Assembly: GCA_964608405.1 (NCBI GenBank)
Contig: CAZSNC010000002.1
Location: 8,155 to 70,112, forward strand
Direction: 5' to 3'
Source: an uncultured Gammaproteobacteria bacterium
GTDB taxonomy: Bacteria > Patescibacteriota > Microgenomatia > UBA8517
Length of the DNA: 61,958 nt
Of the stretch, positions 1 through 61,958 are shown one piece after another (the stretch's first letter is position 1; each line of letters starts with the position of its first letter). The notes beneath the pieces are model-generated. The model was given only the letters and a program-made list of their open reading frames with translations, was not told the DNA's origin and did not search any database. Both the position numbers and the translations under genes were made by a program.

Positions 1-935
1 ATTACCATATCTCCCATCGCAAAACCAACCCCAGGGATTTTATTTTTGGATCCGACCTCGGAGGTTAAGTTATCATATCTTCCGCCCCCCCAGATTGCTC
101 TGAAATTTCCTTTAACATCCCATCCCTCGAATACGGTTTTTGTGTAGTAATCCAAACCTCTCACGATTGATGCGTCGTATTCGATAAACGGTGATGCACC
201 CACATCATCAAGATATGAAAATATTGCTTTCAGCCAATCCGATTTTTCGAAGCCGTTTTTGTCCTGTAAAATATCCGTAACTTTTTGAACTTGCATATCA
301 TTTAAAGACGCCTCTTTAAGCATTTCTTTAAAATCACTTTCACTCACCTTTGATTTCTTATCTATAACCTTAAAAAGAGGGGGGATACCTTCTTTTGGAA
401 TACCGATTCCGCTTAGCTCCTTTTCCAAATTTTGTCTGTCGTTTATTTTTATTTTTACCTCATCGGGGGTAAGACCAAGTTTTTGAAAGAAGTATGCGGC
501 GACGCTAATTACCTCGGCATCGGCTTCTGGGCTTTCTGCACCCAAAATATCAATATCCCATTGGAAAAATTCTCTGCCTCTTCCTTTTTGCGGTGATTCG
601 TAACGAAACCTCCTACCGTATGTAAACCATTTTAAAGGAAAAGTGAGGCTGTTTTCGTTTTGGGCAACAATGCGGGCAAGGGAGGGGGTCATCTCGGGTC
701 TTAGGGCAACGGTGTTTCCCGATTTGTCCTTGAAAATAAACGCCTGCTTTTTGACAAGTTCTTCACCCGATTTCGCGGCGTAGAGAGTTAGCGGCTCGAG
801 TGTCGGACCGTTATATTCCTGGAAACCAAAAGATTCGGAAAGCCTCCTGAGCTTTTCATAAAACCAGTTCTGGAAAGCCATATCCTCGGGCAAAAAATCC
901 CGAAATCCTTTTAGTAACGCAATGTTTGTTTTCAT
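1..935 (-). CDS. hisS: Histidyl-tRNA synthetase, N-terminal ~311 codons; the 3' end runs off the window
   Basis: Own translation of the minus strand from ATG (complement of 933-935): MKTNIALLKGFRDFLPEDMAFQNWFYEKLRRL...GNTVALRPEMTPSLARIVAQ...YGRRFRYESPQKGRGREFFQ, matching class II HisRS motifs. Absent from the ORF track because it is open at the window edge. Confidence 0.85.
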   Translation of the reverse strand, partial: MKTNIALLKGFRDFLPEDMAFQNWFYEKLRRLSESFGFQEYNGPTLEPLTLYAAKSGEELVKKQAFIFKDKSGNTVALRPEMTPSLARIVAQNENSLTFPLKWFTYGRRFRYESPQKGRGREFFQWDIDILGAESPEADAEVISVAAYFFQKLGLTPDEVKIKINDRQNLEKELSGIGIPKEGIPPLFKVIDKKSKVSESDFKEMLKEASLNDMQVQKVTDILQDKNGFEKSDWLKAIFSYLDDVGASPFIEYDASIVRGLDYYTKTVFEGWDVKGNFRAIWGGGRYDNLTSEVGSKNKIPGVGFAMGDMV

Positions 936-1025
936 ACAGATATATTCTATAACAAACATCGATTATTTCCCATTGTAGATATCTTCAAAAACGTAGTATT
1001 TAACTCTTAACGGGAAGGATTCGGA

Positions 1026-2027
1026 TTACTCCGCTTGGGAATTTAGGATATAGATACGACGGGCAATGTTTTCATCCTTGTCTGAGAAATAAGATCCGAT
1101 CACGAAATCCCCTTCGGAAATATTTGCAAAACGTGCCTTTTCTGAAGAATCCGGAGAACCTTTGTAAGTTTTTGAGTTATTGTCTATCCCAACTACAATA
1201 TTTTCTGAGTCCTGCTGTGAAATTTCCATATCGTTTTTGTTTTTTGTCTCAACCCTCCCATAAAACACTTTAATTTCTTCGGGTACTTCAGGTTGGGTTA
1301 CTATGATTCTGAATGCATCCAAAACTGAATTGTCTTTCTTATAGCCAAGAGCCAATATGTAGTCGCCGATAGCTACATCCGAGGGGGCAATTTTACCAGT
1401 TGTTTTTCCGATCTTTGCAAACGAGGTTAATGTGCTTGTGTATGAGATTTGTTTAATTTCTCCTGACGTGGTTTTCATTTGAATACTCATATCGGTAATG
1501 TCTGTAACGGTTCCTTTAAAAAATTCCGCCTTTTTTTGGACATTTTCGAGTTTCTCCTCAATTTTTTCCTCAACGTCATCACTTTCCAAGGAATCGGATT
1601 TTATAGCCTCGGATGAATAGACAATTTCAAGTTTTATGTTTGAACGCGAGTTGTTTTCCGAGATGGAGTTTATATCCAGGTAATTAATTGACGGATCGAT
1701 TTCGTATTCAAAATTGAAAGATCCGTCACTTGAGCTTTTTGTAAAATAATCACTTGTTCCTCCAGTTACGACCAGATAACTGTTGGCTTTGGTAGTACCT
1801 GTTATCTGAATAACGTCGGTTCCAAATACCTGCATATTGTCGGGTTTTAAAAGTGTCAGTGGAGTATTTCCTTCCGTTTCCGGAGAGTCTTTGTCGACGA
1901 CTTCGGTATCAATTGTTATACCTTGAGAATTTTGCTTTATAGCTTTATTTGCTCGATATATTCCGAAAGCCAGAATAAGCCCCAGTGTGATTCCGAATAT
2001 GATCGCGAAAGTTGTCTCTTTACGCAT
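1026..2027 (-). CDS. Hypothetical membrane-anchored protein
   Basis: 333-aa ORF. One N-terminal hydrophobic helix (FAIIFGITLGLILAFGIY), then a Ser/Asp/Glu-rich domain. No family recognised. Confidence 0.6.
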   Translation of the reverse strand: MRKETTFAIIFGITLGLILAFGIYRANKAIKQNSQGITIDTEVVDKDSPETEGNTPLTLLKPDNMQVFGTDVIQITGTTKANSYLVVTGGTSDYFTKSSSDGSFNFEYEIDPSINYLDINSISENNSRSNIKLEIVYSSEAIKSDSLESDDVEEKIEEKLENVQKKAEFFKGTVTDITDMSIQMKTTSGEIKQISYTSTLTSFAKIGKTTGKIAPSDVAIGDYILALGYKKDNSVLDAFRIIVTQPEVPEEIKVFYGRVETKNKNDMEISQQDSENIVVGIDNNSKTYKGSPDSSEKARFANISEGDFVIGSYFSDKDENIARRIYILNSQAE

Positions 2028-2116
2028 GATTTACAATTAGCCAAGGACAACTATATTTTACCAACTTCTCCTTGTCAAGTTGGCGAGAAAGAAATAAGAT
2101 ACATAGAGTGTAGATT

Positions 2117-2767
2117 ATGGATATCACTTACCTTGGTCACTCATCGTTTAAACTCAGGGGAAAAACGGCTGCTGTAATAACCGATCCTTTTGATCCCACA
2201 ATGGTCGGCCTGAAATTTCCCAAGAATGAAGCCGATATTGTAACTGTTTCACACGACCACGAAGACCATAATAAAGTTGATTTGGTTATTAATACCAAGA
2301 TGGTAATCTCGGGAGCGGGGGAGTATGAGATTATGGGTGTTTCCGTTATCGGAGTGGAGACCGATCATGATGCTTCCGGAGGAGGAGAAAGAGGAAAAAA
2401 TATCATTTATGTTTTTGAGGTGGACGGGGTCAGAATTGCCCACTTGGGGGATTTGGGGCACAAACTATCGGACAAAATTATCGAACAGCTTGGGGATGTT
2501 GATGTATTGATGATTCCTGTTGGGGGTGTGTATACGATAGGGCCCAGGGATGCTGTGGATATTGCAAAGGAGTTTGACTGCCCATACATTATCCCGATGC
2601 ATTATAAAACCGCCGGAATAAACGAGGAGAATTTCGGGAAGTTAAATACGGTTGATGATTTTTTGAAGGAGTCGGGTTATGAAGTTGAGAAGATCGATAA
2701 GTTGATACTCAAAAAAGAGCTTATTAATTACGAACAGAGAAAAGTCGTAATCATAGAAAAGAAATAA
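2117..2767 (+). CDS. Metallo-beta-lactamase-fold metal-dependent hydrolase (UPF0173-like)
   Basis: 216 aa. MDITYLGHSSFKL start and VTVSHDHEDH metal-binding motif, typical of the MBL superfamily. Confidence 0.75.
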   Translation: MDITYLGHSSFKLRGKTAAVITDPFDPTMVGLKFPKNEADIVTVSHDHEDHNKVDLVINTKMVISGAGEYEIMGVSVIGVETDHDASGGGERGKNIIYVFEVDGVRIAHLGDLGHKLSDKIIEQLGDVDVLMIPVGGVYTIGPRDAVDIAKEFDCPYIIPMHYKTAGINEENFGKLNTVDDFLKESGYEVEKIDKLILKKELINYEQRKVVIIEKK

Positions 2768-2808
2768 ATTACTGCTTGTAGTTCAATTAGATTCTGCCCT
2801 TTATTTAG

Positions 2809-4137
2809 ATGGTTTTAAATTCATTAAAGACCGATCCCAAAATTCCTCCTCATTCTACCGAGGCTGAAACATCGGTTTTGGGAGCAATGTTATTGGACAA
2901 AGATTCGATAATTTCGGTAGCGGAATTTTTGGAAGCGACTGACTTTTACGACGAGCGACACAAAAAAATCTACGAGGCGATGATTTCCCTTTACGAAGAC
3001 AGAGTGCCGATCGATATCCTGACGGTTTCGGAAAAGTTGAAAAAAAAGAAAGACTTTAAAATTATCGGTGGGGCAACGTACCTTGCCCAGCTGACAAACG
3101 CCGTTCCGACAGCCGCACATGTTGAGCACTACGGAAAGATTGTTAAGAATTTGGCAACAAAAAGACAACTTCTGGCGGCTTCCTCAAAACTTACCGAAAT
3201 GTCTTTTGACGAAGGGGTCTCCGCGGAGGATCTGCTGGACAAAGCGGAATCGGAAATATTTTCACTTACGCAAAAGCATCTGGCAAAGTCTTTCACCTCG
3301 GTAAGAAGTGCGCTTGAGGAAAGCTTTGACCGGCTAGACGAACTTCACAAGCGGGCAGACGGGCTTCGTGGTGTACCGACAGGCTACAAAGATTTGGATG
3401 ACAGTCTTGCCGGATTCCAACCTTCAAATCTTTTAATTTTGGCCGCAAGACCTGGGGTAGGAAAAACTACACTGGCACTTAATATTGCCCAGAATGTTGC
3501 CGTAAAGTACAAAAAGAGCGTCGGCTTTTTCTCACTCGAAATGAGCAAAGAGGAACTTGTCGATAGGCTCCTAGTGTCACAGGCTGATATTGATGCGTGG
3601 AAATTAAAAACAGGCAAACTTTCAGAGGATGACTTTACCTCACTTTCAAACGCAATGGGGGAACTTGCCGAGGCTCCTATATATATTGACGATACTCCAG
3701 CGCTTTCAATTTTGGAGATGCGTACTAAAGCAAGACGACTTCAGGTTGAACACGGACTTGACCTTATTATTGTTGATTATTTACAACTTGCCCGTTCAAG
3801 ACAGCTTGAAAACAGGGTGCAGGAAGTATCCGAGATTTCTCAAGGATTGAAAAACTTAGCAAGAGAGCTTAAGGTCCCTGTACTAGCACTTTCTCAGCTT
3901 TCCAGAGCGGTGGAGCAGAGGGGTGGACCCAAAAGACCTCAGCTGGCCGATCTTCGCGAATCAGGAAGCATTGAACAGGACTCAGACGTTGTGATGTTCA
4001 TTTGGCGTGAAGATGAAGAGAATCTTGAAAACATGTCGCTGGATATCGCAAAACACAGAAATGGTCCAACCGGCTCGATAAAACTCTTCTTTAGGGGCGA
4101 CAGGATCAAGTTTTACGGAAGGGATACAAAGAGATAA
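2809..4137 (+). CDS. dnaB: Replicative DNA helicase DnaB
   Basis: 442 aa. PPHSTEAETSVLGAML N-terminal signature, Walker A ARPGVGKTT, FSLEMS, IVDYLQL, LSQLSR and ESGSIEQDSD motifs. Confidence 0.95.
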   Translation: MVLNSLKTDPKIPPHSTEAETSVLGAMLLDKDSIISVAEFLEATDFYDERHKKIYEAMISLYEDRVPIDILTVSEKLKKKKDFKIIGGATYLAQLTNAVPTAAHVEHYGKIVKNLATKRQLLAASSKLTEMSFDEGVSAEDLLDKAESEIFSLTQKHLAKSFTSVRSALEESFDRLDELHKRADGLRGVPTGYKDLDDSLAGFQPSNLLILAARPGVGKTTLALNIAQNVAVKYKKSVGFFSLEMSKEELVDRLLVSQADIDAWKLKTGKLSEDDFTSLSNAMGELAEAPIYIDDTPALSILEMRTKARRLQVEHGLDLIIVDYLQLARSRQLENRVQEVSEISQGLKNLARELKVPVLALSQLSRAVEQRGGPKRPQLADLRESGSIEQDSDVVMFIWREDEENLENMSLDIAKHRNGPTGSIKLFFRGDRIKFYGRDTKR

Positions 4138-4270
4138 TAATAGATACACATCGTATAGACTTTCTTAATCACCTCTAAAGATAAGCCGTTTGGTATTTAA
4201 GATTGAGGTTCCAGAAGGTTGAGACAAAAAGATAAGTTTGTTAATAACATTAGGATCACAAGATACCGCG

Positions 4271-4299
4271 TTGCAATTAAATCAAATGTAACCTATAAT
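4271..4299 (+). promoter_or_regulatory. Sigma70-type promoter for the 4332-10847 operon
   Basis: TTGCAA (4271-4276), a 17-nt spacer, then TATAAT (4294-4299), about 30 nt upstream of the first start codon. Confidence 0.6.
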
Positions 4300-4331
4300 A
4301 TAGCAATATTGGTAGTACCAAATTGAATATT

Positions 4332-5804
4332 ATGGAAAAAATAAGATTATTAGTTATAGGAATAGGTCCGCATTGTAGAAGAGTATACCTTCCCGCAATG
4401 AAAGAATTGGGAAAGGTATTTGATGCCGAAATAGTTTTAGGTATTGATGTTAAACAAAATGCTTGTGAAATATCAGAATATTGCCTAAATAATAATTTTA
4501 ATTTTCCAATTTACTTTATTGATCCTTTTCCTCCTGCTGAAAAACTTCCAATCAAATTACAAGAGAAACTTTCCAAGTTTGTGTACGATAACAAAATTAA
4601 CGCAGTAATTATTAGTACTGAACCCCTTGTTCATGCCGCTTATGGTCGTTGGGCATTATCCGAGAAACTACATATCCTGATGGATAAACCCATTTCTACG
4701 CGAACGGGAGTAGTGGAAAACCTAAAGCAAGCTAAAGGAATAATGAAAGATTATGATGACCTTTTAGAAGAGTATCAAAAACTACAAAAGGTTAAAAAGA
4801 CGATATTTTCCGTCAATGTTCAGCGACGTTATCATATTGGTTTTCGACATGTATTGAATTTGATTAATGAAGTATCTGGTAGGTTTAACGCTCCTGTCAC
4901 ATCGATACAGAGCATGCACGCGGATGGTCAATGGCGTCTACCGGATGAAATTATCACACAGATTTATCATCCTTATTGTCAGGGTTATGGAAAGTGTTCC
5001 CACAGCGGTTATCATATTTTTGATATAGCCTCGATGTTTTATAAAGCAGGAATCAGACCCGGAAAAGTTCCGAATAAGGCTGAAGTTTATTCTTCATTCG
5101 TCGACCCAAGGGGATTTATTAAACAGTTTAACCAGGATGATTACCGAAAATATTTTGGTAATGATTATATGATAAAAAATAACTGGACTGATAATAAACT
5201 TGATAAAATGTATAAAGGATTTGGAGAGTTGGATTCTTTCAGTACAATTAGGTTACTTAAGGATAATGATAATATTTGTAATATTTCCATTAATTTAATG
5301 CATAATTCTTTTGCCAGACGAACTTGGCTTCAACCCGGGGTGGATTTATACAAAGGGAATGGTAGAGTGAAACACGAATACCACAATATTCAACAAGGTC
5401 CGTTTCAGTGTATCCAAATTCACAGTTACCAAGTTAATGACAAACATGATATTAACACAGATCAAGACTTAGACTGGGGAGGTAATAACCATTTTGACAT
5501 CTATGTATATAGAAACGCAGGTATGTTTGGACGTACAGAAAAACCTATTCAACTATACAGAATATCCGATCTGGACTACGATAAATTATACTCTCTAAAT
5601 AAATTAGCTTCAGAGACAGCTAAACAAATAGTTTTGAAAGAGTTTTTAAGTTACATACGGAAAATAATAAAAAAGACAGAACTCATTTCCAGTATTGAGG
5701 ACCACTGGTGGGGTGTTAAATTTATGAGTTCTGTTTATGTTTCTCACATCATGAGTCAACAAAATAAAACACCTATAGTTCGATTCAATTTAAATCACGT
5801 ATGA
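4332..5804 (+). CDS. Gfo/Idh/MocA-family NAD(P)-dependent oxidoreductase, with a long divergent C-terminal half
   Basis: N-terminal Rossmann segment IRLLVIGIGPHCRRVYLPAM and family motif ISTEPLVHAAYGRWALSEKLHILMDKP. ATG at 4332 is preferred over the TTG at 4323 used by the ORF track. Confidence 0.7.
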   Translation: MEKIRLLVIGIGPHCRRVYLPAMKELGKVFDAEIVLGIDVKQNACEISEYCLNNNFNFPIYFIDPFPPAEKLPIKLQEKLSKFVYDNKINAVIISTEPLVHAAYGRWALSEKLHILMDKPISTRTGVVENLKQAKGIMKDYDDLLEEYQKLQKVKKTIFSVNVQRRYHIGFRHVLNLINEVSGRFNAPVTSIQSMHADGQWRLPDEIITQIYHPYCQGYGKCSHSGYHIFDIASMFYKAGIRPGKVPNKAEVYSSFVDPRGFIKQFNQDDYRKYFGNDYMIKNNWTDNKLDKMYKGFGELDSFSTIRLLKDNDNICNISINLMHNSFARRTWLQPGVDLYKGNGRVKHEYHNIQQGPFQCIQIHSYQVNDKHDINTDQDLDWGGNNHFDIYVYRNAGMFGRTEKPIQLYRISDLDYDKLYSLNKLASETAKQIVLKEFLSYIRKIIKKTELISSIEDHWWGVKFMSSVYVSHIMSQQNKTPIVRFNLNHV

Positions 5805-7186
5805 AACATACTACATACAATTCAATAACAGCTAATGAGGCTATCTGTAAAGGTTTTTTTGACGGAGGTTGTCAGATGGCCTTTAACTTCCCCGGTTTTA
5901 AAAGCCATTTAATTTTTTCATCACTGGGTGGAAAACAGATTTCTATAAATGAAAAAGTTGCATATGAAGAGGCTTTCGGCTCATCTTTGGCTGGAAAACG
6001 TACCGTAGTCAGCTTTAAAAATGTAGGGTTGAATGTTGCGGCTGACGCGTATTTGAACTCCCTTATTAGCGGTGTTAATGCTGGATTGGTTGTAGTGGTT
6101 ACTGAAGACACAGATGTTTCCGATTCACAAAATCTTATGGACTCTCGATATTATATGGAATTTTATGGAGGTTTGTGGCTGGAACCTTTTGATCCTCAGT
6201 CTGCATACGACTTGGCATATCATTCGTTTGCATGGTCGGAAAAGTTTCATCTACCCGTGGTTATACGCTTGACTAGTCGGCTGTTTGATACAACAGGTAA
6301 ATTGACAACGAAAATAAAAATAAATTATTCAGGTAAACCTGTATACAATCACGACCAATATATTATCCATCCTACCAACTGGAAAAAACAGCAGGTAGAA
6401 TTAAACCGTAAAAACACTAAAATTAGAAAATTTGTAGAAAGTATTTATCGTCAAAATACCCTGAAGAATATTAATGTAATAGCTTTCGGAGCTTGTGGGA
6501 GCGATATAGCGGATGCAAATCTTTCAAAATCAAATTTGCTTCAGATCTATACATATCCTTTTCCAGAATCGCTTATTGAAAAAACAATTATAAACAATCC
6601 AGAGATAAAAGTGTTCGAGGTTGGGGGAGTTTACGCTCTGTCTAAAATTAACCAATATATTGGGCATGGTTTTCGAGAGATCAAAAATAACCCCAGTATT
6701 ACCCCAGACCTATCTTCTACATATAGGGTTTGGAATAAACTAGAAAATCTTTTTCGTAGTATAAAATACACAAATCCTGACTATGTAATCGCTGATTTAA
6801 CTCAATTTACAAGAGAAAATACTGATACAGTTGACAGTTGTCTATGTCTGGGTTCAAGCGTGGCGGTGGGTATAGGTTTTGCAATGTCTGGTTATATGAA
6901 TGTGGTTGCGGTAGTCGGAGACGCGTCCTTTATCCACGGTGGAACTGACATACTTACAGAAGCAGTATTACGGAAGGTTAAAATATTAATTGTACTTGTG
7001 GATAATGGTGGCTCTTGGTGTACTGGAAACCAAAAACCAATTCCTTTTAATAGAATTAAAAATATTCAAGGTATCAGCTACAAAAAAATAGATTATACAA
7101 CCACGACGGCTGATCAACTTAGGGGCATCGTCAAAAAATGCAGGGAAACTCCTGGTGTTACCTTGTTGCATCTATTAACAAAATAA
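5801..7186 (+). CDS. Thiamine-diphosphate enzyme related to indolepyruvate:ferredoxin oxidoreductase alpha (IorA), lacking the 4Fe-4S ferredoxin insert
   Basis: FKNVGLNVAADAYLNSLISGVNAGLVVVVTEDTDVSDSQNLMDSRYY resembles the IorA/POR pyrimidine-binding domain. C-terminal ThDP motif GDASFIHGG...VDNGG. No CxxCxxCxxxC clusters. Its ATG overlaps the upstream stop (ATGA, 5801-5804). Confidence 0.65.
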   Translation: MKHTTYNSITANEAICKGFFDGGCQMAFNFPGFKSHLIFSSLGGKQISINEKVAYEEAFGSSLAGKRTVVSFKNVGLNVAADAYLNSLISGVNAGLVVVVTEDTDVSDSQNLMDSRYYMEFYGGLWLEPFDPQSAYDLAYHSFAWSEKFHLPVVIRLTSRLFDTTGKLTTKIKINYSGKPVYNHDQYIIHPTNWKKQQVELNRKNTKIRKFVESIYRQNTLKNINVIAFGACGSDIADANLSKSNLLQIYTYPFPESLIEKTIINNPEIKVFEVGGVYALSKINQYIGHGFREIKNNPSITPDLSSTYRVWNKLENLFRSIKYTNPDYVIADLTQFTRENTDTVDSCLCLGSSVAVGIGFAMSGYMNVVAVVGDASFIHGGTDILTEAVLRKVKILIVLVDNGGSWCTGNQKPIPFNRIKNIQGISYKKIDYTTTTADQLRGIVKKCRETPGVTLLHLLTK

Positions 7187-7193
7187 TTATTCC

Positions 7194-7811
7194 ATGAAAG
7201 AAAAAACGATATACATAGAGGGTTTAGACAAAACCGGTAAAGATACACTTGCGGAAAAATTATGTGCTTATTTTGGCCCCGAAAATGTGATTGTAAGAAA
7301 AGGGTTCATAGCACAATGTAGTCCATACATCGAACAATTAAATAATAAACTCAAAGAAGAACAAAGAGACGAAGATGATATTCTCAAGATTTGTTCTCAA
7401 GCAGCCCTCTTTGATTATACAGATTGCTTTGGTGTATGTAATCTTAAATGTTTTAAGGGAAATACATTAATTATCGTATCTCAAGTGGCTCCTAGGTCAT
7501 ATTCGTATCACAGTGGTTTTCAAACAGGTAAAGAAGAATTGTTTAGAAAGACGTGGAATAAATTCGACCCGAATAAAATTGATTTACCGATATTATTGAC
7601 AGTATCTCCGGAGATAAGAAGCCAGAGGACTAACAGTGAAACAGCATCTCGTCATGACCTGGACTTGGTTACCCATCCCGAGGCTACAATTAAGGCAGAT
7701 ATAGCTTTGAGAAAATTACTAGAAGAAGCTTTTAAATCAAGACTGCTTTTAATTGATACCTCTAACAAAGATCAAGACCAAGTTTTTAATTTAGCCATTA
7801 AACAATTATGA
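7194..7811 (+). CDS. Thymidylate-kinase-like P-loop protein with an atypical Walker A
   Basis: 205 aa. IYIEGLDKTGKDTLAEKL resembles the Tmk GxDGxGKTT motif, but Asp follows the Lys. Confidence 0.55.
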   Translation: MKEKTIYIEGLDKTGKDTLAEKLCAYFGPENVIVRKGFIAQCSPYIEQLNNKLKEEQRDEDDILKICSQAALFDYTDCFGVCNLKCFKGNTLIIVSQVAPRSYSYHSGFQTGKEELFRKTWNKFDPNKIDLPILLTVSPEIRSQRTNSETASRHDLDLVTHPEATIKADIALRKLLEEAFKSRLLLIDTSNKDQDQVFNLAIKQL

Positions 7812-9031
7812 ACTATACCAAAATAATAAGCAGGGTAAAGGATGAAGAAAAAATAAATCGGGGATTTTTACATTTGACTGCGAATGAAAACCAAATGTCT
7901 AATACGGCCCGATATTTCTTGAATTCCAAACTATCCGAACGTTACTACTTTGGGCGGGGTTTAAATGGGATCGCGGGTAACGGTATTTTTACCTGTTTAG
8001 GTCTTGGAAGAGTTGCTGATCTTGTTGAAATGGCTATCGAGTCAGCAAAGAAGATGCTAAATGCAGAATCGATAAATTTGTCGTGTTTATCTGGGGTTCA
8101 TGCTATGATGTGTACAATTCTTTCCGTAACTGAACCTGGGGATTATGTAATTACAGTGCATCATAACAACGGTGGCCACTTTGCCACCAAAGGAATATTG
8201 GAAAGGGTTGGTAGAAAACAACTGTTTGCAGCATACGACGTAGAAAATAACTGTTTTGACTATGAACAAATCGTTAAGGATTGCACGCGTTTTAATGTAA
8301 AGGCAATTTATTTTGATATATCTTACTACCTGGAACCAATTATGATAGAAAAATTGAGATTGAAAATTAACCCTAAAACAGTGATTATTTTTGATGCCAG
8401 TCATACTCTGGGGTTAATTATGGGAAAAGCTTTTAGTAACCCATTTAGTCAGGGGGCAGATGTTATTTGCGGTAATACTCATAAAACCCTTCCAGGCCCG
8501 CAAAAAGGAATGGTTTCGTTTAAACACAAAGACCTTGGAGATAAAGCCAATAGGATAATTGACAGTTGTTTGTATTCATCTGCACATACACATCACCTGC
8601 TTTCTCTGGCCGTAACTATACTTGAAATGGATAAGTTTGGTGAATCTTATGCTGCACAAGTAGTGAATAATTCGAACGCCATCGGTGCAGCTTTTGAAAG
8701 ATTGGGTTACGAAGTTAGAAAAACAGTCGACGGTAAATATTCATATAATCATCAGTGTCATGTATTTTTACCAAAGGATTCCAATCCCTTGCGTTTATAT
8801 AAGAATTTAATAAATAACAATATTTCTACCAACTTTGATGATCCGTTGGGTGGGCGAGTGTTTATTAGGATTGGTACACAAGAAATAACCAGACGTGGAA
8901 TGAAAGAAATTGATATGGAGAGAGTTGCAGACTATGTTGATTTAGCCTTAAGGGGTAAATCAGTGGTTAACGAAGTATTGATGTTCAACAAAGAATTTTC
9001 AAAGATTTACTATTCATTTGATAATAACTAA
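7808..9031 (+). CDS. Serine hydroxymethyltransferase-fold PLP-dependent enzyme (divergent)
   Basis: 407 aa. LTANENQMS (compare SHMT ASENF) and PLP-lysine motif GNTHKTLPGPQKG (compare SHMT THKTLRGPRGG). ATGA overlap with the upstream gene. Confidence 0.65.
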   Translation: MNYTKIISRVKDEEKINRGFLHLTANENQMSNTARYFLNSKLSERYYFGRGLNGIAGNGIFTCLGLGRVADLVEMAIESAKKMLNAESINLSCLSGVHAMMCTILSVTEPGDYVITVHHNNGGHFATKGILERVGRKQLFAAYDVENNCFDYEQIVKDCTRFNVKAIYFDISYYLEPIMIEKLRLKINPKTVIIFDASHTLGLIMGKAFSNPFSQGADVICGNTHKTLPGPQKGMVSFKHKDLGDKANRIIDSCLYSSAHTHHLLSLAVTILEMDKFGESYAAQVVNNSNAIGAAFERLGYEVRKTVDGKYSYNHQCHVFLPKDSNPLRLYKNLINNNISTNFDDPLGGRVFIRIGTQEITRRGMKEIDMERVADYVDLALRGKSVVNEVLMFNKEFSKIYYSFDNN

Positions 9032-9033
9032 TT

Positions 9034-10311
9034 ATGTCTCATTTTGTAGAAAGGGTAACTGGTGTAGAAGGCTCTTCTTTTTCAGGTAAGTCTACGTTAA
9101 TTAAAGAAGTTCACAACAAGGGCAACTCAGTGTCGGTAATTCCTGAAACCTGCGATATTGTTGGTGGAAATAGACATTTTAGACAGATTCCATTTACCTC
9201 TATACAGGAAGCACAACTAAACACACATTACTTTTTGGAGGTTGAAAAAAGAAGATGGGGTCAAGCTTTAGAATTGGTTAAAAAACCAAATCAGCAAGTT
9301 CTCATGGATCGAATTACCCCTTTTTCGTCAGTTATGCTATTTGCGTTGTTGCGCAATAAGTATCCAGAATTACACGGATTTTCTGGTGATTACGAATATG
9401 CTGTCGAACAGTATCAAAAAGCATTGGACGCAGGAGAAATATTCTTACCTAACCGGATGATCTTTGTTAATACTGATCCTGATAGTTTTTCCCAGAGAAA
9501 ATCTCGAGGTACAAGTGTTAATCCTTTCGGTTTATGGGATACATATCAATTTAACCAGGCCTACTATCATAAAATTGCTGACAATTATTATCCCGGTGAC
9601 TATTGTGTATGGATTAATTCAGACAATGCTGATGGATCTTTAGAAAATTCTGCGCGTTGTGCCCTTGATTATATATTGGGCACCGAACAGTCTCGTATTA
9701 TTAATATAAATCTTAAAGATGTCTTTTCAGATGCGCAATCGGAAATTGCTCCCGATTTAGACAAAAAGGCGATAGATCAAGAAAAAAATCGTGTATTGAC
9801 ATTAATGGAGAAAGCCAAATATGAATATTTGAAATTTGACGAAGGTGTTGCCTTAAGACCGGGTGAAAACATTAAAGATCAAGAAGCCTTTCGGGGTCAA
9901 GTTCTAAAGACGCTATATAATGAGTGGGGTTTTGATTATGACCCGACATTAAATTATGACCTGGACCATCCCGATGAGGTATATAGTGGAAACGGGAAGT
10001 GGTGGGTTCTTGAAGACAATGGAAATATAATAGGAACGATGGCTGTTGAGGACCATGGTGATCGTTGTCACTGGCGTCGTCTTACGTTGGACCAAGAATA
10101 CCGAAATAGGGGTTGGGGAAGAATGTTAAATGTTGCTATGATTAAATATTGTCAACAAGTGGGTTTTAAAACAGGCTACTTTGACACAATTAAAGATACT
10201 GGTGTCTACAAATTATACGAAAGTTTAGGTTGTAAGATAGTTGCTGAATATCAAGAAGGTCCTTATACTAAGGTTGATATGGAGGTTGATTTAACACAAG
10301 CTAATTTATGA
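9034..10311 (+). CDS. Fusion protein: N-terminal P-loop (deoxynucleoside-kinase-like) domain plus C-terminal GNAT N-acetyltransferase domain
   Basis: Walker A GVEGSSFSGKSTL near the N-terminus. The C-terminal WRRLTLDQEYRNRGWGRMLNVAMIKYCQQVGF matches GNAT motif A (R/Q-x-x-G-x-G/A). Confidence 0.6.
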   Translation: MSHFVERVTGVEGSSFSGKSTLIKEVHNKGNSVSVIPETCDIVGGNRHFRQIPFTSIQEAQLNTHYFLEVEKRRWGQALELVKKPNQQVLMDRITPFSSVMLFALLRNKYPELHGFSGDYEYAVEQYQKALDAGEIFLPNRMIFVNTDPDSFSQRKSRGTSVNPFGLWDTYQFNQAYYHKIADNYYPGDYCVWINSDNADGSLENSARCALDYILGTEQSRIININLKDVFSDAQSEIAPDLDKKAIDQEKNRVLTLMEKAKYEYLKFDEGVALRPGENIKDQEAFRGQVLKTLYNEWGFDYDPTLNYDLDHPDEVYSGNGKWWVLEDNGNIIGTMAVEDHGDRCHWRRLTLDQEYRNRGWGRMLNVAMIKYCQQVGFKTGYFDTIKDTGVYKLYESLGCKIVAEYQEGPYTKVDMEVDLTQANL

Positions 10312-10847
10312 AAAAGTTTATATTGAATCTCAAACTAAACAAACCGATTGCAAATTTGTATCGCGATCGGCATGTGTTGATTGTCTGTCTTGATGAAAAC
10401 GGTAAAGTTATATTAGGTGACAAACCCGATTTTTACCCTGAAGGTGTAACCAGATTGATAGGTGGTGGAATAAATAAGGATGAAGATGCCAAGGATGCCG
10501 CATTGAGAGAACTTCATGAAGAGATTGGTATTAAAATACCCAAGAAAAGTCTAAAAGACTTGTGCGAAATAGACATTAATGCTGAAGCTGACGGAGTGGT
10601 ATACCATCTGATTACATACCTATATAAAACTGAAATTAACTCTCATAATATTAAGACTGGCGATGATGTTTCCTCAGTTTCTGCTCTTTCATTAGACCAG
10701 CTGAAACAATTGGCGGATAAGTATGAATCTTTACCATCCGACTTGGTGTTTTGTCACAGCAGTGGTTATACCCACTTATGGAGTGATTATGGGAAAGTAT
10801 ATGGCCCGATTCACCGCATAGTATACGAGCTTCTGATTAATGCTTAG
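10308..10847 (+). CDS. Nudix hydrolase
   Basis: Nudix box GGGINKDEDAKDAALRELHEEIGI (G-x5-E-x7-REUxEExGU). ATGA overlap with the upstream gene. Confidence 0.8.
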   Translation: MKKFILNLKLNKPIANLYRDRHVLIVCLDENGKVILGDKPDFYPEGVTRLIGGGINKDEDAKDAALRELHEEIGIKIPKKSLKDLCEIDINAEADGVVYHLITYLYKTEINSHNIKTGDDVSSVSALSLDQLKQLADKYESLPSDLVFCHSSGYTHLWSDYGKVYGPIHRIVYELLINA

Positions 10848-10914
10848 GGATAGATTGAGATCAAGTCTATAAAAGCGCTACAAGGAGTATAAATTTTAAT
10901 AAAGTATTATATTG

Positions 10915-10999
10915 TGCCGAGGGAGGGGGTCGAACCCTCACAAGCTGTTATGCTTACAGGTTTTTGAGACCTGCGCGTCTGCCATTCCGCCACCTCGGC
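10915..10999 (-). tRNA. tRNA-Leu (anticodon CAA)
   Basis: The reverse complement GCCGAGGTGGCGGAATGGCAGACGCGCAGGTCTCAAAAACCTGTAAGCATAACAGCTTGTGAGGGTTCGACCCCCTCCCTCGGCA folds as a cloverleaf. It has a 7-bp acceptor stem, anticodon loop CUCAAAA, a long variable arm and T-loop TTCGACC. CCA is not encoded. Confidence 0.9.
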
Positions 11000-11076
11000 T
11001 TGTCAACTTCTCTTTATAGTTTATCAAATTCCTTTAAAATAATCCGTATTTGGAATATACTTACGTACCTTAAATT

Positions 11077-12153
11077 ATGGACCAGAGAATTGTCAAACAA
11101 GCCGATATTTTAGTTAATTATTGTCTTAAGGTAAAGAAGGGGGAAAAGGTTGTCTTGATATCTGATTTTCAGGCAAAACCACTGGCTTTGGAAGTTTACA
11201 AAAGCTTGATTAAAAACGGTGTCTCTGAAGTAAGGGTTAAATTTGATTCATATGAGTTTTCAAAGGCATATTTTGAAAATGCCTCACTGGCCCAGTTGAA
11301 ACATTTTCCCACAATTGAGAATTATGAGACCAAAAATGCGGATTGTTTTATCCGTATATCGGCCCCCGGTAATACCAGAGCACTAAGTTCAGTGGATGCT
11401 GCAAGGATCAGTTTGAGATCCAAGACAACCCGTTCAATTTCAGACTTTCGGGTTGAACATACAAGATGGGTTATAACACAGTATCCGACCGAAGCTCAGG
11501 CACAGGAGGCTGATATGTCTCTTGCTGAATACGAAGACTTTGTTTTTTCGGCAATCAACGGTGTTGACTGGCAGAAAAAATGGAAAGAACAGGAGAATTT
11601 AAGAAGACTTCTTGATAAAACGAATATTGTTAAAATTATCGGTAAAGATACAGATTTGACATTGTCAATTAAGGGTAGAAAAGCTGAAAATGCCGGAGGA
11701 AATTTTAATATGCCGGATGGTGAAGTTTTTACATCGGTTGATGAAAAGTCCGTAAACGGGTATGTCAGATATACATTTCCGGCTCTTTACATGGGAAGGG
11801 AGTTTGCAAACGTTTGTCTTGAATTCAGAAATGGTAGGGTGATTAATGCGCAAAGCGATAAAAACAGCAGCGACTTGAATAAGATTCTAAATATGGACAG
11901 GGGAGCGAGGTTTGTCGGTGAGTTTGGTATTGGCAATAACTATGCAATAAAACGATTTACTAAAAATATTTTGTTTGATGAGAAAATTGGCGGGACGGTT
12001 CACCTGGCACTGGGGAAGGGGTATAAATCAACCCTCAGTAAAAACACGTCTGCGCTTCATTGGGATATGATAAAAGACCTTAGAAGTGGTGGAGAGCTTT
12101 ACTTTGACGGTAATCTTGTACAGAAAGACGGGAATTGGAAAATTAAACTATAA
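11077..12153 (+). CDS. Aminopeptidase, M29 (PepS/AmpS) family
   Basis: 358 aa. N-terminus ADILVNYCLKVKKGEKVVL and the overall length and pattern are typical of thermophilic-metalloprotease M29 enzymes. Confidence 0.75.
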   Translation: MDQRIVKQADILVNYCLKVKKGEKVVLISDFQAKPLALEVYKSLIKNGVSEVRVKFDSYEFSKAYFENASLAQLKHFPTIENYETKNADCFIRISAPGNTRALSSVDAARISLRSKTTRSISDFRVEHTRWVITQYPTEAQAQEADMSLAEYEDFVFSAINGVDWQKKWKEQENLRRLLDKTNIVKIIGKDTDLTLSIKGRKAENAGGNFNMPDGEVFTSVDEKSVNGYVRYTFPALYMGREFANVCLEFRNGRVINAQSDKNSSDLNKILNMDRGARFVGEFGIGNNYAIKRFTKNILFDEKIGGTVHLALGKGYKSTLSKNTSALHWDMIKDLRSGGELYFDGNLVQKDGNWKIKL

Positions 12154-12160
12154 TCTAGTC

Positions 12161-12658
12161 TTAATTGACAAGCCAGATCAGCGACGCAGCAATCGTCATT
12201 ATGGGCGATGCTAATCCCCAAACAATACCGGTGTTAAACTGGTGTCTTTTTTGAAACGAAAGCCATCTTTTTAAAAAATCCTTTTTGTAATTCAGAAAAA
12301 TATACGGAGCTTCGATTAAATCGGGCAGAACTGCCAGGAAGCAGCAGACAAAAATGAGCAATGTTTTTTTAATGTCCGGTAAAAAGGAAAGTGCAATTGC
12401 CGAACCGCCAACAAGGGCAATTGAAGAATCAGCGATTATGATCTTCATACTTTTTGGGTCAATCACCTTGACACCACCTTTTTTAGTAGTGATGTGTGGA
12501 TTCCAGTGCGGCATTTCATCGAAAACAAAATGGGGTAAGTGTGCCATAGGAATAGCAAGTACGGGGTTTGCTGCTTTTGCGGCGATAACTGCAGCAACTA
12601 TTGTATGTGGTGTTTCGAGCACAAGTAACATATTAAAGAAAACGAAGCCTACTGTCAA
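12161..12658 (-). CDS. Hypothetical polytopic membrane protein (possibly a DUF457/YdjM-like membrane hydrolase)
   Basis: 165 aa with several hydrophobic helices and conserved-looking His residues (HTIV, HLPH, HWNPH). Preferred over the antisense ORF 12354-12686. Confidence 0.5.
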   Translation of the reverse strand: MTVGFVFFNMLLVLETPHTIVAAVIAAKAANPVLAIPMAHLPHFVFDEMPHWNPHITTKKGGVKVIDPKSMKIIIADSSIALVGGSAIALSFLPDIKKTLLIFVCCFLAVLPDLIEAPYIFLNYKKDFLKRWLSFQKRHQFNTGIVWGLASPIMTIAASLIWLVN

Positions 12659-12711
12659 ACCTATGTTGTGCTATTATTCAAGTTAAAGGCACCAAATAAA
12701 GTATTTAATAT

Positions 12712-13299
12712 ATGGAAATTATAATAATCGCTACCTGCTTTATAATTTTTTGCTTTGTTTTTTGGCGTGAATTGAAAGAAGACTACATTCCAAGCCAGAT
12801 ATTTTCAACGGCCTTGACGATAGGATTTTTTCTTCTTCTTAGTTATCTTTTAAGCGCGTATTTTTTTAAACAATACAGATTTTGGCTTCTAACGATCTCA
12901 ATAATACTCGGATATGTTATAGGTTCTAAAAGGACCGGTCTGAAATATTATGAAGGTTACGACAACATGATTTTGGGAGTATCGGTGTCGCTTATAGCCT
13001 CATCCTTCATTTTGATAAAATATTTTAGTATTGCTTGGGTTTTATTTTATGCCTCTGTAATTTTGTCATTGGGGATATTTATTTTGATTAGAAGAAACTA
13101 TAAAGCTTTCATATGGTACAAATCAGGGAAAAGAGGTTTTTCGGGTCTGTTTACCGTGGGAGTATTCTTTTTATTAAGATCGATCATATCTTTTGCAAAA
13201 CCCGATTTTACTCTTGCGCTTACGGAGTACGACATGTTTATTTCAGGATTGATTTCTTTTGCGTCTTTTCTTAATATATTTATATTGGCTAATAAATAA
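12712..13299 (+). CDS. Hypothetical polytopic membrane protein
   Basis: 195 aa with about 6 hydrophobic segments. No family recognised. Confidence 0.55.
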   Translation: MEIIIIATCFIIFCFVFWRELKEDYIPSQIFSTALTIGFFLLLSYLLSAYFFKQYRFWLLTISIILGYVIGSKRTGLKYYEGYDNMILGVSVSLIASSFILIKYFSIAWVLFYASVILSLGIFILIRRNYKAFIWYKSGKRGFSGLFTVGVFFLLRSIISFAKPDFTLALTEYDMFISGLISFASFLNIFILANK

Positions 13300-13302
13300 A
13301 AT

Positions 13303-13701
13303 ATGGCAAAAAATAAAAGTACTGAAGTGAAGAAAACCTCTTTAAAGTTTCCCTCAAATCTGGTTACCCCGATTGCTGGAATATTGAAGTTGAATCTCAA
13401 GAAAATGGAGGATCAGAAAAAAGACATTATTAAGGAAGACCCCTTTAAAAATCATGCAAGAATAACAGATAACGCTTCACCAGATGCCGATGCTGAAGAG
13501 CAGTTCGGACATGCTCGAACATCCGCCTTACGTGAACAGATTGATAGACAAATAATCCAAACACGAAAAGCACTTACCAGGATAAAAATTGGGAAGTATG
13601 GTATTTGTGAGGACTGTGGCAATATGATTGACACCGACAGATTGATGGCGTACCCCGAGGCTACGCTTTGTAAAACCTGCAAAGCAAAGCGCGAGAAATA
13701 A
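13303..13701 (+). CDS. DksA/TraR-family C4 zinc-finger protein
   Basis: C-terminal CEDCGNMIDTDRLMAYPEATLCKTC (CxxC-x17-CxxC), preceded by a coiled-coil-like region. Confidence 0.75.
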   Translation: MAKNKSTEVKKTSLKFPSNLVTPIAGILKLNLKKMEDQKKDIIKEDPFKNHARITDNASPDADAEEQFGHARTSALREQIDRQIIQTRKALTRIKIGKYGICEDCGNMIDTDRLMAYPEATLCKTCKAKREK

Positions 13702-13721
13702 AATTAAGCATCTTTTTCATT

Positions 13722-14462
13722 GTGCCTCCTGATGCTAAAATCATGATTATGAATGAACCATCCGTTGTATGGGAAGATGGGGGAGTTATGGTTTTGGACA
13801 AGCCGGCAGGCTGGGTTGTTAACGATGCGGCAACCGCGCACGGAAATCCAATAATACAGACTTGGTTAAAAGAAAACTTCATTTTTGAGATTTCGAAAGA
13901 CGATAGTTTAAGATCCGGTATTGTTCATAGGCTTGATAAAGACACCAGTGGTTTGTTGGTTGTGGCAAAAACCAAGATCGCGTTTGAAAAATTGCAGAAG
14001 CAATTTGCTGAAAGGGAGGTAAAGAAAGAATACCTTGCTCTTGTTCATGGAAGGCTTAAAAATGAGAAAGAAGAGGTTGCAGTTACGGTTGGCAGATTGC
14101 CTTGGAACAGAGAAAGGTTCGGAATAATTCCGTCAGGCAAGCCATCCGAGACGGTATTTGAAAGACTTAAGACCTTAAAAGACAATTACGGTAACTGGTA
14201 TAGTTTGTTAAGAGCTTATCCGAAGACGGGAAGAACGCATCAGATTCGGATCCATTTGAAATATTTAGGATTTCCCATAGTTTCGGATTCTTTCTACGCT
14301 GGAAGAAAAACCTCGAGAAAAGACAGGCTTTGGTGTGAAAGGTTGTTTTTACATGCGGAGAAGATTTGTTTTAAGCACCCCACAAGTAGTGAAGTGATTT
14401 GTTTTAAATCCGATCTTCCTGCGGATTTAAAGTCTTCCTTAGAGGCATTAATCGAGGTTTAG
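13722..14462 (+). CDS. RluA-family pseudouridine synthase (no N-terminal S4 domain)
   Basis: VLDKPAGWVV and catalytic HRLDKDTSGLL motifs, plus KTGRTHQIRIHL. The start is uncertain (GTG 13722 or ATG 13743). Confidence 0.85.
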   Translation: MPPDAKIMIMNEPSVVWEDGGVMVLDKPAGWVVNDAATAHGNPIIQTWLKENFIFEISKDDSLRSGIVHRLDKDTSGLLVVAKTKIAFEKLQKQFAEREVKKEYLALVHGRLKNEKEEVAVTVGRLPWNRERFGIIPSGKPSETVFERLKTLKDNYGNWYSLLRAYPKTGRTHQIRIHLKYLGFPIVSDSFYAGRKTSRKDRLWCERLFLHAEKICFKHPTSSEVICFKSDLPADLKSSLEALIEV

Positions 14463-14540
14463 ATATATATACTCTTGCGTATTTTAATTAACTTCCGGAT
14501 GAGTTATCGTAGAAGAAGCTTGGGTTTTTAAGTTTACAAA

Positions 14541-15476
14541 ATGAGAATTGGAAGTACCCGTGTGGGTAAGAGACAAAAAGATAGGTTTCGAAACAGGGAG
14601 TATCTAAAAAATCTTATTAGACTGTTTAGAATATCGTTTGTTTCTTTTGCTGTAATAACGGTGCTGTTGTTAATAATTTTCGTAATATACTTTTACAACA
14701 AGTATTCTTTTGGCAAGGTGGTTAACTCTGTTGTTGTTTACAAAGACGGAATATCGATTATCCGATTTGATCCTTTTTACAACGAACTGCTTACTTTAAA
14801 TATAACCGATGAAATATCAGCTGAATCTGCCGGTGGTTTTGGAAACTATCCGTTGAAGAATATTTATTCCTTAAGTGAAAATGAAAAAAGAGGGGAGGAA
14901 ATGTTTAGGAAAACCATAATGAGAAATTTTCACCTGCCGATTTATAACGTTATTGATTGCAGACATCAGTCTTACAATAAAAGATCATTACTAGGGATGG
15001 TCTTTTATTGCGGAGGAGTTAAAGACATGGATGATTTGACATATTTAATATATACAAAGTGGAAAACTGGTAATAATAAGACTGAAAAAAACCTCAATGA
15101 TTTAAGAGGTGTTTTTGTTCAGGATGCGGAGTCGGATAATAGTTTTCGATTAAGCGAAAACCTTTTTGAGAAGTTGGAGTTAGATTTTTCGCAAAGCACG
15201 GATGTTGACAGTATTGTAAACGTATCAGTAAAAACTGCTGACGGCGGTCTTGTCCCGGAGTATTTTAGCGATATTATAAGAATAATGGGGGGTAGGGTTG
15301 TTGAAAGCGATAGTCAGGTGAGTTCCATGATCGGTATTAAAACCTGCATGGTTAGCGGATCGGACAGGGTTTTAGTTAAAAACTTAGGAAAAGTATTTGG
15401 GTGTGAAACACAATATCTGAAAGATAACCCCGATGTATTATTATATTTTTCTCCCGAGTACTTGACTTCGTTTTAG
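14541..15476 (+). CDS. Hypothetical membrane-anchored protein
   Basis: 311 aa. Basic N-terminus, one TM helix (FVSFAVITVLLLIIFVIYF), then an extracytoplasmic domain. No confident family. Confidence 0.55.
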   Translation: MRIGSTRVGKRQKDRFRNREYLKNLIRLFRISFVSFAVITVLLLIIFVIYFYNKYSFGKVVNSVVVYKDGISIIRFDPFYNELLTLNITDEISAESAGGFGNYPLKNIYSLSENEKRGEEMFRKTIMRNFHLPIYNVIDCRHQSYNKRSLLGMVFYCGGVKDMDDLTYLIYTKWKTGNNKTEKNLNDLRGVFVQDAESDNSFRLSENLFEKLELDFSQSTDVDSIVNVSVKTADGGLVPEYFSDIIRIMGGRVVESDSQVSSMIGIKTCMVSGSDRVLVKNLGKVFGCETQYLKDNPDVLLYFSPEYLTSF

Positions 15477-16276
15477 TCAACCCCTACTTCTGAAGACGGT
15501 TCTTCCTGTTCCGAGGAATCACTTACTGTTTTCTCGGAGGATGCTTCTGCCTCTTCTTCGAACGATACTGGGGTTATCTCTGTTTTATCGTGAACCAACT
15601 CAGGTGGGGTATACGAGATATAATCTATCCTCTCAGAAGAGAAAGATGCTTTACTTGAGTATTTTTCGGGTCGGCAAACCTCTCTGATAAACACCTTAAT
15701 TTCATGGTTGTCTATTGACTTGATTGCGTATACATACTGATAACCTAACTTGATAAGCTTTTTCATTTTAATCGAAACATCATCAGGCAACTTCCCGATG
15801 TAATTTCCGTCAGCAGAAACAATTGATACTCTATGACTTTTTATGTTGTTGTAAACAATCTCTCCGCAGTTAAGTTTTGCAAGAATCGGTTTGTCGCAGG
15901 TGTGGATAAGGTGAATAATTTTTGTTTTTCCGGGTTCTTCCAAAAACATTTCAGCCGATAGTTGTTTTGACGAGTTTTTATCGACTTTCTTAAGATTTTT
16001 CCATTTGTCATAGCACTTAACAGCAATCGGATTGTACGGGTCGATCGCGAGTATTTTATTGATTGTAATTTTGGCGTTTTTTATATTACCAAGTTCAAAA
16101 TATGCTTTTGCCAATCGGTTTAGGGCATCTATATCACGGGGATTCTCCTTAATCAGAGCGAGGTTAATCTTTTTGGCTTCTTCCCACTGACCGGAAAGAG
16201 CTTTTTCGATAGCCTGATGGGCAAGGTCTTGGTTCATTGCTATTAAATTCTTAAGTGTAAGTATATTGTCCGCCAT
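15473..16276 (-). CDS. TPR-repeat protein
   Basis: The N-terminal half shows TPR-like repeats (WEEAKKINLALIKENPRDIDALNRLAKAYFELGNIKNAKITINKILAIDPYNP). Acidic C-terminal tail. Confidence 0.65.
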   Translation of the reverse strand: MADNILTLKNLIAMNQDLAHQAIEKALSGQWEEAKKINLALIKENPRDIDALNRLAKAYFELGNIKNAKITINKILAIDPYNPIAVKCYDKWKNLKKVDKNSSKQLSAEMFLEEPGKTKIIHLIHTCDKPILAKLNCGEIVYNNIKSHRVSIVSADGNYIGKLPDDVSIKMKKLIKLGYQYVYAIKSIDNHEIKVFIREVCRPEKYSSKASFSSERIDYISYTPPELVHDKTEITPVSFEEEAEASSEKTVSDSSEQEEPSSEVGVD

Positions 16277-16370
16277 AATCTTGTCAAGAATGTAACTTAG
16301 ATAAAATAGATTTTAGATCTTTAAGACAGTTGTTTTTACTTGTATAATTCCTTTTTGAGTAGGGATAAAT

Positions 16371-17117
16371 ATGTCAGGACATTCACATTTTGCAACAATC
16401 AAGAGAGCCAAAGAGGCCAAAGATGCACAGAAAGGAAAAGCATTTTCGAAACACGGTAGGGCAATTTCAATTGCTGTTAAAACTGGTGGTGGTCCCGATC
16501 CGGATGCAAATTTCAAGCTTCGTATGGCCATCGAGGCGGCACGTGCAGATAATCTTCCGAAAGAAAATATCGAGAGGGCTATCACAAAAGCCTCAACGGA
16601 AGCGGCAAATCTTGAAGAATTTACTTATGAAGGATTTGGGCCATACGGAGTATCAGTTATTGTTGAGGTTGCAACCGACAACAGGAATCGTACCGCACAA
16701 GAGTTAAAAAATATTTTTGAAAGGGGAGGGGGTAATATGGGTGGTCCGGGATCTGTTGCATATAATTTTGAAAGTAAGGGTATGATCAGAATTCAAAAAA
16801 ATTCCGATGTTAGTGCACAAATATTGGATCTTATCGATGTCGGAGTGGAGGATTATGAGGAGACTCCGGACGAGATAATCATTTACACACCTTATGATAA
16901 GACTGCACAAATCCGCGATAAAATTGCCGGAAAAAACTTTACTGTGAATTCAGCGCAGGCGATTAAAAAAGCGGTAAATAGTATAAATATCGATGACCCC
17001 GACAAAGTTAAGAAGGTATTTTCTTTTATCGAAAAAATGGAGGAATATGAGGATGTACAAAATGTTTATACAAACATGGATATTAGTGACGAGATAATGG
17101 ATAAAGTAGAGGTGTAG
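16371..17117 (+). CDS. yebC: YebC/PmpR-family transcriptional regulator
   Basis: MSGHSHFATIKRAKEAKDAQKGKAFSK... is the highly conserved YebC N-terminus. 248 aa. Confidence 0.9.
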   Translation: MSGHSHFATIKRAKEAKDAQKGKAFSKHGRAISIAVKTGGGPDPDANFKLRMAIEAARADNLPKENIERAITKASTEAANLEEFTYEGFGPYGVSVIVEVATDNRNRTAQELKNIFERGGGNMGGPGSVAYNFESKGMIRIQKNSDVSAQILDLIDVGVEDYEETPDEIIIYTPYDKTAQIRDKIAGKNFTVNSAQAIKKAVNSINIDDPDKVKKVFSFIEKMEEYEDVQNVYTNMDISDEIMDKVEV

Positions 17118-17120
17118 AAT

Positions 17121-17933
17121 GTGCCTTTCACCCCAAACTTGCCCTTAGATATGTTATCTGACAAAAAAAAACGCTTCGCAATAAGCTCGATTGTCCTTTC
17201 GGTGATACTTCTTTCGCTTAAGTTTATCGATAACCAGGTATTTAAGTTTGTCGATATAGCCTTTTTAGGTTTGATGACACTCATTTCTTTTTGGTGGTCG
17301 TTAAGGGAGGGGATAAAGACAAAACTCTCCTTTTTGGTTACAATACTACCTTTGTATTATTCAATCGGTATCGCGCTTTTTTGGTTTCTCCTCCCAAGTA
17401 CTATTTGGGTAACCATTGTGATAGTTATTTTATATGGAGTATCTATCTATCTTTTGTTTTTGACGGAGAATGTCTTTTCTGTATCATCACTTAAAACAAT
17501 CGCTTTATACAGGGCTGCCAAAGGTGTTGGTTTTTTATTTACATTGATTGCATTCTTCTTTACACTCAATGCTTTGATTTCACTTAAAATTCCTTTTTAT
17601 TACTTAGGCTTTTTAGTGTTTGTAATTATTCTCCCTTTGTATATACAGGGTTTTTGGAGTTCAACTCTCCAGGATAAAATGGACAAAAATCTGGGTGCAA
17701 TCTCATTGGCATCAGCTCTGATTCAAGCTCAAGTATCTGTGATATTGTTTTTTTGGCCGGTTGGAGTTATCGTTGGATCCCTTTTTTTGACAATAGTTTT
17801 TTATATTTTACTTGGCCTTGGACAAAGCAAATTGGAGGATAGGCTATTTTCTCAGACTGTCGGAGAATACCTAACGGTTGGGGCTGTTGTATTTGTCGTA
17901 ATGTTATTTTCTACAAGCTGGAGAGGATATTAA
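17121..17933 (+). CDS. Hypothetical polytopic membrane protein
   Basis: 270 aa, about 8 hydrophobic helices, GTG start 4 nt after the yebC stop. Confidence 0.55.
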   Translation: MPFTPNLPLDMLSDKKKRFAISSIVLSVILLSLKFIDNQVFKFVDIAFLGLMTLISFWWSLREGIKTKLSFLVTILPLYYSIGIALFWFLLPSTIWVTIVIVILYGVSIYLLFLTENVFSVSSLKTIALYRAAKGVGFLFTLIAFFFTLNALISLKIPFYYLGFLVFVIILPLYIQGFWSSTLQDKMDKNLGAISLASALIQAQVSVILFFWPVGVIVGSLFLTIVFYILLGLGQSKLEDRLFSQTVGEYLTVGAVVFVVMLFSTSWRGY

Positions 17934-18222
17934 TAATATTTACATATTACAATTTCTCCCAATGCATTTTTATCGATATATATAGACACGGGGAGGGGGA
18001 GTAGGAGTAATAATAAACCCCATAGTATTATTATAGGGTAATATTAGCGGTACATCTTTTCACGCATATTATTTATAATTTTCACACGTTGTGCTAATTT
18101 TAATCAAGCAAACAAACCCCGAAGCTTTTTATATGACATATATCAATAACAAGTGCGTTTAGGGGATGATATAGTCTGATATAGTTATCAATCTCCCGGT
18201 ATAAGTGCGTGACTTTAGATAT

Positions 18223-18231
18223 TGTGGATAA
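18223..18231 (-). promoter_or_regulatory. Perfect DnaA box (TTATCCACA on the minus strand)
   Basis: The plus strand reads TGTGGATAA inside the 0.9-kb ORF-free region. Confidence 0.5.
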
Positions 18232-18402
18232 CTTATATATTTATTTTGCATAGGTTATCGCTATTGCTTACCTTCCGTGGAGAATAGGTTGTAATTCATA
18301 AATCTACTTCATTAACTGGAGTTATTTTTATTGAGGTATGGGGGAAAGTATCAGGGGTGTGTAAGTTATTCCTCTTAAGATAAGATATGTCCGTGTAACG
18401 TT

Positions 18403-18411
18403 TGTGGATAA
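18403..18411 (-). promoter_or_regulatory. Perfect DnaA box (TTATCCACA on the minus strand)
   Basis: The plus strand reads TGTGGATAA, in the same orientation as the box 180 nt upstream. A 1-mismatch copy (TATGGATAA) lies at 18784-18792. Confidence 0.5.
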
Positions 18412-18514
18412 ATAGTAAGACATTTACCGGTAGAGAACAAAAGTATACATAGTCGCACAATATAACTTTTACGACATAGTCTGAAGCTGAATGGGAGTAG
18501 AGCGCTCTTTTGGC

Positions 18515-18585
18515 TTCTTTTTAATTCTTTTCTTATGATATTATATTTTTGTTTGTTTTATATTTATTTTTTCTACTCTACTAAG
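18515..18585. other. Strongly AT-rich tract (possible DNA-unwinding element)
   Basis: ttcttttttaattcttttcttatgatattatatttttgtttgttttatatttattttttctactc contains almost no G or C. Confidence 0.35.
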
Positions 18586-18636
18586 TCGACGTCTCAATAA
18601 TATAATACCAAACAATAACCGAACACTTTTGGGTTG

Positions 18637-18659
18637 GGACAGGACTCCCCTGTTTTTTT
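18637..18659 (+). terminator. Terminator-like hairpin with a T7 run in non-coding DNA
   Basis: GGACAGG-ACTCC-CCTGTTT followed by TTTT. The nearest upstream plus-strand CDS ends 700 nt away. Confidence 0.4.
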
Positions 18660-18717
18660 ATTGATTTAGGTAAATATGCGGAAAACGCCGTATATACGGA
18701 AGAATATAGATGTATAT

Positions 18718-18745
18718 AAGACGACCACTTGGTCGTCTTTTACTT
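18718..18745 (+). terminator. Terminator-like hairpin
   Basis: AAGACGACC-ACTT-GGTCGTCTT (9-bp perfect stem) followed by TTACTT. Confidence 0.4.
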
Positions 18746-18836
18746 AAAACCCCCTTTAAAATTGATTCAGTGAAGTCGTTATATATGGATAAAAACGCAA
18801 ATTGAAATAAAACCTTTATATTGTAAAATGCATTGA

Positions 18837-19595
18837 ATGTCTAAAGAATTTACACCTTCTGAAAAAGAAATTGTTAGGAAGTTCGATATTGTAAATAAAG
18901 AATTAAAAAAGCACGGAGTCTCAACTGATATCGACAGCACCGAAGTTAAATCGCAGGATGCTGCACTGAAACAGTACAATGAAATGACGGGCCAAACACG
19001 TAAACTATGCGAACTGACGGACAGATATATTATGGTTAACTGGCTTAAAGAATACGGTTATATTGATCCATTAAATGTTGCAATAAGAATATGGAATAAC
19101 CCGAATGAGTTTTCCAAACTCGAGCCCGAAAGCGGTGCTTTGATTTTGTCTAAATATTTATTTTTAAGTGGAGTTGATTTACATAGAAATACAGCCAGGC
19201 CAGGATGGCTTGATATTAAGAATTCAACTTATAGCTGGTACAAAAAAATAATGCCATGGGTGGATCAAAGGTTAATTCATATTCAGGATGGCGATTCAAT
19301 AAATCCTAGGTTTAAATATCTAAACATCCCGAACTGTGCAAGGTATCATTTTGACGATGCCTCCGAAGAACTTGATCAATTGAGTAAATTAGGAGTTGTT
19401 GGTGTACTAATACCACAGCCTTGGAATGTAGATTATAAGACAGACAATCCAAAGATCCTTACTTTTACCAAAGCTCTGTCAGAAGGTCTTCCCAGCCTTG
19501 AAATGTCCAATTATGACTTCCAAAGAACACCTAAACTTTTAGGTGCATACTTTGTATTATCGGATTATATTTTAAGGATTAAAGGATATAATTAG
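18837..19595 (+). CDS. Hypothetical protein
   Basis: 252-aa ORF, soluble-looking, no recognisable motif. Confidence 0.55.
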   Translation: MSKEFTPSEKEIVRKFDIVNKELKKHGVSTDIDSTEVKSQDAALKQYNEMTGQTRKLCELTDRYIMVNWLKEYGYIDPLNVAIRIWNNPNEFSKLEPESGALILSKYLFLSGVDLHRNTARPGWLDIKNSTYSWYKKIMPWVDQRLIHIQDGDSINPRFKYLNIPNCARYHFDDASEELDQLSKLGVVGVLIPQPWNVDYKTDNPKILTFTKALSEGLPSLEMSNYDFQRTPKLLGAYFVLSDYILRIKGYN

Positions 19596-19665
19596 TCGTA
19601 CAATAATGTTATTGACATCATCACTTGTGTCACATAATATTTAGTCAGATTAAAATTTATTACAA

Positions 19666-20619
19666 ATGCCTGCCAAGGTTGACCCATCAGAAATTGGTGT
19701 TGAGATTGAAAAATACCTTGAATATCTTGAGGTTGAAAAGGGCTCCTCTCCCCTAACCGTCAGAAATTACAGACACTACCTGGGTCGATTTTTGGAATGG
19801 TTAAAAGCAGAAAATATAAGACTTCATCTTAAGGATATTAATCCTGAAATTATCAGACAGTATAGAGTTCATCTTTCGAGGCTTCCTGGATTTAAAGGGC
19901 AGGGTTCAATGAGCAGGAAAACGCAAGGATATCACGCAATAGCTATACGATCGTTTTTAAGGTATCTTACAAAAAATGATTTTGAAGTAATGTCACCTGA
20001 TAAAATTGACTTGCCGAAGATTTCCGAAAGACAGGTTAAGTTTTTAACGGGTGATCAAGTGGAAAGACTTTTGAACGCTCCGACACTGTCAAACCTGGCG
20101 GGAAAAAGGGATAAGGCAATTCTTGAACTTTTATACTCAACGGGCCTTCGTGTATCGGAGCTATGTAAATTGGATCGTGATGTTGTTAACCTGGAAAGGA
20201 GGGAATTCGGAATTGTCGGAAAAGGGGGACATGCCAGGGTTGTCTTCCTTTCAAAGCGGGCTGCTGATTGGATTGCAGCATACCTTGCAGAAAGAGACGA
20301 CACCTATAAACCGTTATTTATTCGACACAAGGGAGAACCGGACCCGACAACACCGGATGAGAAAATGAGACTCTCCTGCCGATCAATACAAAGAATGATT
20401 AAAAAATATGTACGCAAGATAAAATTACCTGTTGATGCGACACCCCATGTCATGAGGCACAGTTTTGCAACAGATTTACTCATGGCGGGGGCCGATATCC
20501 GTTCCGTTCAGGAGATGTTAGGGCATAAAAACATACAAACGACACAAATTTATACCCATGTAACACACAAACACCTCAAGGATGTATATGAAGCTTTCCA
20601 TGGAAAAGGTGGAAATTAA
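19666..20619 (+). CDS. Tyrosine recombinase, XerC/XerD-like
   Basis: N-terminal SAM-like domain (YLEYLEVEKGSSPLTVRNYRHYL). Catalytic region GLRVSELCKL, HVMRHSFATDLL, GHKNIQTTQIYTHV (R..HxxR..Y). Confidence 0.9.
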   Translation: MPAKVDPSEIGVEIEKYLEYLEVEKGSSPLTVRNYRHYLGRFLEWLKAENIRLHLKDINPEIIRQYRVHLSRLPGFKGQGSMSRKTQGYHAIAIRSFLRYLTKNDFEVMSPDKIDLPKISERQVKFLTGDQVERLLNAPTLSNLAGKRDKAILELLYSTGLRVSELCKLDRDVVNLERREFGIVGKGGHARVVFLSKRAADWIAAYLAERDDTYKPLFIRHKGEPDPTTPDEKMRLSCRSIQRMIKKYVRKIKLPVDATPHVMRHSFATDLLMAGADIRSVQEMLGHKNIQTTQIYTHVTHKHLKDVYEAFHGKGGN

Positions 20620-20627
20620 GATGGAGC

Positions 20628-23264
20628 TTATTTTTTAATCTGCTGTTTTGTTTCTGCTTCCTCACCGCCATCATCTTCTTTTTCAAGTGCGGTCATAGCG
20701 GCAACTCCGTCCGACTTGTCCGAAAAACGCATGAGAATTACTCCCTGGGTTGACCTTCCCATTTGTGGGATATTTTTGACAGGAAGTTTAATGACCTGGC
20801 CGAATTTTGAAGTGATGATAATTTGATCAATTTTCTCATTAACAATCGACTCGGCAGCAATATCTCCTGTTTTTGTATTAACGACGGCTGCTTTAACTCC
20901 CTTACCGGATCTTTTTTGTATAGGGAACAGGTGCAGTGGTGTTCTTTTACCCAGTCCGTTTTCGGAGATGGTCATCAAATCTCGAAATATCTTTTTCCTT
21001 TTGTCAGTGCTTTCGATGTGTTTGGGAGGAAATATCTCCATTCCGATTACGACATCGTCTTTCTCAAGCCTTATTCCTTTCATTCCGGATGTTGCCCTTC
21101 CCATTGCACGGGTATCTTTTTCTGAAAATCTTATTGACTTCCCCTTTTTGGTAATAAGAAGAACATGGTCTTCACCGCTTGTTTCCTGTACGGATACTAA
21201 GGAATCGTCCGGATCGAGGCGGATTGCAATTATTCCTGACTGGCGCATGTTTTTAAATTCGGAAACGTCGGTTTTTTTAACAATTCCTTTTTGCGTGGAA
21301 ATAATAAGATTCTTTCCGACATCGCTTGTAGGAAGAATTGATTTGACCTCTTCTCCCTGCTCGACATTCAGGATATTCACTATCGCCTGTCCCTTTGCCT
21401 GACGACTCCCCTCTTGGATATCCCAAACCTTTGTCCCGTAGACTTTCCCCTTGTTTGTAAAGAAGAGAAGTGTGTCGTGGGTCGATGCGGAAACCAGATG
21501 AAGTATTTCGTCCTCCTCTTTAGTTGTCATTCCCACAACTCCCTTGCCACCCCTTCTTTGCGCCTTATAGGTGGTTCTGGGAACCCTTTTTATATAACCA
21601 GTTTTAGTAATTGTAATTAAAGTCTCCTCTTTCGGTATTAAATCTTCTTCCGAAAACTCACCGATTTTTTGTTTATAAATTTTTGTCATTCTTTGGTCAC
21701 CGAACTTCTCTTTGACTTGGGACAACTCGTCGGAGATGATATCTAACACTTTTTGCGGATTTTTAAGTATTGAAATAAGTCTATCGATCAATTTTTCGAT
21801 TTCTTCGTATTCTTTTTCGATCTTTTCGCGTTCGAGAGCGGCAAGACGACGGAGCTGCATATCAAGAATCGCTGTCGATTGGATTTCCGAGAGTTTGAAT
21901 TTACTTATAAGATTGGCTTTAGCATCTTCTTGTGTTCTGCTTTTTCTGATTGTTGCGATCACTTCGTCGAGGTTATCCAGTGCAATTTTAAGTCCCTCCA
22001 GAATGTGAGCCCTTCGTTTGGCCTCAGTCAGTTCGAAGATAGTTCTTCTTGTTACAACTCTTTGTCGGTGTTTAATATACTCAACGATTATTTGTTTAAG
22101 ATTTAAGGTATGTGGTGTTCCATCAACAAGTGCAACGAAATTTGCGGGGAATGACGACTGTAATTTGGTGTATTTATAAATGTTATTAAGCACCGACTTC
22201 GGTTTCGCGTCTCTTTTAAGATCGACAACAACACGCAGTCCGTCCTTGTCCGATTCATCGCGAAGATCCGATATTCCGACAATCTTCTTTTCTTTAACAA
22301 GATCGGCGATCTTTTTGACCATCTCCGCTTTATTGACCTGGTATGGAATTTGGCTTATCACAATCTGTATTTTTCCGTTTTTCCCGTCGGTTATTTCGGC
22401 AACACCCCTGATGACGATTCTTCCCCTGCCTGTTGAATAGACTTCGTATAACGAGGGGCTGTCGTAGATTGCTGCACCTGTGGGAAAGTCCGGTCCTTGT
22501 ATGCTTTTCATCAACTCTTCAATTGTGATATCACTGTCAAAACTGATGTTTTCCGGAGTTATATCCTCGTGGGTCAGTTTTTTTTGTTCACCCGATGCAA
22601 CAAGATTAATTTTTTTAATTACAAAATCGGTTTTTTCTTCATGTTTTGAAGAGTCTGAAATAACACGGCCTTTTTTTATGGTTTCGATTGCTCCGTCTAT
22701 AACCTCAGTCAAATTGTGGGGAGGGATTTTTGTGGCCATACCAACAGCAATGCCTTCGGAACCCATGAGAAGGAGGTTTGGAAGTAGTGACGGAAGAAAA
22801 ACAGGTTCTTTCAGAGTTGTATCAAAGTTGTCAATAAAATCCACAGTATCCTTATCGATGTCTTTTAACATCCACTCCGAAATCGGTGCAAGTTTTACCT
22901 CGGTGTAACGCATAGCGGCTGCAGAATCCCCATCGATTGATCCGAAGTTACCTTGACCTTTGATTAGTGGGTACCTGAGGGAAAAGGTCTGTGCCATACG
23001 CACAATCGCATCGTAGACTGCCGTGTCTCCGTGTGGGTGGTATTTTCCTAGTACTTCTCCGACAACTTTAGCGCTTTTTGTAAAACCTGACGAGTGTGAA
23101 AGACCCATCTGGTCCATTGCGTATAAAATTCTGCGGTGAACAGGTTTGAGGCCGTCTCGTACATCAGGAAGGGCGCGTGCGACAATTACACTCATTGCAT
23201 AATCAACATATGCTTGTGACAATTCTGTGGTAATTTCTACGGGTTTAATTTTTCCAATATCCAT
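20628..23264 (-). CDS. gyrA: DNA gyrase subunit A
   Basis: 878 aa. [40 protein letters not shown], active-site AAMRYTE, C-terminal beta-pinwheel repeats. Confidence 0.97.
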
Positions 23265-23324
23265 GTAATTTTATGTTATTTTTAATTGCCGGTTTATATA
23301 CTTCCCAACCCTATTATTTTATCC

Positions 23325-24215
23325 TCATTTAGCTTCATTTACAAGCTGATTCTTGTTCTTTTTGTTGTATAAAACAACACCAAGAAGAAGGGATAGTGCA
23401 CCGAAAACTGTAAATAATATTATTAGAGGTTGGAAAAAAATCGGAAGCAGAGTGCCTGTTAATATTTCCGACCAATTCGTTTGGTAAATGAGACCTTCTG
23501 TAACAATTTTGGATGCAGTGAAAGTTAACCACGAAAGAATGATCATAACGATCCCCAATAATGAAAAAAGTTTTCCGGAAGATTCGTTTCTCTTACCTTT
23601 TTTAGAAACAAGGATATAAACGGATACGAGAAACACTTCAGTTATTATTCCTATAATAAGTAAATACAACAGATATTTGGAAAAATTCTTGATAGATTCA
23701 AGGAAAGCCTGGTTTTCTAAAGAGTTTTTGCTGGTATTTCTTAATATGTCACGTACGTCGATATTGGTATTTTTCAGATACTCTGGAATATTGCTTGTTG
23801 TTTGGCTGGGAAGCCCCCATTTCTCAATTGGCAAGTAAATATAAAGGATTTCGGCTTTGTTATTAAGATATGAGATGAAATTTTGGATATTGATTTCAAT
23901 AAAATCCTTTACAGATTCCTTGTTTATAAATGAAGTTGCATTTTCAACTTGTTTTTCCACCTGTTGGCGCTGTTCTATTGTCATCTGGGTAAAATTCTCA
24001 TTACTGGTTAACTTTTGTCTGAATGCATCGCTCGCGGCATTGCGTGTGCCCTTTGCCAGGTTTTCGTAGACACCGTTATTATTGAACGAAGATGTATAAA
24101 ACGCCGCATCAAGAAGGAAAAATTTTGTATACACGGTAAATAGGATTATCAGGGAGACAATGAATATTAAGATAAAGAGTATAAATTTAAATATTTTGGA
24201 AAACATAATGGTCAA
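23325..24215 (-). CDS. Hypothetical membrane protein
   Basis: 296 aa. An N-terminal TM helix, a central soluble region and about 4 C-terminal TM helices. Confidence 0.55.
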   Translation of the reverse strand: MTIMFSKIFKFILFILIFIVSLIILFTVYTKFFLLDAAFYTSSFNNNGVYENLAKGTRNAASDAFRQKLTSNENFTQMTIEQRQQVEKQVENATSFINKESVKDFIEINIQNFISYLNNKAEILYIYLPIEKWGLPSQTTSNIPEYLKNTNIDVRDILRNTSKNSLENQAFLESIKNFSKYLLYLLIIGIITEVFLVSVYILVSKKGKRNESSGKLFSLLGIVMIILSWLTFTASKIVTEGLIYQTNWSEILTGTLLPIFFQPLIILFTVFGALSLLLGVVLYNKKNKNQLVNEAK

Positions 24216-24871
24216 TGGGTTTGTACCCCGTGTGGAATTTTTTGTCCAATAAATCTGATAAAAGTGGCGTTTTCTGTTTCGTGGGTTTGTTCCGAGGCGT
24301 CCAAAACAATTGGTTTGAATAACCCTTGAGTTTCTGTCACAACTTCATCGAGAGAAAAAAATCTCTCAACGATCCCCTGCGGAGTTTGGTAAAAGTTTTC
24401 ATTGAGTTTGAGGGATTTTAATACCTCAGGATCCTCCTTTGATTTAAGAAGCGTTGCAAAAATACCACCATCCTTTAAAACTCGATGTATTTCGGAAAAT
24501 ATCTGATCGGTTATTTCGTGATTGAAGTAGTGTAAAACGGCGTGTGCGTAAACGGCATCAAACTCATCGTCTTTAAACGGTAGCGGAAACTTAATATCGA
24601 CATTTTGGTATTCGATATTCATAATTTTCTGCATCGCCGATTCCCATTTTGAAACATCCAGAGCTTTGTCCGAAAAGTCTGTACTAATAACAAAAAGACC
24701 CTGCTTGGCAAAATATCTGGTGTCTTTTCCAAGTCCAGCACCGAGTTCAAGTAGTCGACCTTCATGGGGTAGGTAGCTTACGGCAAATTGAGCAAATATT
24801 GATGCATCGTCACTCCAGCCTTCATCGTCTGTTTTACTCCACCAATTTTCCCAAAAATCCTTCGTGTCCAT
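24212..24871 (-). CDS. Class I SAM-dependent methyltransferase
   Basis: Motif I LLELGAGLGKD, and motif post-II/III DAVYAHAVLHY...LKDGGIF. Its stop overlaps the start of the downstream gene by 4 nt. Confidence 0.8.
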   Translation of the reverse strand: MDTKDFWENWWSKTDDEGWSDDASIFAQFAVSYLPHEGRLLELGAGLGKDTRYFAKQGLFVISTDFSDKALDVSKWESAMQKIMNIEYQNVDIKFPLPFKDDEFDAVYAHAVLHYFNHEITDQIFSEIHRVLKDGGIFATLLKSKEDPEVLKSLKLNENFYQTPQGIVERFFSLDEVVTETQGLFKPIVLDASEQTHETENATFIRFIGQKIPHGVQTH

Positions 24872-24934
24872 ACAAGATAATTATATACTTTTTAGCCTTC
24901 TATAAAATAAGAAGATCTTGGGGGAATGTACGTA

Positions 24935-27172
24935 TTATTGGGTTGCTAATTTATATTTTTTACTCTGAAGAACAGCCCATGCAAATATGCCAATTAATAT
25001 TAGAGCAATGATCCAGGATATGGTTTTTCCCTGGTACTGTACGATCACGGGAGCGGCAATTAAGCTGATTAAATTTACAACTTTGATCATAGGATTAAGA
25101 GCGGGACCTGCTGTATCTTTGAGCGGATCGCCAAAAGTGTCGCCCTCAACTGAAGCTTTGTGACTGTCAGACCCTTTTCCACCAAGATTACCATCCTCGA
25201 TATATTTCTTAGCGTTGTCCAAGGCTCCGCCTGCAACCGCCATAAATACTGCCATTAATTGTCCTACTAAAATCACCCCTGCCAAAAATGCACCAAGTGC
25301 CTCCACTTTAAATACAAGACCGACAATTAAAGGTAAAGTTACAGATAAGGCAACAAGACTTATCAGATCCTTTTGTGCAGCAGCTGTTGTGATTGCAACA
25401 ACCTTGCTGTAATCGGGTGTTACCTTTCCCTGCATTACTCCGGGTACCTTAAACTGTTTCCTAACCTCCTCAACAATCTTGGTCGCAGCATGAGCAACCG
25501 CCTTTATTGAGTATGAGGAAAAAAGGAAAGGTAGCGCTCCACCTATAAGAAAACCAATTACGGTATCAAGTGTTGAGATACGGATATCGGTGAGGGCTGG
25601 CAGACCCAATCTGGTTTGGACGATTCCGACATCGGTTACAAACGAGAAGAAAAGAGCTGTTGCCGCAATGACGGCAGATGCAATTGCGAGTTGTTTCGTA
25701 ATTGCTTTTGTGGTATTGCCTACAGCATCAAGATCAGCCATTATTTTCCATGCATTCTTACCGACATGGGACATCTCTCCTATTCCGTTGGCATTGTCGG
25801 CAATAGGTCCGAATGCATCCATGGCAACATTATTTCCGGTAAGCGATAACATTCCGATTCCGATCATGGCGACTCCATAAAGCATGTACACAGGCGGCAT
25901 TCCCGCATAAATAAGATATGAAACCGCAATTGCGATTGAGATCACCAAAACGCTCCAAACGCTCGATTCCATTCCTACAGAAAGTCCCGAAAGAATTGTT
26001 GTTGCGGGACCTGACTTTGTTGAATCGACAATTTCTTTTACTGGACGGCTCTTGTGCGAAGTAAAGTACGATGTCAACGGGTTAAATATAACTGCCAAAA
26101 TGATTCCGACAGCATTAAGAAGTGCCAATTTCCATTCTCCGGCATAGAATATTGCGAAAGCAAAAGCGGCGAGAACGGTTATGATACCCGAGAGTTCATA
26201 AGAACGAAACATTGCTTCCTCAGCATCTTTTGCTCTAAATATCTTTATCGGAAACTTTTCCCAAATCGGAACGGCAAGTGTCCCCAAAATTGACGAAAAT
26301 ACTCCCATTCCCCTAACAACAAGTGGGTAGATTATCCAAAAAGTATCTCCCGTTAAATGAAGAAGCACTACTCCCAATATCAACGATGAGACAATCGTTA
26401 CCTCATACGACTCAAAAATATCTGCAGCCATTCCGGCACAATCACCCACATTATCTCCGACAAGATCTGCAATTACACCGGCGTTTCTTGGATCGTCCTC
26501 AGGAAGATTCTTTTCAACTTTCCCGACCAAGTCTGCTCCCACGTCAGCTGCTTTTGTGTAAATTCCTCCTCCAATTCTCATAAAAAGGGCAACCAAAGTT
26601 CCTCCGAAGCCAAAGCCCAGTAGCGCATCTGGAGCCGCTTTCCCAAATATCATAAAGATAACGGTTCCACCGAGAAGTCCGAGACCGTCGGTTAACATAC
26701 CGGTAAAAGTTCCGGCTCTATATGCGACAGTAAGAGCTCCGTTATAATCACCCTTAACGGCTTTTGCGGTTACCCTAACATTTCCCTGAATTGCAACTCT
26801 CATACCCAACTGGCCGACCAGGGTTGAAAAAGCCGCACCAACAATAAAGGCAACTGTTCTTCCTACTGCAATAATAAATGTAGCTTTCTCACCATATCTG
26901 GCAAATGCCTCGGCTGAGGGTGGTACAACATAGACGCTTAGAAATAGAATGACAGTAAGGGAAACAAGTACGAATATAATAGTTTTTAGCTGTTTGTGAA
27001 GGTATCCTTCAGCACCGATCCTAATCGCGTTCCATACCTTAAGCATTTTGGAGTCACCCGTATCTTCACTTTGGGTTTTTTTCCAAAGCCAATAAGCATA
27101 TATCAAGCTTACAACCGCGACTCCGATGACCCCGCTTACAAATAATTGTTCCAAAGAGTTTAGTTCATTCAT
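24935..27172 (-). CDS. hppA: Membrane-bound H+/Na+-translocating pyrophosphatase
   Basis: 745 aa, polytopic. GGGIYTKAADVGADLVGKVE, DNVGDCAGMAADIFESY and GGALDNAKKYIE motifs. Confidence 0.95.
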   Translation of the reverse strand: MNELNSLEQLFVSGVIGVAVVSLIYAYWLWKKTQSEDTGDSKMLKVWNAIRIGAEGYLHKQLKTIIFVLVSLTVILFLSVYVVPPSAEAFARYGEKATFIIAVGRTVAFIVGAAFSTLVGQLGMRVAIQGNVRVTAKAVKGDYNGALTVAYRAGTFTGMLTDGLGLLGGTVIFMIFGKAAPDALLGFGFGGTLVALFMRIGGGIYTKAADVGADLVGKVEKNLPEDDPRNAGVIADLVGDNVGDCAGMAADIFESYEVTIVSSLILGVVLLHLTGDTFWIIYPLVVRGMGVFSSILGTLAVPIWEKFPIKIFRAKDAEEAMFRSYELSGIITVLAAFAFAIFYAGEWKLALLNAVGIILAVIFNPLTSYFTSHKSRPVKEIVDSTKSGPATTILSGLSVGMESSVWSVLVISIAIAVSYLIYAGMPPVYMLYGVAMIGIGMLSLTGNNVAMDAFGPIADNANGIGEMSHVGKNAWKIMADLDAVGNTTKAITKQLAIASAVIAATALFFSFVTDVGIVQTRLGLPALTDIRISTLDTVIGFLIGGALPFLFSSYSIKAVAHAATKIVEEVRKQFKVPGVMQGKVTPDYSKVVAITTAAAQKDLISLVALSVTLPLIVGLVFKVEALGAFLAGVILVGQLMAVFMAVAGGALDNAKKYIEDGNLGGKGSDSHKASVEGDTFGDPLKDTAGPALNPMIKVVNLISLIAAPVIVQYQGKTISWIIALILIGIFAWAVLQSKKYKLATQ

Positions 27173-27291
27173 GTATTTTATTTAAACAAAAAAACTATCT
27201 GAATATCCAGATATGTCTGCTATTTTAAGATAGGCTAATTTATTTTGTCAACGACCAAGTTGAACTGTTACGAAAAATTTAAGACAAAAAA

Positions 27292-29902
<2,611 letters not shown>

Positions 29903-29976
29903 ATAGGAAATAATACCCTTCTTGATGAGTTTATTATATTAGGTCATAATAGTATGAATTAACTTATTTTTCAAAG

Positions 29977-31713
29977 ATGACTGCCCAACCTCAAAATATA
30001 TCGGGTATTATAGATGGTGTAAAAACACTCGCCGATATTTTGCTTTTACAGGGCTCAATTACACAAGAACAAGCGCGGCAAATTAAATTTACCGAGATCC
30101 AAACCGGAAAGACTCAGGAAGAAATTGTTCTTGAGCAGGGATTTGTCCAGGAAAGTGATTTGGTGCGTGCAAAATCCACTTTGTATAACATTCCCTATTT
30201 GGATTTGGAAAAGACTCCCAACTCCCCTGAGGCACTTTCGGTTCTTCCACAACAGGTTGCTCAAAGGTTTAAAGTTTTTCCCATCTCGATAGATAAAAAT
30301 CTCAAGATTATGAATCTTGCGATGGCGGATCCTTTAGATTTGACCGCAATCGGATTTATTGAACAAAAAACGGGATATCGTGTTAAGCCATATGCTGCTG
30401 AATTAACAAAGATCAATACAAGCGTATCTACCTCCTACTCGACATCATTAGCAAAGGAAGTAACGGAAGCCCTGAAGGAAGTTGCACCGGAAAAAAGAGA
30501 TGTTCAGGTTGTAGATACGGGAAGAACAGGCGTCGTCAGAGAAGAGAAAGTATCAGAGATTGTCAGGCAGATACTGAGTTTTTCAGTGAAATCAAGGGCT
30601 TCTGATATTCACATTGAACCGCAAGAAAAAACGACACGTGTCCGTTACAGGATCGATGGTATTTTACAGGAGAAACTGACTATTCCGAGAGAGTTGCATG
30701 ACGCGCTAATTTCAAGAATCAAGATTCTTTCCGGGATGAAAATCGATGAAAAGAGAATTCCCCAAGACGGAAGATTTAATTTTTCAACAGAGGAAGAAGA
30801 AGTAGATCTTCGTGTCTCGACCTTACCGACAACCTGGGGTGAAAAAGTCGTTATCAGATTACTTAAAAAAACCGGAGGAATTCCCGATCTTACGGAACTT
30901 GGGCTTCGCGGCAGGGCTTTGAAGAACCTTGAGGATTCGATAGTAAGGCCTCACGGAATTATTTTGATCACAGGTCCTACCGGTTCCGGAAAAACGACTA
31001 CCCTTTACTCAATTATCCAGAGGATAAATACACAGAAGGTTAATATTATGACACTCGAGGACCCTATTGAATATAAAATTGCTGGTGTTAACCAGGTACA
31101 GATAAATCAGGGTGCCGGATTGACTTTTGCTTCCGGATTGAGATCTTTTTTAAGGCAGGATCCGAACATTATTCTTGTTGGAGAAATTCGTGACCAGGAA
31201 ACTGCTGATCTGGCTATACAGGCATCACTAACAGGTCATTTAGTCTTTTCAACTCTTCACACAACAGATGCGTCAGGAGCACTTCCCCGTATGCTTGATA
31301 TGGGAGCGGAACCTTATCTTTTGGCCTCGTCAATTACCGCGATTATGGCACAAAGGGTTATGAGGAAAATCCATACTGCCTGTAGGACAGAATATGCTCC
31401 TGATGAAAAAGTCTTGTCCGAAGTTAGAGCGACGCTTGGGAATTTATGGAAACCGACAGGAGATGTGAAGTTTTATAAGGGATCAGGATGTAATGAGTGC
31501 GGGAATACAGGATACTACGGACGTGTCGGAGTCTTTGAGGTATTGCTTGTTTCCGAAAAAATTAGTAGGCTTATATTGGAGCATGCTTCTTCAGCAGATA
31601 TTGAGAAAGTTGCCAAAGAAGAAGGGATGGTTACAATGAAACAGGACGGTTATATGAAGGTTGTTGAGGGTATAACCACCATTGAAGAAGTGCTCAGGGT
31701 TGCTGAAGAATAA
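29977..31713 (+). CDS. pilB: Type IV pilus assembly ATPase PilB (GspE family)
   Basis: 578 aa. N-terminal GspE_N-like domain, Walker A GPTGSGKTTT, Asp box, Walker B ILVGEIRD, His box, tetracysteine CRTEY...GSGCNECGNTGYYGR. Confidence 0.93.
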   Translation: MTAQPQNISGIIDGVKTLADILLLQGSITQEQARQIKFTEIQTGKTQEEIVLEQGFVQESDLVRAKSTLYNIPYLDLEKTPNSPEALSVLPQQVAQRFKVFPISIDKNLKIMNLAMADPLDLTAIGFIEQKTGYRVKPYAAELTKINTSVSTSYSTSLAKEVTEALKEVAPEKRDVQVVDTGRTGVVREEKVSEIVRQILSFSVKSRASDIHIEPQEKTTRVRYRIDGILQEKLTIPRELHDALISRIKILSGMKIDEKRIPQDGRFNFSTEEEEVDLRVSTLPTTWGEKVVIRLLKKTGGIPDLTELGLRGRALKNLEDSIVRPHGIILITGPTGSGKTTTLYSIIQRINTQKVNIMTLEDPIEYKIAGVNQVQINQGAGLTFASGLRSFLRQDPNIILVGEIRDQETADLAIQASLTGHLVFSTLHTTDASGALPRMLDMGAEPYLLASSITAIMAQRVMRKIHTACRTEYAPDEKVLSEVRATLGNLWKPTGDVKFYKGSGCNECGNTGYYGRVGVFEVLLVSEKISRLILEHASSADIEKVAKEEGMVTMKQDGYMKVVEGITTIEEVLRVAEE

Positions 31714-31721
31714 AAGTTTTT

Positions 31722-32783
31722 ATGGGAATTAAGGATTTACTCGAATTGACGGTTCAGAGAAAAGCATCGGATTTACATATTATCTCCGGTCTTCCCCCCT
31801 TTATTAGAATTGAGGGGGTGTTGTCCCCCGTAAACAGTGCACCTATTTTGACACAGGATGTTATTGATAAATTCCTGAAAGAAATAATGCCGCCTGAAAA
31901 TTTGGAAAGGTTTTATGTAAATAAAGAGTTGGATTTTTCCCTGGCTTTTTCACAAAGAGCAAGATTTAGAGTAAATGCATATACACAAAAAGGTACTTAT
32001 GCAATTTCATTCAGAATGATTCCGATTGAAATTGCCGATATGGACTCTCTTGGATTGCCGAAGATCCTGCATTCTTTTACAAACCTCAGACAGGGCTTTA
32101 TTTTGGTTACCGGTCCGACCGGTCACGGAAAATCAACTACTCTTGCGGCGCTTCTTAATGAAATTAACTCTACCCGCTCGAGCCATATAATAACGATAGA
32201 AGACCCAATTGAGTTTGTATTCAGACCAAAAAATTCGATTATTTCGCAAAGAGAAATGGGATCTGACTCATTATCTTGGGGAGTAGCATTAAGAAGCGTA
32301 TTGAGGGAAGATCCGGATGTTGTCATGGTTGGGGAAATGCGCGATTACGAGACCATTTCTGCAGCATTAACCATTGCGGAAACCGGACATTTGGTTTTTG
32401 CAACACTGCATACCAATTCGGCGGCACAGACAATAGACAGAATTGTCGACGTCTTTCCCGACGAGCAACAAAAACAGGTAAGGCTGCAGCTTTCCAATGT
32501 TATAGAAGCTGTCTTTTCGATGAGGTTGGTTCCTTCAGTCTCCGGAGAGAGATTGGTAGCGTATGAAGTAATGCTGGGAACATCGGCGGTTAAAAGTTCC
32601 ATCAGGGAAGGAAAAACACACCAAATTGATAATATTTTACAGACTTCTACAGAAGTGGGAATGAATACGTTGGAAATGTCACTTGCAAGTTTGGTTAAGG
32701 CTGGTAAGGTCCAGTATGAAACGGCACAATCTTTTTCACTGCGACCGGAAGAGCTGGCAAGACTAATTAGATCAGCAAAATGA
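31722..32783 (+). CDS. pilT: Type IV pilus retraction ATPase PilT
   Basis: 353 aa. ASDLHI, GPTGHGKSTT, TIEDPIEF, VMVGEMRD, GHLVFATLHT. Confidence 0.92.
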   Translation: MGIKDLLELTVQRKASDLHIISGLPPFIRIEGVLSPVNSAPILTQDVIDKFLKEIMPPENLERFYVNKELDFSLAFSQRARFRVNAYTQKGTYAISFRMIPIEIADMDSLGLPKILHSFTNLRQGFILVTGPTGHGKSTTLAALLNEINSTRSSHIITIEDPIEFVFRPKNSIISQREMGSDSLSWGVALRSVLREDPDVVMVGEMRDYETISAALTIAETGHLVFATLHTNSAAQTIDRIVDVFPDEQQKQVRLQLSNVIEAVFSMRLVPSVSGERLVAYEVMLGTSAVKSSIREGKTHQIDNILQTSTEVGMNTLEMSLASLVKAGKVQYETAQSFSLRPEELARLIRSAK

Positions 32784-32816
32784 ATCATTGATTCAGTGAT
32801 TCATTGAATCAATGGC

Positions 32817-34022
32817 ATGAAAAGATTTAAATACAAAGCAAGAACTCCGGAAGGAAGTGTAATCAAGGGCGAAGTTGAGGCAAGTAGTGATAAAATTGCT
32901 GCAAAACTCCTTAAGAGGAAGGGTTATATCATTATCTTCATCGAACCAAAACGTGAGTTTTTTTTAAACATCACAAAAAAACTTAAGGAGAGAGTTACCG
33001 AAAAGGATATTGTAAACTTTACTAGACAACTTGCAACAATGATTAATGCAGGTCTTCCTATAACGGAGGCGCTTTTAATTTTAAGAAATCAATCGGCAGG
33101 GAGAATGCAGGTAATTCTTTCTGAGGTTCTAAACGATGTTGAAGGGGGTCAAACACTTTCCTCATCACTTTCAAAGTATCCCGAGGTGTTTAATAAAACC
33201 TATGTTTCATTAATTAAATCCGGGGAAATGGGAGGAGTGCTTGATCAGGTATTAACAAAGCTTTCCGAAAGCGTTGAAAAACAACAGGATTTCAAATCCC
33301 GTGTGAAAGGCGCGATGGTATATCCATCTATTATTATTATCGGAATGATGATAGTGATGTTTGTCATGCTTGTATTTGTCGTTCCTAAAATGACATCACT
33401 GTATGACCAATTCGGTGCTGAGCTTCCTGCCGCAACCAAGTTTTTAATTGGGATTTCTTCTGCCGCAAATAAATATTGGTATGTGATTATAGGTACGGTG
33501 GTACTCGGTTATTATCTATTTAAAATTTATATTAAAACAAAGAAAGGCAAAAGGAAGTTTGATGAATTTAAATTCCGGATACCTCTTGTAGGAGATTTGC
33601 AACGGCAAGTTATTTTAACAGACCTTACACGGACAATGTCTTTGATGGTTGGCTCCAGAGTATCGATTCTTGAGAGTCTTTACATCACGTCGGAGGTGGC
33701 GGGAAACATAATTATATCCGAGGCTCTTGTCGATGCGGCAAAGATGGTTGAGAAAGGATTTCCGGTTGCCTTTTCTTTTGCGAAGCATCCGGAAGCGTTT
33801 CCACCAATCCTGTCGCAAATGATATCTGTTGGAGAAGAGACGGGAAAAATGGATGAGGTGCTGGATAAAATTTCCAGAGTATTTGAGAACGAAAGCGATC
33901 AGAAATTAAAAGCCATTACGGCTTCAATTGAACCGATTATTCTTATATTTTTGGGTTTGGGGGTCGCATTTTTGGTTATTGCGGTTATTACCCCGATATA
34001 TAATTTATCTACACAGTTTTAA
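32817..34022 (+). CDS. pilC: Type IV pilus platform protein PilC (GspF family)
   Basis: 401 aa. Two GspF repeats (FTRQLATMINAGLPI; LTRTMSLMVGSRVSI) and 3 TM segments. Confidence 0.92.
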   Translation: MKRFKYKARTPEGSVIKGEVEASSDKIAAKLLKRKGYIIIFIEPKREFFLNITKKLKERVTEKDIVNFTRQLATMINAGLPITEALLILRNQSAGRMQVILSEVLNDVEGGQTLSSSLSKYPEVFNKTYVSLIKSGEMGGVLDQVLTKLSESVEKQQDFKSRVKGAMVYPSIIIIGMMIVMFVMLVFVVPKMTSLYDQFGAELPAATKFLIGISSAANKYWYVIIGTVVLGYYLFKIYIKTKKGKRKFDEFKFRIPLVGDLQRQVILTDLTRTMSLMVGSRVSILESLYITSEVAGNIIISEALVDAAKMVEKGFPVAFSFAKHPEAFPPILSQMISVGEETGKMDEVLDKISRVFENESDQKLKAITASIEPIILIFLGLGVAFLVIAVITPIYNLSTQF

Positions 34023-34036
34023 TTCCCTCCCCCTCT

Positions 34037-34066
34037 TGACAAGGGTTATCAATATGTTCGATACTG
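34037..34066 (+). promoter_or_regulatory. Candidate promoter for the first pilin gene
   Basis: TTGACA (34037-34042), an 18-nt spacer, then GATACT (34061-34066). It would give a ~125-nt leader containing the TTCGGAWT repeats. Confidence 0.35.
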
Positions 34067-34193
34067 AATATGGTTAATTTTTATACGAAATTCGGAATAT
34101 TAAGTTCGGATTTTGAACACTTTCGAATTTCGGATTTAGTATTTCGAATTAACCTATTGAAAGGGGGTGAAACTTAAAAAGTTTATAAAAGAT

Positions 34194-34727
34194 ATGAATA
34201 AAAAAGCATTTAAAGGTTTCACACTTATTGAACTTCTTATCGTAATGGCAATTCTTGGTGTTTTGGCAGTAGTTGTTCTTGTGGCAATTAACCCAGTACA
34301 GCAACTTGCAAGAACCAGAGATGCCGGAAGGAAATCGGGAATAAGCCAGATTGGTAGAGCAATGGAAGCATATTTTACCTCTCACGGAGGATCTTATATT
34401 GCTGAATCAGCCACATGGATTGACACTCTTGTTGCCTCAGGTGAGATATCTACTGCCCCAAGCGAAATAGTTGGGACAGTAGCTGGATATGCCGCTTGTA
34501 CTGAAAATGAACAAAATGGTTGGTGTTACGATACACCAGCAGCAGGTCTGACCGATGCGGTTATCTATACACGATTAGAATCGCAATCGGAATCGTCTAA
34601 GTGTCCAAATGCCACGGATATTCCACTTTTTGTTTGGTCAACATTTGACGGACGCGGAGGGCTTGTCTGTGATGCAGATGGAAATCTTGACGCAGGTGTT
34701 ACCCAAGCCTGGAACGCGACGCAATAA
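34194..34727 (+). CDS. Type IV major pilin paralog 1 (prepilin)
   Basis: MNKKAFKG|FTLIELLIVMAILGVLAVVVLVAINP is a class III signal peptide with G-1, F+1 and E+5. C-terminal Cys pair (SKCPNATD...GGLVCDADG). ATG 34194 is preferred over the GTG 34167 of the ORF track. Confidence 0.9.
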   Translation: MNKKAFKGFTLIELLIVMAILGVLAVVVLVAINPVQQLARTRDAGRKSGISQIGRAMEAYFTSHGGSYIAESATWIDTLVASGEISTAPSEIVGTVAGYAACTENEQNGWCYDTPAAGLTDAVIYTRLESQSESSKCPNATDIPLFVWSTFDGRGGLVCDADGNLDAGVTQAWNATQ

Positions 34728-34761
34728 CTGTGTTAAGTTTCCAGTTCGGTTAATACAGGAG

Positions 34762-34799
34762 AAATACCGTATTGATTGTAAATGCGGTATTTTTCTTTT
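34762..34799 (+). terminator. Rho-independent terminator after pilin 1
   Basis: AAATACCGTATT-GATTGTA-AATGCGGTATTT (12-bp stem) followed by TTCTTTT. Confidence 0.75.
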
Positions 34800-34857
34800 G
34801 ACTAACGAGGTGAGTGTTTTGGATAAAAGTTTTAAGCTTCTGGGTTTTTTTACCTTG

Positions 34858-34887
34858 TTGAATTTTTTTAAATATACATGTCATAAT
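34858..34887 (+). promoter_or_regulatory. Candidate promoter for pilin 2 (extended -10)
   Basis: TTGAAT, an 18-nt spacer ending in TGT, then CATAAT. Followed by SD GGGGGTGA and ATG 34937. Confidence 0.45.
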
Positions 34888-34936
34888 GAAACAGAGGATA
34901 TTTGTTATTATTAAGTCAACAAGAGGGGGTGAAAGA

Positions 34937-35521
34937 ATGAAGAGAAATATAATTAAAGGTTTCACACTTATTGAACTTCTTATCGTAATGGCAATCCTTG
35001 GTGTTTTGGCAGTAGTTGTTCTTGTGGCTATAAATCCGGTACAACAACTTGCAAGAACCAGAGATGCTGGAAGGAAGTCGGCAGTTGCACAAGCAGGAAG
35101 GGCACTGGAAGCTTATTACACTAGCCACGGAGGAAGGTATTTAGTTGTATCAAACTGTGGAGCTGGAACACCACCTGCACTAAGGAGCGACTGGATGAAT
35201 TGTCTAAAAGAAAGCGGAGAGTTATCAGCGCCTGCAGCAGAGATTGCATACAACTCGACTTTGGGAACAGCATGCATATCTCAGACAATTTCAAGCATCG
35301 TTCATGTAGCTCAAAACGGAGTGTGTTATGCCACTCAAGTGTCTGGAAATCCCGCAATTGTTTATGCGAGATTGGAATCTGCATCTGAGGCGAGTAAGTG
35401 TCCTGCAGGAAGCCCTATCCCATATTTTGTTTGGTCAACGCTGCAAGGTAGGGGTGGATTATTTTGTACTTCTGCTGCGACAGTAGTTCCCGCACCGGGT
35501 ACAATTAACTTTGTAGATTAA
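34937..35521 (+). CDS. Type IV major pilin paralog 2 (prepilin)
   Basis: MKRNIIKG|FTLIELLIVMAILGVLAVVVLVAINPVQQLARTRDAGRKS. The N-terminal ~50 residues are identical to paralog 1. Conserved C-terminal SKCP...GRGGLFC. Confidence 0.9.
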   Translation: MKRNIIKGFTLIELLIVMAILGVLAVVVLVAINPVQQLARTRDAGRKSAVAQAGRALEAYYTSHGGRYLVVSNCGAGTPPALRSDWMNCLKESGELSAPAAEIAYNSTLGTACISQTISSIVHVAQNGVCYATQVSGNPAIVYARLESASEASKCPAGSPIPYFVWSTLQGRGGLFCTSAATVVPAPGTINFVD

Positions 35522-35525
35522 AGAC

Positions 35526-36059
35526 ATGAAAGATATTAGAGGGGTTGGTTTTACTCTTATTGAGTTATTGATTGTAATTGCGATATTGGGTATTTTGGCT
35601 GTTGTCATGTTGGTGGTTATGAATCCCGGTGAAAGACAAGCACAGGCTCGTGACACAGGAAGGATTTCATCAGTAACACAACTTGGTAGAGCACTCCAAT
35701 CTTACTATACATTAAAATCAACATACCCAAGCGCGGGTACTTGGGCAATCGACTTGGTTAATTCAGGCGAACTTTCAAGTTTCCCGTCAGGAATTAGTTA
35801 TTCCTATAACATGGTTGTGCCTTGTACGTCTGTTGCACAACCTGCAACTGACTCGACATTTTGTTACACGGAAGACCAACTAAATGGAAATGGTGCATTA
35901 GTGTTTGCCAAAGCTGAGTCAACAACCCACAGAAGCAAATGCACAGCCCCGCAAGAGGCATATTTTGTTTTTTCTTCAACCGATTCGCGGGGCGGAACGA
36001 TTTGTAGTAGCGGCGATCCTGTACCCTGGCCTGCTGGAAGTGTAAACTATCAGAATTAA
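35526..36059 (+). CDS. Type IV pilin paralog 3 (prepilin)
   Basis: MKDIRGVG|FTLIELLIVIAILGILAVVMLVVMNP, with a C-terminal SKCTAP...RGGTICSSG disulfide motif. Confidence 0.88.
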   Translation: MKDIRGVGFTLIELLIVIAILGILAVVMLVVMNPGERQAQARDTGRISSVTQLGRALQSYYTLKSTYPSAGTWAIDLVNSGELSSFPSGISYSYNMVVPCTSVAQPATDSTFCYTEDQLNGNGALVFAKAESTTHRSKCTAPQEAYFVFSSTDSRGGTICSSGDPVPWPAGSVNYQN

Positions 36060-36112
36060 CCGGTCTTTGAATATTCTTCCACCTGTACTTTGGAATACTG
36101 TATACTTAAATA

Positions 36113-36916
36113 ATGCCTGATTTATTTCTTCTTATTGTACTTGTTGTTCTTGGTTTAGTGTTTGGTTCTTTTATCTCCGCACTTTCATACAGGGCAATTG
36201 TAGGAATGAGTATTTTTAAAGGTAGATCCATCTGTCCTCAATGCAAGAAAAGTATTAACTGGAGAGATAATATCCCTATGTTTTCATTTTTCTTCCTCAA
36301 AGGTAAGTCACGCTGTTGTAAAAAGTTGATTTCCATACGCTATCCTCTAATTGAATTTTTTACCGCTCTTGTATTTTTTTTAACAGGATTGGTATTTCTG
36401 AGTTGTGGTGTCTACAAAGGACCCTTGTGTATCTGGGGAGAACTTATTAAATATTATTCACTCCCCTGCCTGCTTTTTGTAAGTGTATTTCTAATTGTGA
36501 TTTTTGTTACTGATTTTGAGTATAAGCTAATTTTAGATAGGTTCGTATTTATACCTTTTATCTTTATTCTCCTTTTAATAATATATTTCAATCCTGATTA
36601 CTCTTATACCAACTTATTTTTGTCTTTTTTTTCTGCATCATTTTTCCTCCTAATTCACTTGCTTACAAAAGGAAAAGGTATGGGGCTTGGTGATGTAAAA
36701 CTGGCACTTATTCCACCTCTAATATTAGGTTGGCCGTATACTTTAGTGTGGCTTTTCTTGTCTTTTGTAATTGGTGCCTTTGTGGGGGTTGTACTAATAT
36801 TTTCAAAAAAAGCGAAATTTGGACAACAAATTCCCTTTGGTCCGTTTTTGATTCTTTCGTATTTTCTTGTCCTTTTTTGGGGAGAAAAACTATTACTTTT
36901 TTTTAGACTTGGTTAG
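36113..36916 (+). CDS. pilD: Prepilin peptidase / N-methyltransferase PilD (A24 family)
   Basis: 267 aa, polytopic. N-terminal Cys motif CPQCKKSINWRDNIP...CCKKLISIRYPLIE and active-site GMGLGDVKL. Confidence 0.9.
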   Translation: MPDLFLLIVLVVLGLVFGSFISALSYRAIVGMSIFKGRSICPQCKKSINWRDNIPMFSFFFLKGKSRCCKKLISIRYPLIEFFTALVFFLTGLVFLSCGVYKGPLCIWGELIKYYSLPCLLFVSVFLIVIFVTDFEYKLILDRFVFIPFIFILLLIIYFNPDYSYTNLFLSFFSASFFLLIHLLTKGKGMGLGDVKLALIPPLILGWPYTLVWLFLSFVIGAFVGVVLIFSKKAKFGQQIPFGPFLILSYFLVLFWGEKLLLFFRLG

Positions 36917-36921
36917 CATCT

Positions 36922-37524
36922 ATGAAAGCATTTACTAAGAATGAAATTAAAATTACTTCTTTAATACTTATTTTTATTTGTATATTAACCCTCCTCAATT
37001 TGCAGGTTTCTCTACAACGCGCACGCGATTCACAGCGAAGATCCGATATTGGGACAATTGCCGATGCGCTGGACAAATATCAGAAAGAATTTGGTTTTTT
37101 CCCTCCATCGACACCCGATGGCAAAATTCTTGCATGTAAGGGTAATAATTTTGAACTAATCCCAGCAGAAATTAAAGAGAGTGAAAGAAGAAATTATTTT
37201 TTTAGCCTGCTTAAAGGTTGTGAATGGGGAAAAGATTCTTTGGAGGATGTAAACGATGATTCATACGAGCCGTATTTAAAAGTGATTCCTGGGGATTCCA
37301 AACAGAGCAGGGGTTATTCGTATTTATATATATCGAACACTAATCGTTATCAGCTGTACGCATATTTGGAGGGAGAGAATGCCGAGGTTGGTTATCGAAT
37401 TGGGATCGTTGAAAGAGATTTGAAATGCGGAAATAATACGTGCAATTTTGGTAAGGCTTATGGAGATACTCCACTTGAGAAATCAATTGAAGAGTACGAG
37501 AATGAAATAAACAGGAATAAATAA
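36922..37524 (+). CDS. Pilin-like protein with a degenerate class III signal (A-1/F+1/E+5)
   Basis: MKAFTKNEIKITSLILIFICILTLLNLQVSLQRARDSQRRSDI. It has a hydrophobic helix followed by the QxARDxxRxSD segment shared with the neighbouring pilins. Confidence 0.55.
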   Translation: MKAFTKNEIKITSLILIFICILTLLNLQVSLQRARDSQRRSDIGTIADALDKYQKEFGFFPPSTPDGKILACKGNNFELIPAEIKESERRNYFFSLLKGCEWGKDSLEDVNDDSYEPYLKVIPGDSKQSRGYSYLYISNTNRYQLYAYLEGENAEVGYRIGIVERDLKCGNNTCNFGKAYGDTPLEKSIEEYENEINRNK

Positions 37525-38201
37525 TGAAAGAAAATAATAGCAGCGGTTTTACATTACTTGAGCTGATTTTAGTAATGGGTGTTTTGGGAGTTCTTGTTAC
37601 GATGACTGTTGTGAAATTTCCTTCATCAGCCCAAAGAACCCGTGATGTTCAAAGACAAAGCGATCTTAAGTCTTATCAAAACGCACTCGAGCTATACGCT
37701 ATGAAACATAATGGTTTATATCCGACCTCCGGATATGTGCCGGTTATAAACTTATGTTCAACACTTGGAATGGTTGGAGAATCATGTAAATCTGATCCAA
37801 AAGGTGGAGTTTATTATTACCAAACGGACAATTCCGGAAAGGCTTACACACTATGGAGTTCGATGGAAAAAGCAGAGGGAAACTACATTGTCTGTTCGGG
37901 GGGGCAAAGTGGTGTGGCAACGATTACCCCATCATCCGGAAATTGTCCGATTGGATCTATGTTAAGTCCTACTCCGGGTCCTAGCAGTACTCCTGGTCCT
38001 AGCAATACTCCAACGCCAACTAATACACCAATACCAACAAGTACATTAACACCGACACCCACACTCACACCTACACCAACCGCTTCGGGGGGGTGTACAA
38101 CACCTTGTGGAGAACCTTCTTGCTGTGACTTGCATTACTGTCCACCCGGATATATACCTGCTTGTTTAGCTGGTTCATGCACATGTTTTTCTGAACCTTG
38201 A
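37524..38201 (+). CDS. Pilin-like protein with a Pro/Thr-rich linker and a C-terminal 8-Cys module
   Basis: MKENNSSG|FTLLELILVMGVLGVLV, then SPTPGPSSTPGPSNTPTPTNTPIPTSTLTPTPTLTPTPTASGG, then CTTPCGEPSCCDLHYCPPGYIPACLAGSCTCFSEP. Confidence 0.85.
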   Translation: MKENNSSGFTLLELILVMGVLGVLVTMTVVKFPSSAQRTRDVQRQSDLKSYQNALELYAMKHNGLYPTSGYVPVINLCSTLGMVGESCKSDPKGGVYYYQTDNSGKAYTLWSSMEKAEGNYIVCSGGQSGVATITPSSGNCPIGSMLSPTPGPSSTPGPSNTPTPTNTPIPTSTLTPTPTLTPTPTASGGCTTPCGEPSCCDLHYCPPGYIPACLAGSCTCFSEP

Positions 38202-38214
38202 TAATACAGAATTT

Positions 38215-38721
38215 ATGAATAAAAAAAATGGTTTTACATTATTGGAATTAATTATCGCGATGGCAATTATTTCAATGTTGGCAGGCTTTGGTATTTCAAA
38301 ATACCCCGGACTTCAAAAGACTTCGCGTGATACACAAAGAAAATCGGATTTAAAACAATATCAAACAGCTTTGGAAAGTTACGCAAACCGAAAGGGTGGT
38401 TTTTATCCTTGTAGAATATCATCCATTCTTGCATCAGATAAATCGGGTTCTGCACCCTACCTTTGTACCGATTTAGGTATGTCGCAGTGTCCTGCTGATC
38501 CAAAATATGGTCAGTCAATCTGTGCCGGGAATGATGTATGTAATTACTACTACATAAGTAACGGAACAGGTGCTGGTACGGCAACTGCCTCAGTATTTGT
38601 TCTCTACTCACGTTTGGAAAGACAAGTTAACGGAAGCAATGTATATTTCATTGTTTGTAGTGGGGGTAAAACTGGTACGACAGCAGCGACATGGACACCA
38701 AGCTCTATATGTCCTTTGTAA
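38215..38721 (+). CDS. Pilin-like protein
   Basis: MNKKNG|FTLLELIIAMAIISMLAGF, followed by QKTSRDTQRKSDLKQYQTALESY. Confidence 0.85.
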   Translation: MNKKNGFTLLELIIAMAIISMLAGFGISKYPGLQKTSRDTQRKSDLKQYQTALESYANRKGGFYPCRISSILASDKSGSAPYLCTDLGMSQCPADPKYGQSICAGNDVCNYYYISNGTGAGTATASVFVLYSRLERQVNGSNVYFIVCSGGKTGTTAATWTPSSICPL

Positions 38722-38750
38722 AGACGGGTTCGTTACAGTAATATTAGATC

Positions 38751-39194
38751 ATGTTAAGAAATAAACACTTTAAGGGTTTTTCACTTATCGAACTTTTGGT
38801 TGTTATTTCCATTATGGCGGTTTTAATTAGCCTTAGTGCCTTTGGACTTCAACAAGCCAGAGAGTCAGCAAGAGACGGACAAAGAAGAGCGGATTTGGAA
38901 ACAATTAGAACCGGACTTTCTTTCTATAAGGCTGATTGTAATGTGTATCCAACACCGAACATTTCAACATCAACTCGCATATCAACAAGTCTTACAAGTT
39001 CTTGTGGAGGGTCCAATACATATATTGAGAAAATACCTGTCGATCCTGTTTCTACAAATAACTATTACTACATCCAAAGTGGTTCGACGTATACCATTTG
39101 TGCCTCACTTGAAACAGAGGGTACAAAGGTGCCAACTCAATGTAGTAGTGCCAGCTGTGGAGGAACATGTAATTATTACGTTCTTAATCCTTAA
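38751..39194 (+). CDS. Pilin-like protein
   Basis: MLRNKHFKG|FSLIELLVVISIMAVLISL, followed by QQARESARDGQRRADL. Confidence 0.85.
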   Translation: MLRNKHFKGFSLIELLVVISIMAVLISLSAFGLQQARESARDGQRRADLETIRTGLSFYKADCNVYPTPNISTSTRISTSLTSSCGGSNTYIEKIPVDPVSTNNYYYIQSGSTYTICASLETEGTKVPTQCSSASCGGTCNYYVLNP

Positions 39195-39198
39195 ATGA

Positions 39199-39681
39199 AT
39201 GATAAGAAAACTGCCCAAAACAAACTCTTCCGGTTACACAATTATTGAGATTATTGTATCCCTCTTTATCATTATAATCTTATTTTCCGTGGTGACCGTA
39301 AATTACAGGCAGTATATTTTAAAAAAGAATCTCGATGCTGTTGCCAATCAGATGGTATCGGATATCAAGCTTGCACAAAGCTATGCACTGGCGGGGAAAG
39401 TACCTCCAGGTTGTACTAACTTGAAAGGTTATATTTTTCGTACATCTGTGGGAAATAATTCTTACTCAATAACTGCAGATTGCGATAGCGAAATCTCCGT
39501 TAAGACTGTAAAAATATCAAGTATTGTAACGGGGATTAGTTTATCTACGGGAAACAATGTTCGTTTTAATTCATTAGGTAACGGCACCAGTAACAGCGCT
39601 GATGTAACCTTTACGCTACAACAGCAAACAACATCGAATTCGAGAAGTATTACGATAATGCCCGGTGGGGCTATTAAATAA
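39199..39681 (+). CDS. Minor pilin (FimT/GspH-like)
   Basis: MIRKLPKTNSSG|YTIIEIIVSLFIIIILFSVV. 160 aa. Confidence 0.75.
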   Translation: MIRKLPKTNSSGYTIIEIIVSLFIIIILFSVVTVNYRQYILKKNLDAVANQMVSDIKLAQSYALAGKVPPGCTNLKGYIFRTSVGNNSYSITADCDSEISVKTVKISSIVTGISLSTGNNVRFNSLGNGTSNSADVTFTLQQQTTSNSRSITIMPGGAIK

Positions 39682-39692
39682 ATTATTTTAAT

Positions 39693-40154
39693 ATGCAGAA
39701 GTATAGTATTATTAATCCGAAAACATTTAAGGGCCAATCACTTTTTGAAGTTATTTTGGCTCTTGCTGTATCTGCAATGATTTTAGTTGGGATTGTATCT
39801 TTAACCTCAAGGAGTGTCTCCACATCTACTTATTCAAAAAATAAAGCGTTAGCAAACGGATATGCAACCGAAGCTATGGAATATTTAAGAATACAAAAAC
39901 AGCAGATGGGATGGACACCTTTTATAACACTTCTTGGAACTGGTGATTGGTGTCTTCCAAGTTTATCCTTAATTGGCACTAAACATGTATGTAGTACATC
40001 TACTACTGATTATATTTCAGGGACAATATTTCAGAGAACTTTAACGATAAGCAATATAACTGCAAAAACAATTGACCTGACGATTAAAGTAGTTTGGACT
40101 GACGAAAAAGGAACTCATGAAACAAAAACTGTAAGTTCGGTAAGTGATTGGTAA
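39693..40154 (+). CDS. Minor pilin (PilV-like)
   Basis: ...KTFKG|QSLFEVILALAVSAMILVGIV. 153 aa. Confidence 0.7.
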   Translation: MQKYSIINPKTFKGQSLFEVILALAVSAMILVGIVSLTSRSVSTSTYSKNKALANGYATEAMEYLRIQKQQMGWTPFITLLGTGDWCLPSLSLIGTKHVCSTSTTDYISGTIFQRTLTISNITAKTIDLTIKVVWTDEKGTHETKTVSSVSDW

Positions 40155-40160
40155 GAAAAC

Positions 40161-40703
40161 ATGAAGAAAGGATATTCGATTATCGAAATACTTGTTGTTG
40201 TTGGTGTGTTTGCAGTTCTCGCTGTTTTGGCTACACAGTCAATAAATCTAAGTTTGAAATCTGCCAAAAAAAGCGACTCGATAGTTTTGGTTAAACAGGA
40301 ATTGGAAAATGTTGCAGGAACTATTGAAAGACAACTTCAATCGGCAAGTAGCCTAATTGTTGGTGTTGATTGTGTAATAGACACCGCAACACCGTCAGTC
40401 GGATTGAGAAACTCTGCAGGTGTTCGAAGCGATTATGCATGTTTTGATTCTCCACCCTCTAACTTTTATGGCACTAAAGATCCCCGGATAGTATATTCGA
40501 CAGGTGAAACCATTAATTATACGAATCGCTTAACATCAAGTGGTATCAATATAACCTTTTGCCAATTCTCGTGCTATAAACAAGGTACTGACATGTATAT
40601 TGACTTTAATGTAACCGCAAATGTAAAGGGTGTTGCTGGAGCCGAAGGTGCAGCTGTTACTACATCCAGAAAAGTGATGATCCGTGGTGGAATAAAGAGG
40701 TAA
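40161..40703 (+). CDS. Minor pilin (PilW-like)
   Basis: MKKG|YSIIEILVVVGVFAVLAVL. 180 aa. Confidence 0.75.
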   Translation: MKKGYSIIEILVVVGVFAVLAVLATQSINLSLKSAKKSDSIVLVKQELENVAGTIERQLQSASSLIVGVDCVIDTATPSVGLRNSAGVRSDYACFDSPPSNFYGTKDPRIVYSTGETINYTNRLTSSGINITFCQFSCYKQGTDMYIDFNVTANVKGVAGAEGAAVTTSRKVMIRGGIKR

Positions 40704-40746
40704 TCCGTAATTGACCGCATGTATAATTAGTTGCTACACTTAAAAT

Positions 40747-41682
40747 ATGGTTAGACTGCCCGTATTTCGTGGAAAAAGACAAAAAGGTCAAGCACTTCTT
40801 TTAATACTGCTTGTGATGTCTTTGGTTCTTACAGTGGTATTGTCATCAGTATCTAAATCTGTAACAGATGTTGAAATATCAAAGTATGAAGACAATTCAA
40901 TTCGCGCTTTTGATGCAGCACAAGCAGGAATCGAACGGGCAATAGTCGGGTCTGTGACTTACGGTGCTACAGTTCCTCTCGAGAATCAGGCTACATTTAC
41001 ACCTGAAGAAACAAGCGATACTAGCGAAAAAAACAAATACAACTATCCTTTGAATTTACTTTCAGGGGAACCAGCAACAATTCATTTTTCAGGTTTTAAG
41101 AAAGATGCAAATGGTGATTTTGTACCAGACTGCTCAGGTAATTTGTGTAATAATGCCTCTCTGAATCAACTCCGTGTGTGTTGGGGACAAGCTGGAATCC
41201 CAGCTTCTTCTAATGAAACACCTGCCGTATATTTGGAGTTTTACTATACAAATAGCATATTAAACTTCAACAGTGGAGATTTGAGTAGTGTTTACAGGGG
41301 GTACAGTATAGGAATCGACCCCAATAGTACAAGAAGAGCGAGCAATCATTTCTCAGCAAGTCTGGGGGCATCGAGTAATCCGCATCGTTGTGATGATAAA
41401 TATGCATTCTCATATTTATTTTCAGGTCCTTCTTCTCCTTTAAATCCTCCAGCTGGAGGAGCATTATTGTTTTTAAAAATATCGCTTCTTTATAACACAA
41501 ACATACCTCAACCGGTGGGGGTAGCTGGCTCTGTCGCGAGTCTTAAGAGTCAAGGGTCAATAATCACATCAACAGGAAATGCGGGCGATGTTTATAGAAA
41601 GCTTGTTTTGTTTCAGGGATACCCGGAAATTCCTTTTGAAATAGGAAATGCAATCTACTCTAGAACTGGTTTGTCTAAATAA
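40747..41682 (+). CDS. PilX-like pilus-associated protein
   Basis: RGKRQKGQALLLILLVMSLVLTVVLS resembles the PilX N-terminal segment (no E+5). 311 aa with a large C-terminal domain. Confidence 0.6.
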   Translation: MVRLPVFRGKRQKGQALLLILLVMSLVLTVVLSSVSKSVTDVEISKYEDNSIRAFDAAQAGIERAIVGSVTYGATVPLENQATFTPEETSDTSEKNKYNYPLNLLSGEPATIHFSGFKKDANGDFVPDCSGNLCNNASLNQLRVCWGQAGIPASSNETPAVYLEFYYTNSILNFNSGDLSSVYRGYSIGIDPNSTRRASNHFSASLGASSNPHRCDDKYAFSYLFSGPSSPLNPPAGGALLFLKISLLYNTNIPQPVGVAGSVASLKSQGSIITSTGNAGDVYRKLVLFQGYPEIPFEIGNAIYSRTGLSK

Positions 41683-41684
41683 TT

Positions 41685-42695
41685 ATGGTAGGACTTGATA
41701 TCGGTTCAAAAACAATCAAAATAGTTGAGCTTGAGAAAACCCGAGATTCTTTCAAATTGAAAGCAAGCGGAATAATTGGCTATAGAAGCAGTACTCCGGA
41801 ACACTTGACGGATGACAAAGAGATCGCTGTTCTGTCTGACGTAATCAGGAAGCTTCACAAAGAGGCAAAGATTGTGAGTCGTGAGGTTGTTGTTTCGATT
41901 CCCGAAACTCAAGTGTATACGAGAATGATACGTTTTCCGCTTTTAACGGATTCCGAAATTGCTTCAGCTGTTAAGTGGGAGGCGGAGCAGTATATCCCCT
42001 TCCCCATTGAAGAAGCGGTTATTGACTACCAGATTATTGACAGAAAAGAAAATGCTACTCCTCCACAGGTTTATGTCCTTTTAATTGCGGCACCGAAACT
42101 GCTTGTTAACCGTTACGTTAAATTAATCAATATGTGTAAACTTGAACTTGTTGCCATCGAAACGGAATTAATGGCCATTGCCCGTTCGATTTGCCCGATA
42201 GATCAGACGGTAATGGTTGCCGACTTTGGTGCCAGATCCACAAATATCGCAATTGTTAAAAACACCTCTCTCATGATGTCCAGAAGTATTCCAACGGCAG
42301 GAGATGCGCTAACACGTGCCGTTGCACAGGGTCTTGGAATTGAAGCAACACAAGCGGAGGAATACAAAAAGACCTATGGACTCTCGTCTTCAAATCTTGA
42401 CGGAAAAATCAAATCGGTTTTATACCCGGTTTTGAGAATGGTTTCTGATGAAATAAAAAAAGCCGTTCATTATTACCAGTCTGAGGCTGAGGGAGATCCG
42501 CCGAAATCCTTGATACTAACAGGCGGTTCCGCGAGCATGCCTGAGGTTGCATCTATTATGACGGAACTGCTTGGAATTGAAGTATCAATCGGTAATCCGT
42601 TTTCAAAGCTTCAGATCGACCCTCAAGCGTTGAAACAAATTTCGGGATATGCACCCTTTTATGGGATTGCGGTTGGGCTATCAATGAGAGCGTAA
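41685..42695 (+). CDS. pilM: Type IV pilus assembly protein PilM (actin-like ATPase fold)
   Basis: MVGLDIGSKTIKIVEL..., DFGARSTNIAIV, LTGGSASMP phosphate and adenosine motifs. Confidence 0.88.
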   Translation: MVGLDIGSKTIKIVELEKTRDSFKLKASGIIGYRSSTPEHLTDDKEIAVLSDVIRKLHKEAKIVSREVVVSIPETQVYTRMIRFPLLTDSEIASAVKWEAEQYIPFPIEEAVIDYQIIDRKENATPPQVYVLLIAAPKLLVNRYVKLINMCKLELVAIETELMAIARSICPIDQTVMVADFGARSTNIAIVKNTSLMMSRSIPTAGDALTRAVAQGLGIEATQAEEYKKTYGLSSSNLDGKIKSVLYPVLRMVSDEIKKAVHYYQSEAEGDPPKSLILTGGSASMPEVASIMTELLGIEVSIGNPFSKLQIDPQALKQISGYAPFYGIAVGLSMRA

Positions 42696-42700
42696 ATACT

Positions 42701-43228
42701 ATGCGCCAAATTAACTTATTACCACCTGAACTCAAGCCAAGTAAACAAGTGGGCTTATTACTTAAAAAAGCAGAAAAATTTTTTATAGGAATTCTTCTTG
42801 TATATTTGTTTTTGATGGGGGCGGCATTTGCTTACAAACAATATTTGGACAAGGATCTTGTTCAATATAAAAATAAAAAGACGATGCTTTCAAACGAGCT
42901 TAAAAGTTTGGTTAATGTCGAAACCTCGACTGTCTATATCAGGGACCGTGTTCAAAAGTATAAGATGCTTTCTAATAAGGACGTAGAACAGACAAACCTT
43001 AAACTGTTTGAGGAGGCGCATCAATATTTTCCAACGGATGCGAAAATTACCCTAATCGATATATCTGAAAACAATATTTCATATTCTGTTACGGTTGCCA
43101 ACCTTGCATCCTTTTCCCGCTTGATTACTGGTTTGACACAGTCGGATCTTTACAAAGAAATTACTATTGCGGGTTTAACGCTTTCAGAAGACGGGAGTTA
43201 TAAATTCAGTCTGGTTATGTCGTTTTAG
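42701..43228 (+). CDS. pilN: Type IV pilus assembly protein PilN
   Basis: MRQINLLPPELKP signature, followed by a single TM helix. Confidence 0.8.
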   Translation: MRQINLLPPELKPSKQVGLLLKKAEKFFIGILLVYLFLMGAAFAYKQYLDKDLVQYKNKKTMLSNELKSLVNVETSTVYIRDRVQKYKMLSNKDVEQTNLKLFEEAHQYFPTDAKITLIDISENNISYSVTVANLASFSRLITGLTQSDLYKEITIAGLTLSEDGSYKFSLVMSF

Positions 43229-43239
43229 TAAAAATTTAT

Positions 43240-43974
43240 ATGTCACTGGAACTAAAAATGGATTCAAATAAGATCAAAAAGGAAGGTAAGTATTACCTTA
43301 TATTCGCCCTGATATTTATTGTGATTGCTTACTTTTTCTATACTACGGGGGAAAAATTTTACACCGGTATATCAAAGTCCGCGCAAGAGATCAAAGGGAT
43401 CAGATCGGATAATGATATTTTGGAGTCCAAGATTTTGTCTTTAAAGTCAATTAAGGACAGTGTTAATGCAGACGTAAACGCACTCAATGTTTCTTTCCAG
43501 TCGGAAGACCCTTCCCTTTTTATGTATTCACAACTGAAAGCTATTGCGGCAGAAACTGGTATCGAACTTTCCGAAATCGCTTTTTCCCAGGGTCAGCCAA
43601 GCGGAAGTATAAATGTGGGTGTTATTGGCTTTACGGTTAAGGGTATAAAAGACAGCGTTTTCAATTTTATATCGGAGTTAACTCAGAGCGCCCCCTTGTC
43701 GGGTTTGGGGGCAATGTCATTTTCCAACTACTTTCAAAGCGGTGAAACGATGGAAATTGATATGTCAGTACAGGTTTATTATTCGCCACTGCCGGAAGTC
43801 TTACCTGATACGAATGAAATTGTAAATTCTCTCACACAAGAGGAGAAGGATGCATACGAACAATTGGTCAAACTTAAAGTGTTTTCGGTTGCGGAAATAA
43901 AGGCACAGCCTCAGGGAGATGGTGATCTCGATCCATTTAATTTTCAAACAGTGATTCCTGAAGAAGTACAGTAG
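43240..43974 (+). CDS. PilO-like pilus assembly protein
   Basis: 244 aa. TM helix (YYLIFALIFIVIAYFFY), then a coiled coil. Its position after pilM-pilN fits PilO. Confidence 0.55.
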   Translation: MSLELKMDSNKIKKEGKYYLIFALIFIVIAYFFYTTGEKFYTGISKSAQEIKGIRSDNDILESKILSLKSIKDSVNADVNALNVSFQSEDPSLFMYSQLKAIAAETGIELSEIAFSQGQPSGSINVGVIGFTVKGIKDSVFNFISELTQSAPLSGLGAMSFSNYFQSGETMEIDMSVQVYYSPLPEVLPDTNEIVNSLTQEEKDAYEQLVKLKVFSVAEIKAQPQGDGDLDPFNFQTVIPEEVQ

Positions 43975-43999
43975 GTAAAGGGGTTAGAGGTAGTTTTTT

Positions 44000-44239
44000 T
44001 TAGGCTTCTTTTTCGGAAACCTCAAGAGAGAAACCGATTTTTTCAAGGGTTGCCTTGGTTTTGAGTATCGTCCTTAATGATTTAATCATTTTTCCTTTTT
44101 TCCCAATAATTAGCCCCATATTGGAAGGCTCGGTAACAACTTTGAGGTTTATAAATCCTTCATCGGACACATTTTCCTCGATCTCAAAGTCTGAATTTCC
44201 AAGAATTTCATTAAGGAGGTATGAGAGTAAATCTTTCAT
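44000..44239 (-). CDS. KH-domain RNA-binding protein (YlqC/UPF0109-like)
   Basis: MKDLLSYLLNEILG...GLIIGKKGKMIKSLRTIL (GxxG KH motif). The start is taken at the internal ATG, 1 nt after the rpsP stop. The 146-aa track ORF extends it over rpsP in another frame. Confidence 0.8.
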   Translation of the reverse strand: MKDLLSYLLNEILGNSDFEIEENVSDEGFINLKVVTEPSNMGLIIGKKGKMIKSLRTILKTKATLEKIGFSLEVSEKEA

Positions 44240-44240
44240 A

Positions 44241-44465
44241 TTATTTCTTCTCGATGAGCTTGATGACCGTTGGAGAAGCAATGGCTCCGTTTGATATCCA
44301 TTTTTGGTATTTTTCTTTTTCGATTTTAAAGATTTTCTTTTTTGGATCGTACAGTCCGAGCACTTCCAAACACTCTCCTTTAGCTTTTTTCTCTTTCTCG
44401 ACCGCGACGATTCTATACATAGCGTGGTTTCTTGACCCACCTCTTGATAGTCTTATTTTAATCAT
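44241..44465 (-). CDS. rpsP: 30S ribosomal protein S16
   Basis: MIKIRLSRGGSRNHAMYRIVAVEKE... is the canonical S16 N-terminus. Confidence 0.95.
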   Translation of the reverse strand: MIKIRLSRGGSRNHAMYRIVAVEKEKKAKGECLEVLGLYDPKKKIFKIEKEKYQKWISNGAIASPTVIKLIEKK

Positions 44466-44508
44466 AATATTTTAGTTCAAATGTGATTTTAACGGTTATC
44501 TAACAAAA

Positions 44509-45177
44509 TTACAAGGATTTGGATAATGCGTCTTTGGCAGCATTTTGTGCTGCGTCGCTTTTGCTTTTTCCCGATCCCACTCCCAAAACATCGTTATCAA
44601 CCATCACCTGAATAGTAAAACTTTTGTCATGGTCCGGCCCTTTCTCCTCAACAACGATATATTTTGGAGTTGTTGAACCTTTGGCCTGTACAGATTCCTG
44701 AAGGAGGCTTTTTGGATCTTTGAGAGGTTCCTTGCTGATTTGGTTAAGGTCGGAAAGAATATACTTTTCAATGAATGCCCTGCATTGATCAATTCCCCTA
44801 TCCAAATAAACCGCACCGATTACTGCTTCAAGTGTGTCAGCAAGGAGGGACTGGTTGGATCTCCCACCCGTTTCTTCCTCTCCTTTACTCAGGTAAAGAT
44901 ATTTACCCAATTGTAATTTTTCCGATATTTCTGAAAGACTCACGGTATTTACAAGTTTGGCTCTAAGAGCCGTTAAATATCCTTCTTCTTTATCCTTATA
45001 ATTATTGTAAATAATTTCTGACACAATAAATTCAAGTACGGCGTCTCCTAAAAATTCCAACCTCTCATTTGAACGTCTTTGGTTTTTGTGCTCGTTCACC
45101 CACGAGCGGTGTGTGAGTGCAAGTTCAAGAAGGTTTTTATCTATAAATGCGTCTTTTAAATAAGTGTAATCGTCCAT
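44509..45177 (-). CDS. rnc: Ribonuclease III
   Basis: NERLEFLGDAVLEFIVS signature, plus a C-terminal dsRBD (GPDHDKSFTIQV...GSGKSKSDAAQNAAKDAL). Confidence 0.95.
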   Translation of the reverse strand: MDDYTYLKDAFIDKNLLELALTHRSWVNEHKNQRRSNERLEFLGDAVLEFIVSEIIYNNYKDKEEGYLTALRAKLVNTVSLSEISEKLQLGKYLYLSKGEEETGGRSNQSLLADTLEAVIGAVYLDRGIDQCRAFIEKYILSDLNQISKEPLKDPKSLLQESVQAKGSTTPKYIVVEEKGPDHDKSFTIQVMVDNDVLGVGSGKSKSDAAQNAAKDALSKSL

Positions 45178-45180
45178 AAT

Positions 45181-45435
45181 CTAAAATTCATCGTTTTCCG
45201 AGGAGATATCAATAAGGTCCTGCACACTGTGAATGTTTTCGATTTTGGTCAAATCTATATCGATACCATTATCGATTAAAAGATGTAAATAATCGGTAAT
45301 TTCAACAGCATTCATATGCAGGTCCTCCCTTAATGAGTCGTCGTTTGCGACATCCTCGACTCCGATACCCAAATATTCAGATAATAATTTTTTGATTTTG
45401 TTTTCGTTTTCAACTAAATGACTTTTACCGTTCAT
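45181..45435 (-). CDS. Acyl-carrier-protein-like small acidic protein lacking the canonical phosphopantetheinyl Ser
   Basis: 84 aa. It aligns by eye to ACP (EDLHMNAVEITDYLHLLIDN versus [20 protein letters not shown]), with Ala at the Ser position. It lies immediately upstream of rnc, as acpA does in Firmicutes. Confidence 0.5.
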   Translation of the reverse strand: MNGKSHLVENENKIKKLLSEYLGIGVEDVANDDSLREDLHMNAVEITDYLHLLIDNGIDIDLTKIENIHSVQDLIDISSENDEF

Positions 45436-45785
45436 ATTTTCATCTCGTATATTGTACCTAATACTCCATTGACAAATGAAGAGGAACTTTCCGATCCGTA
45501 CTCTTTGGCAATTTCAACCGCTTCGTCAATCACAACTTTTTGCGGAGTTGTTTTTTGAAGTAGTTCAAATACCGCAAAACGCAATATTGCAAGGTCAATC
45601 TTGTTGATTTTATCAATCGGCCAGGCAGGGGCGGCTTTTGTAATTACTTTATCGATTTTTTTAATAGACGAAAGAGCTTTTAATACATCCTCAGGTGTAT
45701 GTTTTTGGTGGGCGAAACTCTCTGCGAATAGATACTTTATCATGCGTTTCCGGTATAGATGCCTGGGGTCTTTAGCCGTTTTCAT
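45432..45785 (-). CDS. nusB: Transcription antitermination factor NusB
   Basis: MKTAKDPRHLYRKRMIKYLF...ILRFAVFELL...VVIDEAVEIAKEYGSESSSSFVNGVLG matches NusB. ATG 45785 is preferred over the TTG 45821 of the ORF track. Confidence 0.85.
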   Translation of the reverse strand: MKTAKDPRHLYRKRMIKYLFAESFAHQKHTPEDVLKALSSIKKIDKVITKAAPAWPIDKINKIDLAILRFAVFELLQKTTPQKVVIDEAVEIAKEYGSESSSSFVNGVLGTIYEMKI

Positions 45786-45858
45786 AATACAAGTATAAGT
45801 ATATATCCGGGAAAATGGCAATATTAAGAAGTATTTCTTAACCTCTTTGGATTACCGA

Positions 45859-46014
45859 TTATTTGTAGAAACCACAATATTTGCAGGCTTTATGAGCCTC
45901 CTTGAGTTTCTTACAGGACGGACAACTCATGAGTATGGGAAGGCTAAGTTTGTGGGAATTCCTTCTCTTGTTGCTGCGTGAACGGGTATGCTTCTTTTTT
46001 GGTAAAGGTGTCAT
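45859..46014 (-). CDS. rpmF: 50S ribosomal protein L32
   Basis: Own translation gives MTPLPKKKHTRSRSNKRRNSHKLSLPILMSCPSCKKLKEAHKACKYCGFYK (51 aa, CxxC...CxxC zinc ribbon). It is below the ORF-track length cutoff. Confidence 0.85.
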   Translation of the reverse strand: MTPLPKKKHTRSRSNKRRNSHKLSLPILMSCPSCKKLKEAHKACKYCGFYK

Positions 46015-46056
46015 AACAGGGTAATTTTACAAGAAGATTAAAATATATTCAATCGG

Positions 46057-48072
46057 CTAATTGGGAGGTATATTTCCGGCAACAAAATGTTTCAGAAGAT
46101 CGTTATATTTTTGCCTATTGGCAATTATCTTATCCGCAAAATCCTTTGATAACTTAATAAGTTCAGAATCTCCCCATGAGGCATTCTTCAGTTCAAAGAA
46201 TCCGTGTTGAGTTGTGCCGAAGATTTCACCAGGTCCACGTATTTTTAGGTCTATTTCGGCAAGCTCAAATCCGGAAGTGTGTTCCTTTAGAGCATTTAGT
46301 CTTTTCGATACGAAATTTCCGGAAATTATAGGCATCAACAGACAGTATGACTTTTTATCTCCCCGCCCTACCCTACCCCTTAACTGGTGTAACTGTGCCA
46401 ACCCAAACCTTTCGGGAGCTTCGATTACCATTATCGTTGCATTTTTAATATCAATTCCGACTTCAACGACGGGCGTTGAGACCAGGATGTCGGTTTTGCC
46501 CGATTTGAAGGCGTTTATTGCTTTTTCTTTTTCATCATTTTTTAATTTTCCATGAAGTAGTCCTACACTATTACCTTTAAAAAATTTTTTCAGATCCTCA
46601 TACATTTTGACGACGGCTTTTACGTCTTTCATTGTTTCGTACTCCGATTCTTCGATTAAGGGGCAAACATAAAATACCTGGGTTTTGTGTTTGTTGATTT
46701 GTCCCCGGATCCATTCGTAAGAAGCCTGTCTTTTATTTGCAGGAACAATCCATGTTGTTATTGGCACTCTTCCTTTAGGCATTTCCTTAAGTATGGATAA
46801 GTCCAGATCCCCATATACGGTTAAAGCGATTGTTCTTGGAATCGGTGTTGCCGTCATTGTTAAAACGTGAGGGATTTTATTATTTTGTCCTGATTTTTTT
46901 ACAAGAAGAGTTCTCTGTTCAACTCCAAAGCGGTGTTGCTCGTCGATGACAACCAAGGCGATTTTCTCATTTTCGATGAGGCGGTAAATGAGAGCATGAG
47001 TACCGATATAGACATCGGCCGCATCTTTATTACCGCTTTTGTTTATTGAGGTAACCAGCTTAACCCTGATTTTGTATTTTTTAAAAAGTTTCCTTAATGT
47101 GTCATAGTGTTGATTGGACAGTATTTGGGTTGGCGCCATGATTACCGACTGGTACCCTGCCAAAAATGCTGCAAATACCGCAATTGCCGCAACAGCCGTT
47201 TTTCCGCTTCCGACATCTCCCTCGAGCAATCGATTCATGGGTGTTTCTTTTCCGATATCGGAAAGAATCTCATCGACACTCTCTGCTTGTGAAGGGGTGA
47301 GCGTAAAGGGCAGATCCTTAATAAATTTATCTATAGCCCTTTTATCGTTTGTAATTTGGTAGAGCGCCTTGTTTTGTTTCCATAAATCTTTTCGGTAGAT
47401 GCTTTGTAGAGTGAGCGACAGGATCTCATTGAAACCGAGTCTTCTTTTTGCATTTTTTTGATCGTTTTCGTTTTTAGGGAAATGTAAGTCGTAAATCGCT
47501 TTTTTTTGTCCGACAAAGGAATATTTTTTTAAATCACCTTCAGGAATAAATTCATCAATTTTTATGTTTGCAACTTTAAGGGCAAAGGCGATTTTATTCC
47601 GTAGCCATTTGGAGGAAACCCCGTAAGTTTCCGGATATATCGGAACCAATCTTCCCGTATGGATAAAACTATCGCCAATTTCATATTCTGGGGAAAGAAA
47701 AGCTTTACTCGTGCCAAAAAACTCGACACGACCGGAGTAGCACATCTCAAGTCCCCTTTTCATACTCATTGTGAGGTATGGTTGATTAAACCAGATGATC
47801 TTCATTTTTCCGGATTCATCCTCAATTTCTCCTATCTGCATAATCCTCCCCGACTTGGAATATTGGTTTTTTATAAAGTTTAATTTTGCGATTACGGTTG
47901 CTGTATCGCCGACTTTTATGCCTTGAATTTTTGAGACATTTCTGAAGTCTATAAACCGGCTTGGCGGATGGGTCAATAGATCACCAATTTTTACAATACC
48001 AAGCTTACTTAATCTTTTAAGGTAAACAGGGCCCACTTTAGGTAGTTTAGAAACGGAATCGGATAGATTCAT
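46057..48072 (-). CDS. recG: ATP-dependent DNA helicase RecG
   Basis: 671 aa. Wedge/OB N-terminus, LTPSQAESVDEI, MNRLLEGDVGSGKT, VIDEQHRFGV, MTATPIPRT, QLHQLRGRVGRG. Confidence 0.93.
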   Translation of the reverse strand: MNLSDSVSKLPKVGPVYLKRLSKLGIVKIGDLLTHPPSRFIDFRNVSKIQGIKVGDTATVIAKLNFIKNQYSKSGRIMQIGEIEDESGKMKIIWFNQPYLTMSMKRGLEMCYSGRVEFFGTSKAFLSPEYEIGDSFIHTGRLVPIYPETYGVSSKWLRNKIAFALKVANIKIDEFIPEGDLKKYSFVGQKKAIYDLHFPKNENDQKNAKRRLGFNEILSLTLQSIYRKDLWKQNKALYQITNDKRAIDKFIKDLPFTLTPSQAESVDEILSDIGKETPMNRLLEGDVGSGKTAVAAIAVFAAFLAGYQSVIMAPTQILSNQHYDTLRKLFKKYKIRVKLVTSINKSGNKDAADVYIGTHALIYRLIENEKIALVVIDEQHRFGVEQRTLLVKKSGQNNKIPHVLTMTATPIPRTIALTVYGDLDLSILKEMPKGRVPITTWIVPANKRQASYEWIRGQINKHKTQVFYVCPLIEESEYETMKDVKAVVKMYEDLKKFFKGNSVGLLHGKLKNDEKEKAINAFKSGKTDILVSTPVVEVGIDIKNATIMVIEAPERFGLAQLHQLRGRVGRGDKKSYCLLMPIISGNFVSKRLNALKEHTSGFELAEIDLKIRGPGEIFGTTQHGFFELKNASWGDSELIKLSKDFADKIIANRQKYNDLLKHFVAGNIPPN

Positions 48073-48212
48073 TTTTCTTTATAATATCACGAAGGCGATT
48101 AGATGATGTAAAAAAGCATCGGGACAAAAGTGGTAAGAAGAAGGGCAAGTGTTGCGACGATAACCAAGACCCTGATTAATTTTTCCTGTTTTTTAGTTCT
48201 TATCATATTTGT

Positions 48213-49367
48213 TTATTTGGCCTCAAGAAAAACCTTTTCTCCGACTTTGATTTTATCCCCGCTTTTAACTTTATATGTAGGATCGGTGAGAAGTGTGTTG
48301 TTTACATCTACAGACTTTTGGGCAATGTATCTTTTTGCATCCGACATGCTTTTTAATGATGTGTATGGGGCTATCGTTGACGCCAAAGTATTGCCCGGAA
48401 CCACTTTAATATCATAATCGGGTGCTTTTTCCTGAAAAGTTTTTTCAAATATGTTTTTGGCATCGGTGGCATCTTTTTCTCCCCAAATGAGTCTTACAAT
48501 TTCAAATGCAAGATGTTTTTTCTCTTCCATAGGGTTATTGGAAATCTTTTGTTGTAGCCCATCAAGGTCAACTTCTGTTAAAAGTTCGAAAGCGGGTAAT
48601 ATTGCCTCATCCGGAAAGGACATGATTCCACCAAAGAATTTATCGGATGTGGAGTCAAGAAATAGAGCATTTCCGGTAGTTTTTCCAACCTTTTTACCGT
48701 CTTTGTCTACGAGAAGTTTGGTTGCAAGGACGTATTTTTCCTTGTCTTTGATTGCTCTCATTAAAGCCCTTCCGGCAAGCATATTAAATATCTGATCATT
48801 TCCGCCAACTTCAAGATCAACATCCATTACAACACTGTCGTATCCTTGGGCAATCGGGTAAAGAAATTCGTGCATGTATATTGGTTCATTTCTTTTTAAT
48901 CTTTGTTGGTACATATCCCGTTCGATCAGCTGCTGAACAGTGAAGTTGGAGGAGATCTGTATCAAATCTTTAAATGTAATTTTGTCGGACCATTGTGAGT
49001 TTTTCATAATCTCGACTTTATTTTCTCCTTCAAAATCCAGTAGGTTTTTGATTTGCGATTTCCAGGTTTGATAATTATTTTCCACTTCCTCCCGAGTTAA
49101 CTGTTTTCGCACTGCAAGTTTATCGGAAGGGTCGCCGATCATACCTGTAAAATCTCCGATCAGAAAGATTACCTTATGGCCCAATTTCTGAAACTGGCGG
49201 AGTTTCATCACCCCGACCAGATTTCCCAGATGTAATGAGGGCATTGAGGGGTCAAATCCCTGGTAGAGTTTGATTTTCTTTTCACCCATTAATTTCTTGA
49301 GAGTGTCCTTCGAGGGTAAAACCTCCGCAACACCTCTTGTTAAGACATCGTCAATAGTAAAATTCAT
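48213..49367 (-). CDS. tyrS: Tyrosyl-tRNA synthetase
   Basis: 384 aa. YQGFDPSMPSLHLGNL (HIGH-type motif), GKKVGKT (KMSKS-type motif), C-terminal S4-like domain. Confidence 0.9.
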   Translation of the reverse strand: MNFTIDDVLTRGVAEVLPSKDTLKKLMGEKKIKLYQGFDPSMPSLHLGNLVGVMKLRQFQKLGHKVIFLIGDFTGMIGDPSDKLAVRKQLTREEVENNYQTWKSQIKNLLDFEGENKVEIMKNSQWSDKITFKDLIQISSNFTVQQLIERDMYQQRLKRNEPIYMHEFLYPIAQGYDSVVMDVDLEVGGNDQIFNMLAGRALMRAIKDKEKYVLATKLLVDKDGKKVGKTTGNALFLDSTSDKFFGGIMSFPDEAILPAFELLTEVDLDGLQQKISNNPMEEKKHLAFEIVRLIWGEKDATDAKNIFEKTFQEKAPDYDIKVVPGNTLASTIAPYTSLKSMSDAKRYIAQKSVDVNNTLLTDPTYKVKSGDKIKVGEKVFLEAK

Positions 49368-49487
49368 ATATTCCTATTATATAATTTAAAGGCTTGATTA
49401 CAACAGACCAAGACTTTTGGATTATTTTTGAACTATAATAATACTGCCAACTCTCTTTCCCGATAAGGGATAGTATTTTTATAATTT

Positions 49488-52265
49488 ATGCCTTCAAAAC
49501 TAAAAGTAATAATTTTTAATATTAAAAATTATTACCAGAAGCTTAAAATAAAGATTGCGGATAAATTACTTAATCACTCCACGATTGAAAGGGGTTCGAC
49601 TTATGCGACAGGCAATTACGGTGAAAATCTGGTAAATTATACGGACGGAGGTTATGCTTTATCTATGTGGAAACAACGACTTCAAAGAAGAAGAAGGATA
49701 AGAATGTCTTCGAGGGTACAAAGGAACCTAAATAATACCAAACTTTTCTATAAGTTTTCCAAGCTTGTATTTTTTGCATTGATAATTGTGATTGTCGGTT
49801 TTGTTGGTGCACTAAGCTATATTGCGTATGATCTTCCATCCCCCGATAAAGTTATAAGGCGTGAGGGGTTTTCAACTAAAATCTTGGACAGAAACGGAGA
49901 AGTTCTGTACGATATTTACCAGGATCAAAAACGCGTTCCGGTGAAATTTGAGGATGTTCCTGATTACTTGAAAAAAGCGACGATCGCTATCGAGGACAAG
50001 AATTTTTACAAACATGAGGGGTTTGATATCCTTGGGATATTTAGGGGTTTTACAAGATTGTTTACCCGAGGGCGTGCTCAAGGTGGATCAACGCTCACGC
50101 AGCAACTTGTTAAGAATGTTATTTTGACTTCCGAAAGATCTATTATTCGTAAAGTTAAGGAATTTGTACTTGCCGTACAAATCGAACGGAAGTACTCAAA
50201 AGACGAAATACTTTTGATGTACTTAAACGAAGCTCCATACGGGGGTACTGCATGGGGGGTTGAGGCGGGTGCCGAGTTGTATTTCGGGAAAAGTGTAAAA
50301 GATCTTAATTTAGTGGAGAGCGCGGTATTGGCAGGTCTTCCCCAAAGACCGTCATATTATTCTCCTTATTCCGGAAACCCTTCCGCATACAAATCAAGAA
50401 CAAACGATGTGTTAAGAAGAATGAAGGAAGATGGTTATATCAGCTCAGAGCAGGAGGAAGAAGCAAATAAAATGTTGGATACAATCGAATTTGTCGGAAA
50501 GGGAGGGAATTTTAAAGCCCCCCATTTTGTTCAGTACGTGCAGGAGATATTGGAAGAAAAGTACGGAGCTGCTTTTATGGAACAGGGGGGCTATGAGGTA
50601 ACTACAACGCTTGATTGGAAGATTCAGGAAGAGGCACAAAAAATAGTATCGGAAGAGATTGATAAAGTTGAGAAGTTGCAGATCACCAACGGTGCTTCCG
50701 TCGCTATAAACCCGCAGACGGGAGAAATATTGGCAATGGTTGGATCAAAGGATTTTAATGCGAATGACTACGACGGGCAGGTTAATGTTACAACCTCGCT
50801 TCGTCAACCGGGATCTGCCTTTAAACCGTTCACATACGTCACTGCATTTAAAGAATACTTTACACCGTCAACTTTAATTATGGATGTTCCGACAGAATTT
50901 CCGGGAGGAATCGGACAGCCCGTATATAAACCGGTCAATTATGACGGAAAATACCGCGGTCCGATCCAGCTTCGCTATGCCCTTGCAAATTCGATTAATA
51001 TTCCGGCTGTTAAACTCTTGGCAATGGTAGGAATAAAAGATGTTTTGGAAACAGCATACGATATGGGAATAACCTCTTTGGAGCCGACTGCGGAAACAAT
51101 GTCCCGTGTTGGACTGTCCTTAACTTTAGGAGGCGGTGAAGTAAGACTATTGGACTTGACTGCGGCCTACGGTGCATTTCTAAACAAAGGATATAAAGTA
51201 GAACCTATCGCGATATTAAAAATTGAAGACGCTAACGGAAAAGTGCTGGAGGAAAACGAACCTAAGAAAGGAAAGCAGGTTTTAAGTGAGGAACAGGCCT
51301 TCCTTATTGCAGATATTTTGTCGGACAATAAAGCCCGCTCAATGGTATTTGGCGAGAACTCCCTGTTAAACATTAAAGATAGGCAAGTTGCCGTAAAAAC
51401 AGGAACAACAAACGATAAGAGGGATAACTGGGCGATAGGAGGAAATCAGGATATTGTTGTCGGGACATGGGTTGGAAATAACGACAACTCTCCAATGAAG
51501 GAAGTTGCCTCGGGCGTCTCGGGTGCCTCACCTATCTGGCGAAGAATTCTTTTAAAGGGGCTTGAAGGAAAAACAAACAGTAAATTTGAAATTCCTGCAA
51601 ATATCGTTACCAAGGAGGTCGACGCGATTTCGGGATATTCAGCCCACGATGGTTTTCCGTCAAGACTCGAATATTTTATTAAAGGAACGGAACCAGGAAG
51701 CGATTCGGTGCATGTAAAGCTTAAGGTTTGTAAAAGTCAGGGCAAACTTGCAACCCCTAACGACATCTCTTCCGGAAACTACGAAGAGAGGGAGTTTTTA
51801 CAGTTTAAGGAAGAGGACGCAACAGGCGGGATTGACGGAGTGAATAAGTGGCAGGAAGGGATATTGGTCTGGATTGCATCCCAATCCGATTCCCGTTATC
51901 AACCCCCAGGTGATTACTGCGAAGGGTCAAATCCTATCAGTGTACAAATTGTTTCACCGCATGATCACGATTCCAATCTTCCGGGGACTTTTAATGTTGA
52001 AATAAAAGCCGAATCAACTGCCGATATTCAGGAAGTGAGATTGGAAATCGACGGATCCGGTTATCGGACATTTACGGGAAAGCCGTATAGCGATACTGTG
52101 AGTTTGTCTACCGGAATTCACAAGATTAAAACGATTGCCAGGGATACAAATTCAAAAGAGGCAAGTCATGAAATAACTATCGGAGTTGGGGTTGCGTGGG
52201 ACTATACTCCTCCTTCGCCATCCCCTACTTCTGTAGTATCTTTAAGTCCAACGACAACCCCTTAG
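49488..52265 (+). CDS. Bifunctional class A penicillin-binding protein (glycosyltransferase/transpeptidase), with C-terminal Ig-like domain and Pro/Ser tail
   Basis: GT51 motifs IEDKNFYKHEGFD and GGSTLTQQL. Transpeptidase motifs QPGSAFKP (SxxK) and KTGTT. The true start may be a downstream Met (for example MWKQRL), because the TM helix begins near residue 90. Confidence 0.9.
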   Translation: MPSKLKVIIFNIKNYYQKLKIKIADKLLNHSTIERGSTYATGNYGENLVNYTDGGYALSMWKQRLQRRRRIRMSSRVQRNLNNTKLFYKFSKLVFFALIIVIVGFVGALSYIAYDLPSPDKVIRREGFSTKILDRNGEVLYDIYQDQKRVPVKFEDVPDYLKKATIAIEDKNFYKHEGFDILGIFRGFTRLFTRGRAQGGSTLTQQLVKNVILTSERSIIRKVKEFVLAVQIERKYSKDEILLMYLNEAPYGGTAWGVEAGAELYFGKSVKDLNLVESAVLAGLPQRPSYYSPYSGNPSAYKSRTNDVLRRMKEDGYISSEQEEEANKMLDTIEFVGKGGNFKAPHFVQYVQEILEEKYGAAFMEQGGYEVTTTLDWKIQEEAQKIVSEEIDKVEKLQITNGASVAINPQTGEILAMVGSKDFNANDYDGQVNVTTSLRQPGSAFKPFTYVTAFKEYFTPSTLIMDVPTEFPGGIGQPVYKPVNYDGKYRGPIQLRYALANSINIPAVKLLAMVGIKDVLETAYDMGITSLEPTAETMSRVGLSLTLGGGEVRLLDLTAAYGAFLNKGYKVEPIAILKIEDANGKVLEENEPKKGKQVLSEEQAFLIADILSDNKARSMVFGENSLLNIKDRQVAVKTGTTNDKRDNWAIGGNQDIVVGTWVGNNDNSPMKEVASGVSGASPIWRRILLKGLEGKTNSKFEIPANIVTKEVDAISGYSAHDGFPSRLEYFIKGTEPGSDSVHVKLKVCKSQGKLATPNDISSGNYEEREFLQFKEEDATGGIDGVNKWQEGILVWIASQSDSRYQPPGDYCEGSNPISVQIVSPHDHDSNLPGTFNVEIKAESTADIQEVRLEIDGSGYRTFTGKPYSDTVSLSTGIHKIKTIARDTNSKEASHEITIGVGVAWDYTPPSPSPTSVVSLSPTTTP

Positions 52266-52313
52266 TGGAAAAAGGTACACAGTATTATTTTTATCGAAAG
52301 TTTTTAACTTCGC

Positions 52314-54248
52314 TCAGATTTCTATGGAGTATTTCTCTTTCAATTTTAATGCCAGTACTTTTCTAACCTCGGCTACCTCGCTGTCGTTTAATGTCTTTTG
52401 AGGATCCTGGTAACTAACTCTGAATGTATGCGAATCTTTATAAACATCTTTGTGTTCAACGTCGGCGATTATGTTGCTTGCCGATTTGATTGTCTGAATT
52501 ACCTTACCAGTTAATACCCCCTGAGGAATTTTGATGGTGATGTCTTCGATTTGAGCCGGGTACTTGGGAATTGGCTTAAAACTTCTGAATTCCCTGAAGA
52601 GGGTTGAGAGAGTTTCAATTTCAAGTTCGACTGTTACCATTGCGTCTTCATGTTCTACGATGTTTCCTAAGAGCATGTCTTTGGAATAGATTGAGAGGAA
52701 GGGAGCGTTTTCTTTTTTGTTGATTTCAATATCAATATGAAGCTCAGAGGACAGTAGTGTTTCAACAATACCCTTTATTTCGGTAAATTTATATCCGTCG
52801 AAACACATTCCCAATACCATCTTTTCATTTGGAAGGTTGTCTGGCTGTGGGGTATAAACATTCGCAATTTCATAAAGAAAGATTTTGTCGTATACGCCAT
52901 TATTAGCCGACACGGCATTAATTAATGAATTTGTAAGATGGGTTTTAAGGTATTGTGTATCTCCACCCAAAGGATTTTTTAGTTTTAGGCTTTTGTTAAT
53001 ATCAACATAATCTGCCGATACTAAAGAGAGGGTGTAAACTTCAATACCACCAAGTGCTTTAAGTGTATTTTTAATTCTCAACTCAAGTTCAAATGTGTTA
53101 TTCAACTGGGGTTTTGGTAACACTCCGTTCATCAACACGCTTGGTAAATTATGGTATCCGTAAATTCTTGCGACCTCTTCGACAATATCCTCGGCAATAT
53201 TAATATCCGTGCTCCGAAACGAAGGAACGCAAACCAGAAGTGTTTCCTTGTCCCATTTTGGATCGAACTCCAGTGATGTCAGATAATCGGAAATATCCTC
53301 CTTTGAAATATTAACACCCAGTTTGTTTTGTATAAAACTGAGGGTTGTTTTAACAGATTTTGCTTTGTATGGTTTGGGGTAAGTGTCAAAGATTTTACTT
53401 GCAAGGTTTGCCTTGCAGATATTTTGATACAACTCGATTCCTCTTAGTAGTGCGTTTTTGGCGAGTTCCGGATCAACTCCTTTTTCATTTATACTTGCAG
53501 CCATCGTTCTGATTGCCAGACTCATTGACGTATGGCGGATTTTTGAGGGTTCGTTATTATCGATAAAGAAAAGTACACTTTCCGTTTTGTCATCAACAAC
53601 GGAATTTTTTGTTCCGATAATACCTGGCAAATCAATAATTTCCCCTTCCCCGTCGTCAAATACGATATCGTTTCCTGTCAATTGATATGTTTTCCCGTCA
53701 AAACTTGTAACCGTTTCGCCCTTTTTGGACTGTCTTATCACAAATTTCTTATTTTTTATTTTGTCGTAATCAAACGCGTGGCAGGGCTGTCCTGTTTCAA
53801 GCATTACATAATTTGTGATATCAACAAGGGCGTTTAAAGACCTAAGTCCTGCGGCCAAAAGTCTTTTTTGCATCCATATTGGGGATTTACGGGAATTTAT
53901 ATTTGTAAGGATTACTCCAGTTGTTCTTTTAACCAGTTTATTGTCAAAAGTTACCGAAAACGGAAGGTTGTTTATTGAACCAAGTTTCGGATTGGGGGTA
54001 AATGGTCTTAATTTTGCAGGAATTTTAAACCTTGGTAATATTGCCGCGACTTCTCTGGCAAAACCCCAAACTCCAACACAATCGATTCTGTTGGTTGTGA
54101 TTTCAACATGGTACAAAATATCTCCGTCTTTTTCTTCCAGGCGTTCGATTGAAGGACCACATAAAGATATATATTCTGAAATCTCTTGTGGTGAGGCTTT
54201 GGTATCGAGATACTCTCTCAACCATTTGTCGGAAATTATTATATCCAT
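52314..54248 (-). CDS. pheT: Phenylalanyl-tRNA synthetase beta subunit (short form without the OB-fold tRNA-binding B2 domain)
   Basis: 644 aa. MDIIISDKWLREYL...TTNRIDCVGVWGFAREVAAI joins B1 directly to B3. B5, catalytic-like and FDX-ACB regions are present. Confidence 0.9.
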   Translation of the reverse strand: MDIIISDKWLREYLDTKASPQEISEYISLCGPSIERLEEKDGDILYHVEITTNRIDCVGVWGFAREVAAILPRFKIPAKLRPFTPNPKLGSINNLPFSVTFDNKLVKRTTGVILTNINSRKSPIWMQKRLLAAGLRSLNALVDITNYVMLETGQPCHAFDYDKIKNKKFVIRQSKKGETVTSFDGKTYQLTGNDIVFDDGEGEIIDLPGIIGTKNSVVDDKTESVLFFIDNNEPSKIRHTSMSLAIRTMAASINEKGVDPELAKNALLRGIELYQNICKANLASKIFDTYPKPYKAKSVKTTLSFIQNKLGVNISKEDISDYLTSLEFDPKWDKETLLVCVPSFRSTDINIAEDIVEEVARIYGYHNLPSVLMNGVLPKPQLNNTFELELRIKNTLKALGGIEVYTLSLVSADYVDINKSLKLKNPLGGDTQYLKTHLTNSLINAVSANNGVYDKIFLYEIANVYTPQPDNLPNEKMVLGMCFDGYKFTEIKGIVETLLSSELHIDIEINKKENAPFLSIYSKDMLLGNIVEHEDAMVTVELEIETLSTLFREFRSFKPIPKYPAQIEDITIKIPQGVLTGKVIQTIKSASNIIADVEHKDVYKDSHTFRVSYQDPQKTLNDSEVAEVRKVLALKLKEKYSIEI

Positions 54249-54257
54249 AATTGATAG

Positions 54258-55286
54258 TTAAAACTGTTTCAGATACCTTATGTCCGTACTGTAAAGTTGT
54301 CTTAGGTCTGGGATGTTAAGGCCCGGCTTCATCATAAGTATTCTTTCCACACCCCATCCAAAGGCAAACCCGCTGTATTTTTGGGAATCAATATTGCACG
54401 CATTTAATACATTTGGATGTACCATACCGGCTCCACCCACTTCAAGCCAGCCTTCTTTACAAAGTTTGCATCCTTTCCCCCCACAGAGTGTGCAGGAGAA
54501 ATCAACCTCGAAAGACGGCTCGGTAAATTGAAAGTGATATGGTCTGATTCTTGTTTTAATATCCTCTCCGAAACACGACCTTGCAAAGTAGTCCAAAGTC
54601 CCTTTAAGGTGTGTAATATTAATACCCTTGTCGACAACGAGTCCTTCAAACTGATGGAACATCGGATAGTGGCTGACATCGATTTGCCTTCTATAACATT
54701 TGGCAATGTTAATCATGCGGATGGGTGGTGTTTTAACACGCTCCATTTCTCTGATCTGGCCTGATGAAGTGTGGGGAGTAAGAAGCATTGCGCCGAATTT
54801 TGGGTGTGGTTTGGTGTCGACGAAAAAAGTTTCCCAGTCGTCTCTCGCAGGGTGATTTTCCGGAAAATTTAGTGCTCCAAAAGCATACCAGTCCCACTCC
54901 ACCTCAGGATATCGTACGCGTGTGAAACCGATCTTTTGAAAAATATCGGAAATCTCCTGAATTGTTTTTGTAATGAGGTGAATATTTCCGATATCATATT
55001 TCTTTCCGGGGACGCTGAAGTCGAACCATTCTTTTGCTTTCGTGTTTTTAATTTCGTTAACCTTTGAGTCGATTGCTTCTTCTATTGTCTTTTTTGCTTC
55101 GTTTAAAAGTATGCCGATATCTTTCCGCTCATCGGCATCCATACCCTTTAATTCCTTAAGTAGTTTGTTTATTTGGCCGTTTCTTCCAAGATAGTTAATA
55201 CGTAATTCCTCCAGGATGTCGGCCGTGGTTGCCTCAATAATTTGTCCGAGGGCGTTATTTTTAAGGTTAATAAGCTCGTCTTTCAT
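54258..55286 (-). CDS. pheS: Phenylalanyl-tRNA synthetase alpha subunit
   Basis: 342 aa. HPARDDWETFF, LLTPHTSSGQIR, CYRRQIDVSHYPMFHQFEG, GAGMVHPNVL, GFAFGWGVER. Confidence 0.95.
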   Translation of the reverse strand: MKDELINLKNNALGQIIEATTADILEELRINYLGRNGQINKLLKELKGMDADERKDIGILLNEAKKTIEEAIDSKVNEIKNTKAKEWFDFSVPGKKYDIGNIHLITKTIQEISDIFQKIGFTRVRYPEVEWDWYAFGALNFPENHPARDDWETFFVDTKPHPKFGAMLLTPHTSSGQIREMERVKTPPIRMINIAKCYRRQIDVSHYPMFHQFEGLVVDKGINITHLKGTLDYFARSCFGEDIKTRIRPYHFQFTEPSFEVDFSCTLCGGKGCKLCKEGWLEVGGAGMVHPNVLNACNIDSQKYSGFAFGWGVERILMMKPGLNIPDLRQLYSTDIRYLKQF

Positions 55287-55297
55287 AATACATATGA

Positions 55298-55828
55298 TTA
55301 TTCTACATTATTTTCAGCTTTGATATAAATATAGGATTTTATGTTTGGTCTCAGTTTGCCTATAATTATTTCAGCCAACACATTATCGACAGATTCTAAT
55401 TTGTCGGGTTCTATTTGTTTAAATCCTAAATTTTCGAATATCCTTCTGACAACAGAAATTACGATATAATTATCTGTATTTTTCTTACATAACCTTACTC
55501 TATGCAACTTTTCCATTATACCCTGATGGCGGTATTCTTTTTCGAGAACGCCGTGGTTGATATACCACCACGTTTTTTCATTCCCGGAAATCGGTATTAA
55601 CGTGTATGCGGCTACTATTCCTCCATTGATAATAGCTGCCCACAATTCGCCTTTCTTTTTCGCAATTTCTTCTAATTCTTCTTTGGTTAAGTCTTTAAGA
55701 TTTCCGCCGTTGGACATAAATTCATCCGACATCAGTTTATGAATCCGTTCTATCTCACACTTGTCTGAAACCCGCTTTATGGTGAGTTTATCTTTAACCT
55801 CTGTATTTATTTCGTTTTCTTTTCCCAT
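55298..55828 (-). CDS. GNAT-family N-acetyltransferase
   Basis: VLEKEYRHQGIMEKLHRVRL fits GNAT motif A. The start is taken at the Met (MGKENE) downstream of the rplT terminator rather than at the track start 55897. Confidence 0.6.
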   Translation of the reverse strand: MGKENEINTEVKDKLTIKRVSDKCEIERIHKLMSDEFMSNGGNLKDLTKEELEEIAKKKGELWAAIINGGIVAAYTLIPISGNEKTWWYINHGVLEKEYRHQGIMEKLHRVRLCKKNTDNYIVISVVRRIFENLGFKQIEPDKLESVDNVLAEIIIGKLRPNIKSYIYIKAENNVE

Positions 55829-55855
55829 ATTTATAATTTCTTTCTTTATGCCACT

Positions 55856-55879
55856 AAAAAACCCCGCCTTAGCGGGGTT
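55856..55879 (-). terminator. Rho-independent terminator after rplT
   Basis: The minus strand reads AACCCCGC-TAAG-GCGGGGTT followed by TTTTT. A second, imperfect copy of the same hairpin lies at 55896-55917. Confidence 0.75.
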
Positions 55880-55967
55880 ATCCACATAAGACTTCAACCC
55901 CGCGTTAGGTGAGGTTAAAGCTGAAATACATTACTGAACTGATTTTCATGATTGGCGTATATTACTA

Positions 55968-56309
55968 TTAATTCTTAATCTCTGCAACAATTTTGTCAAA
56001 TACTTTCGGATCATTAATCGCGATATCGGATAGTACTTTTCTGTCAAGTTCAATTTTCTCCTTTTTAAGTCCTGCTATGAATTTACTGTAGGAAAGCCCC
56101 CTTGCTTTAACGGCGGCCGAAAGACGTGTTATCCAAAGTGCTCTCATGTCACCTTTTCTATCCTTTCTTCCGACATATGCATAGCGTCCTGCATGCATCA
56201 AAGCCTCCTTAGCGGCTTTCACACGGCGTCTCCTGGCCTGTTTAAATCCTCTGGCGGCCTGCTTTATTTTTCTATGTCTTCTGGCTGCAATACTTTTTAC
56301 TCGAGTCAT
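55968..56309 (-). CDS. rplT: 50S ribosomal protein L20
   Basis: MTRVKSIAARRHRKIKQAARGFKQARRR... is canonical L20. Confidence 0.95.
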   Translation of the reverse strand: MTRVKSIAARRHRKIKQAARGFKQARRRRVKAAKEALMHAGRYAYVGRKDRKGDMRALWITRLSAAVKARGLSYSKFIAGLKKEKIELDRKVLSDIAINDPKVFDKIVAEIKN

Positions 56310-56319
56310 AGTTTATTTA

Positions 56320-56523
56320 TTACTTCCTGGTTCCCAACACTTTTTTCACTTTCTTGGCGTATTTTTCTTTCATGCTGATTACTCTTCCGAGAGATCTTTT
56401 TCTCTTACTTGCTTTTTTTGCGTTGAGATGGCGCTTGAAGCCCTGCCTGCGCAGAACCTTACCCGTTTTTGTAATTCTCAAGCGCTTCAATAGAATGTTT
56501 TTTCCTTTCATCTTTCTTTTCAT
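56320..56523 (-). CDS. rpmI: 50S ribosomal protein L35
   Basis: 67 aa, very basic (MKRKMKGKN...RITKTGKVLRRQGFKRHL). Located between infC and rplT. Confidence 0.9.
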   Translation of the reverse strand: MKRKMKGKNILLKRLRITKTGKVLRRQGFKRHLNAKKASKRKRSLGRVISMKEKYAKKVKKVLGTRK

Positions 56524-56544
56524 ATTAATTTAACTTGTAGTATT

Positions 56545-57108
56545 TTAACCTTCTTTTGGAGTTTCTTCAACCTTCTTTTTGGAAACGTTTTTTGGAGATA
56601 TAACCATGATAAGATGTTTACCTAAAAATTTGGGTTGCATATCAGTTCCAATTCTTTCACCGAAATGTCCTGCGATCTTGTTTAATAAGCCGTAACCGAA
56701 GTCTTTACTGCCCATTTGTCGTTTTGTAAATACCACTACTAAACGAACCTTGTTTTTCTCACTGATAAACTCCTCCACCCTTTTAAGTCTCGTATTGTAG
56801 TCGTGATCTCCGATAAATGGGGAAAACCGAACTTCTTTTGTATCTCCTCCTTTTATACCCCTTTTTTCTTTTCTTGCCTTTTTTTCCTCTTCGTATTTGA
56901 ATTTCCCGAGGTCCACAATTTTTGCAACAGGTGGGTCGGCATTTGGAGCAACCTCAATTAAAGTCAATCCTTCGTCAAGAGCCTTTTTCAAAGCCTCACC
57001 AGTTGGCAATATTCCGATAAATTTTCCATCTGACGAAACGACACGGAGTTTAGGAGCTTTAATCTGGTGATTAAGACGGTAGTTGATTTGTGAATTAAAA
57101 CTTTTCAA
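56545..57108 (-). CDS. infC: Translation initiation factor IF-3
   Basis: INHQIKAPKLRVVSSDGKFIGI..., PPVAKIVDLGKFKYE, and a C-terminal domain. The ORF-track start is a TTG, which fits the non-AUG starts known for infC. Confidence 0.9.
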   Translation of the reverse strand: MKSFNSQINYRLNHQIKAPKLRVVSSDGKFIGILPTGEALKKALDEGLTLIEVAPNADPPVAKIVDLGKFKYEEEKKARKEKRGIKGGDTKEVRFSPFIGDHDYNTRLKRVEEFISEKNKVRLVVVFTKRQMGSKDFGYGLLNKIAGHFGERIGTDMQPKFLGKHLIMVISPKNVSKKKVEETPKEG

Positions 57109-57157
57109 TTTTACTTTAATTACTTATAAACTAATTTTACAGAAATTACAATCTATT

Positions 57158-58921
57158 TCAAGCAGATATTGTCTGATTTAAATCTTTTTCCTTTATTTCC
57201 ATTAAGATGTTATTAGTGAATTTATCAATGCTTATGTTATTAATATTTTCACCTTTCCTGTTACGAATACTTAAAACGGAGTCTTTGACTTCTTTTTCTC
57301 CAATAATAACCATGTAGGATACTTTCTCCTCTTGTGCTCCCCTTATTTTTGCACCTAGTGTCTCGTTTCGGTCGTCAAGTTCAACTCGAAGACCTTCGGA
57401 CCTTAGTTTTTCTGAAACATCATTGGCATAAACAAGCTGTTTATCGGTGATCGGCAGAACTTTAACTTGAGTTGGTGTCAACCAAGTTGGGAAGCTGCCC
57501 TTGTACTTTTCAATTAAAAATGCCATAGTTCTTTCGATACAACCGATAGCCGCTCTATGAACGACAATCGGTTGTTTTTCCGATCCGTCTTTGTCGATGT
57601 ATTTAAGGTCAAATCTTTTCGGCATGACAAAATCATACTGGACGGTAAATGCCGTTTCTTCTTTTCCGTTAATTTTTTTGACTTGGACATCGATTTTTGG
57701 ACCATAGAATGCGGCTTCGTTTTCTGCTTCAAAATATGGTGCTTTTGCATCATTTAAAACTTTTCGAAGAACACTTTCCGCTTCATCCCAGGCTTTGTCG
57801 TCCTTGTAGTATTTTTTATTATCTTTTTTATCACCCAGGGACAGGCGGTAGCGATAGTCAACTCCTTTGATTAATCCGAGTTTTCCATTTGCGTAATCGA
57901 TAAGTTCCAAAACGGACTTAATTTCATCGATTGCTTTATCTTTTTGGACAAAGATATGGGCGTCGTTTAATGTAAACATTCTTACACGCACAAGCCCTGA
58001 CAATTCTCCGCTTTTCTCATACCGGTACTGAGGAGACATTTCGGCATACCTTATTGGCAGTTCCCTATAACTTCGAAGGCCTGATTTATAAAGCATAAAA
58101 TGGTGTGGGCACGTCATCGGACGCAGTATCAACTCCTCCTCATCAACTTTCATAACGGGATACATTGTGTCTTTGTAGTAAGGGTAATGCCCAGATGTTT
58201 TATACAGATCGGTTTTTGCCAGAGGTGGTGTTGTTACATGTAGATATCCTCTTTTTATCTCCTCGTCAATAATAAACCTTTCAAGTTCGCGTCTTATAAC
58301 AGCTCCTTTTTCTGTAAGAAGTGGAAGCCCTTTACCGACAAGATCGGAAAAAGTAAATAAGTTAAGATTTTTTCCGATTACTCGATGGTCGGATTCTTTT
58401 GCTAATTCCTGCCGTACTATGAAGTCATCAAGCTCCTTTTGCGAAAAGAAGGCTGTTCCATAAATACGTGTAAGCATTTTGTTTTTTTCAGAACCTCTCC
58501 AATAAGCTCCGGCAATCGACAATAACTTGAAATACTTAATGTCTGATGAGGGATTTTCGATATGTCCACCCTTGCAAAGGTCCGTAAAGTTTCCTGATTT
58601 ATATATAGTTATTTTTTCACCTTTACCTTTGTGTTCTTCAATGAGCTCCTTTTTATATGGATTATCGGAAAATTTCTTTAGAGCATCGGTGTCTTCTATT
58701 TCTATTTTTTCAAATTTCTTCCAAGATGAAACAATTTCTGTCATCTTTGCCTCGATTTTTGGAAGATCCTCCTCGGAAATTTTTAGGTCATCGAAGTCAT
58801 AGTAAAAGCCATCCTCAATTGGTGGACCAAGCGTTGGTTTTGCATTCGGGTATAGTTCAACGACAGCCGCTGCTAAAAGATGACTTGTCGAATGCCTTAG
58901 GTTTTCAAGTTTCTTATCCAT
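57158..58921 (-). CDS. thrS: Threonyl-tRNA synthetase (no N-terminal TGS domain)
   Basis: 587 aa. Starts at the editing-domain HxxxH region (LRHSTSHLLAAAVVELYP...GFYYDFD). Class II motifs are present (RPMTCPHH, FTLNDAHIF, GCIER). Confidence 0.93.
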   Translation of the reverse strand: MDKKLENLRHSTSHLLAAAVVELYPNAKPTLGPPIEDGFYYDFDDLKISEEDLPKIEAKMTEIVSSWKKFEKIEIEDTDALKKFSDNPYKKELIEEHKGKGEKITIYKSGNFTDLCKGGHIENPSSDIKYFKLLSIAGAYWRGSEKNKMLTRIYGTAFFSQKELDDFIVRQELAKESDHRVIGKNLNLFTFSDLVGKGLPLLTEKGAVIRRELERFIIDEEIKRGYLHVTTPPLAKTDLYKTSGHYPYYKDTMYPVMKVDEEELILRPMTCPHHFMLYKSGLRSYRELPIRYAEMSPQYRYEKSGELSGLVRVRMFTLNDAHIFVQKDKAIDEIKSVLELIDYANGKLGLIKGVDYRYRLSLGDKKDNKKYYKDDKAWDEAESVLRKVLNDAKAPYFEAENEAAFYGPKIDVQVKKINGKEETAFTVQYDFVMPKRFDLKYIDKDGSEKQPIVVHRAAIGCIERTMAFLIEKYKGSFPTWLTPTQVKVLPITDKQLVYANDVSEKLRSEGLRVELDDRNETLGAKIRGAQEEKVSYMVIIGEKEVKDSVLSIRNRKGENINNISIDKFTNNILMEIKEKDLNQTISA

Positions 58922-58943
58922 ATAATTAATTTAACACATCCAT

Positions 58944-59018
58944 AAAACAAAAATGCGCCCTTCTTCTGCAGGAACCCCTTTTTTCCGGGGTGGTTCCATC
59001 CTGCTTCCGTTAAGGCGC
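58944..59018 (-). promoter_or_regulatory. Leader hairpin with U-run (attenuator-like) immediately upstream of thrS
   Basis: The minus strand reads AAGCGCCTT...GGATGGAACCACCCCGGAAAAAAGGGGTTCC...AAGGGCGC followed by ATTTTTGTTTT. It ends 22 nt before the thrS ATG. Confidence 0.45.
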
Positions 59019-59123
59019 TTAATTGCTTAACCTCTCCTTGCTTTATAGTTGGTGAATCTATATACAAACACAAGGAACTTGTTTACTCGCAAAGTGTAAC
59101 ACTAATCAATCAGTTGTTTCAAG

Positions 59124-60932
59124 TTATTTCAAATTTCTTTGTCTTCTGCGTTCTTCAAGTTCGTCCAGGATAATTTTTCTAATTCTTATGTTTTTTGGTG
59201 TTACCTCAACCAGTTCCGTATCGTCGATATATTCAAGGCTTTCTTCAAGACTCATTGTTTTTGGGGTATTGAAGTGTTCCATTACTCCTTCGCCTTTGGA
59301 TCGCATGTTTGACAGCTGTTTTTCCTTGCAGACGTTTATCCGCATATCGCCTGTCCTTGAGTTTCTTCCGACAACCTGCCCTTTATATACTTTTTCAGCC
59401 GGTCCATAAAATAACTGTCCACGGTCCTGTACGGCAACCAAGCCATAAAGTTTTGTTTCGCCGGTTTCGTAAGCAACAAGCGAACCCCACTCCCTACTTC
59501 TTTGAAATCCGTCATCGGGGAGATAATCATAAAATGAGCTGTTTATAATTCCCAACCCCTTTGTGTCGGTGATAAATTCGGATCTGTAACCGATTAACTC
59601 CTTCGTGGCAATTGTGAATTCAAGGTGTGTTGTGCCTTCGTTTGATTGCATGTTTGTCATTTTGGCGTGTCTTGCCCCCATTTTTTCAATAACAATACCG
59701 CTATATTCATCGGGGACCTCAATTTCCAAAAGTTCATACGGAGTCATTAACTTCTCATCAATGGTTTTATTAATCACATGAGGGCGGGATGCCTGAAATT
59801 CGTACCCTTCTCTTCTCATTCTTTCAATAAGAATTGCAAGATGTAGTTCTCCCCTTCCTGATACTGTCCATGTACCATCGGTATTATCCTCTACCCTAAG
59901 AGCCACATCGGTTTCGATTTCTTTGTAAAGTCGTGCCCTGATTTGACTTGAAGTTTTGAATTCACCCTCTTTTCCACCAAAAGGTGAATTATTAATAAGA
60001 AATATCATTTTTACCGTGGGTTCTTCGATATCCAAAAGGGGAAGAGCAACAGGATTAGTTGGGTCTGCTATAGTTTCACCTATTGTCACATCATTTATTC
60101 CGGAAACGGCAACAATATCTCCCGAGATTGCTTCATGGACATATTCTTTCTCCAAGCCTGTAAATGTTGCAATCGAAGTTACTCTACAAATTTTGACTTG
60201 ACCGTCCCTGTTTATATGTGCAACGTTTTGCCCATCAGTAATTTTACCGTTATAGATTTTTCCAATAGCGATTCTTCCTTTATAGTCGTCGCGTCCAAGT
60301 GTTGAAACACGCATCTGCAGAGCTTTGTCGGGATCTGCCTTGGGACTGGGTATATTTTTTAATATTTCCTCAAATACGGGTGTAATATCCTTCATTTCGG
60401 ATATATCGGGAGTATACCCTGCCATTCCGCTTCTTCCCGATGCGTAAAGGACGGGAAAATATGCTGTATCTTCGTCTGACCCAAGATCGATAAAAAGATC
60501 AAAAGTTTTATTAACGACATGTGACGGTCTTGCATCTTTCTTGTCGATCTTGTTTACAATAACAATAATCTTAAGACCCATTTTAAGAGCTTGTTTTAGA
60601 ACAAACCTGGTTTGAGGCATTGGACCTTCTTTTGCATCGACCAGTAGAAGCGCCCCGTCAGCCATCGAAAGAACACGCTCTACTTCTCCTCCGAAGTCGG
60701 CGTGACCAGGGGTATCGATAATATTTATTTTGGTATCTTTATAAACTACAGAGGCATTTTTCGAAAATATTGTAATACCCCTTTCCCTTTCAAGTTCATT
60801 CGAATCTAAGATTTGTTTTGTTTCAGCCAAATCTTTATTCAAATGGGTATGAGACTGGCGAAGCAGCGCATCCACAAGTGTGGTTTTTCCATGGTCTACA
60901 TGGGCAATAATTGCAACATTTTTAATATCCAT
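59124..60932 (-). CDS. typA: Translational GTPase TypA/BipA
   Basis: MDIKNVAIIAHVDHGKTTLVDALL, DTPGHADFGGEVER, NKIDK. ATG 60932 is preferred over the TTG 60944 of the ORF track. Confidence 0.95.
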   Translation of the reverse strand: MDIKNVAIIAHVDHGKTTLVDALLRQSHTHLNKDLAETKQILDSNELERERGITIFSKNASVVYKDTKINIIDTPGHADFGGEVERVLSMADGALLLVDAKEGPMPQTRFVLKQALKMGLKIIVIVNKIDKKDARPSHVVNKTFDLFIDLGSDEDTAYFPVLYASGRSGMAGYTPDISEMKDITPVFEEILKNIPSPKADPDKALQMRVSTLGRDDYKGRIAIGKIYNGKITDGQNVAHINRDGQVKICRVTSIATFTGLEKEYVHEAISGDIVAVSGINDVTIGETIADPTNPVALPLLDIEEPTVKMIFLINNSPFGGKEGEFKTSSQIRARLYKEIETDVALRVEDNTDGTWTVSGRGELHLAILIERMRREGYEFQASRPHVINKTIDEKLMTPYELLEIEVPDEYSGIVIEKMGARHAKMTNMQSNEGTTHLEFTIATKELIGYRSEFITDTKGLGIINSSFYDYLPDDGFQRSREWGSLVAYETGETKLYGLVAVQDRGQLFYGPAEKVYKGQVVGRNSRTGDMRINVCKEKQLSNMRSKGEGVMEHFNTPKTMSLEESLEYIDDTELVEVTPKNIRIRKIILDELEERRRQRNLK

Positions 60933-60941
60933 AGTTTTGGT

Positions 60942-60970
60942 CAAAAAATAAAGCCGAGCTAATCTCGGCT
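60942..60970 (-). terminator. Hairpin with U-run downstream of tRNA-Ala
   Basis: The minus strand reads AGCCGAG-ATTAG-CTCGGCT followed by TTATTTTTTG. It sits only about 10 nt before the typA start, so some read-through is implied. Confidence 0.5.
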
Positions 60971-61055
60971 CTTATATAATATTTTCCAGCTTTGTATTTT
61001 ACTCCATATACAGAGGATTCTCAATTAATTCCTGCAGGATATGGGAAGAATCGGG

Positions 61056-61126
61056 TGGACCTAGGGAGAATCGAACTCCCGTCCTGTGACTGCCAGCCAC
61101 ATGTCCTACCATTGAACGACAGGCCC
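61056..61126 (-). tRNA. tRNA-Ala (anticodon GGC)
   Basis: The reverse complement GGGCCTGTCGTTCAATGGTAGGACATGTGGCTGGCAGTCACAGGACGGGAGTTCGATTCTCCCTAGGTCCA folds as a cloverleaf. It has the G3:U70 identity pair, anticodon loop CUGGCAG and T-loop TTCGATT. Confidence 0.8.
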
Positions 61127-61143
61127 GTATTAATATTCGTATA

Positions 61144-61172
61144 ATTTTAACCGAATATTGGAAAAATGACAA
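61144..61172 (-). promoter_or_regulatory. Candidate promoter for tRNA-Ala
   Basis: The minus strand reads TTGTCA, a 17-nt spacer, then TAAAAT, ending 17 nt upstream of the tRNA 5' end. Confidence 0.5.
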
Positions 61173-61490
61173 TTTTTAAATAGTTATGTAAAATGATTGT
61201 CTGGCATATCAAATGAAAAGATTTAAGAACGTTGAAATATGGAAGCTTCTGAAATGGATACTTTTATATGAAATTATTTTAGTAATTCTTTTTAATTTAC
61301 TTAATTTAATTGTCGATCTTGAAACGGTGGTCGGCCTTTCGGGTATCGGCCGTTTAGCCATCGGCAACCAGCGCCCAGGTGCCAGCTCCACTGGTCCTCG
61401 CTCCCTCCGGCCCGTCGTGTCCTCAAACTTTAGCCCTCAGGCAATTATCCGGTCTCCCTCTGCTGCCCCCTTTGAGTTCTGCCTCTCCCT

Positions 61491-61567
61491 ATACTCGATA
61501 CTCCATACTCGATACTCTCGGCCTTCCTATCCTCGTGTCCTCGAGCCCTCAGGCCCTCGTGTCCTCG
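61491..61567 (+). repeat. Short direct repeats in a C/T-rich low-complexity tract
   Basis: ATACTCGATACTC occurs twice (61491-61503, 61505-61517) and CCTCGTGTCCTCG occurs twice (61531-61543, 61555-61567). Confidence 0.7.
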
Positions 61568-61633
61568 CTTATGCCCCCTCTTCCTTTCATCCTTCATCTT
61601 TCATCCCCCATCCTCCATCTTCTGCCTATCCCC

Positions 61634-61958
61634 ATGCGCCTTACCCTCCTCCCTTTAGCCCTCCTCGCCCTCTCCGCTTCCGCCGCCGACTACTTCCCGC
61701 CGTCCGACGCCCAAGGCGGCTGGCGCATCCCGAAGGATGCGAACGAGGCCCGCACCCTCGCGGGCGTCGACATGGATAAGCTCGAGCAGGCCTACCGGGC
61801 CGTCGAACGCTCCAACACCGAGAACGGCGGCCTGGTCGTGATCTCGAAAGGCTACCTGGTCTTCGAGAAGTATTTCGGCAAAGCCCACCGCAACGCCAAC
61901 CCGGACATGGCCTCCACGGGCAAAGGCTTCACGAGCATCGCCTGCGGCGTGATGCTGC
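61634..61958 (+). CDS. Secreted serine hydrolase (beta-lactamase/transpeptidase-like), N-terminal 108 codons; GC-rich and compositionally foreign
   Basis: Own translation gives MRLTLLPLALLALSASAADYFPPSDAQGGWRIPKDANEARTLAGVDMDKLEQAYRAVERSNTENGGLVVISKGYLVFEKYFGKAHRNANPDMASTGKGFTSIACGVML. It has a signal peptide and an S-x-x-K motif (STGK). The ORF is open to the window end. Confidence 0.7.
   Translation, partial: MRLTLLPLALLALSASAADYFPPSDAQGGWRIPKDANEARTLAGVDMDKLEQAYRAVERSNTENGGLVVISKGYLVFEKYFGKAHRNANPDMASTGKGFTSIACGVML

What the first reader, a model, noticed from the sequence alone, without database searches (positions are those of the whole stretch)
4271..10847. Translationally coupled six-gene operon mixing nucleotide-handling and tailoring enzymes, with no pathway I can name
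Seen: a near-consensus promoter (TTGCAA-17-TATAAT) precedes six same-strand genes. They have three ATGA start/stop overlaps (5801-5804, 7808-7811, 10308-10311) and gaps of only 2-7 nt elsewhere, so one transcript with coupled translation is very likely. Motif evidence gives six products: a Gfo/Idh/MocA dehydrogenase; an IorA-like ThDP enzyme; a Tmk-like P-loop protein with an odd Walker A (GLDKTGKDT); an SHMT-fold PLP enzyme (THKTLPGP lysine); a dNK-like kinase fused to a GNAT; and a Nudix hydrolase (GGGINKDEDAKDAALRELHEEIGI). By eye the block is more AT-rich than dnaB on its left, and it ends about 70 nt from the 3' end of tRNA-Leu. Established: SHMT-fold enzymes act as transaldolases on nucleoside 5'-aldehydes in liposidomycin/caprazamycin-type pathways (LipK). 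P-loop kinases plus PLP enzymes build phage thymidine hypermodifications. Nudix/kinase pairs edit nucleotide pools. Inference: the operon makes or remodels a modified nucleoside or nucleotide, possibly carrying an amino-acid-derived, N-acetylated side chain. That would make it a candidate natural product, nucleic-acid base modification, or nucleotide-based antiviral chemistry, rather than housekeeping glyA/tmk.
Basis: partly seen in the sequence, partly recalled or inferred. Interest (0 to 1): 0.8.

Follow-up and report, generated by a model that had tools for sequence, protein, structure and literature searches.

The report
Conserved uncharacterised nucleotide-linked enzyme operon
This six-gene operon in a tiny-genome (Patescibacteria-type) bacterium belongs to a previously undescribed gene cluster found in dozens of uncultured bacteria, and it most likely builds or remodels an unusual nucleotide or nucleoside-linked amino acid rather than doing routine housekeeping.

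Summary
Six same-strand genes (4332-10847) have three ATGA overlaps and gaps of 2 and 7 nt. All six family-level calls hold. The important result lies outside the window. The first two genes form an obligate pair found in 43 fetched loci (37 non-redundant): an atypical ~490-aa Gfo/Idh/MocA dehydrogenase and a ~460-aa IorA-derived ThDP enzyme that has lost every Fe-S ligand. The usual third gene is a divergent Tmk-like kinase. Variable accessories include an SHMT-fold enzyme, a second P-loop kinase, GNAT, Nudix and glycosyltransferases. In one architecture there are three tandem Nudix genes plus a Ham1-type NTPase. A divergently transcribed regulator recurs, made of a catalytically dead DNPH1 (dNMP hydrolase)-like domain and an RHH-like tail. 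The SHMT-like protein lacks the catalytic Glu and the folate loop of true SHMT and resembles the transaldolase ObiH. This holds for the whole Patescibacteria clade, including stand-alone copies, so it is not specific to the operon. The kinase-GNAT fusion is unique to this organism. I found no description of the module in the literature or in defence, phage or family databases. Best reading (about 0.4): a specialised pathway for a modified nucleoside or nucleotide. The product is unknown.

The parts
4271..4299 (+). Candidate sigma-70-type promoter TTGCAA-17 nt-TATAAT
   Evidence: 10/12 match and the best + strand site in the dnaB-g1 intergenic gap. Promoter-like sites are not enriched over shuffles.
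4332..5804 (+). g1: atypical Gfo/Idh/MocA-type NAD(P) dehydrogenase (490 aa from ATG 4332; the ORF opens at TTG 4323)
   Evidence: PF01408 at 29.3 bits. Family alignment A2 has 51% mean column identity with invariant DKP (equivalent to the EKP Lys motif), GYGKxSHSGYH, DLYKGNGRV and GGNNHF. Only the Rossmann half matches solved structures. 303 relatives were found in metagenomes.
5801..7186 (+). g2: IorA-derived ThDP enzyme without Fe-S clusters (461 aa), overlapping g1 by ATGA
   Evidence: TIGR03336 at E 7e-60 but 203 bits vs a cut-off of 651. The alignment with genuine IorA shows loss of the CPGC, DIGC and HPC cysteines and of the C-terminal 2x[4Fe-4S] domain, while the NEK Glu and the GD..N ThDP motif are retained. 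The AF2 model has pLDDT 94. The nearest solved folds are non-redox ThDP carboligases/decarboxylases at TM about 0.55.
7194..7811 (+). g3: divergent Tmk-like P-loop kinase (205 aa) with Walker A GLDKTGKDT
   Evidence: PF02223 at 26.9 bits. It is a member of a ~205-aa family that follows the ThDP gene in many loci. The family profile hits Tmk structures at 1e-7. The GKD variant is shared only with L015.
7808..9031 (+). g4: SHMT-fold PLP enzyme (407 aa) of the Patescibacteria clade, lacking the folate-site hallmarks; candidate folate-independent aldolase or transaldolase
   Evidence: PF00464 at 7e-28. It scores higher on the fluorothreonine transaldolase model than on the SHMT model. The best PDB hits are M. 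jannaschii SHMT and ObiH, nearly tied. The loop 1 and loop 2 analysis is and the tree.
9034..9780 (+). g5 N-terminal domain: second P-loop kinase (KIN2, nucleoside/NMP-kinase-like)
   Evidence: Weak dNK match at 0.003. Stand-alone homologues of 225-280 aa reach E 3e-40. The profile matches only generic NMP/nucleoside kinases.
9850..10311 (+). g5 C-terminal domain: GNAT acetyltransferase, fused to KIN2 only in this organism
   Evidence: PF00583 at 5e-10. The stand-alone homologue P0242 is 59% identical. KIN2 and GNAT are separate adjacent genes in L011. No other fusion was found in 5.8 or 1.8 billion proteins.
10308..10847 (+). g6: Nudix hydrolase (179 aa) with an intact Nudix box, overlapping g5 by ATGA
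   Evidence: PF00293 at 3e-13. Specific relatives (E 1e-19 to 1e-38) lie next to the module in L011, L015, L017 and L019.

Best explanation
The operon is one version of a widespread, undescribed gene cluster, found mainly in Patescibacteria and also on contigs binned to Planctomycetota and Lentisphaerae. I propose that it makes or remodels a non-canonical nucleoside or nucleotide, in some versions carrying an amino-acid-derived side chain. Proposed mechanism, with inferred steps marked. KIN2 (g5 N-terminal domain) and the Tmk-like kinase (g3) phosphorylate a (deoxy)nucleoside to the mono- and then the diphosphate (inferred from fold only). The NAD(P)-dependent dehydrogenase g1 creates or reduces a carbonyl (inferred). 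The tightly coupled, Fe-S-free ThDP enzyme g2 performs a non-oxidative decarboxylation or C-C ligation/cleavage at a 2-oxo centre; the loss of redox capacity is shown, the substrate is unknown. Where present, the folate-site-less SHMT-fold enzyme g4 acts as an aldolase or transaldolase that couples the resulting aldehyde to a glycyl unit and gives a beta-hydroxy-alpha-amino acid, as ObaH/ObaG do in obafluorin biosynthesis (inferred by analogy). The GNAT acetylates the new amine (inferred). The Nudix enzyme g6 trims the (d)NTP or NDP-X form, either to supply the monophosphate substrate or to protect the cell's own nucleotide pool (inferred). In many relatives the cluster is controlled by a divergent repressor whose sensor is a catalytically dead dNMP-hydrolase (DNPH1) domain; this window lacks it.
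For: g1 sits immediately upstream of g2 in every ThDP-type locus (43 loci, 37 non-redundant), with an ATGA overlap in 18, and in 0 of 66 ordinary IorA loci. The gene right after g2 is the Tmk-like kinase in 13 of 24 informative loci and the SHMT-fold gene in 6 of 24. L015 (Paceibacterota) carries the whole window gene set in another order, and L011 carries most of it, with a more canonical Tmk in place of the module-specific Tmk-like kinase. The KIN2-GNAT fusion in the window links those two steps. g2 has lost all Fe-S ligands but keeps the ThDP motifs, and its fold resembles carboligases/decarboxylases. g4 lacks the SHMT catalytic Glu and folate loop, has an ObiH-like loop 1, and keeps the His/Asp/Lys/Arg catalytic set. 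ObiH is sister to the clade in an NJ tree. The precedent of a ThDP decarboxylase feeding an SHMT-fold transaldolase is experimental (PMC5490192). The nucleotide theme rests on several results: the Tmk-like family profile; the dead-DNPH1 + RHH regulator in 17 loci, always divergent from g1 and never in control loci; three Nudix genes + Ham1 + GT1 + a methyltransferase in L138 (L150 shares the gene order by ORF size only); and a dCMP-deaminase-like gene and a HIT gene in other loci. The specialised-metabolism flavour comes from variable GT, MT, GNAT, SDR, HDAC-like and alpha/beta-hydrolase accessories, and from g1 paralogues in TauD/radical-SAM/GT28/sulfotransferase/APH clusters.
Against: No product or activity is known for any of the families. 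The kinase assignments rest on weak, fold-level similarity. Sub-architecture B (g1-g2-SHMT-alanine racemase) has no kinase, so the g1-g2 chemistry may not need a nucleotide. g4's clade also occurs alone in housekeeping contexts, so it may simply be the resident enzyme co-opted by adjacency. The window lacks the regulator, a transporter, a resistance gene and any island signature, and it lies among core genes (dnaB, tRNA-Leu, aminopeptidase), which also fits primary metabolism. ThDP chemistry acting on a nucleotide has no close precedent that I know of.
Confidence: 0.4

Rival explanations
1. Primary nucleoside/nucleotide salvage or catabolism. The module would be a lineage-specific route by which auxotrophic Patescibacteria phosphorylate scavenged (deoxy)nucleosides, clean the pool with Nudix, and oxidise and cleave the sugar or another scavenged carbon skeleton (g1 + g2) for carbon, energy or glycine supply (g4).
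For: CPR bacteria depend on nucleoside-based metabolism (PMC5113843, listed). The block sits among core genes with no island signature. The kinase, Nudix and Ham1 families are typical salvage or house-cleaning enzymes. A nucleotide-sensing repressor fits catabolic or salvage control. g4's clade is widespread in these genomes.
Against: Distribution is patchy and the architecture is highly variable. Tailoring enzymes such as GT1/GT2, a methyltransferase, GNAT, an HDAC-like deacetylase and an alpha/beta hydrolase are not expected in a catabolic route. g1 paralogues sit in clearly biosynthetic-looking clusters. The module occurs in genomes with GC from 0.27 to 0.70, which suggests horizontal spread.
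Confidence: 0.25
2. An amino-acid pathway with no nucleotide substrate. g1 would make a 2-oxo acid, g2 would decarboxylate it to an aldehyde, and g4 would convert the aldehyde to a beta-hydroxy-alpha-amino acid. That product would be racemised by the alanine-racemase-like partner in some loci, or N-acetylated or O-phosphorylated here, for the cell envelope or a small peptide-like metabolite. The P-loop kinases would phosphorylate the hydroxy-amino acid rather than a nucleotide.
For: The ObaH/ObaG precedent. g2 derives from an arylpyruvate-using enzyme family. The g2-SHMT adjacency recurs, and so does g1-g2-SHMT-alanine racemase without kinases. FemAB genes lie near stand-alone g4 homologues. 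GNATs commonly acetylate amino groups.
Against: The commonest partner of g1-g2 is the Tmk-like kinase, not the SHMT-fold gene (24 vs 12 of 43 loci). The Tmk-like family keeps Tmk-type P-loop and LID arginines. The DNPH1-like sensor and the Nudix, Ham1 and HIT accessories point to nucleotides.
Confidence: 0.2
3. A chance or merely convenient juxtaposition of housekeeping genes (glyA, tmk, a deoxynucleoside kinase, a MutT-like Nudix) with two unrelated oxidoreductase-type genes in a compact genome, co-transcribed but without a shared pathway.
For: Compact genomes pack unrelated genes tightly. g4's closest relatives occur alone in housekeeping neighbourhoods. The window holds no second copy of any of these families, and the rest of the genome was not available.
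Against: The same combination recurs across phyla in different orders. g1-g2 coupling is universal in the ThDP-type loci and absent from 66 control loci. There is a KIN2-GNAT fusion. g3 is not a canonical Tmk, falling below every curated cut-off and forming its own family tied to g2. g4 lacks the SHMT catalytic Glu.
Confidence: 0.05
4. A nucleotide-based anti-phage or inter-bacterial weapon. The cluster would make a chain-terminating or otherwise toxic nucleotide analogue used against phages or against the host bacterium of an episymbiont, with Nudix and Ham1 as self-protection.
For: The logic of kinases plus sanitising pyrophosphatases resembles viperin-associated kinase systems. There are weak PADLOC hits: g3 to VakA at 0.009 and g6 to PDC-S07 at 1e-6. 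L138 has three Nudix genes plus Ham1. Patescibacteria are mostly episymbionts (general knowledge).
Against: No significant match to any known defence system for g1, g2, g4 or g5. There is no defence-island context in the window. The families are absent from viral contigs, which says nothing either way about defence. No effector or sensor typical of defence systems was found.
Confidence: 0.1

Closest known systems
ObaH/ObaG (ObiH) pair of obafluorin biosynthesis (PMC5490192)
   Same: A ThDP-dependent 2-oxo-acid enzyme is encoded next to an SHMT-fold PLP enzyme that is not a true SHMT. g4 is about as close to ObiH (9e-43) as to any SHMT structure. It shares the long loop 1, the lack of the YAEG Glu and the NTHKTxPGPQKG motif.
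   Different: g2 belongs to the IorA/2-oxoacid:ferredoxin oxidoreductase lineage, not the pyruvate-decarboxylase lineage of ObaH. There is no NRPS or aminophenylalanine genes. Here the pair sits within a dehydrogenase-kinase-Nudix module. No activity has been tested.
LipK/LipL-type 5'-C-glycyluridine formation in liposidomycin/caprazamycin-type nucleoside antibiotics
   Same: An SHMT-fold transaldolase works in a nucleoside context. A TauD-type dioxygenase, the family that includes LipL by my recollection, sits next to g1 paralogues in a sister cluster type.
   Different: The window has no TauD-type dioxygenase, no aminopropyl transferase and none of the other genes of that pathway. The aldehyde-forming step would have to be different. 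g4 was not compared directly with LipK.
Indolepyruvate:ferredoxin oxidoreductase alpha subunit (IorA, TIGR03336)
   Same: It is the best sequence relative of g2 over both the Pyr and PP domains (E 7e-60). The ThDP-binding residues are the same.
   Different: g2 lacks every Fe-S ligand and the ferredoxin domain, is about 150 aa shorter, and has no IorB gene beside it. It always pairs with g1, whereas none of the 66 genuine IorA loci does.
Thymidylate kinase (Tmk, PF02223/TIGR00041)
   Same: P-loop GxDxxGK, LID-type arginines, about 205 aa, and Tmk structures are the best profile hits.
   Different: It scores below the curated cut-offs, forms a separate family genetically tied to g2, and has a Walker A with Asp after the Lys in the window and in L015 only.
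DNPH1/Rcl 2'-deoxynucleoside 5'-phosphate N-hydrolase (for the regulator found in related loci)
   Same: The N-terminal domain of the divergent regulator matches DNPH1 structures at 8e-9 over about 105 residues.
   Different: The catalytic Glu is an invariant Gln, and a ~55-aa RHH-like tail is appended. It is therefore probably a sensor and not an enzyme. It is not present in this window.
Puromycin-type aminonucleoside clusters (an oxidoreductase acting on a nucleotide, a Nudix, a GNAT and a deacylating hydrolase); recalled from memory, not tested
   Same: The same mix of enzyme classes: an NAD-dependent nucleotide dehydrogenase, a Nudix pyrophosphatase, an N-acetyltransferase and a hydrolase that removes a protecting group.
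   Different: No aminotransferase, no tyrosine-ligating or methylating enzymes, and a ThDP enzyme is present instead. No sequence comparison was possible with the tools at hand.

Membership tests
Canonical serine hydroxymethyltransferase (GlyA) | Fold-type I PLP enzyme with the Schiff-base Lys in a T-H-K-T motif | tested here: met
   GNTHKTLPGPQKG aligns with the SHMT THKT motif; PF00464 at E 7e-28.
Canonical serine hydroxymethyltransferase (GlyA) | Catalytic Glu of the loop-1 motif [KR]YAEG.PGKR.Y.G (E. coli Glu57; numbering from my own knowledge) | tested here: not met
   g4 reads ERYYFGRG plus an insertion of about 8 aa. Bacterial, M. jannaschii and archaeal control SHMTs all keep YAEG.
Canonical serine hydroxymethyltransferase (GlyA) | Folate-binding loop 2 (NKN..P[FW]D) | tested here: not met
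   It is replaced by a shorter NNISTNFDDPL..GGR in g4 and in the whole Patescibacteria clade.
Canonical serine hydroxymethyltransferase (GlyA) | Curated NCBIfam cut-off for SHMT (NF000586, 335 bits) | tested here: not met
   187.8 bits.
L-threonine transaldolase (ObiH / LipK / FTase class) | Catalytic His, Asp, Lys and carboxylate-binding Arg (ObiH H131, D204, K234, R366; PMC10495429) | tested here: met
   GGH, FDASH, THKT and IRIG..TRRG align with the ObiH residues. These residues are shared with SHMTs, so the result is not discriminating.
L-threonine transaldolase (ObiH / LipK / FTase class) | Remodelled folate-site loops 1 and 2 relative to SHMT | tested here: met
   The loop-1 insertion and short loop 2 resemble ObiH. 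ObiH is sister to the clade in an NJ tree without support values.
L-threonine transaldolase (ObiH / LipK / FTase class) | Uses L-Thr as glycyl donor with an aldehyde acceptor; no THF-dependent activity | not testable with these tools
   This needs an enzyme assay. PMC10495429 states that sequence alone does not separate TTAs from SHMTs.
L-threonine transaldolase (ObiH / LipK / FTase class) | Curated NCBIfam cut-off for fluorothreonine transaldolase (TIGR04506, 650 bits) | tested here: not met
   227.7 bits, covering the N-terminal 381 of 609 model positions only. Stand-alone clade members score the same way.
Indolepyruvate:ferredoxin oxidoreductase alpha (IorA) | ThDP-binding Pyr and PP domains (activating Glu; GD..N motif) | tested here: met
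   NEK Glu and GDASF..DNGG are retained; E51, G373, D374 and N402 are invariant in A1.
Indolepyruvate:ferredoxin oxidoreductase alpha (IorA) | Cysteine ligands for [4Fe-4S] clusters and a ferredoxin-like domain | tested here: not met
   The CPGC, DIGC and HPC cysteines and the C-terminal CxxCxxC domain are absent from all short-family members.
Indolepyruvate:ferredoxin oxidoreductase alpha (IorA) | Curated cut-off of TIGR03336 (650.9 bits) | tested here: not met
   203 bits.
Thymidylate kinase | Pfam/NCBIfam curated cut-offs | tested here: not met
   PF02223 at 26.9 vs 27 bits; TIGR00041 at 23.4 vs 83.25 bits.
Thymidylate kinase | P-loop GxDGxGK[ST]T and LID arginines | tested here: inconclusive
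   D12, G15, K16, R142 and R145 are invariant in family A3, but the window has GKDT in place of GK[ST]T.
Thymidylate kinase | Phosphorylates dTMP | not testable with these tools
   Enzyme assay needed.
Gfo/Idh/MocA oxidoreductase | N-terminal Rossmann domain above the Pfam cut-off and an EKP-type catalytic Lys motif | tested here: met
   PF01408 at 29.3 vs 24 bits. The invariant DKP aligns with the EKP of solved family members.
Gfo/Idh/MocA oxidoreductase | Recognisable C-terminal alpha/beta substrate domain | tested here: inconclusive
   No Pfam or PDB match beyond residue ~150. The single-sequence AF2 model is unusable, pLDDT 34.
Nudix hydrolase | Nudix box Gx5Ex7REUxEExGU and the Pfam cut-off | tested here: met
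   GGGINKDEDAKDAALRELHEEIGI; PF00293 at 50.4 vs 21.1 bits.
Known anti-phage defence systems (PADLOC-DB) | Significant match of the component proteins to a defence-system model | tested here: not met
   No hit for g1, g2, g4 or g5. Only weak hits for g3 (0.0016, 0.009) and g6 (1e-6).
Phage thymidine hypermodification pathways | Phage-borne genes and a DNA 5-hmdU kinase / amino-acid transferase gene set | tested here: not met
   The g1 and g2 families are absent from 2.9 million viral contigs. PHROG hits are only to generic thymidylate kinase, acetyltransferase and Nudix families. No 5-hmdU kinase-specific model was available for a direct test.

The most novel reading that the evidence does not exclude
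Patescibacteria, thought to have almost no specialised metabolism, together with some Planctomycetota and Lentisphaerae, carry a widespread and previously unrecognised biosynthetic system. Its core is an obligate pair of an atypical Gfo/Idh/MocA dehydrogenase and a de-ironed IorA-type ThDP enzyme. In this reading it makes a new class of modified (deoxy)nucleotide or nucleoside-amino-acid conjugate, senses it through a dead-DNPH1 repressor, and protects the producer's nucleotide pool with dedicated Nudix and Ham1 enzymes. Such a nucleotide analogue could be used in episymbiont-host or phage conflict.
Probability: 0.25. Interest if true: 0.85.

Novelty: new variant of a known kind. Interest (0 to 1): 0.66.

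Why it matters
If the reading is right, it would be one of the first multi-enzyme specialised pathways assigned to the candidate phyla radiation. These organisms have genomes of about 1 Mb, so a six-gene operon is a large investment. It would define three new enzyme subfamilies with a testable genetic link. The first is an IorA descendant that has given up ferredoxin chemistry, a clear case of an oxidoreductase turned into a non-redox ThDP enzyme. The second is an atypical Gfo/Idh/MocA dehydrogenase used in at least three cluster types. The third is a module-specific Tmk-like kinase. Separately, the Patescibacteria-wide protein annotated as 'SHMT/glyA' lacks the catalytic Glu and the folate loop of SHMT. 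That would change how one-carbon and glycine/serine metabolism is reconstructed for this whole radiation. The dead-DNPH1/RHH regulator gives a direct experimental handle, because its ligand should be the pathway's substrate or product.

Tried and rejected
1. The fluorothreonine-transaldolase hit as proof of a special role for g4. I rejected this because stand-alone clade members score the same or higher.
2. g4 as ordinary housekeeping GlyA, which its stand-alone homologues next to DHFR or Beta_elim_lyase suggested. I rejected it as stated, because the whole clade lacks the SHMT Glu and folate loop. Whether the clade does housekeeping work of another kind stays open.
3. g2 as a ferredoxin oxidoreductase. 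Rejected.
4. The 'NDT-like' gene as a nucleoside deoxyribosyltransferase or hydrolase enzyme. I rejected this in favour of a sensor-regulator, given the Glu-to-Gln change and the RHH-like tail.
5. A genomic island at tRNA-Leu. There is no att-like repeat and no integrase. Low GC is the only hint.
6. A riboswitch or other RNA element upstream. Only the two tRNAs matched, and the putative 5' UTR is about 30 nt.
7. A phage origin. There are no relatives on viral contigs.
8. A known defence system. There are no convincing PADLOC hits.
9. A structure of g1.
10. Sequence searches of g1, g3 and g5 against the PDB gave nothing beyond fold level.
11. Five literature searches found no description of the module; one further search was rejected for syntax.
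12. A folate-independent thymidylate-synthesis idea (ThDP-bound C1 unit added to dUMP). I considered and dropped it on chemical grounds: ThDP intermediates are nucleophiles, as is C5 of the activated pyrimidine (my own reasoning).

Full report
**1. The observation**

The six ORFs exist as described: g1 4323/4332-5804, g2 5801-7186, g3 7194-7811, g4 7808-9031, g5 9034-10311, g6 10308-10847, all on the + strand. The coordinates give ATGA overlaps at g1/g2, g3/g4 and g5/g6, and gaps of 7 and 2 nt elsewhere. The start of g1 is most likely ATG 4332. Orthologues begin there, and gene calls on identical contigs give 490 aa.

TTGCAA-17-TATAAT lies at 4271-4299. It is the best + strand match in the dnaB-g1 gap. 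Promoter-like matches are not enriched over shuffles (36 vs 29 +/- 5.8), and no terminator follows g6. tRNA-Leu(CAA) is at 10914-10999 on the - strand, with its 3' end 66 nt from the g6 stop. The block has GC 0.359 against 0.391 for the window and is near the minimum of all 6.5-kb windows, while dnaB (0.448) is the GC-rich outlier. Rfam finds only the two tRNAs. No att-like repeats flank the block.

**2. The six proteins**

- g1 matches only the Rossmann half of Gfo/Idh/MocA.
- g2 matches IorA at E 7e-60 but scores 203 bits against a cut-off of 651.
- g3 sits 0.1 bit below the Tmk Pfam cut-off.
- g4 scores higher on the fluorothreonine-transaldolase model (228 bits) than on the SHMT model (188 bits).
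- g5 is a solid GNAT preceded by a P-loop domain with a weak dNK match.
- g6 is a standard Nudix.

PADLOC gives no convincing hit. PHROGs gives only generic families. The rest of the window is ordinary Patescibacteria-type housekeeping, including type IV pilus genes, and has no second copy of any of the six families.

**3. Is the operon conserved?**

Identical copies occur in several metagenomes and are the same organism. Homologues of g4 are abundant in Patescibacteria at 55-59% identity. The first three neighbourhoods I examined had the gene standing alone among housekeeping genes, which at first suggested an ordinary glyA.

Homologues of g2 told a different story. About 85 proteins of 445-475 aa at 33-49% identity sit in loci where a g1-like gene is immediately upstream, and an SHMT-like, Tmk-like, GNAT or Nudix gene is often nearby. 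I then scanned one genome per GTDB species with the g2 alignment and searched the ORFs of all fetched loci. A g1 homologue abuts g2 in 14 of the 18 short-family loci (L011-L028). It is absent from L019, L022 and L028 (L019 and L028 are cut near the contig end) and gives only a weak, non-adjacent hit in L017. It is present in none of the 66 loci that hold ordinary, longer IorA genes.

A metagenome scan from the g1 side gave 303 relatives. Pooling all loci gives 43 of the 'ThDP type', 37 of them non-redundant. The g1/g2 junction is an ATGA overlap in 18. The gene right after g2 is the Tmk-like kinase in 13 and the SHMT-fold gene in 6 of 24 informative loci. Locus GC ranges from 0.27 to 0.70. Named sources include Paceibacterota, Shapirobacteria and Saccharimonadia, plus contigs binned to Planctomycetota and Lentisphaerae. 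Neither the g1 nor the g2 family occurs on viral contigs.

**4. Architectures**

- A: HDAC-like> <regulator | g1-g2-TmkL-unknown 472 aa-Abhydrolase_11.
- B: g1-g2-SHMT-alanine racemase.
- C: <regulator | SHMT-g1-g2-SDR-KIN2-TmkL-GT1-Nudix-Nudix-Nudix-Ham1-methyltransferase. The downstream genes were annotated in L138; L150 shares the order by ORF size only.
- D: <Nudix | GNAT-g1-g2-TmkL-KIN2-GT2-SHMT. L015 is of this type and holds the whole window gene set in another order.
- E: L011 and L098.
- F: the window.

The window's g5 is a fusion of KIN2 and GNAT, which are separate neighbours in L011. No other fusion exists in either protein database. The Tmk-like proteins form one family (pairwise E 1e-10 to 1e-90). 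Most have a canonical GxDLAGK[ST]T P-loop; only the window and L015 have GKD. The family profile hits Tmk structures at 1e-7.

**5. What each key enzyme can and cannot be**

*g2.* Aligned with genuine IorA, the short family lacks the CPGC motif, the DIGC and HPC cysteines and the whole C-terminal 2x[4Fe-4S] domain. It keeps the cofactor-activating Glu and the GD..N motif. It therefore cannot pass electrons to ferredoxin and must be a non-redox ThDP enzyme: a decarboxylase, carboligase or lyase. A confident AF2 model (pLDDT 94) finds only domain-level matches (TM about 0.55, 10-14% identity) to acetohydroxyacid synthase, benzoylformate decarboxylase, MenD and similar enzymes. The PP domain's best sequence match is a phosphonopyruvate decarboxylase subunit.

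*g1.* The family is strongly conserved (51% column identity). It has an invariant DKP at the position of the family's EKP Lys, plus many invariant residues in a C-terminal ~330 aa that matches nothing solved. The structure could not be predicted. The same family also occurs in two other cluster types. One is TauD dioxygenase-g1-(2-hydroxyacid dehydrogenase)-GT28-like-deacetylase-radical SAM/SPASM-methyltransferase, with WYL, sulfotransferase and APH genes (27 loci). The other has a WelO5-like oxygenase, a class IV aminotransferase, an S51/GATase-like protein and an AlaRS-like protein (9 loci). g1-type enzymes therefore look like tailoring dehydrogenases recruited to several pathways.

*g4.* Its best solved relatives are M. 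jannaschii SHMT (1e-43) and the transaldolase ObiH (9e-43), well ahead of bacterial GlyA (1e-23). According to PMC10495429, TTAs and SHMTs share the catalytic His/Asp/Lys/Arg and differ in the two folate-site loops. In my alignment, bacterial, M. jannaschii and another archaeal SHMT keep [KR]YAEG.PGKR.Y.G and NKN..P[FW]D. Every member of the Patescibacteria clade has ERYY[FMAV]G plus an insertion of about 8 residues, as in ObiH, and a shortened TNFD loop. The Glu of YAEG is E. coli Glu57; from my own knowledge it is required for the folate-dependent reaction. An NJ tree without support values puts ObiH as sister to the clade. Operon-linked copies branch basally and stand-alone copies sit in a crown group.

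Two conclusions follow. g4 is unlikely to be a canonical folate-dependent SHMT. This is a property of the clade, not of the operon: the NCBIfam control on stand-alone members gives the same transaldolase > SHMT pattern.

**6. The regulator**

A ~190-aa gene lies divergent from g1 in 17 loci and in none of the control loci. Its N-terminal domain matches DNPH1/Rcl, the 2'-deoxynucleoside 5'-phosphate N-hydrolases also deposited as hmdUMP hydrolase, at 8e-9. An invariant Gln aligns with their catalytic Glu. Its C-terminal ~55 residues have the pattern of a ribbon-helix-helix domain, and the L017 member gave a weak Pfam RHH_1 hit. I infer a nucleotide-sensing repressor. The window has no copy.

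**7. Interpretation**

Shown:
- There is a conserved module with an obligate g1-g2 pair, a frequent Tmk-like partner and a changing set of accessories.
- g2 has lost its Fe-S sites.
- The g4 clade has lost the SHMT folate hallmarks.
- KIN2 and GNAT are fused in the window.
- Nucleotide-handling proteins are repeatedly associated with the module.

Inferred: a pathway acting on a (deoxy)nucleoside or nucleotide scaffold. The two kinases would supply phosphorylated forms. g1 and g2 would make or break a C-C bond next to a carbonyl. g4 would add a glycyl unit to an aldehyde, following the experimentally proven ObaH -> ObaG logic (PMC5490192). GNAT would acetylate the amine. Nudix (and Ham1 elsewhere) would trim or detoxify the triphosphate form.

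I give this about 0.4. The main rivals are primary nucleoside salvage or catabolism (0.25) and a nucleotide-free beta-hydroxy-amino-acid pathway (0.2). Chance juxtaposition of housekeeping genes is essentially excluded (0.05).

**8. Novelty**

Five literature searches and four family libraries gave no description of the module or of its three core subfamilies. All the superfamilies are known, and the cluster is of a familiar general kind, a tailoring or biosynthetic operon, so I rate it a new variant of a known kind. The interest lies in three things: its breadth in organisms thought to lack specialised metabolism, the de-ironed IorA, and the side finding that the Patescibacteria 'glyA' is probably not an SHMT.

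**9. Limits**

- Only 62 kb of the genome was available, so I could not test whether g3 and g4 are the only Tmk-like and SHMT-like genes.
- ORFs in the fetched loci were called mechanically.
- Many loci are short contigs, so absence counts are lower bounds.
- Bin labels such as Pirellula or Lentisphaerae on short contigs may be wrong.
- The tree has no support values.
- No biochemical function has been demonstrated for any of the families.

Noticed in passing
L007:8001-9224, L009:8001-9224, L010:4854-6080 and the sampled P0004-P0118 hits: The Patescibacteria-wide protein annotated as SHMT/glyA (more than 600 homologues) lacks the catalytic Glu of YAEG and the NKN folate loop, and has an ObiH-like loop-1 insertion. 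This is true even where it stands alone in housekeeping contexts. The glyA annotation for this radiation may be wrong.
   Followed up: partly
L130, L134, L136, L157, L164, L165, L156, L172 (around the g1 homologue at ~10001-11450): The g1-type dehydrogenase family also sits in a different conserved cluster: TauD-type dioxygenase - g1 - (D-2-hydroxyacid dehydrogenase) - GT28-like - polysaccharide deacetylase - radical SAM/SPASM - methyltransferase. WYL regulator, sulfotransferase, second radical SAM and APH genes occur in some of these loci (27 loci).
   Followed up: partly
L169:~8000-13500, L129:225-4000, L119: A third g1 context (9 loci): WelO5-like 2OG oxygenase, class IV aminotransferase, g1, Peptidase_S51/GATase-like, a truncated AlaRS-like protein and a YqcI/YcgG protein.
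   Followed up: no
L016:7887-8456 (-), L138:468-1067 (-), L112:3361-3978 (-), L017:4997-5593 (-) and 13 more loci: A family of ~190-aa proteins that combine a DNPH1/Rcl-like domain, with its catalytic Glu replaced by an invariant Gln, and an RHH-like C-terminal tail. The gene is always divergently transcribed from g1. It is probably a nucleotide-sensing repressor.
   Followed up: partly
L138:7432-11496 (L150:15174-17392 has ORFs of matching size and order that were not annotated): Downstream of the module lie a GT1 glycosyltransferase, three consecutive Nudix genes, a Ham1/ITPase-like non-canonical NTP pyrophosphatase and a methyltransferase, all on the same strand.
   Followed up: partly
L016:11971-13389, L112:7461-8882, L113, L115: A conserved ~472-aa protein follows the Tmk-like gene in architecture A and has no Pfam match. 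It is followed by an Abhydrolase_11 protein.
   Followed up: no
window 7220-7246 (g3 residues 10-18) and L015:11365-12003: The Walker A variant with Asp after the invariant Lys (GKDT / GKDS) occurs only in the window and in L015, the two versions that also carry KIN2 together with GNAT and Nudix. All other family members have GK[ST]T.
   Followed up: partly
window 29977-38721: A run of type IV pilus / type II secretion genes (T2SSE-like ATPase 31722-32783, T2SSF 32817-34022, several N-methyl prepilin-like ORFs), typical of Patescibacteria.
   Followed up: no
   Followed up: yes
L012:12612-13859, L106, L120:7412-8692, L168: An alanine-racemase-family gene overlaps the 3' end of the SHMT-like gene in architecture B, suggesting that the amino-acid product may be racemised or epimerised in those organisms.
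   Followed up: no
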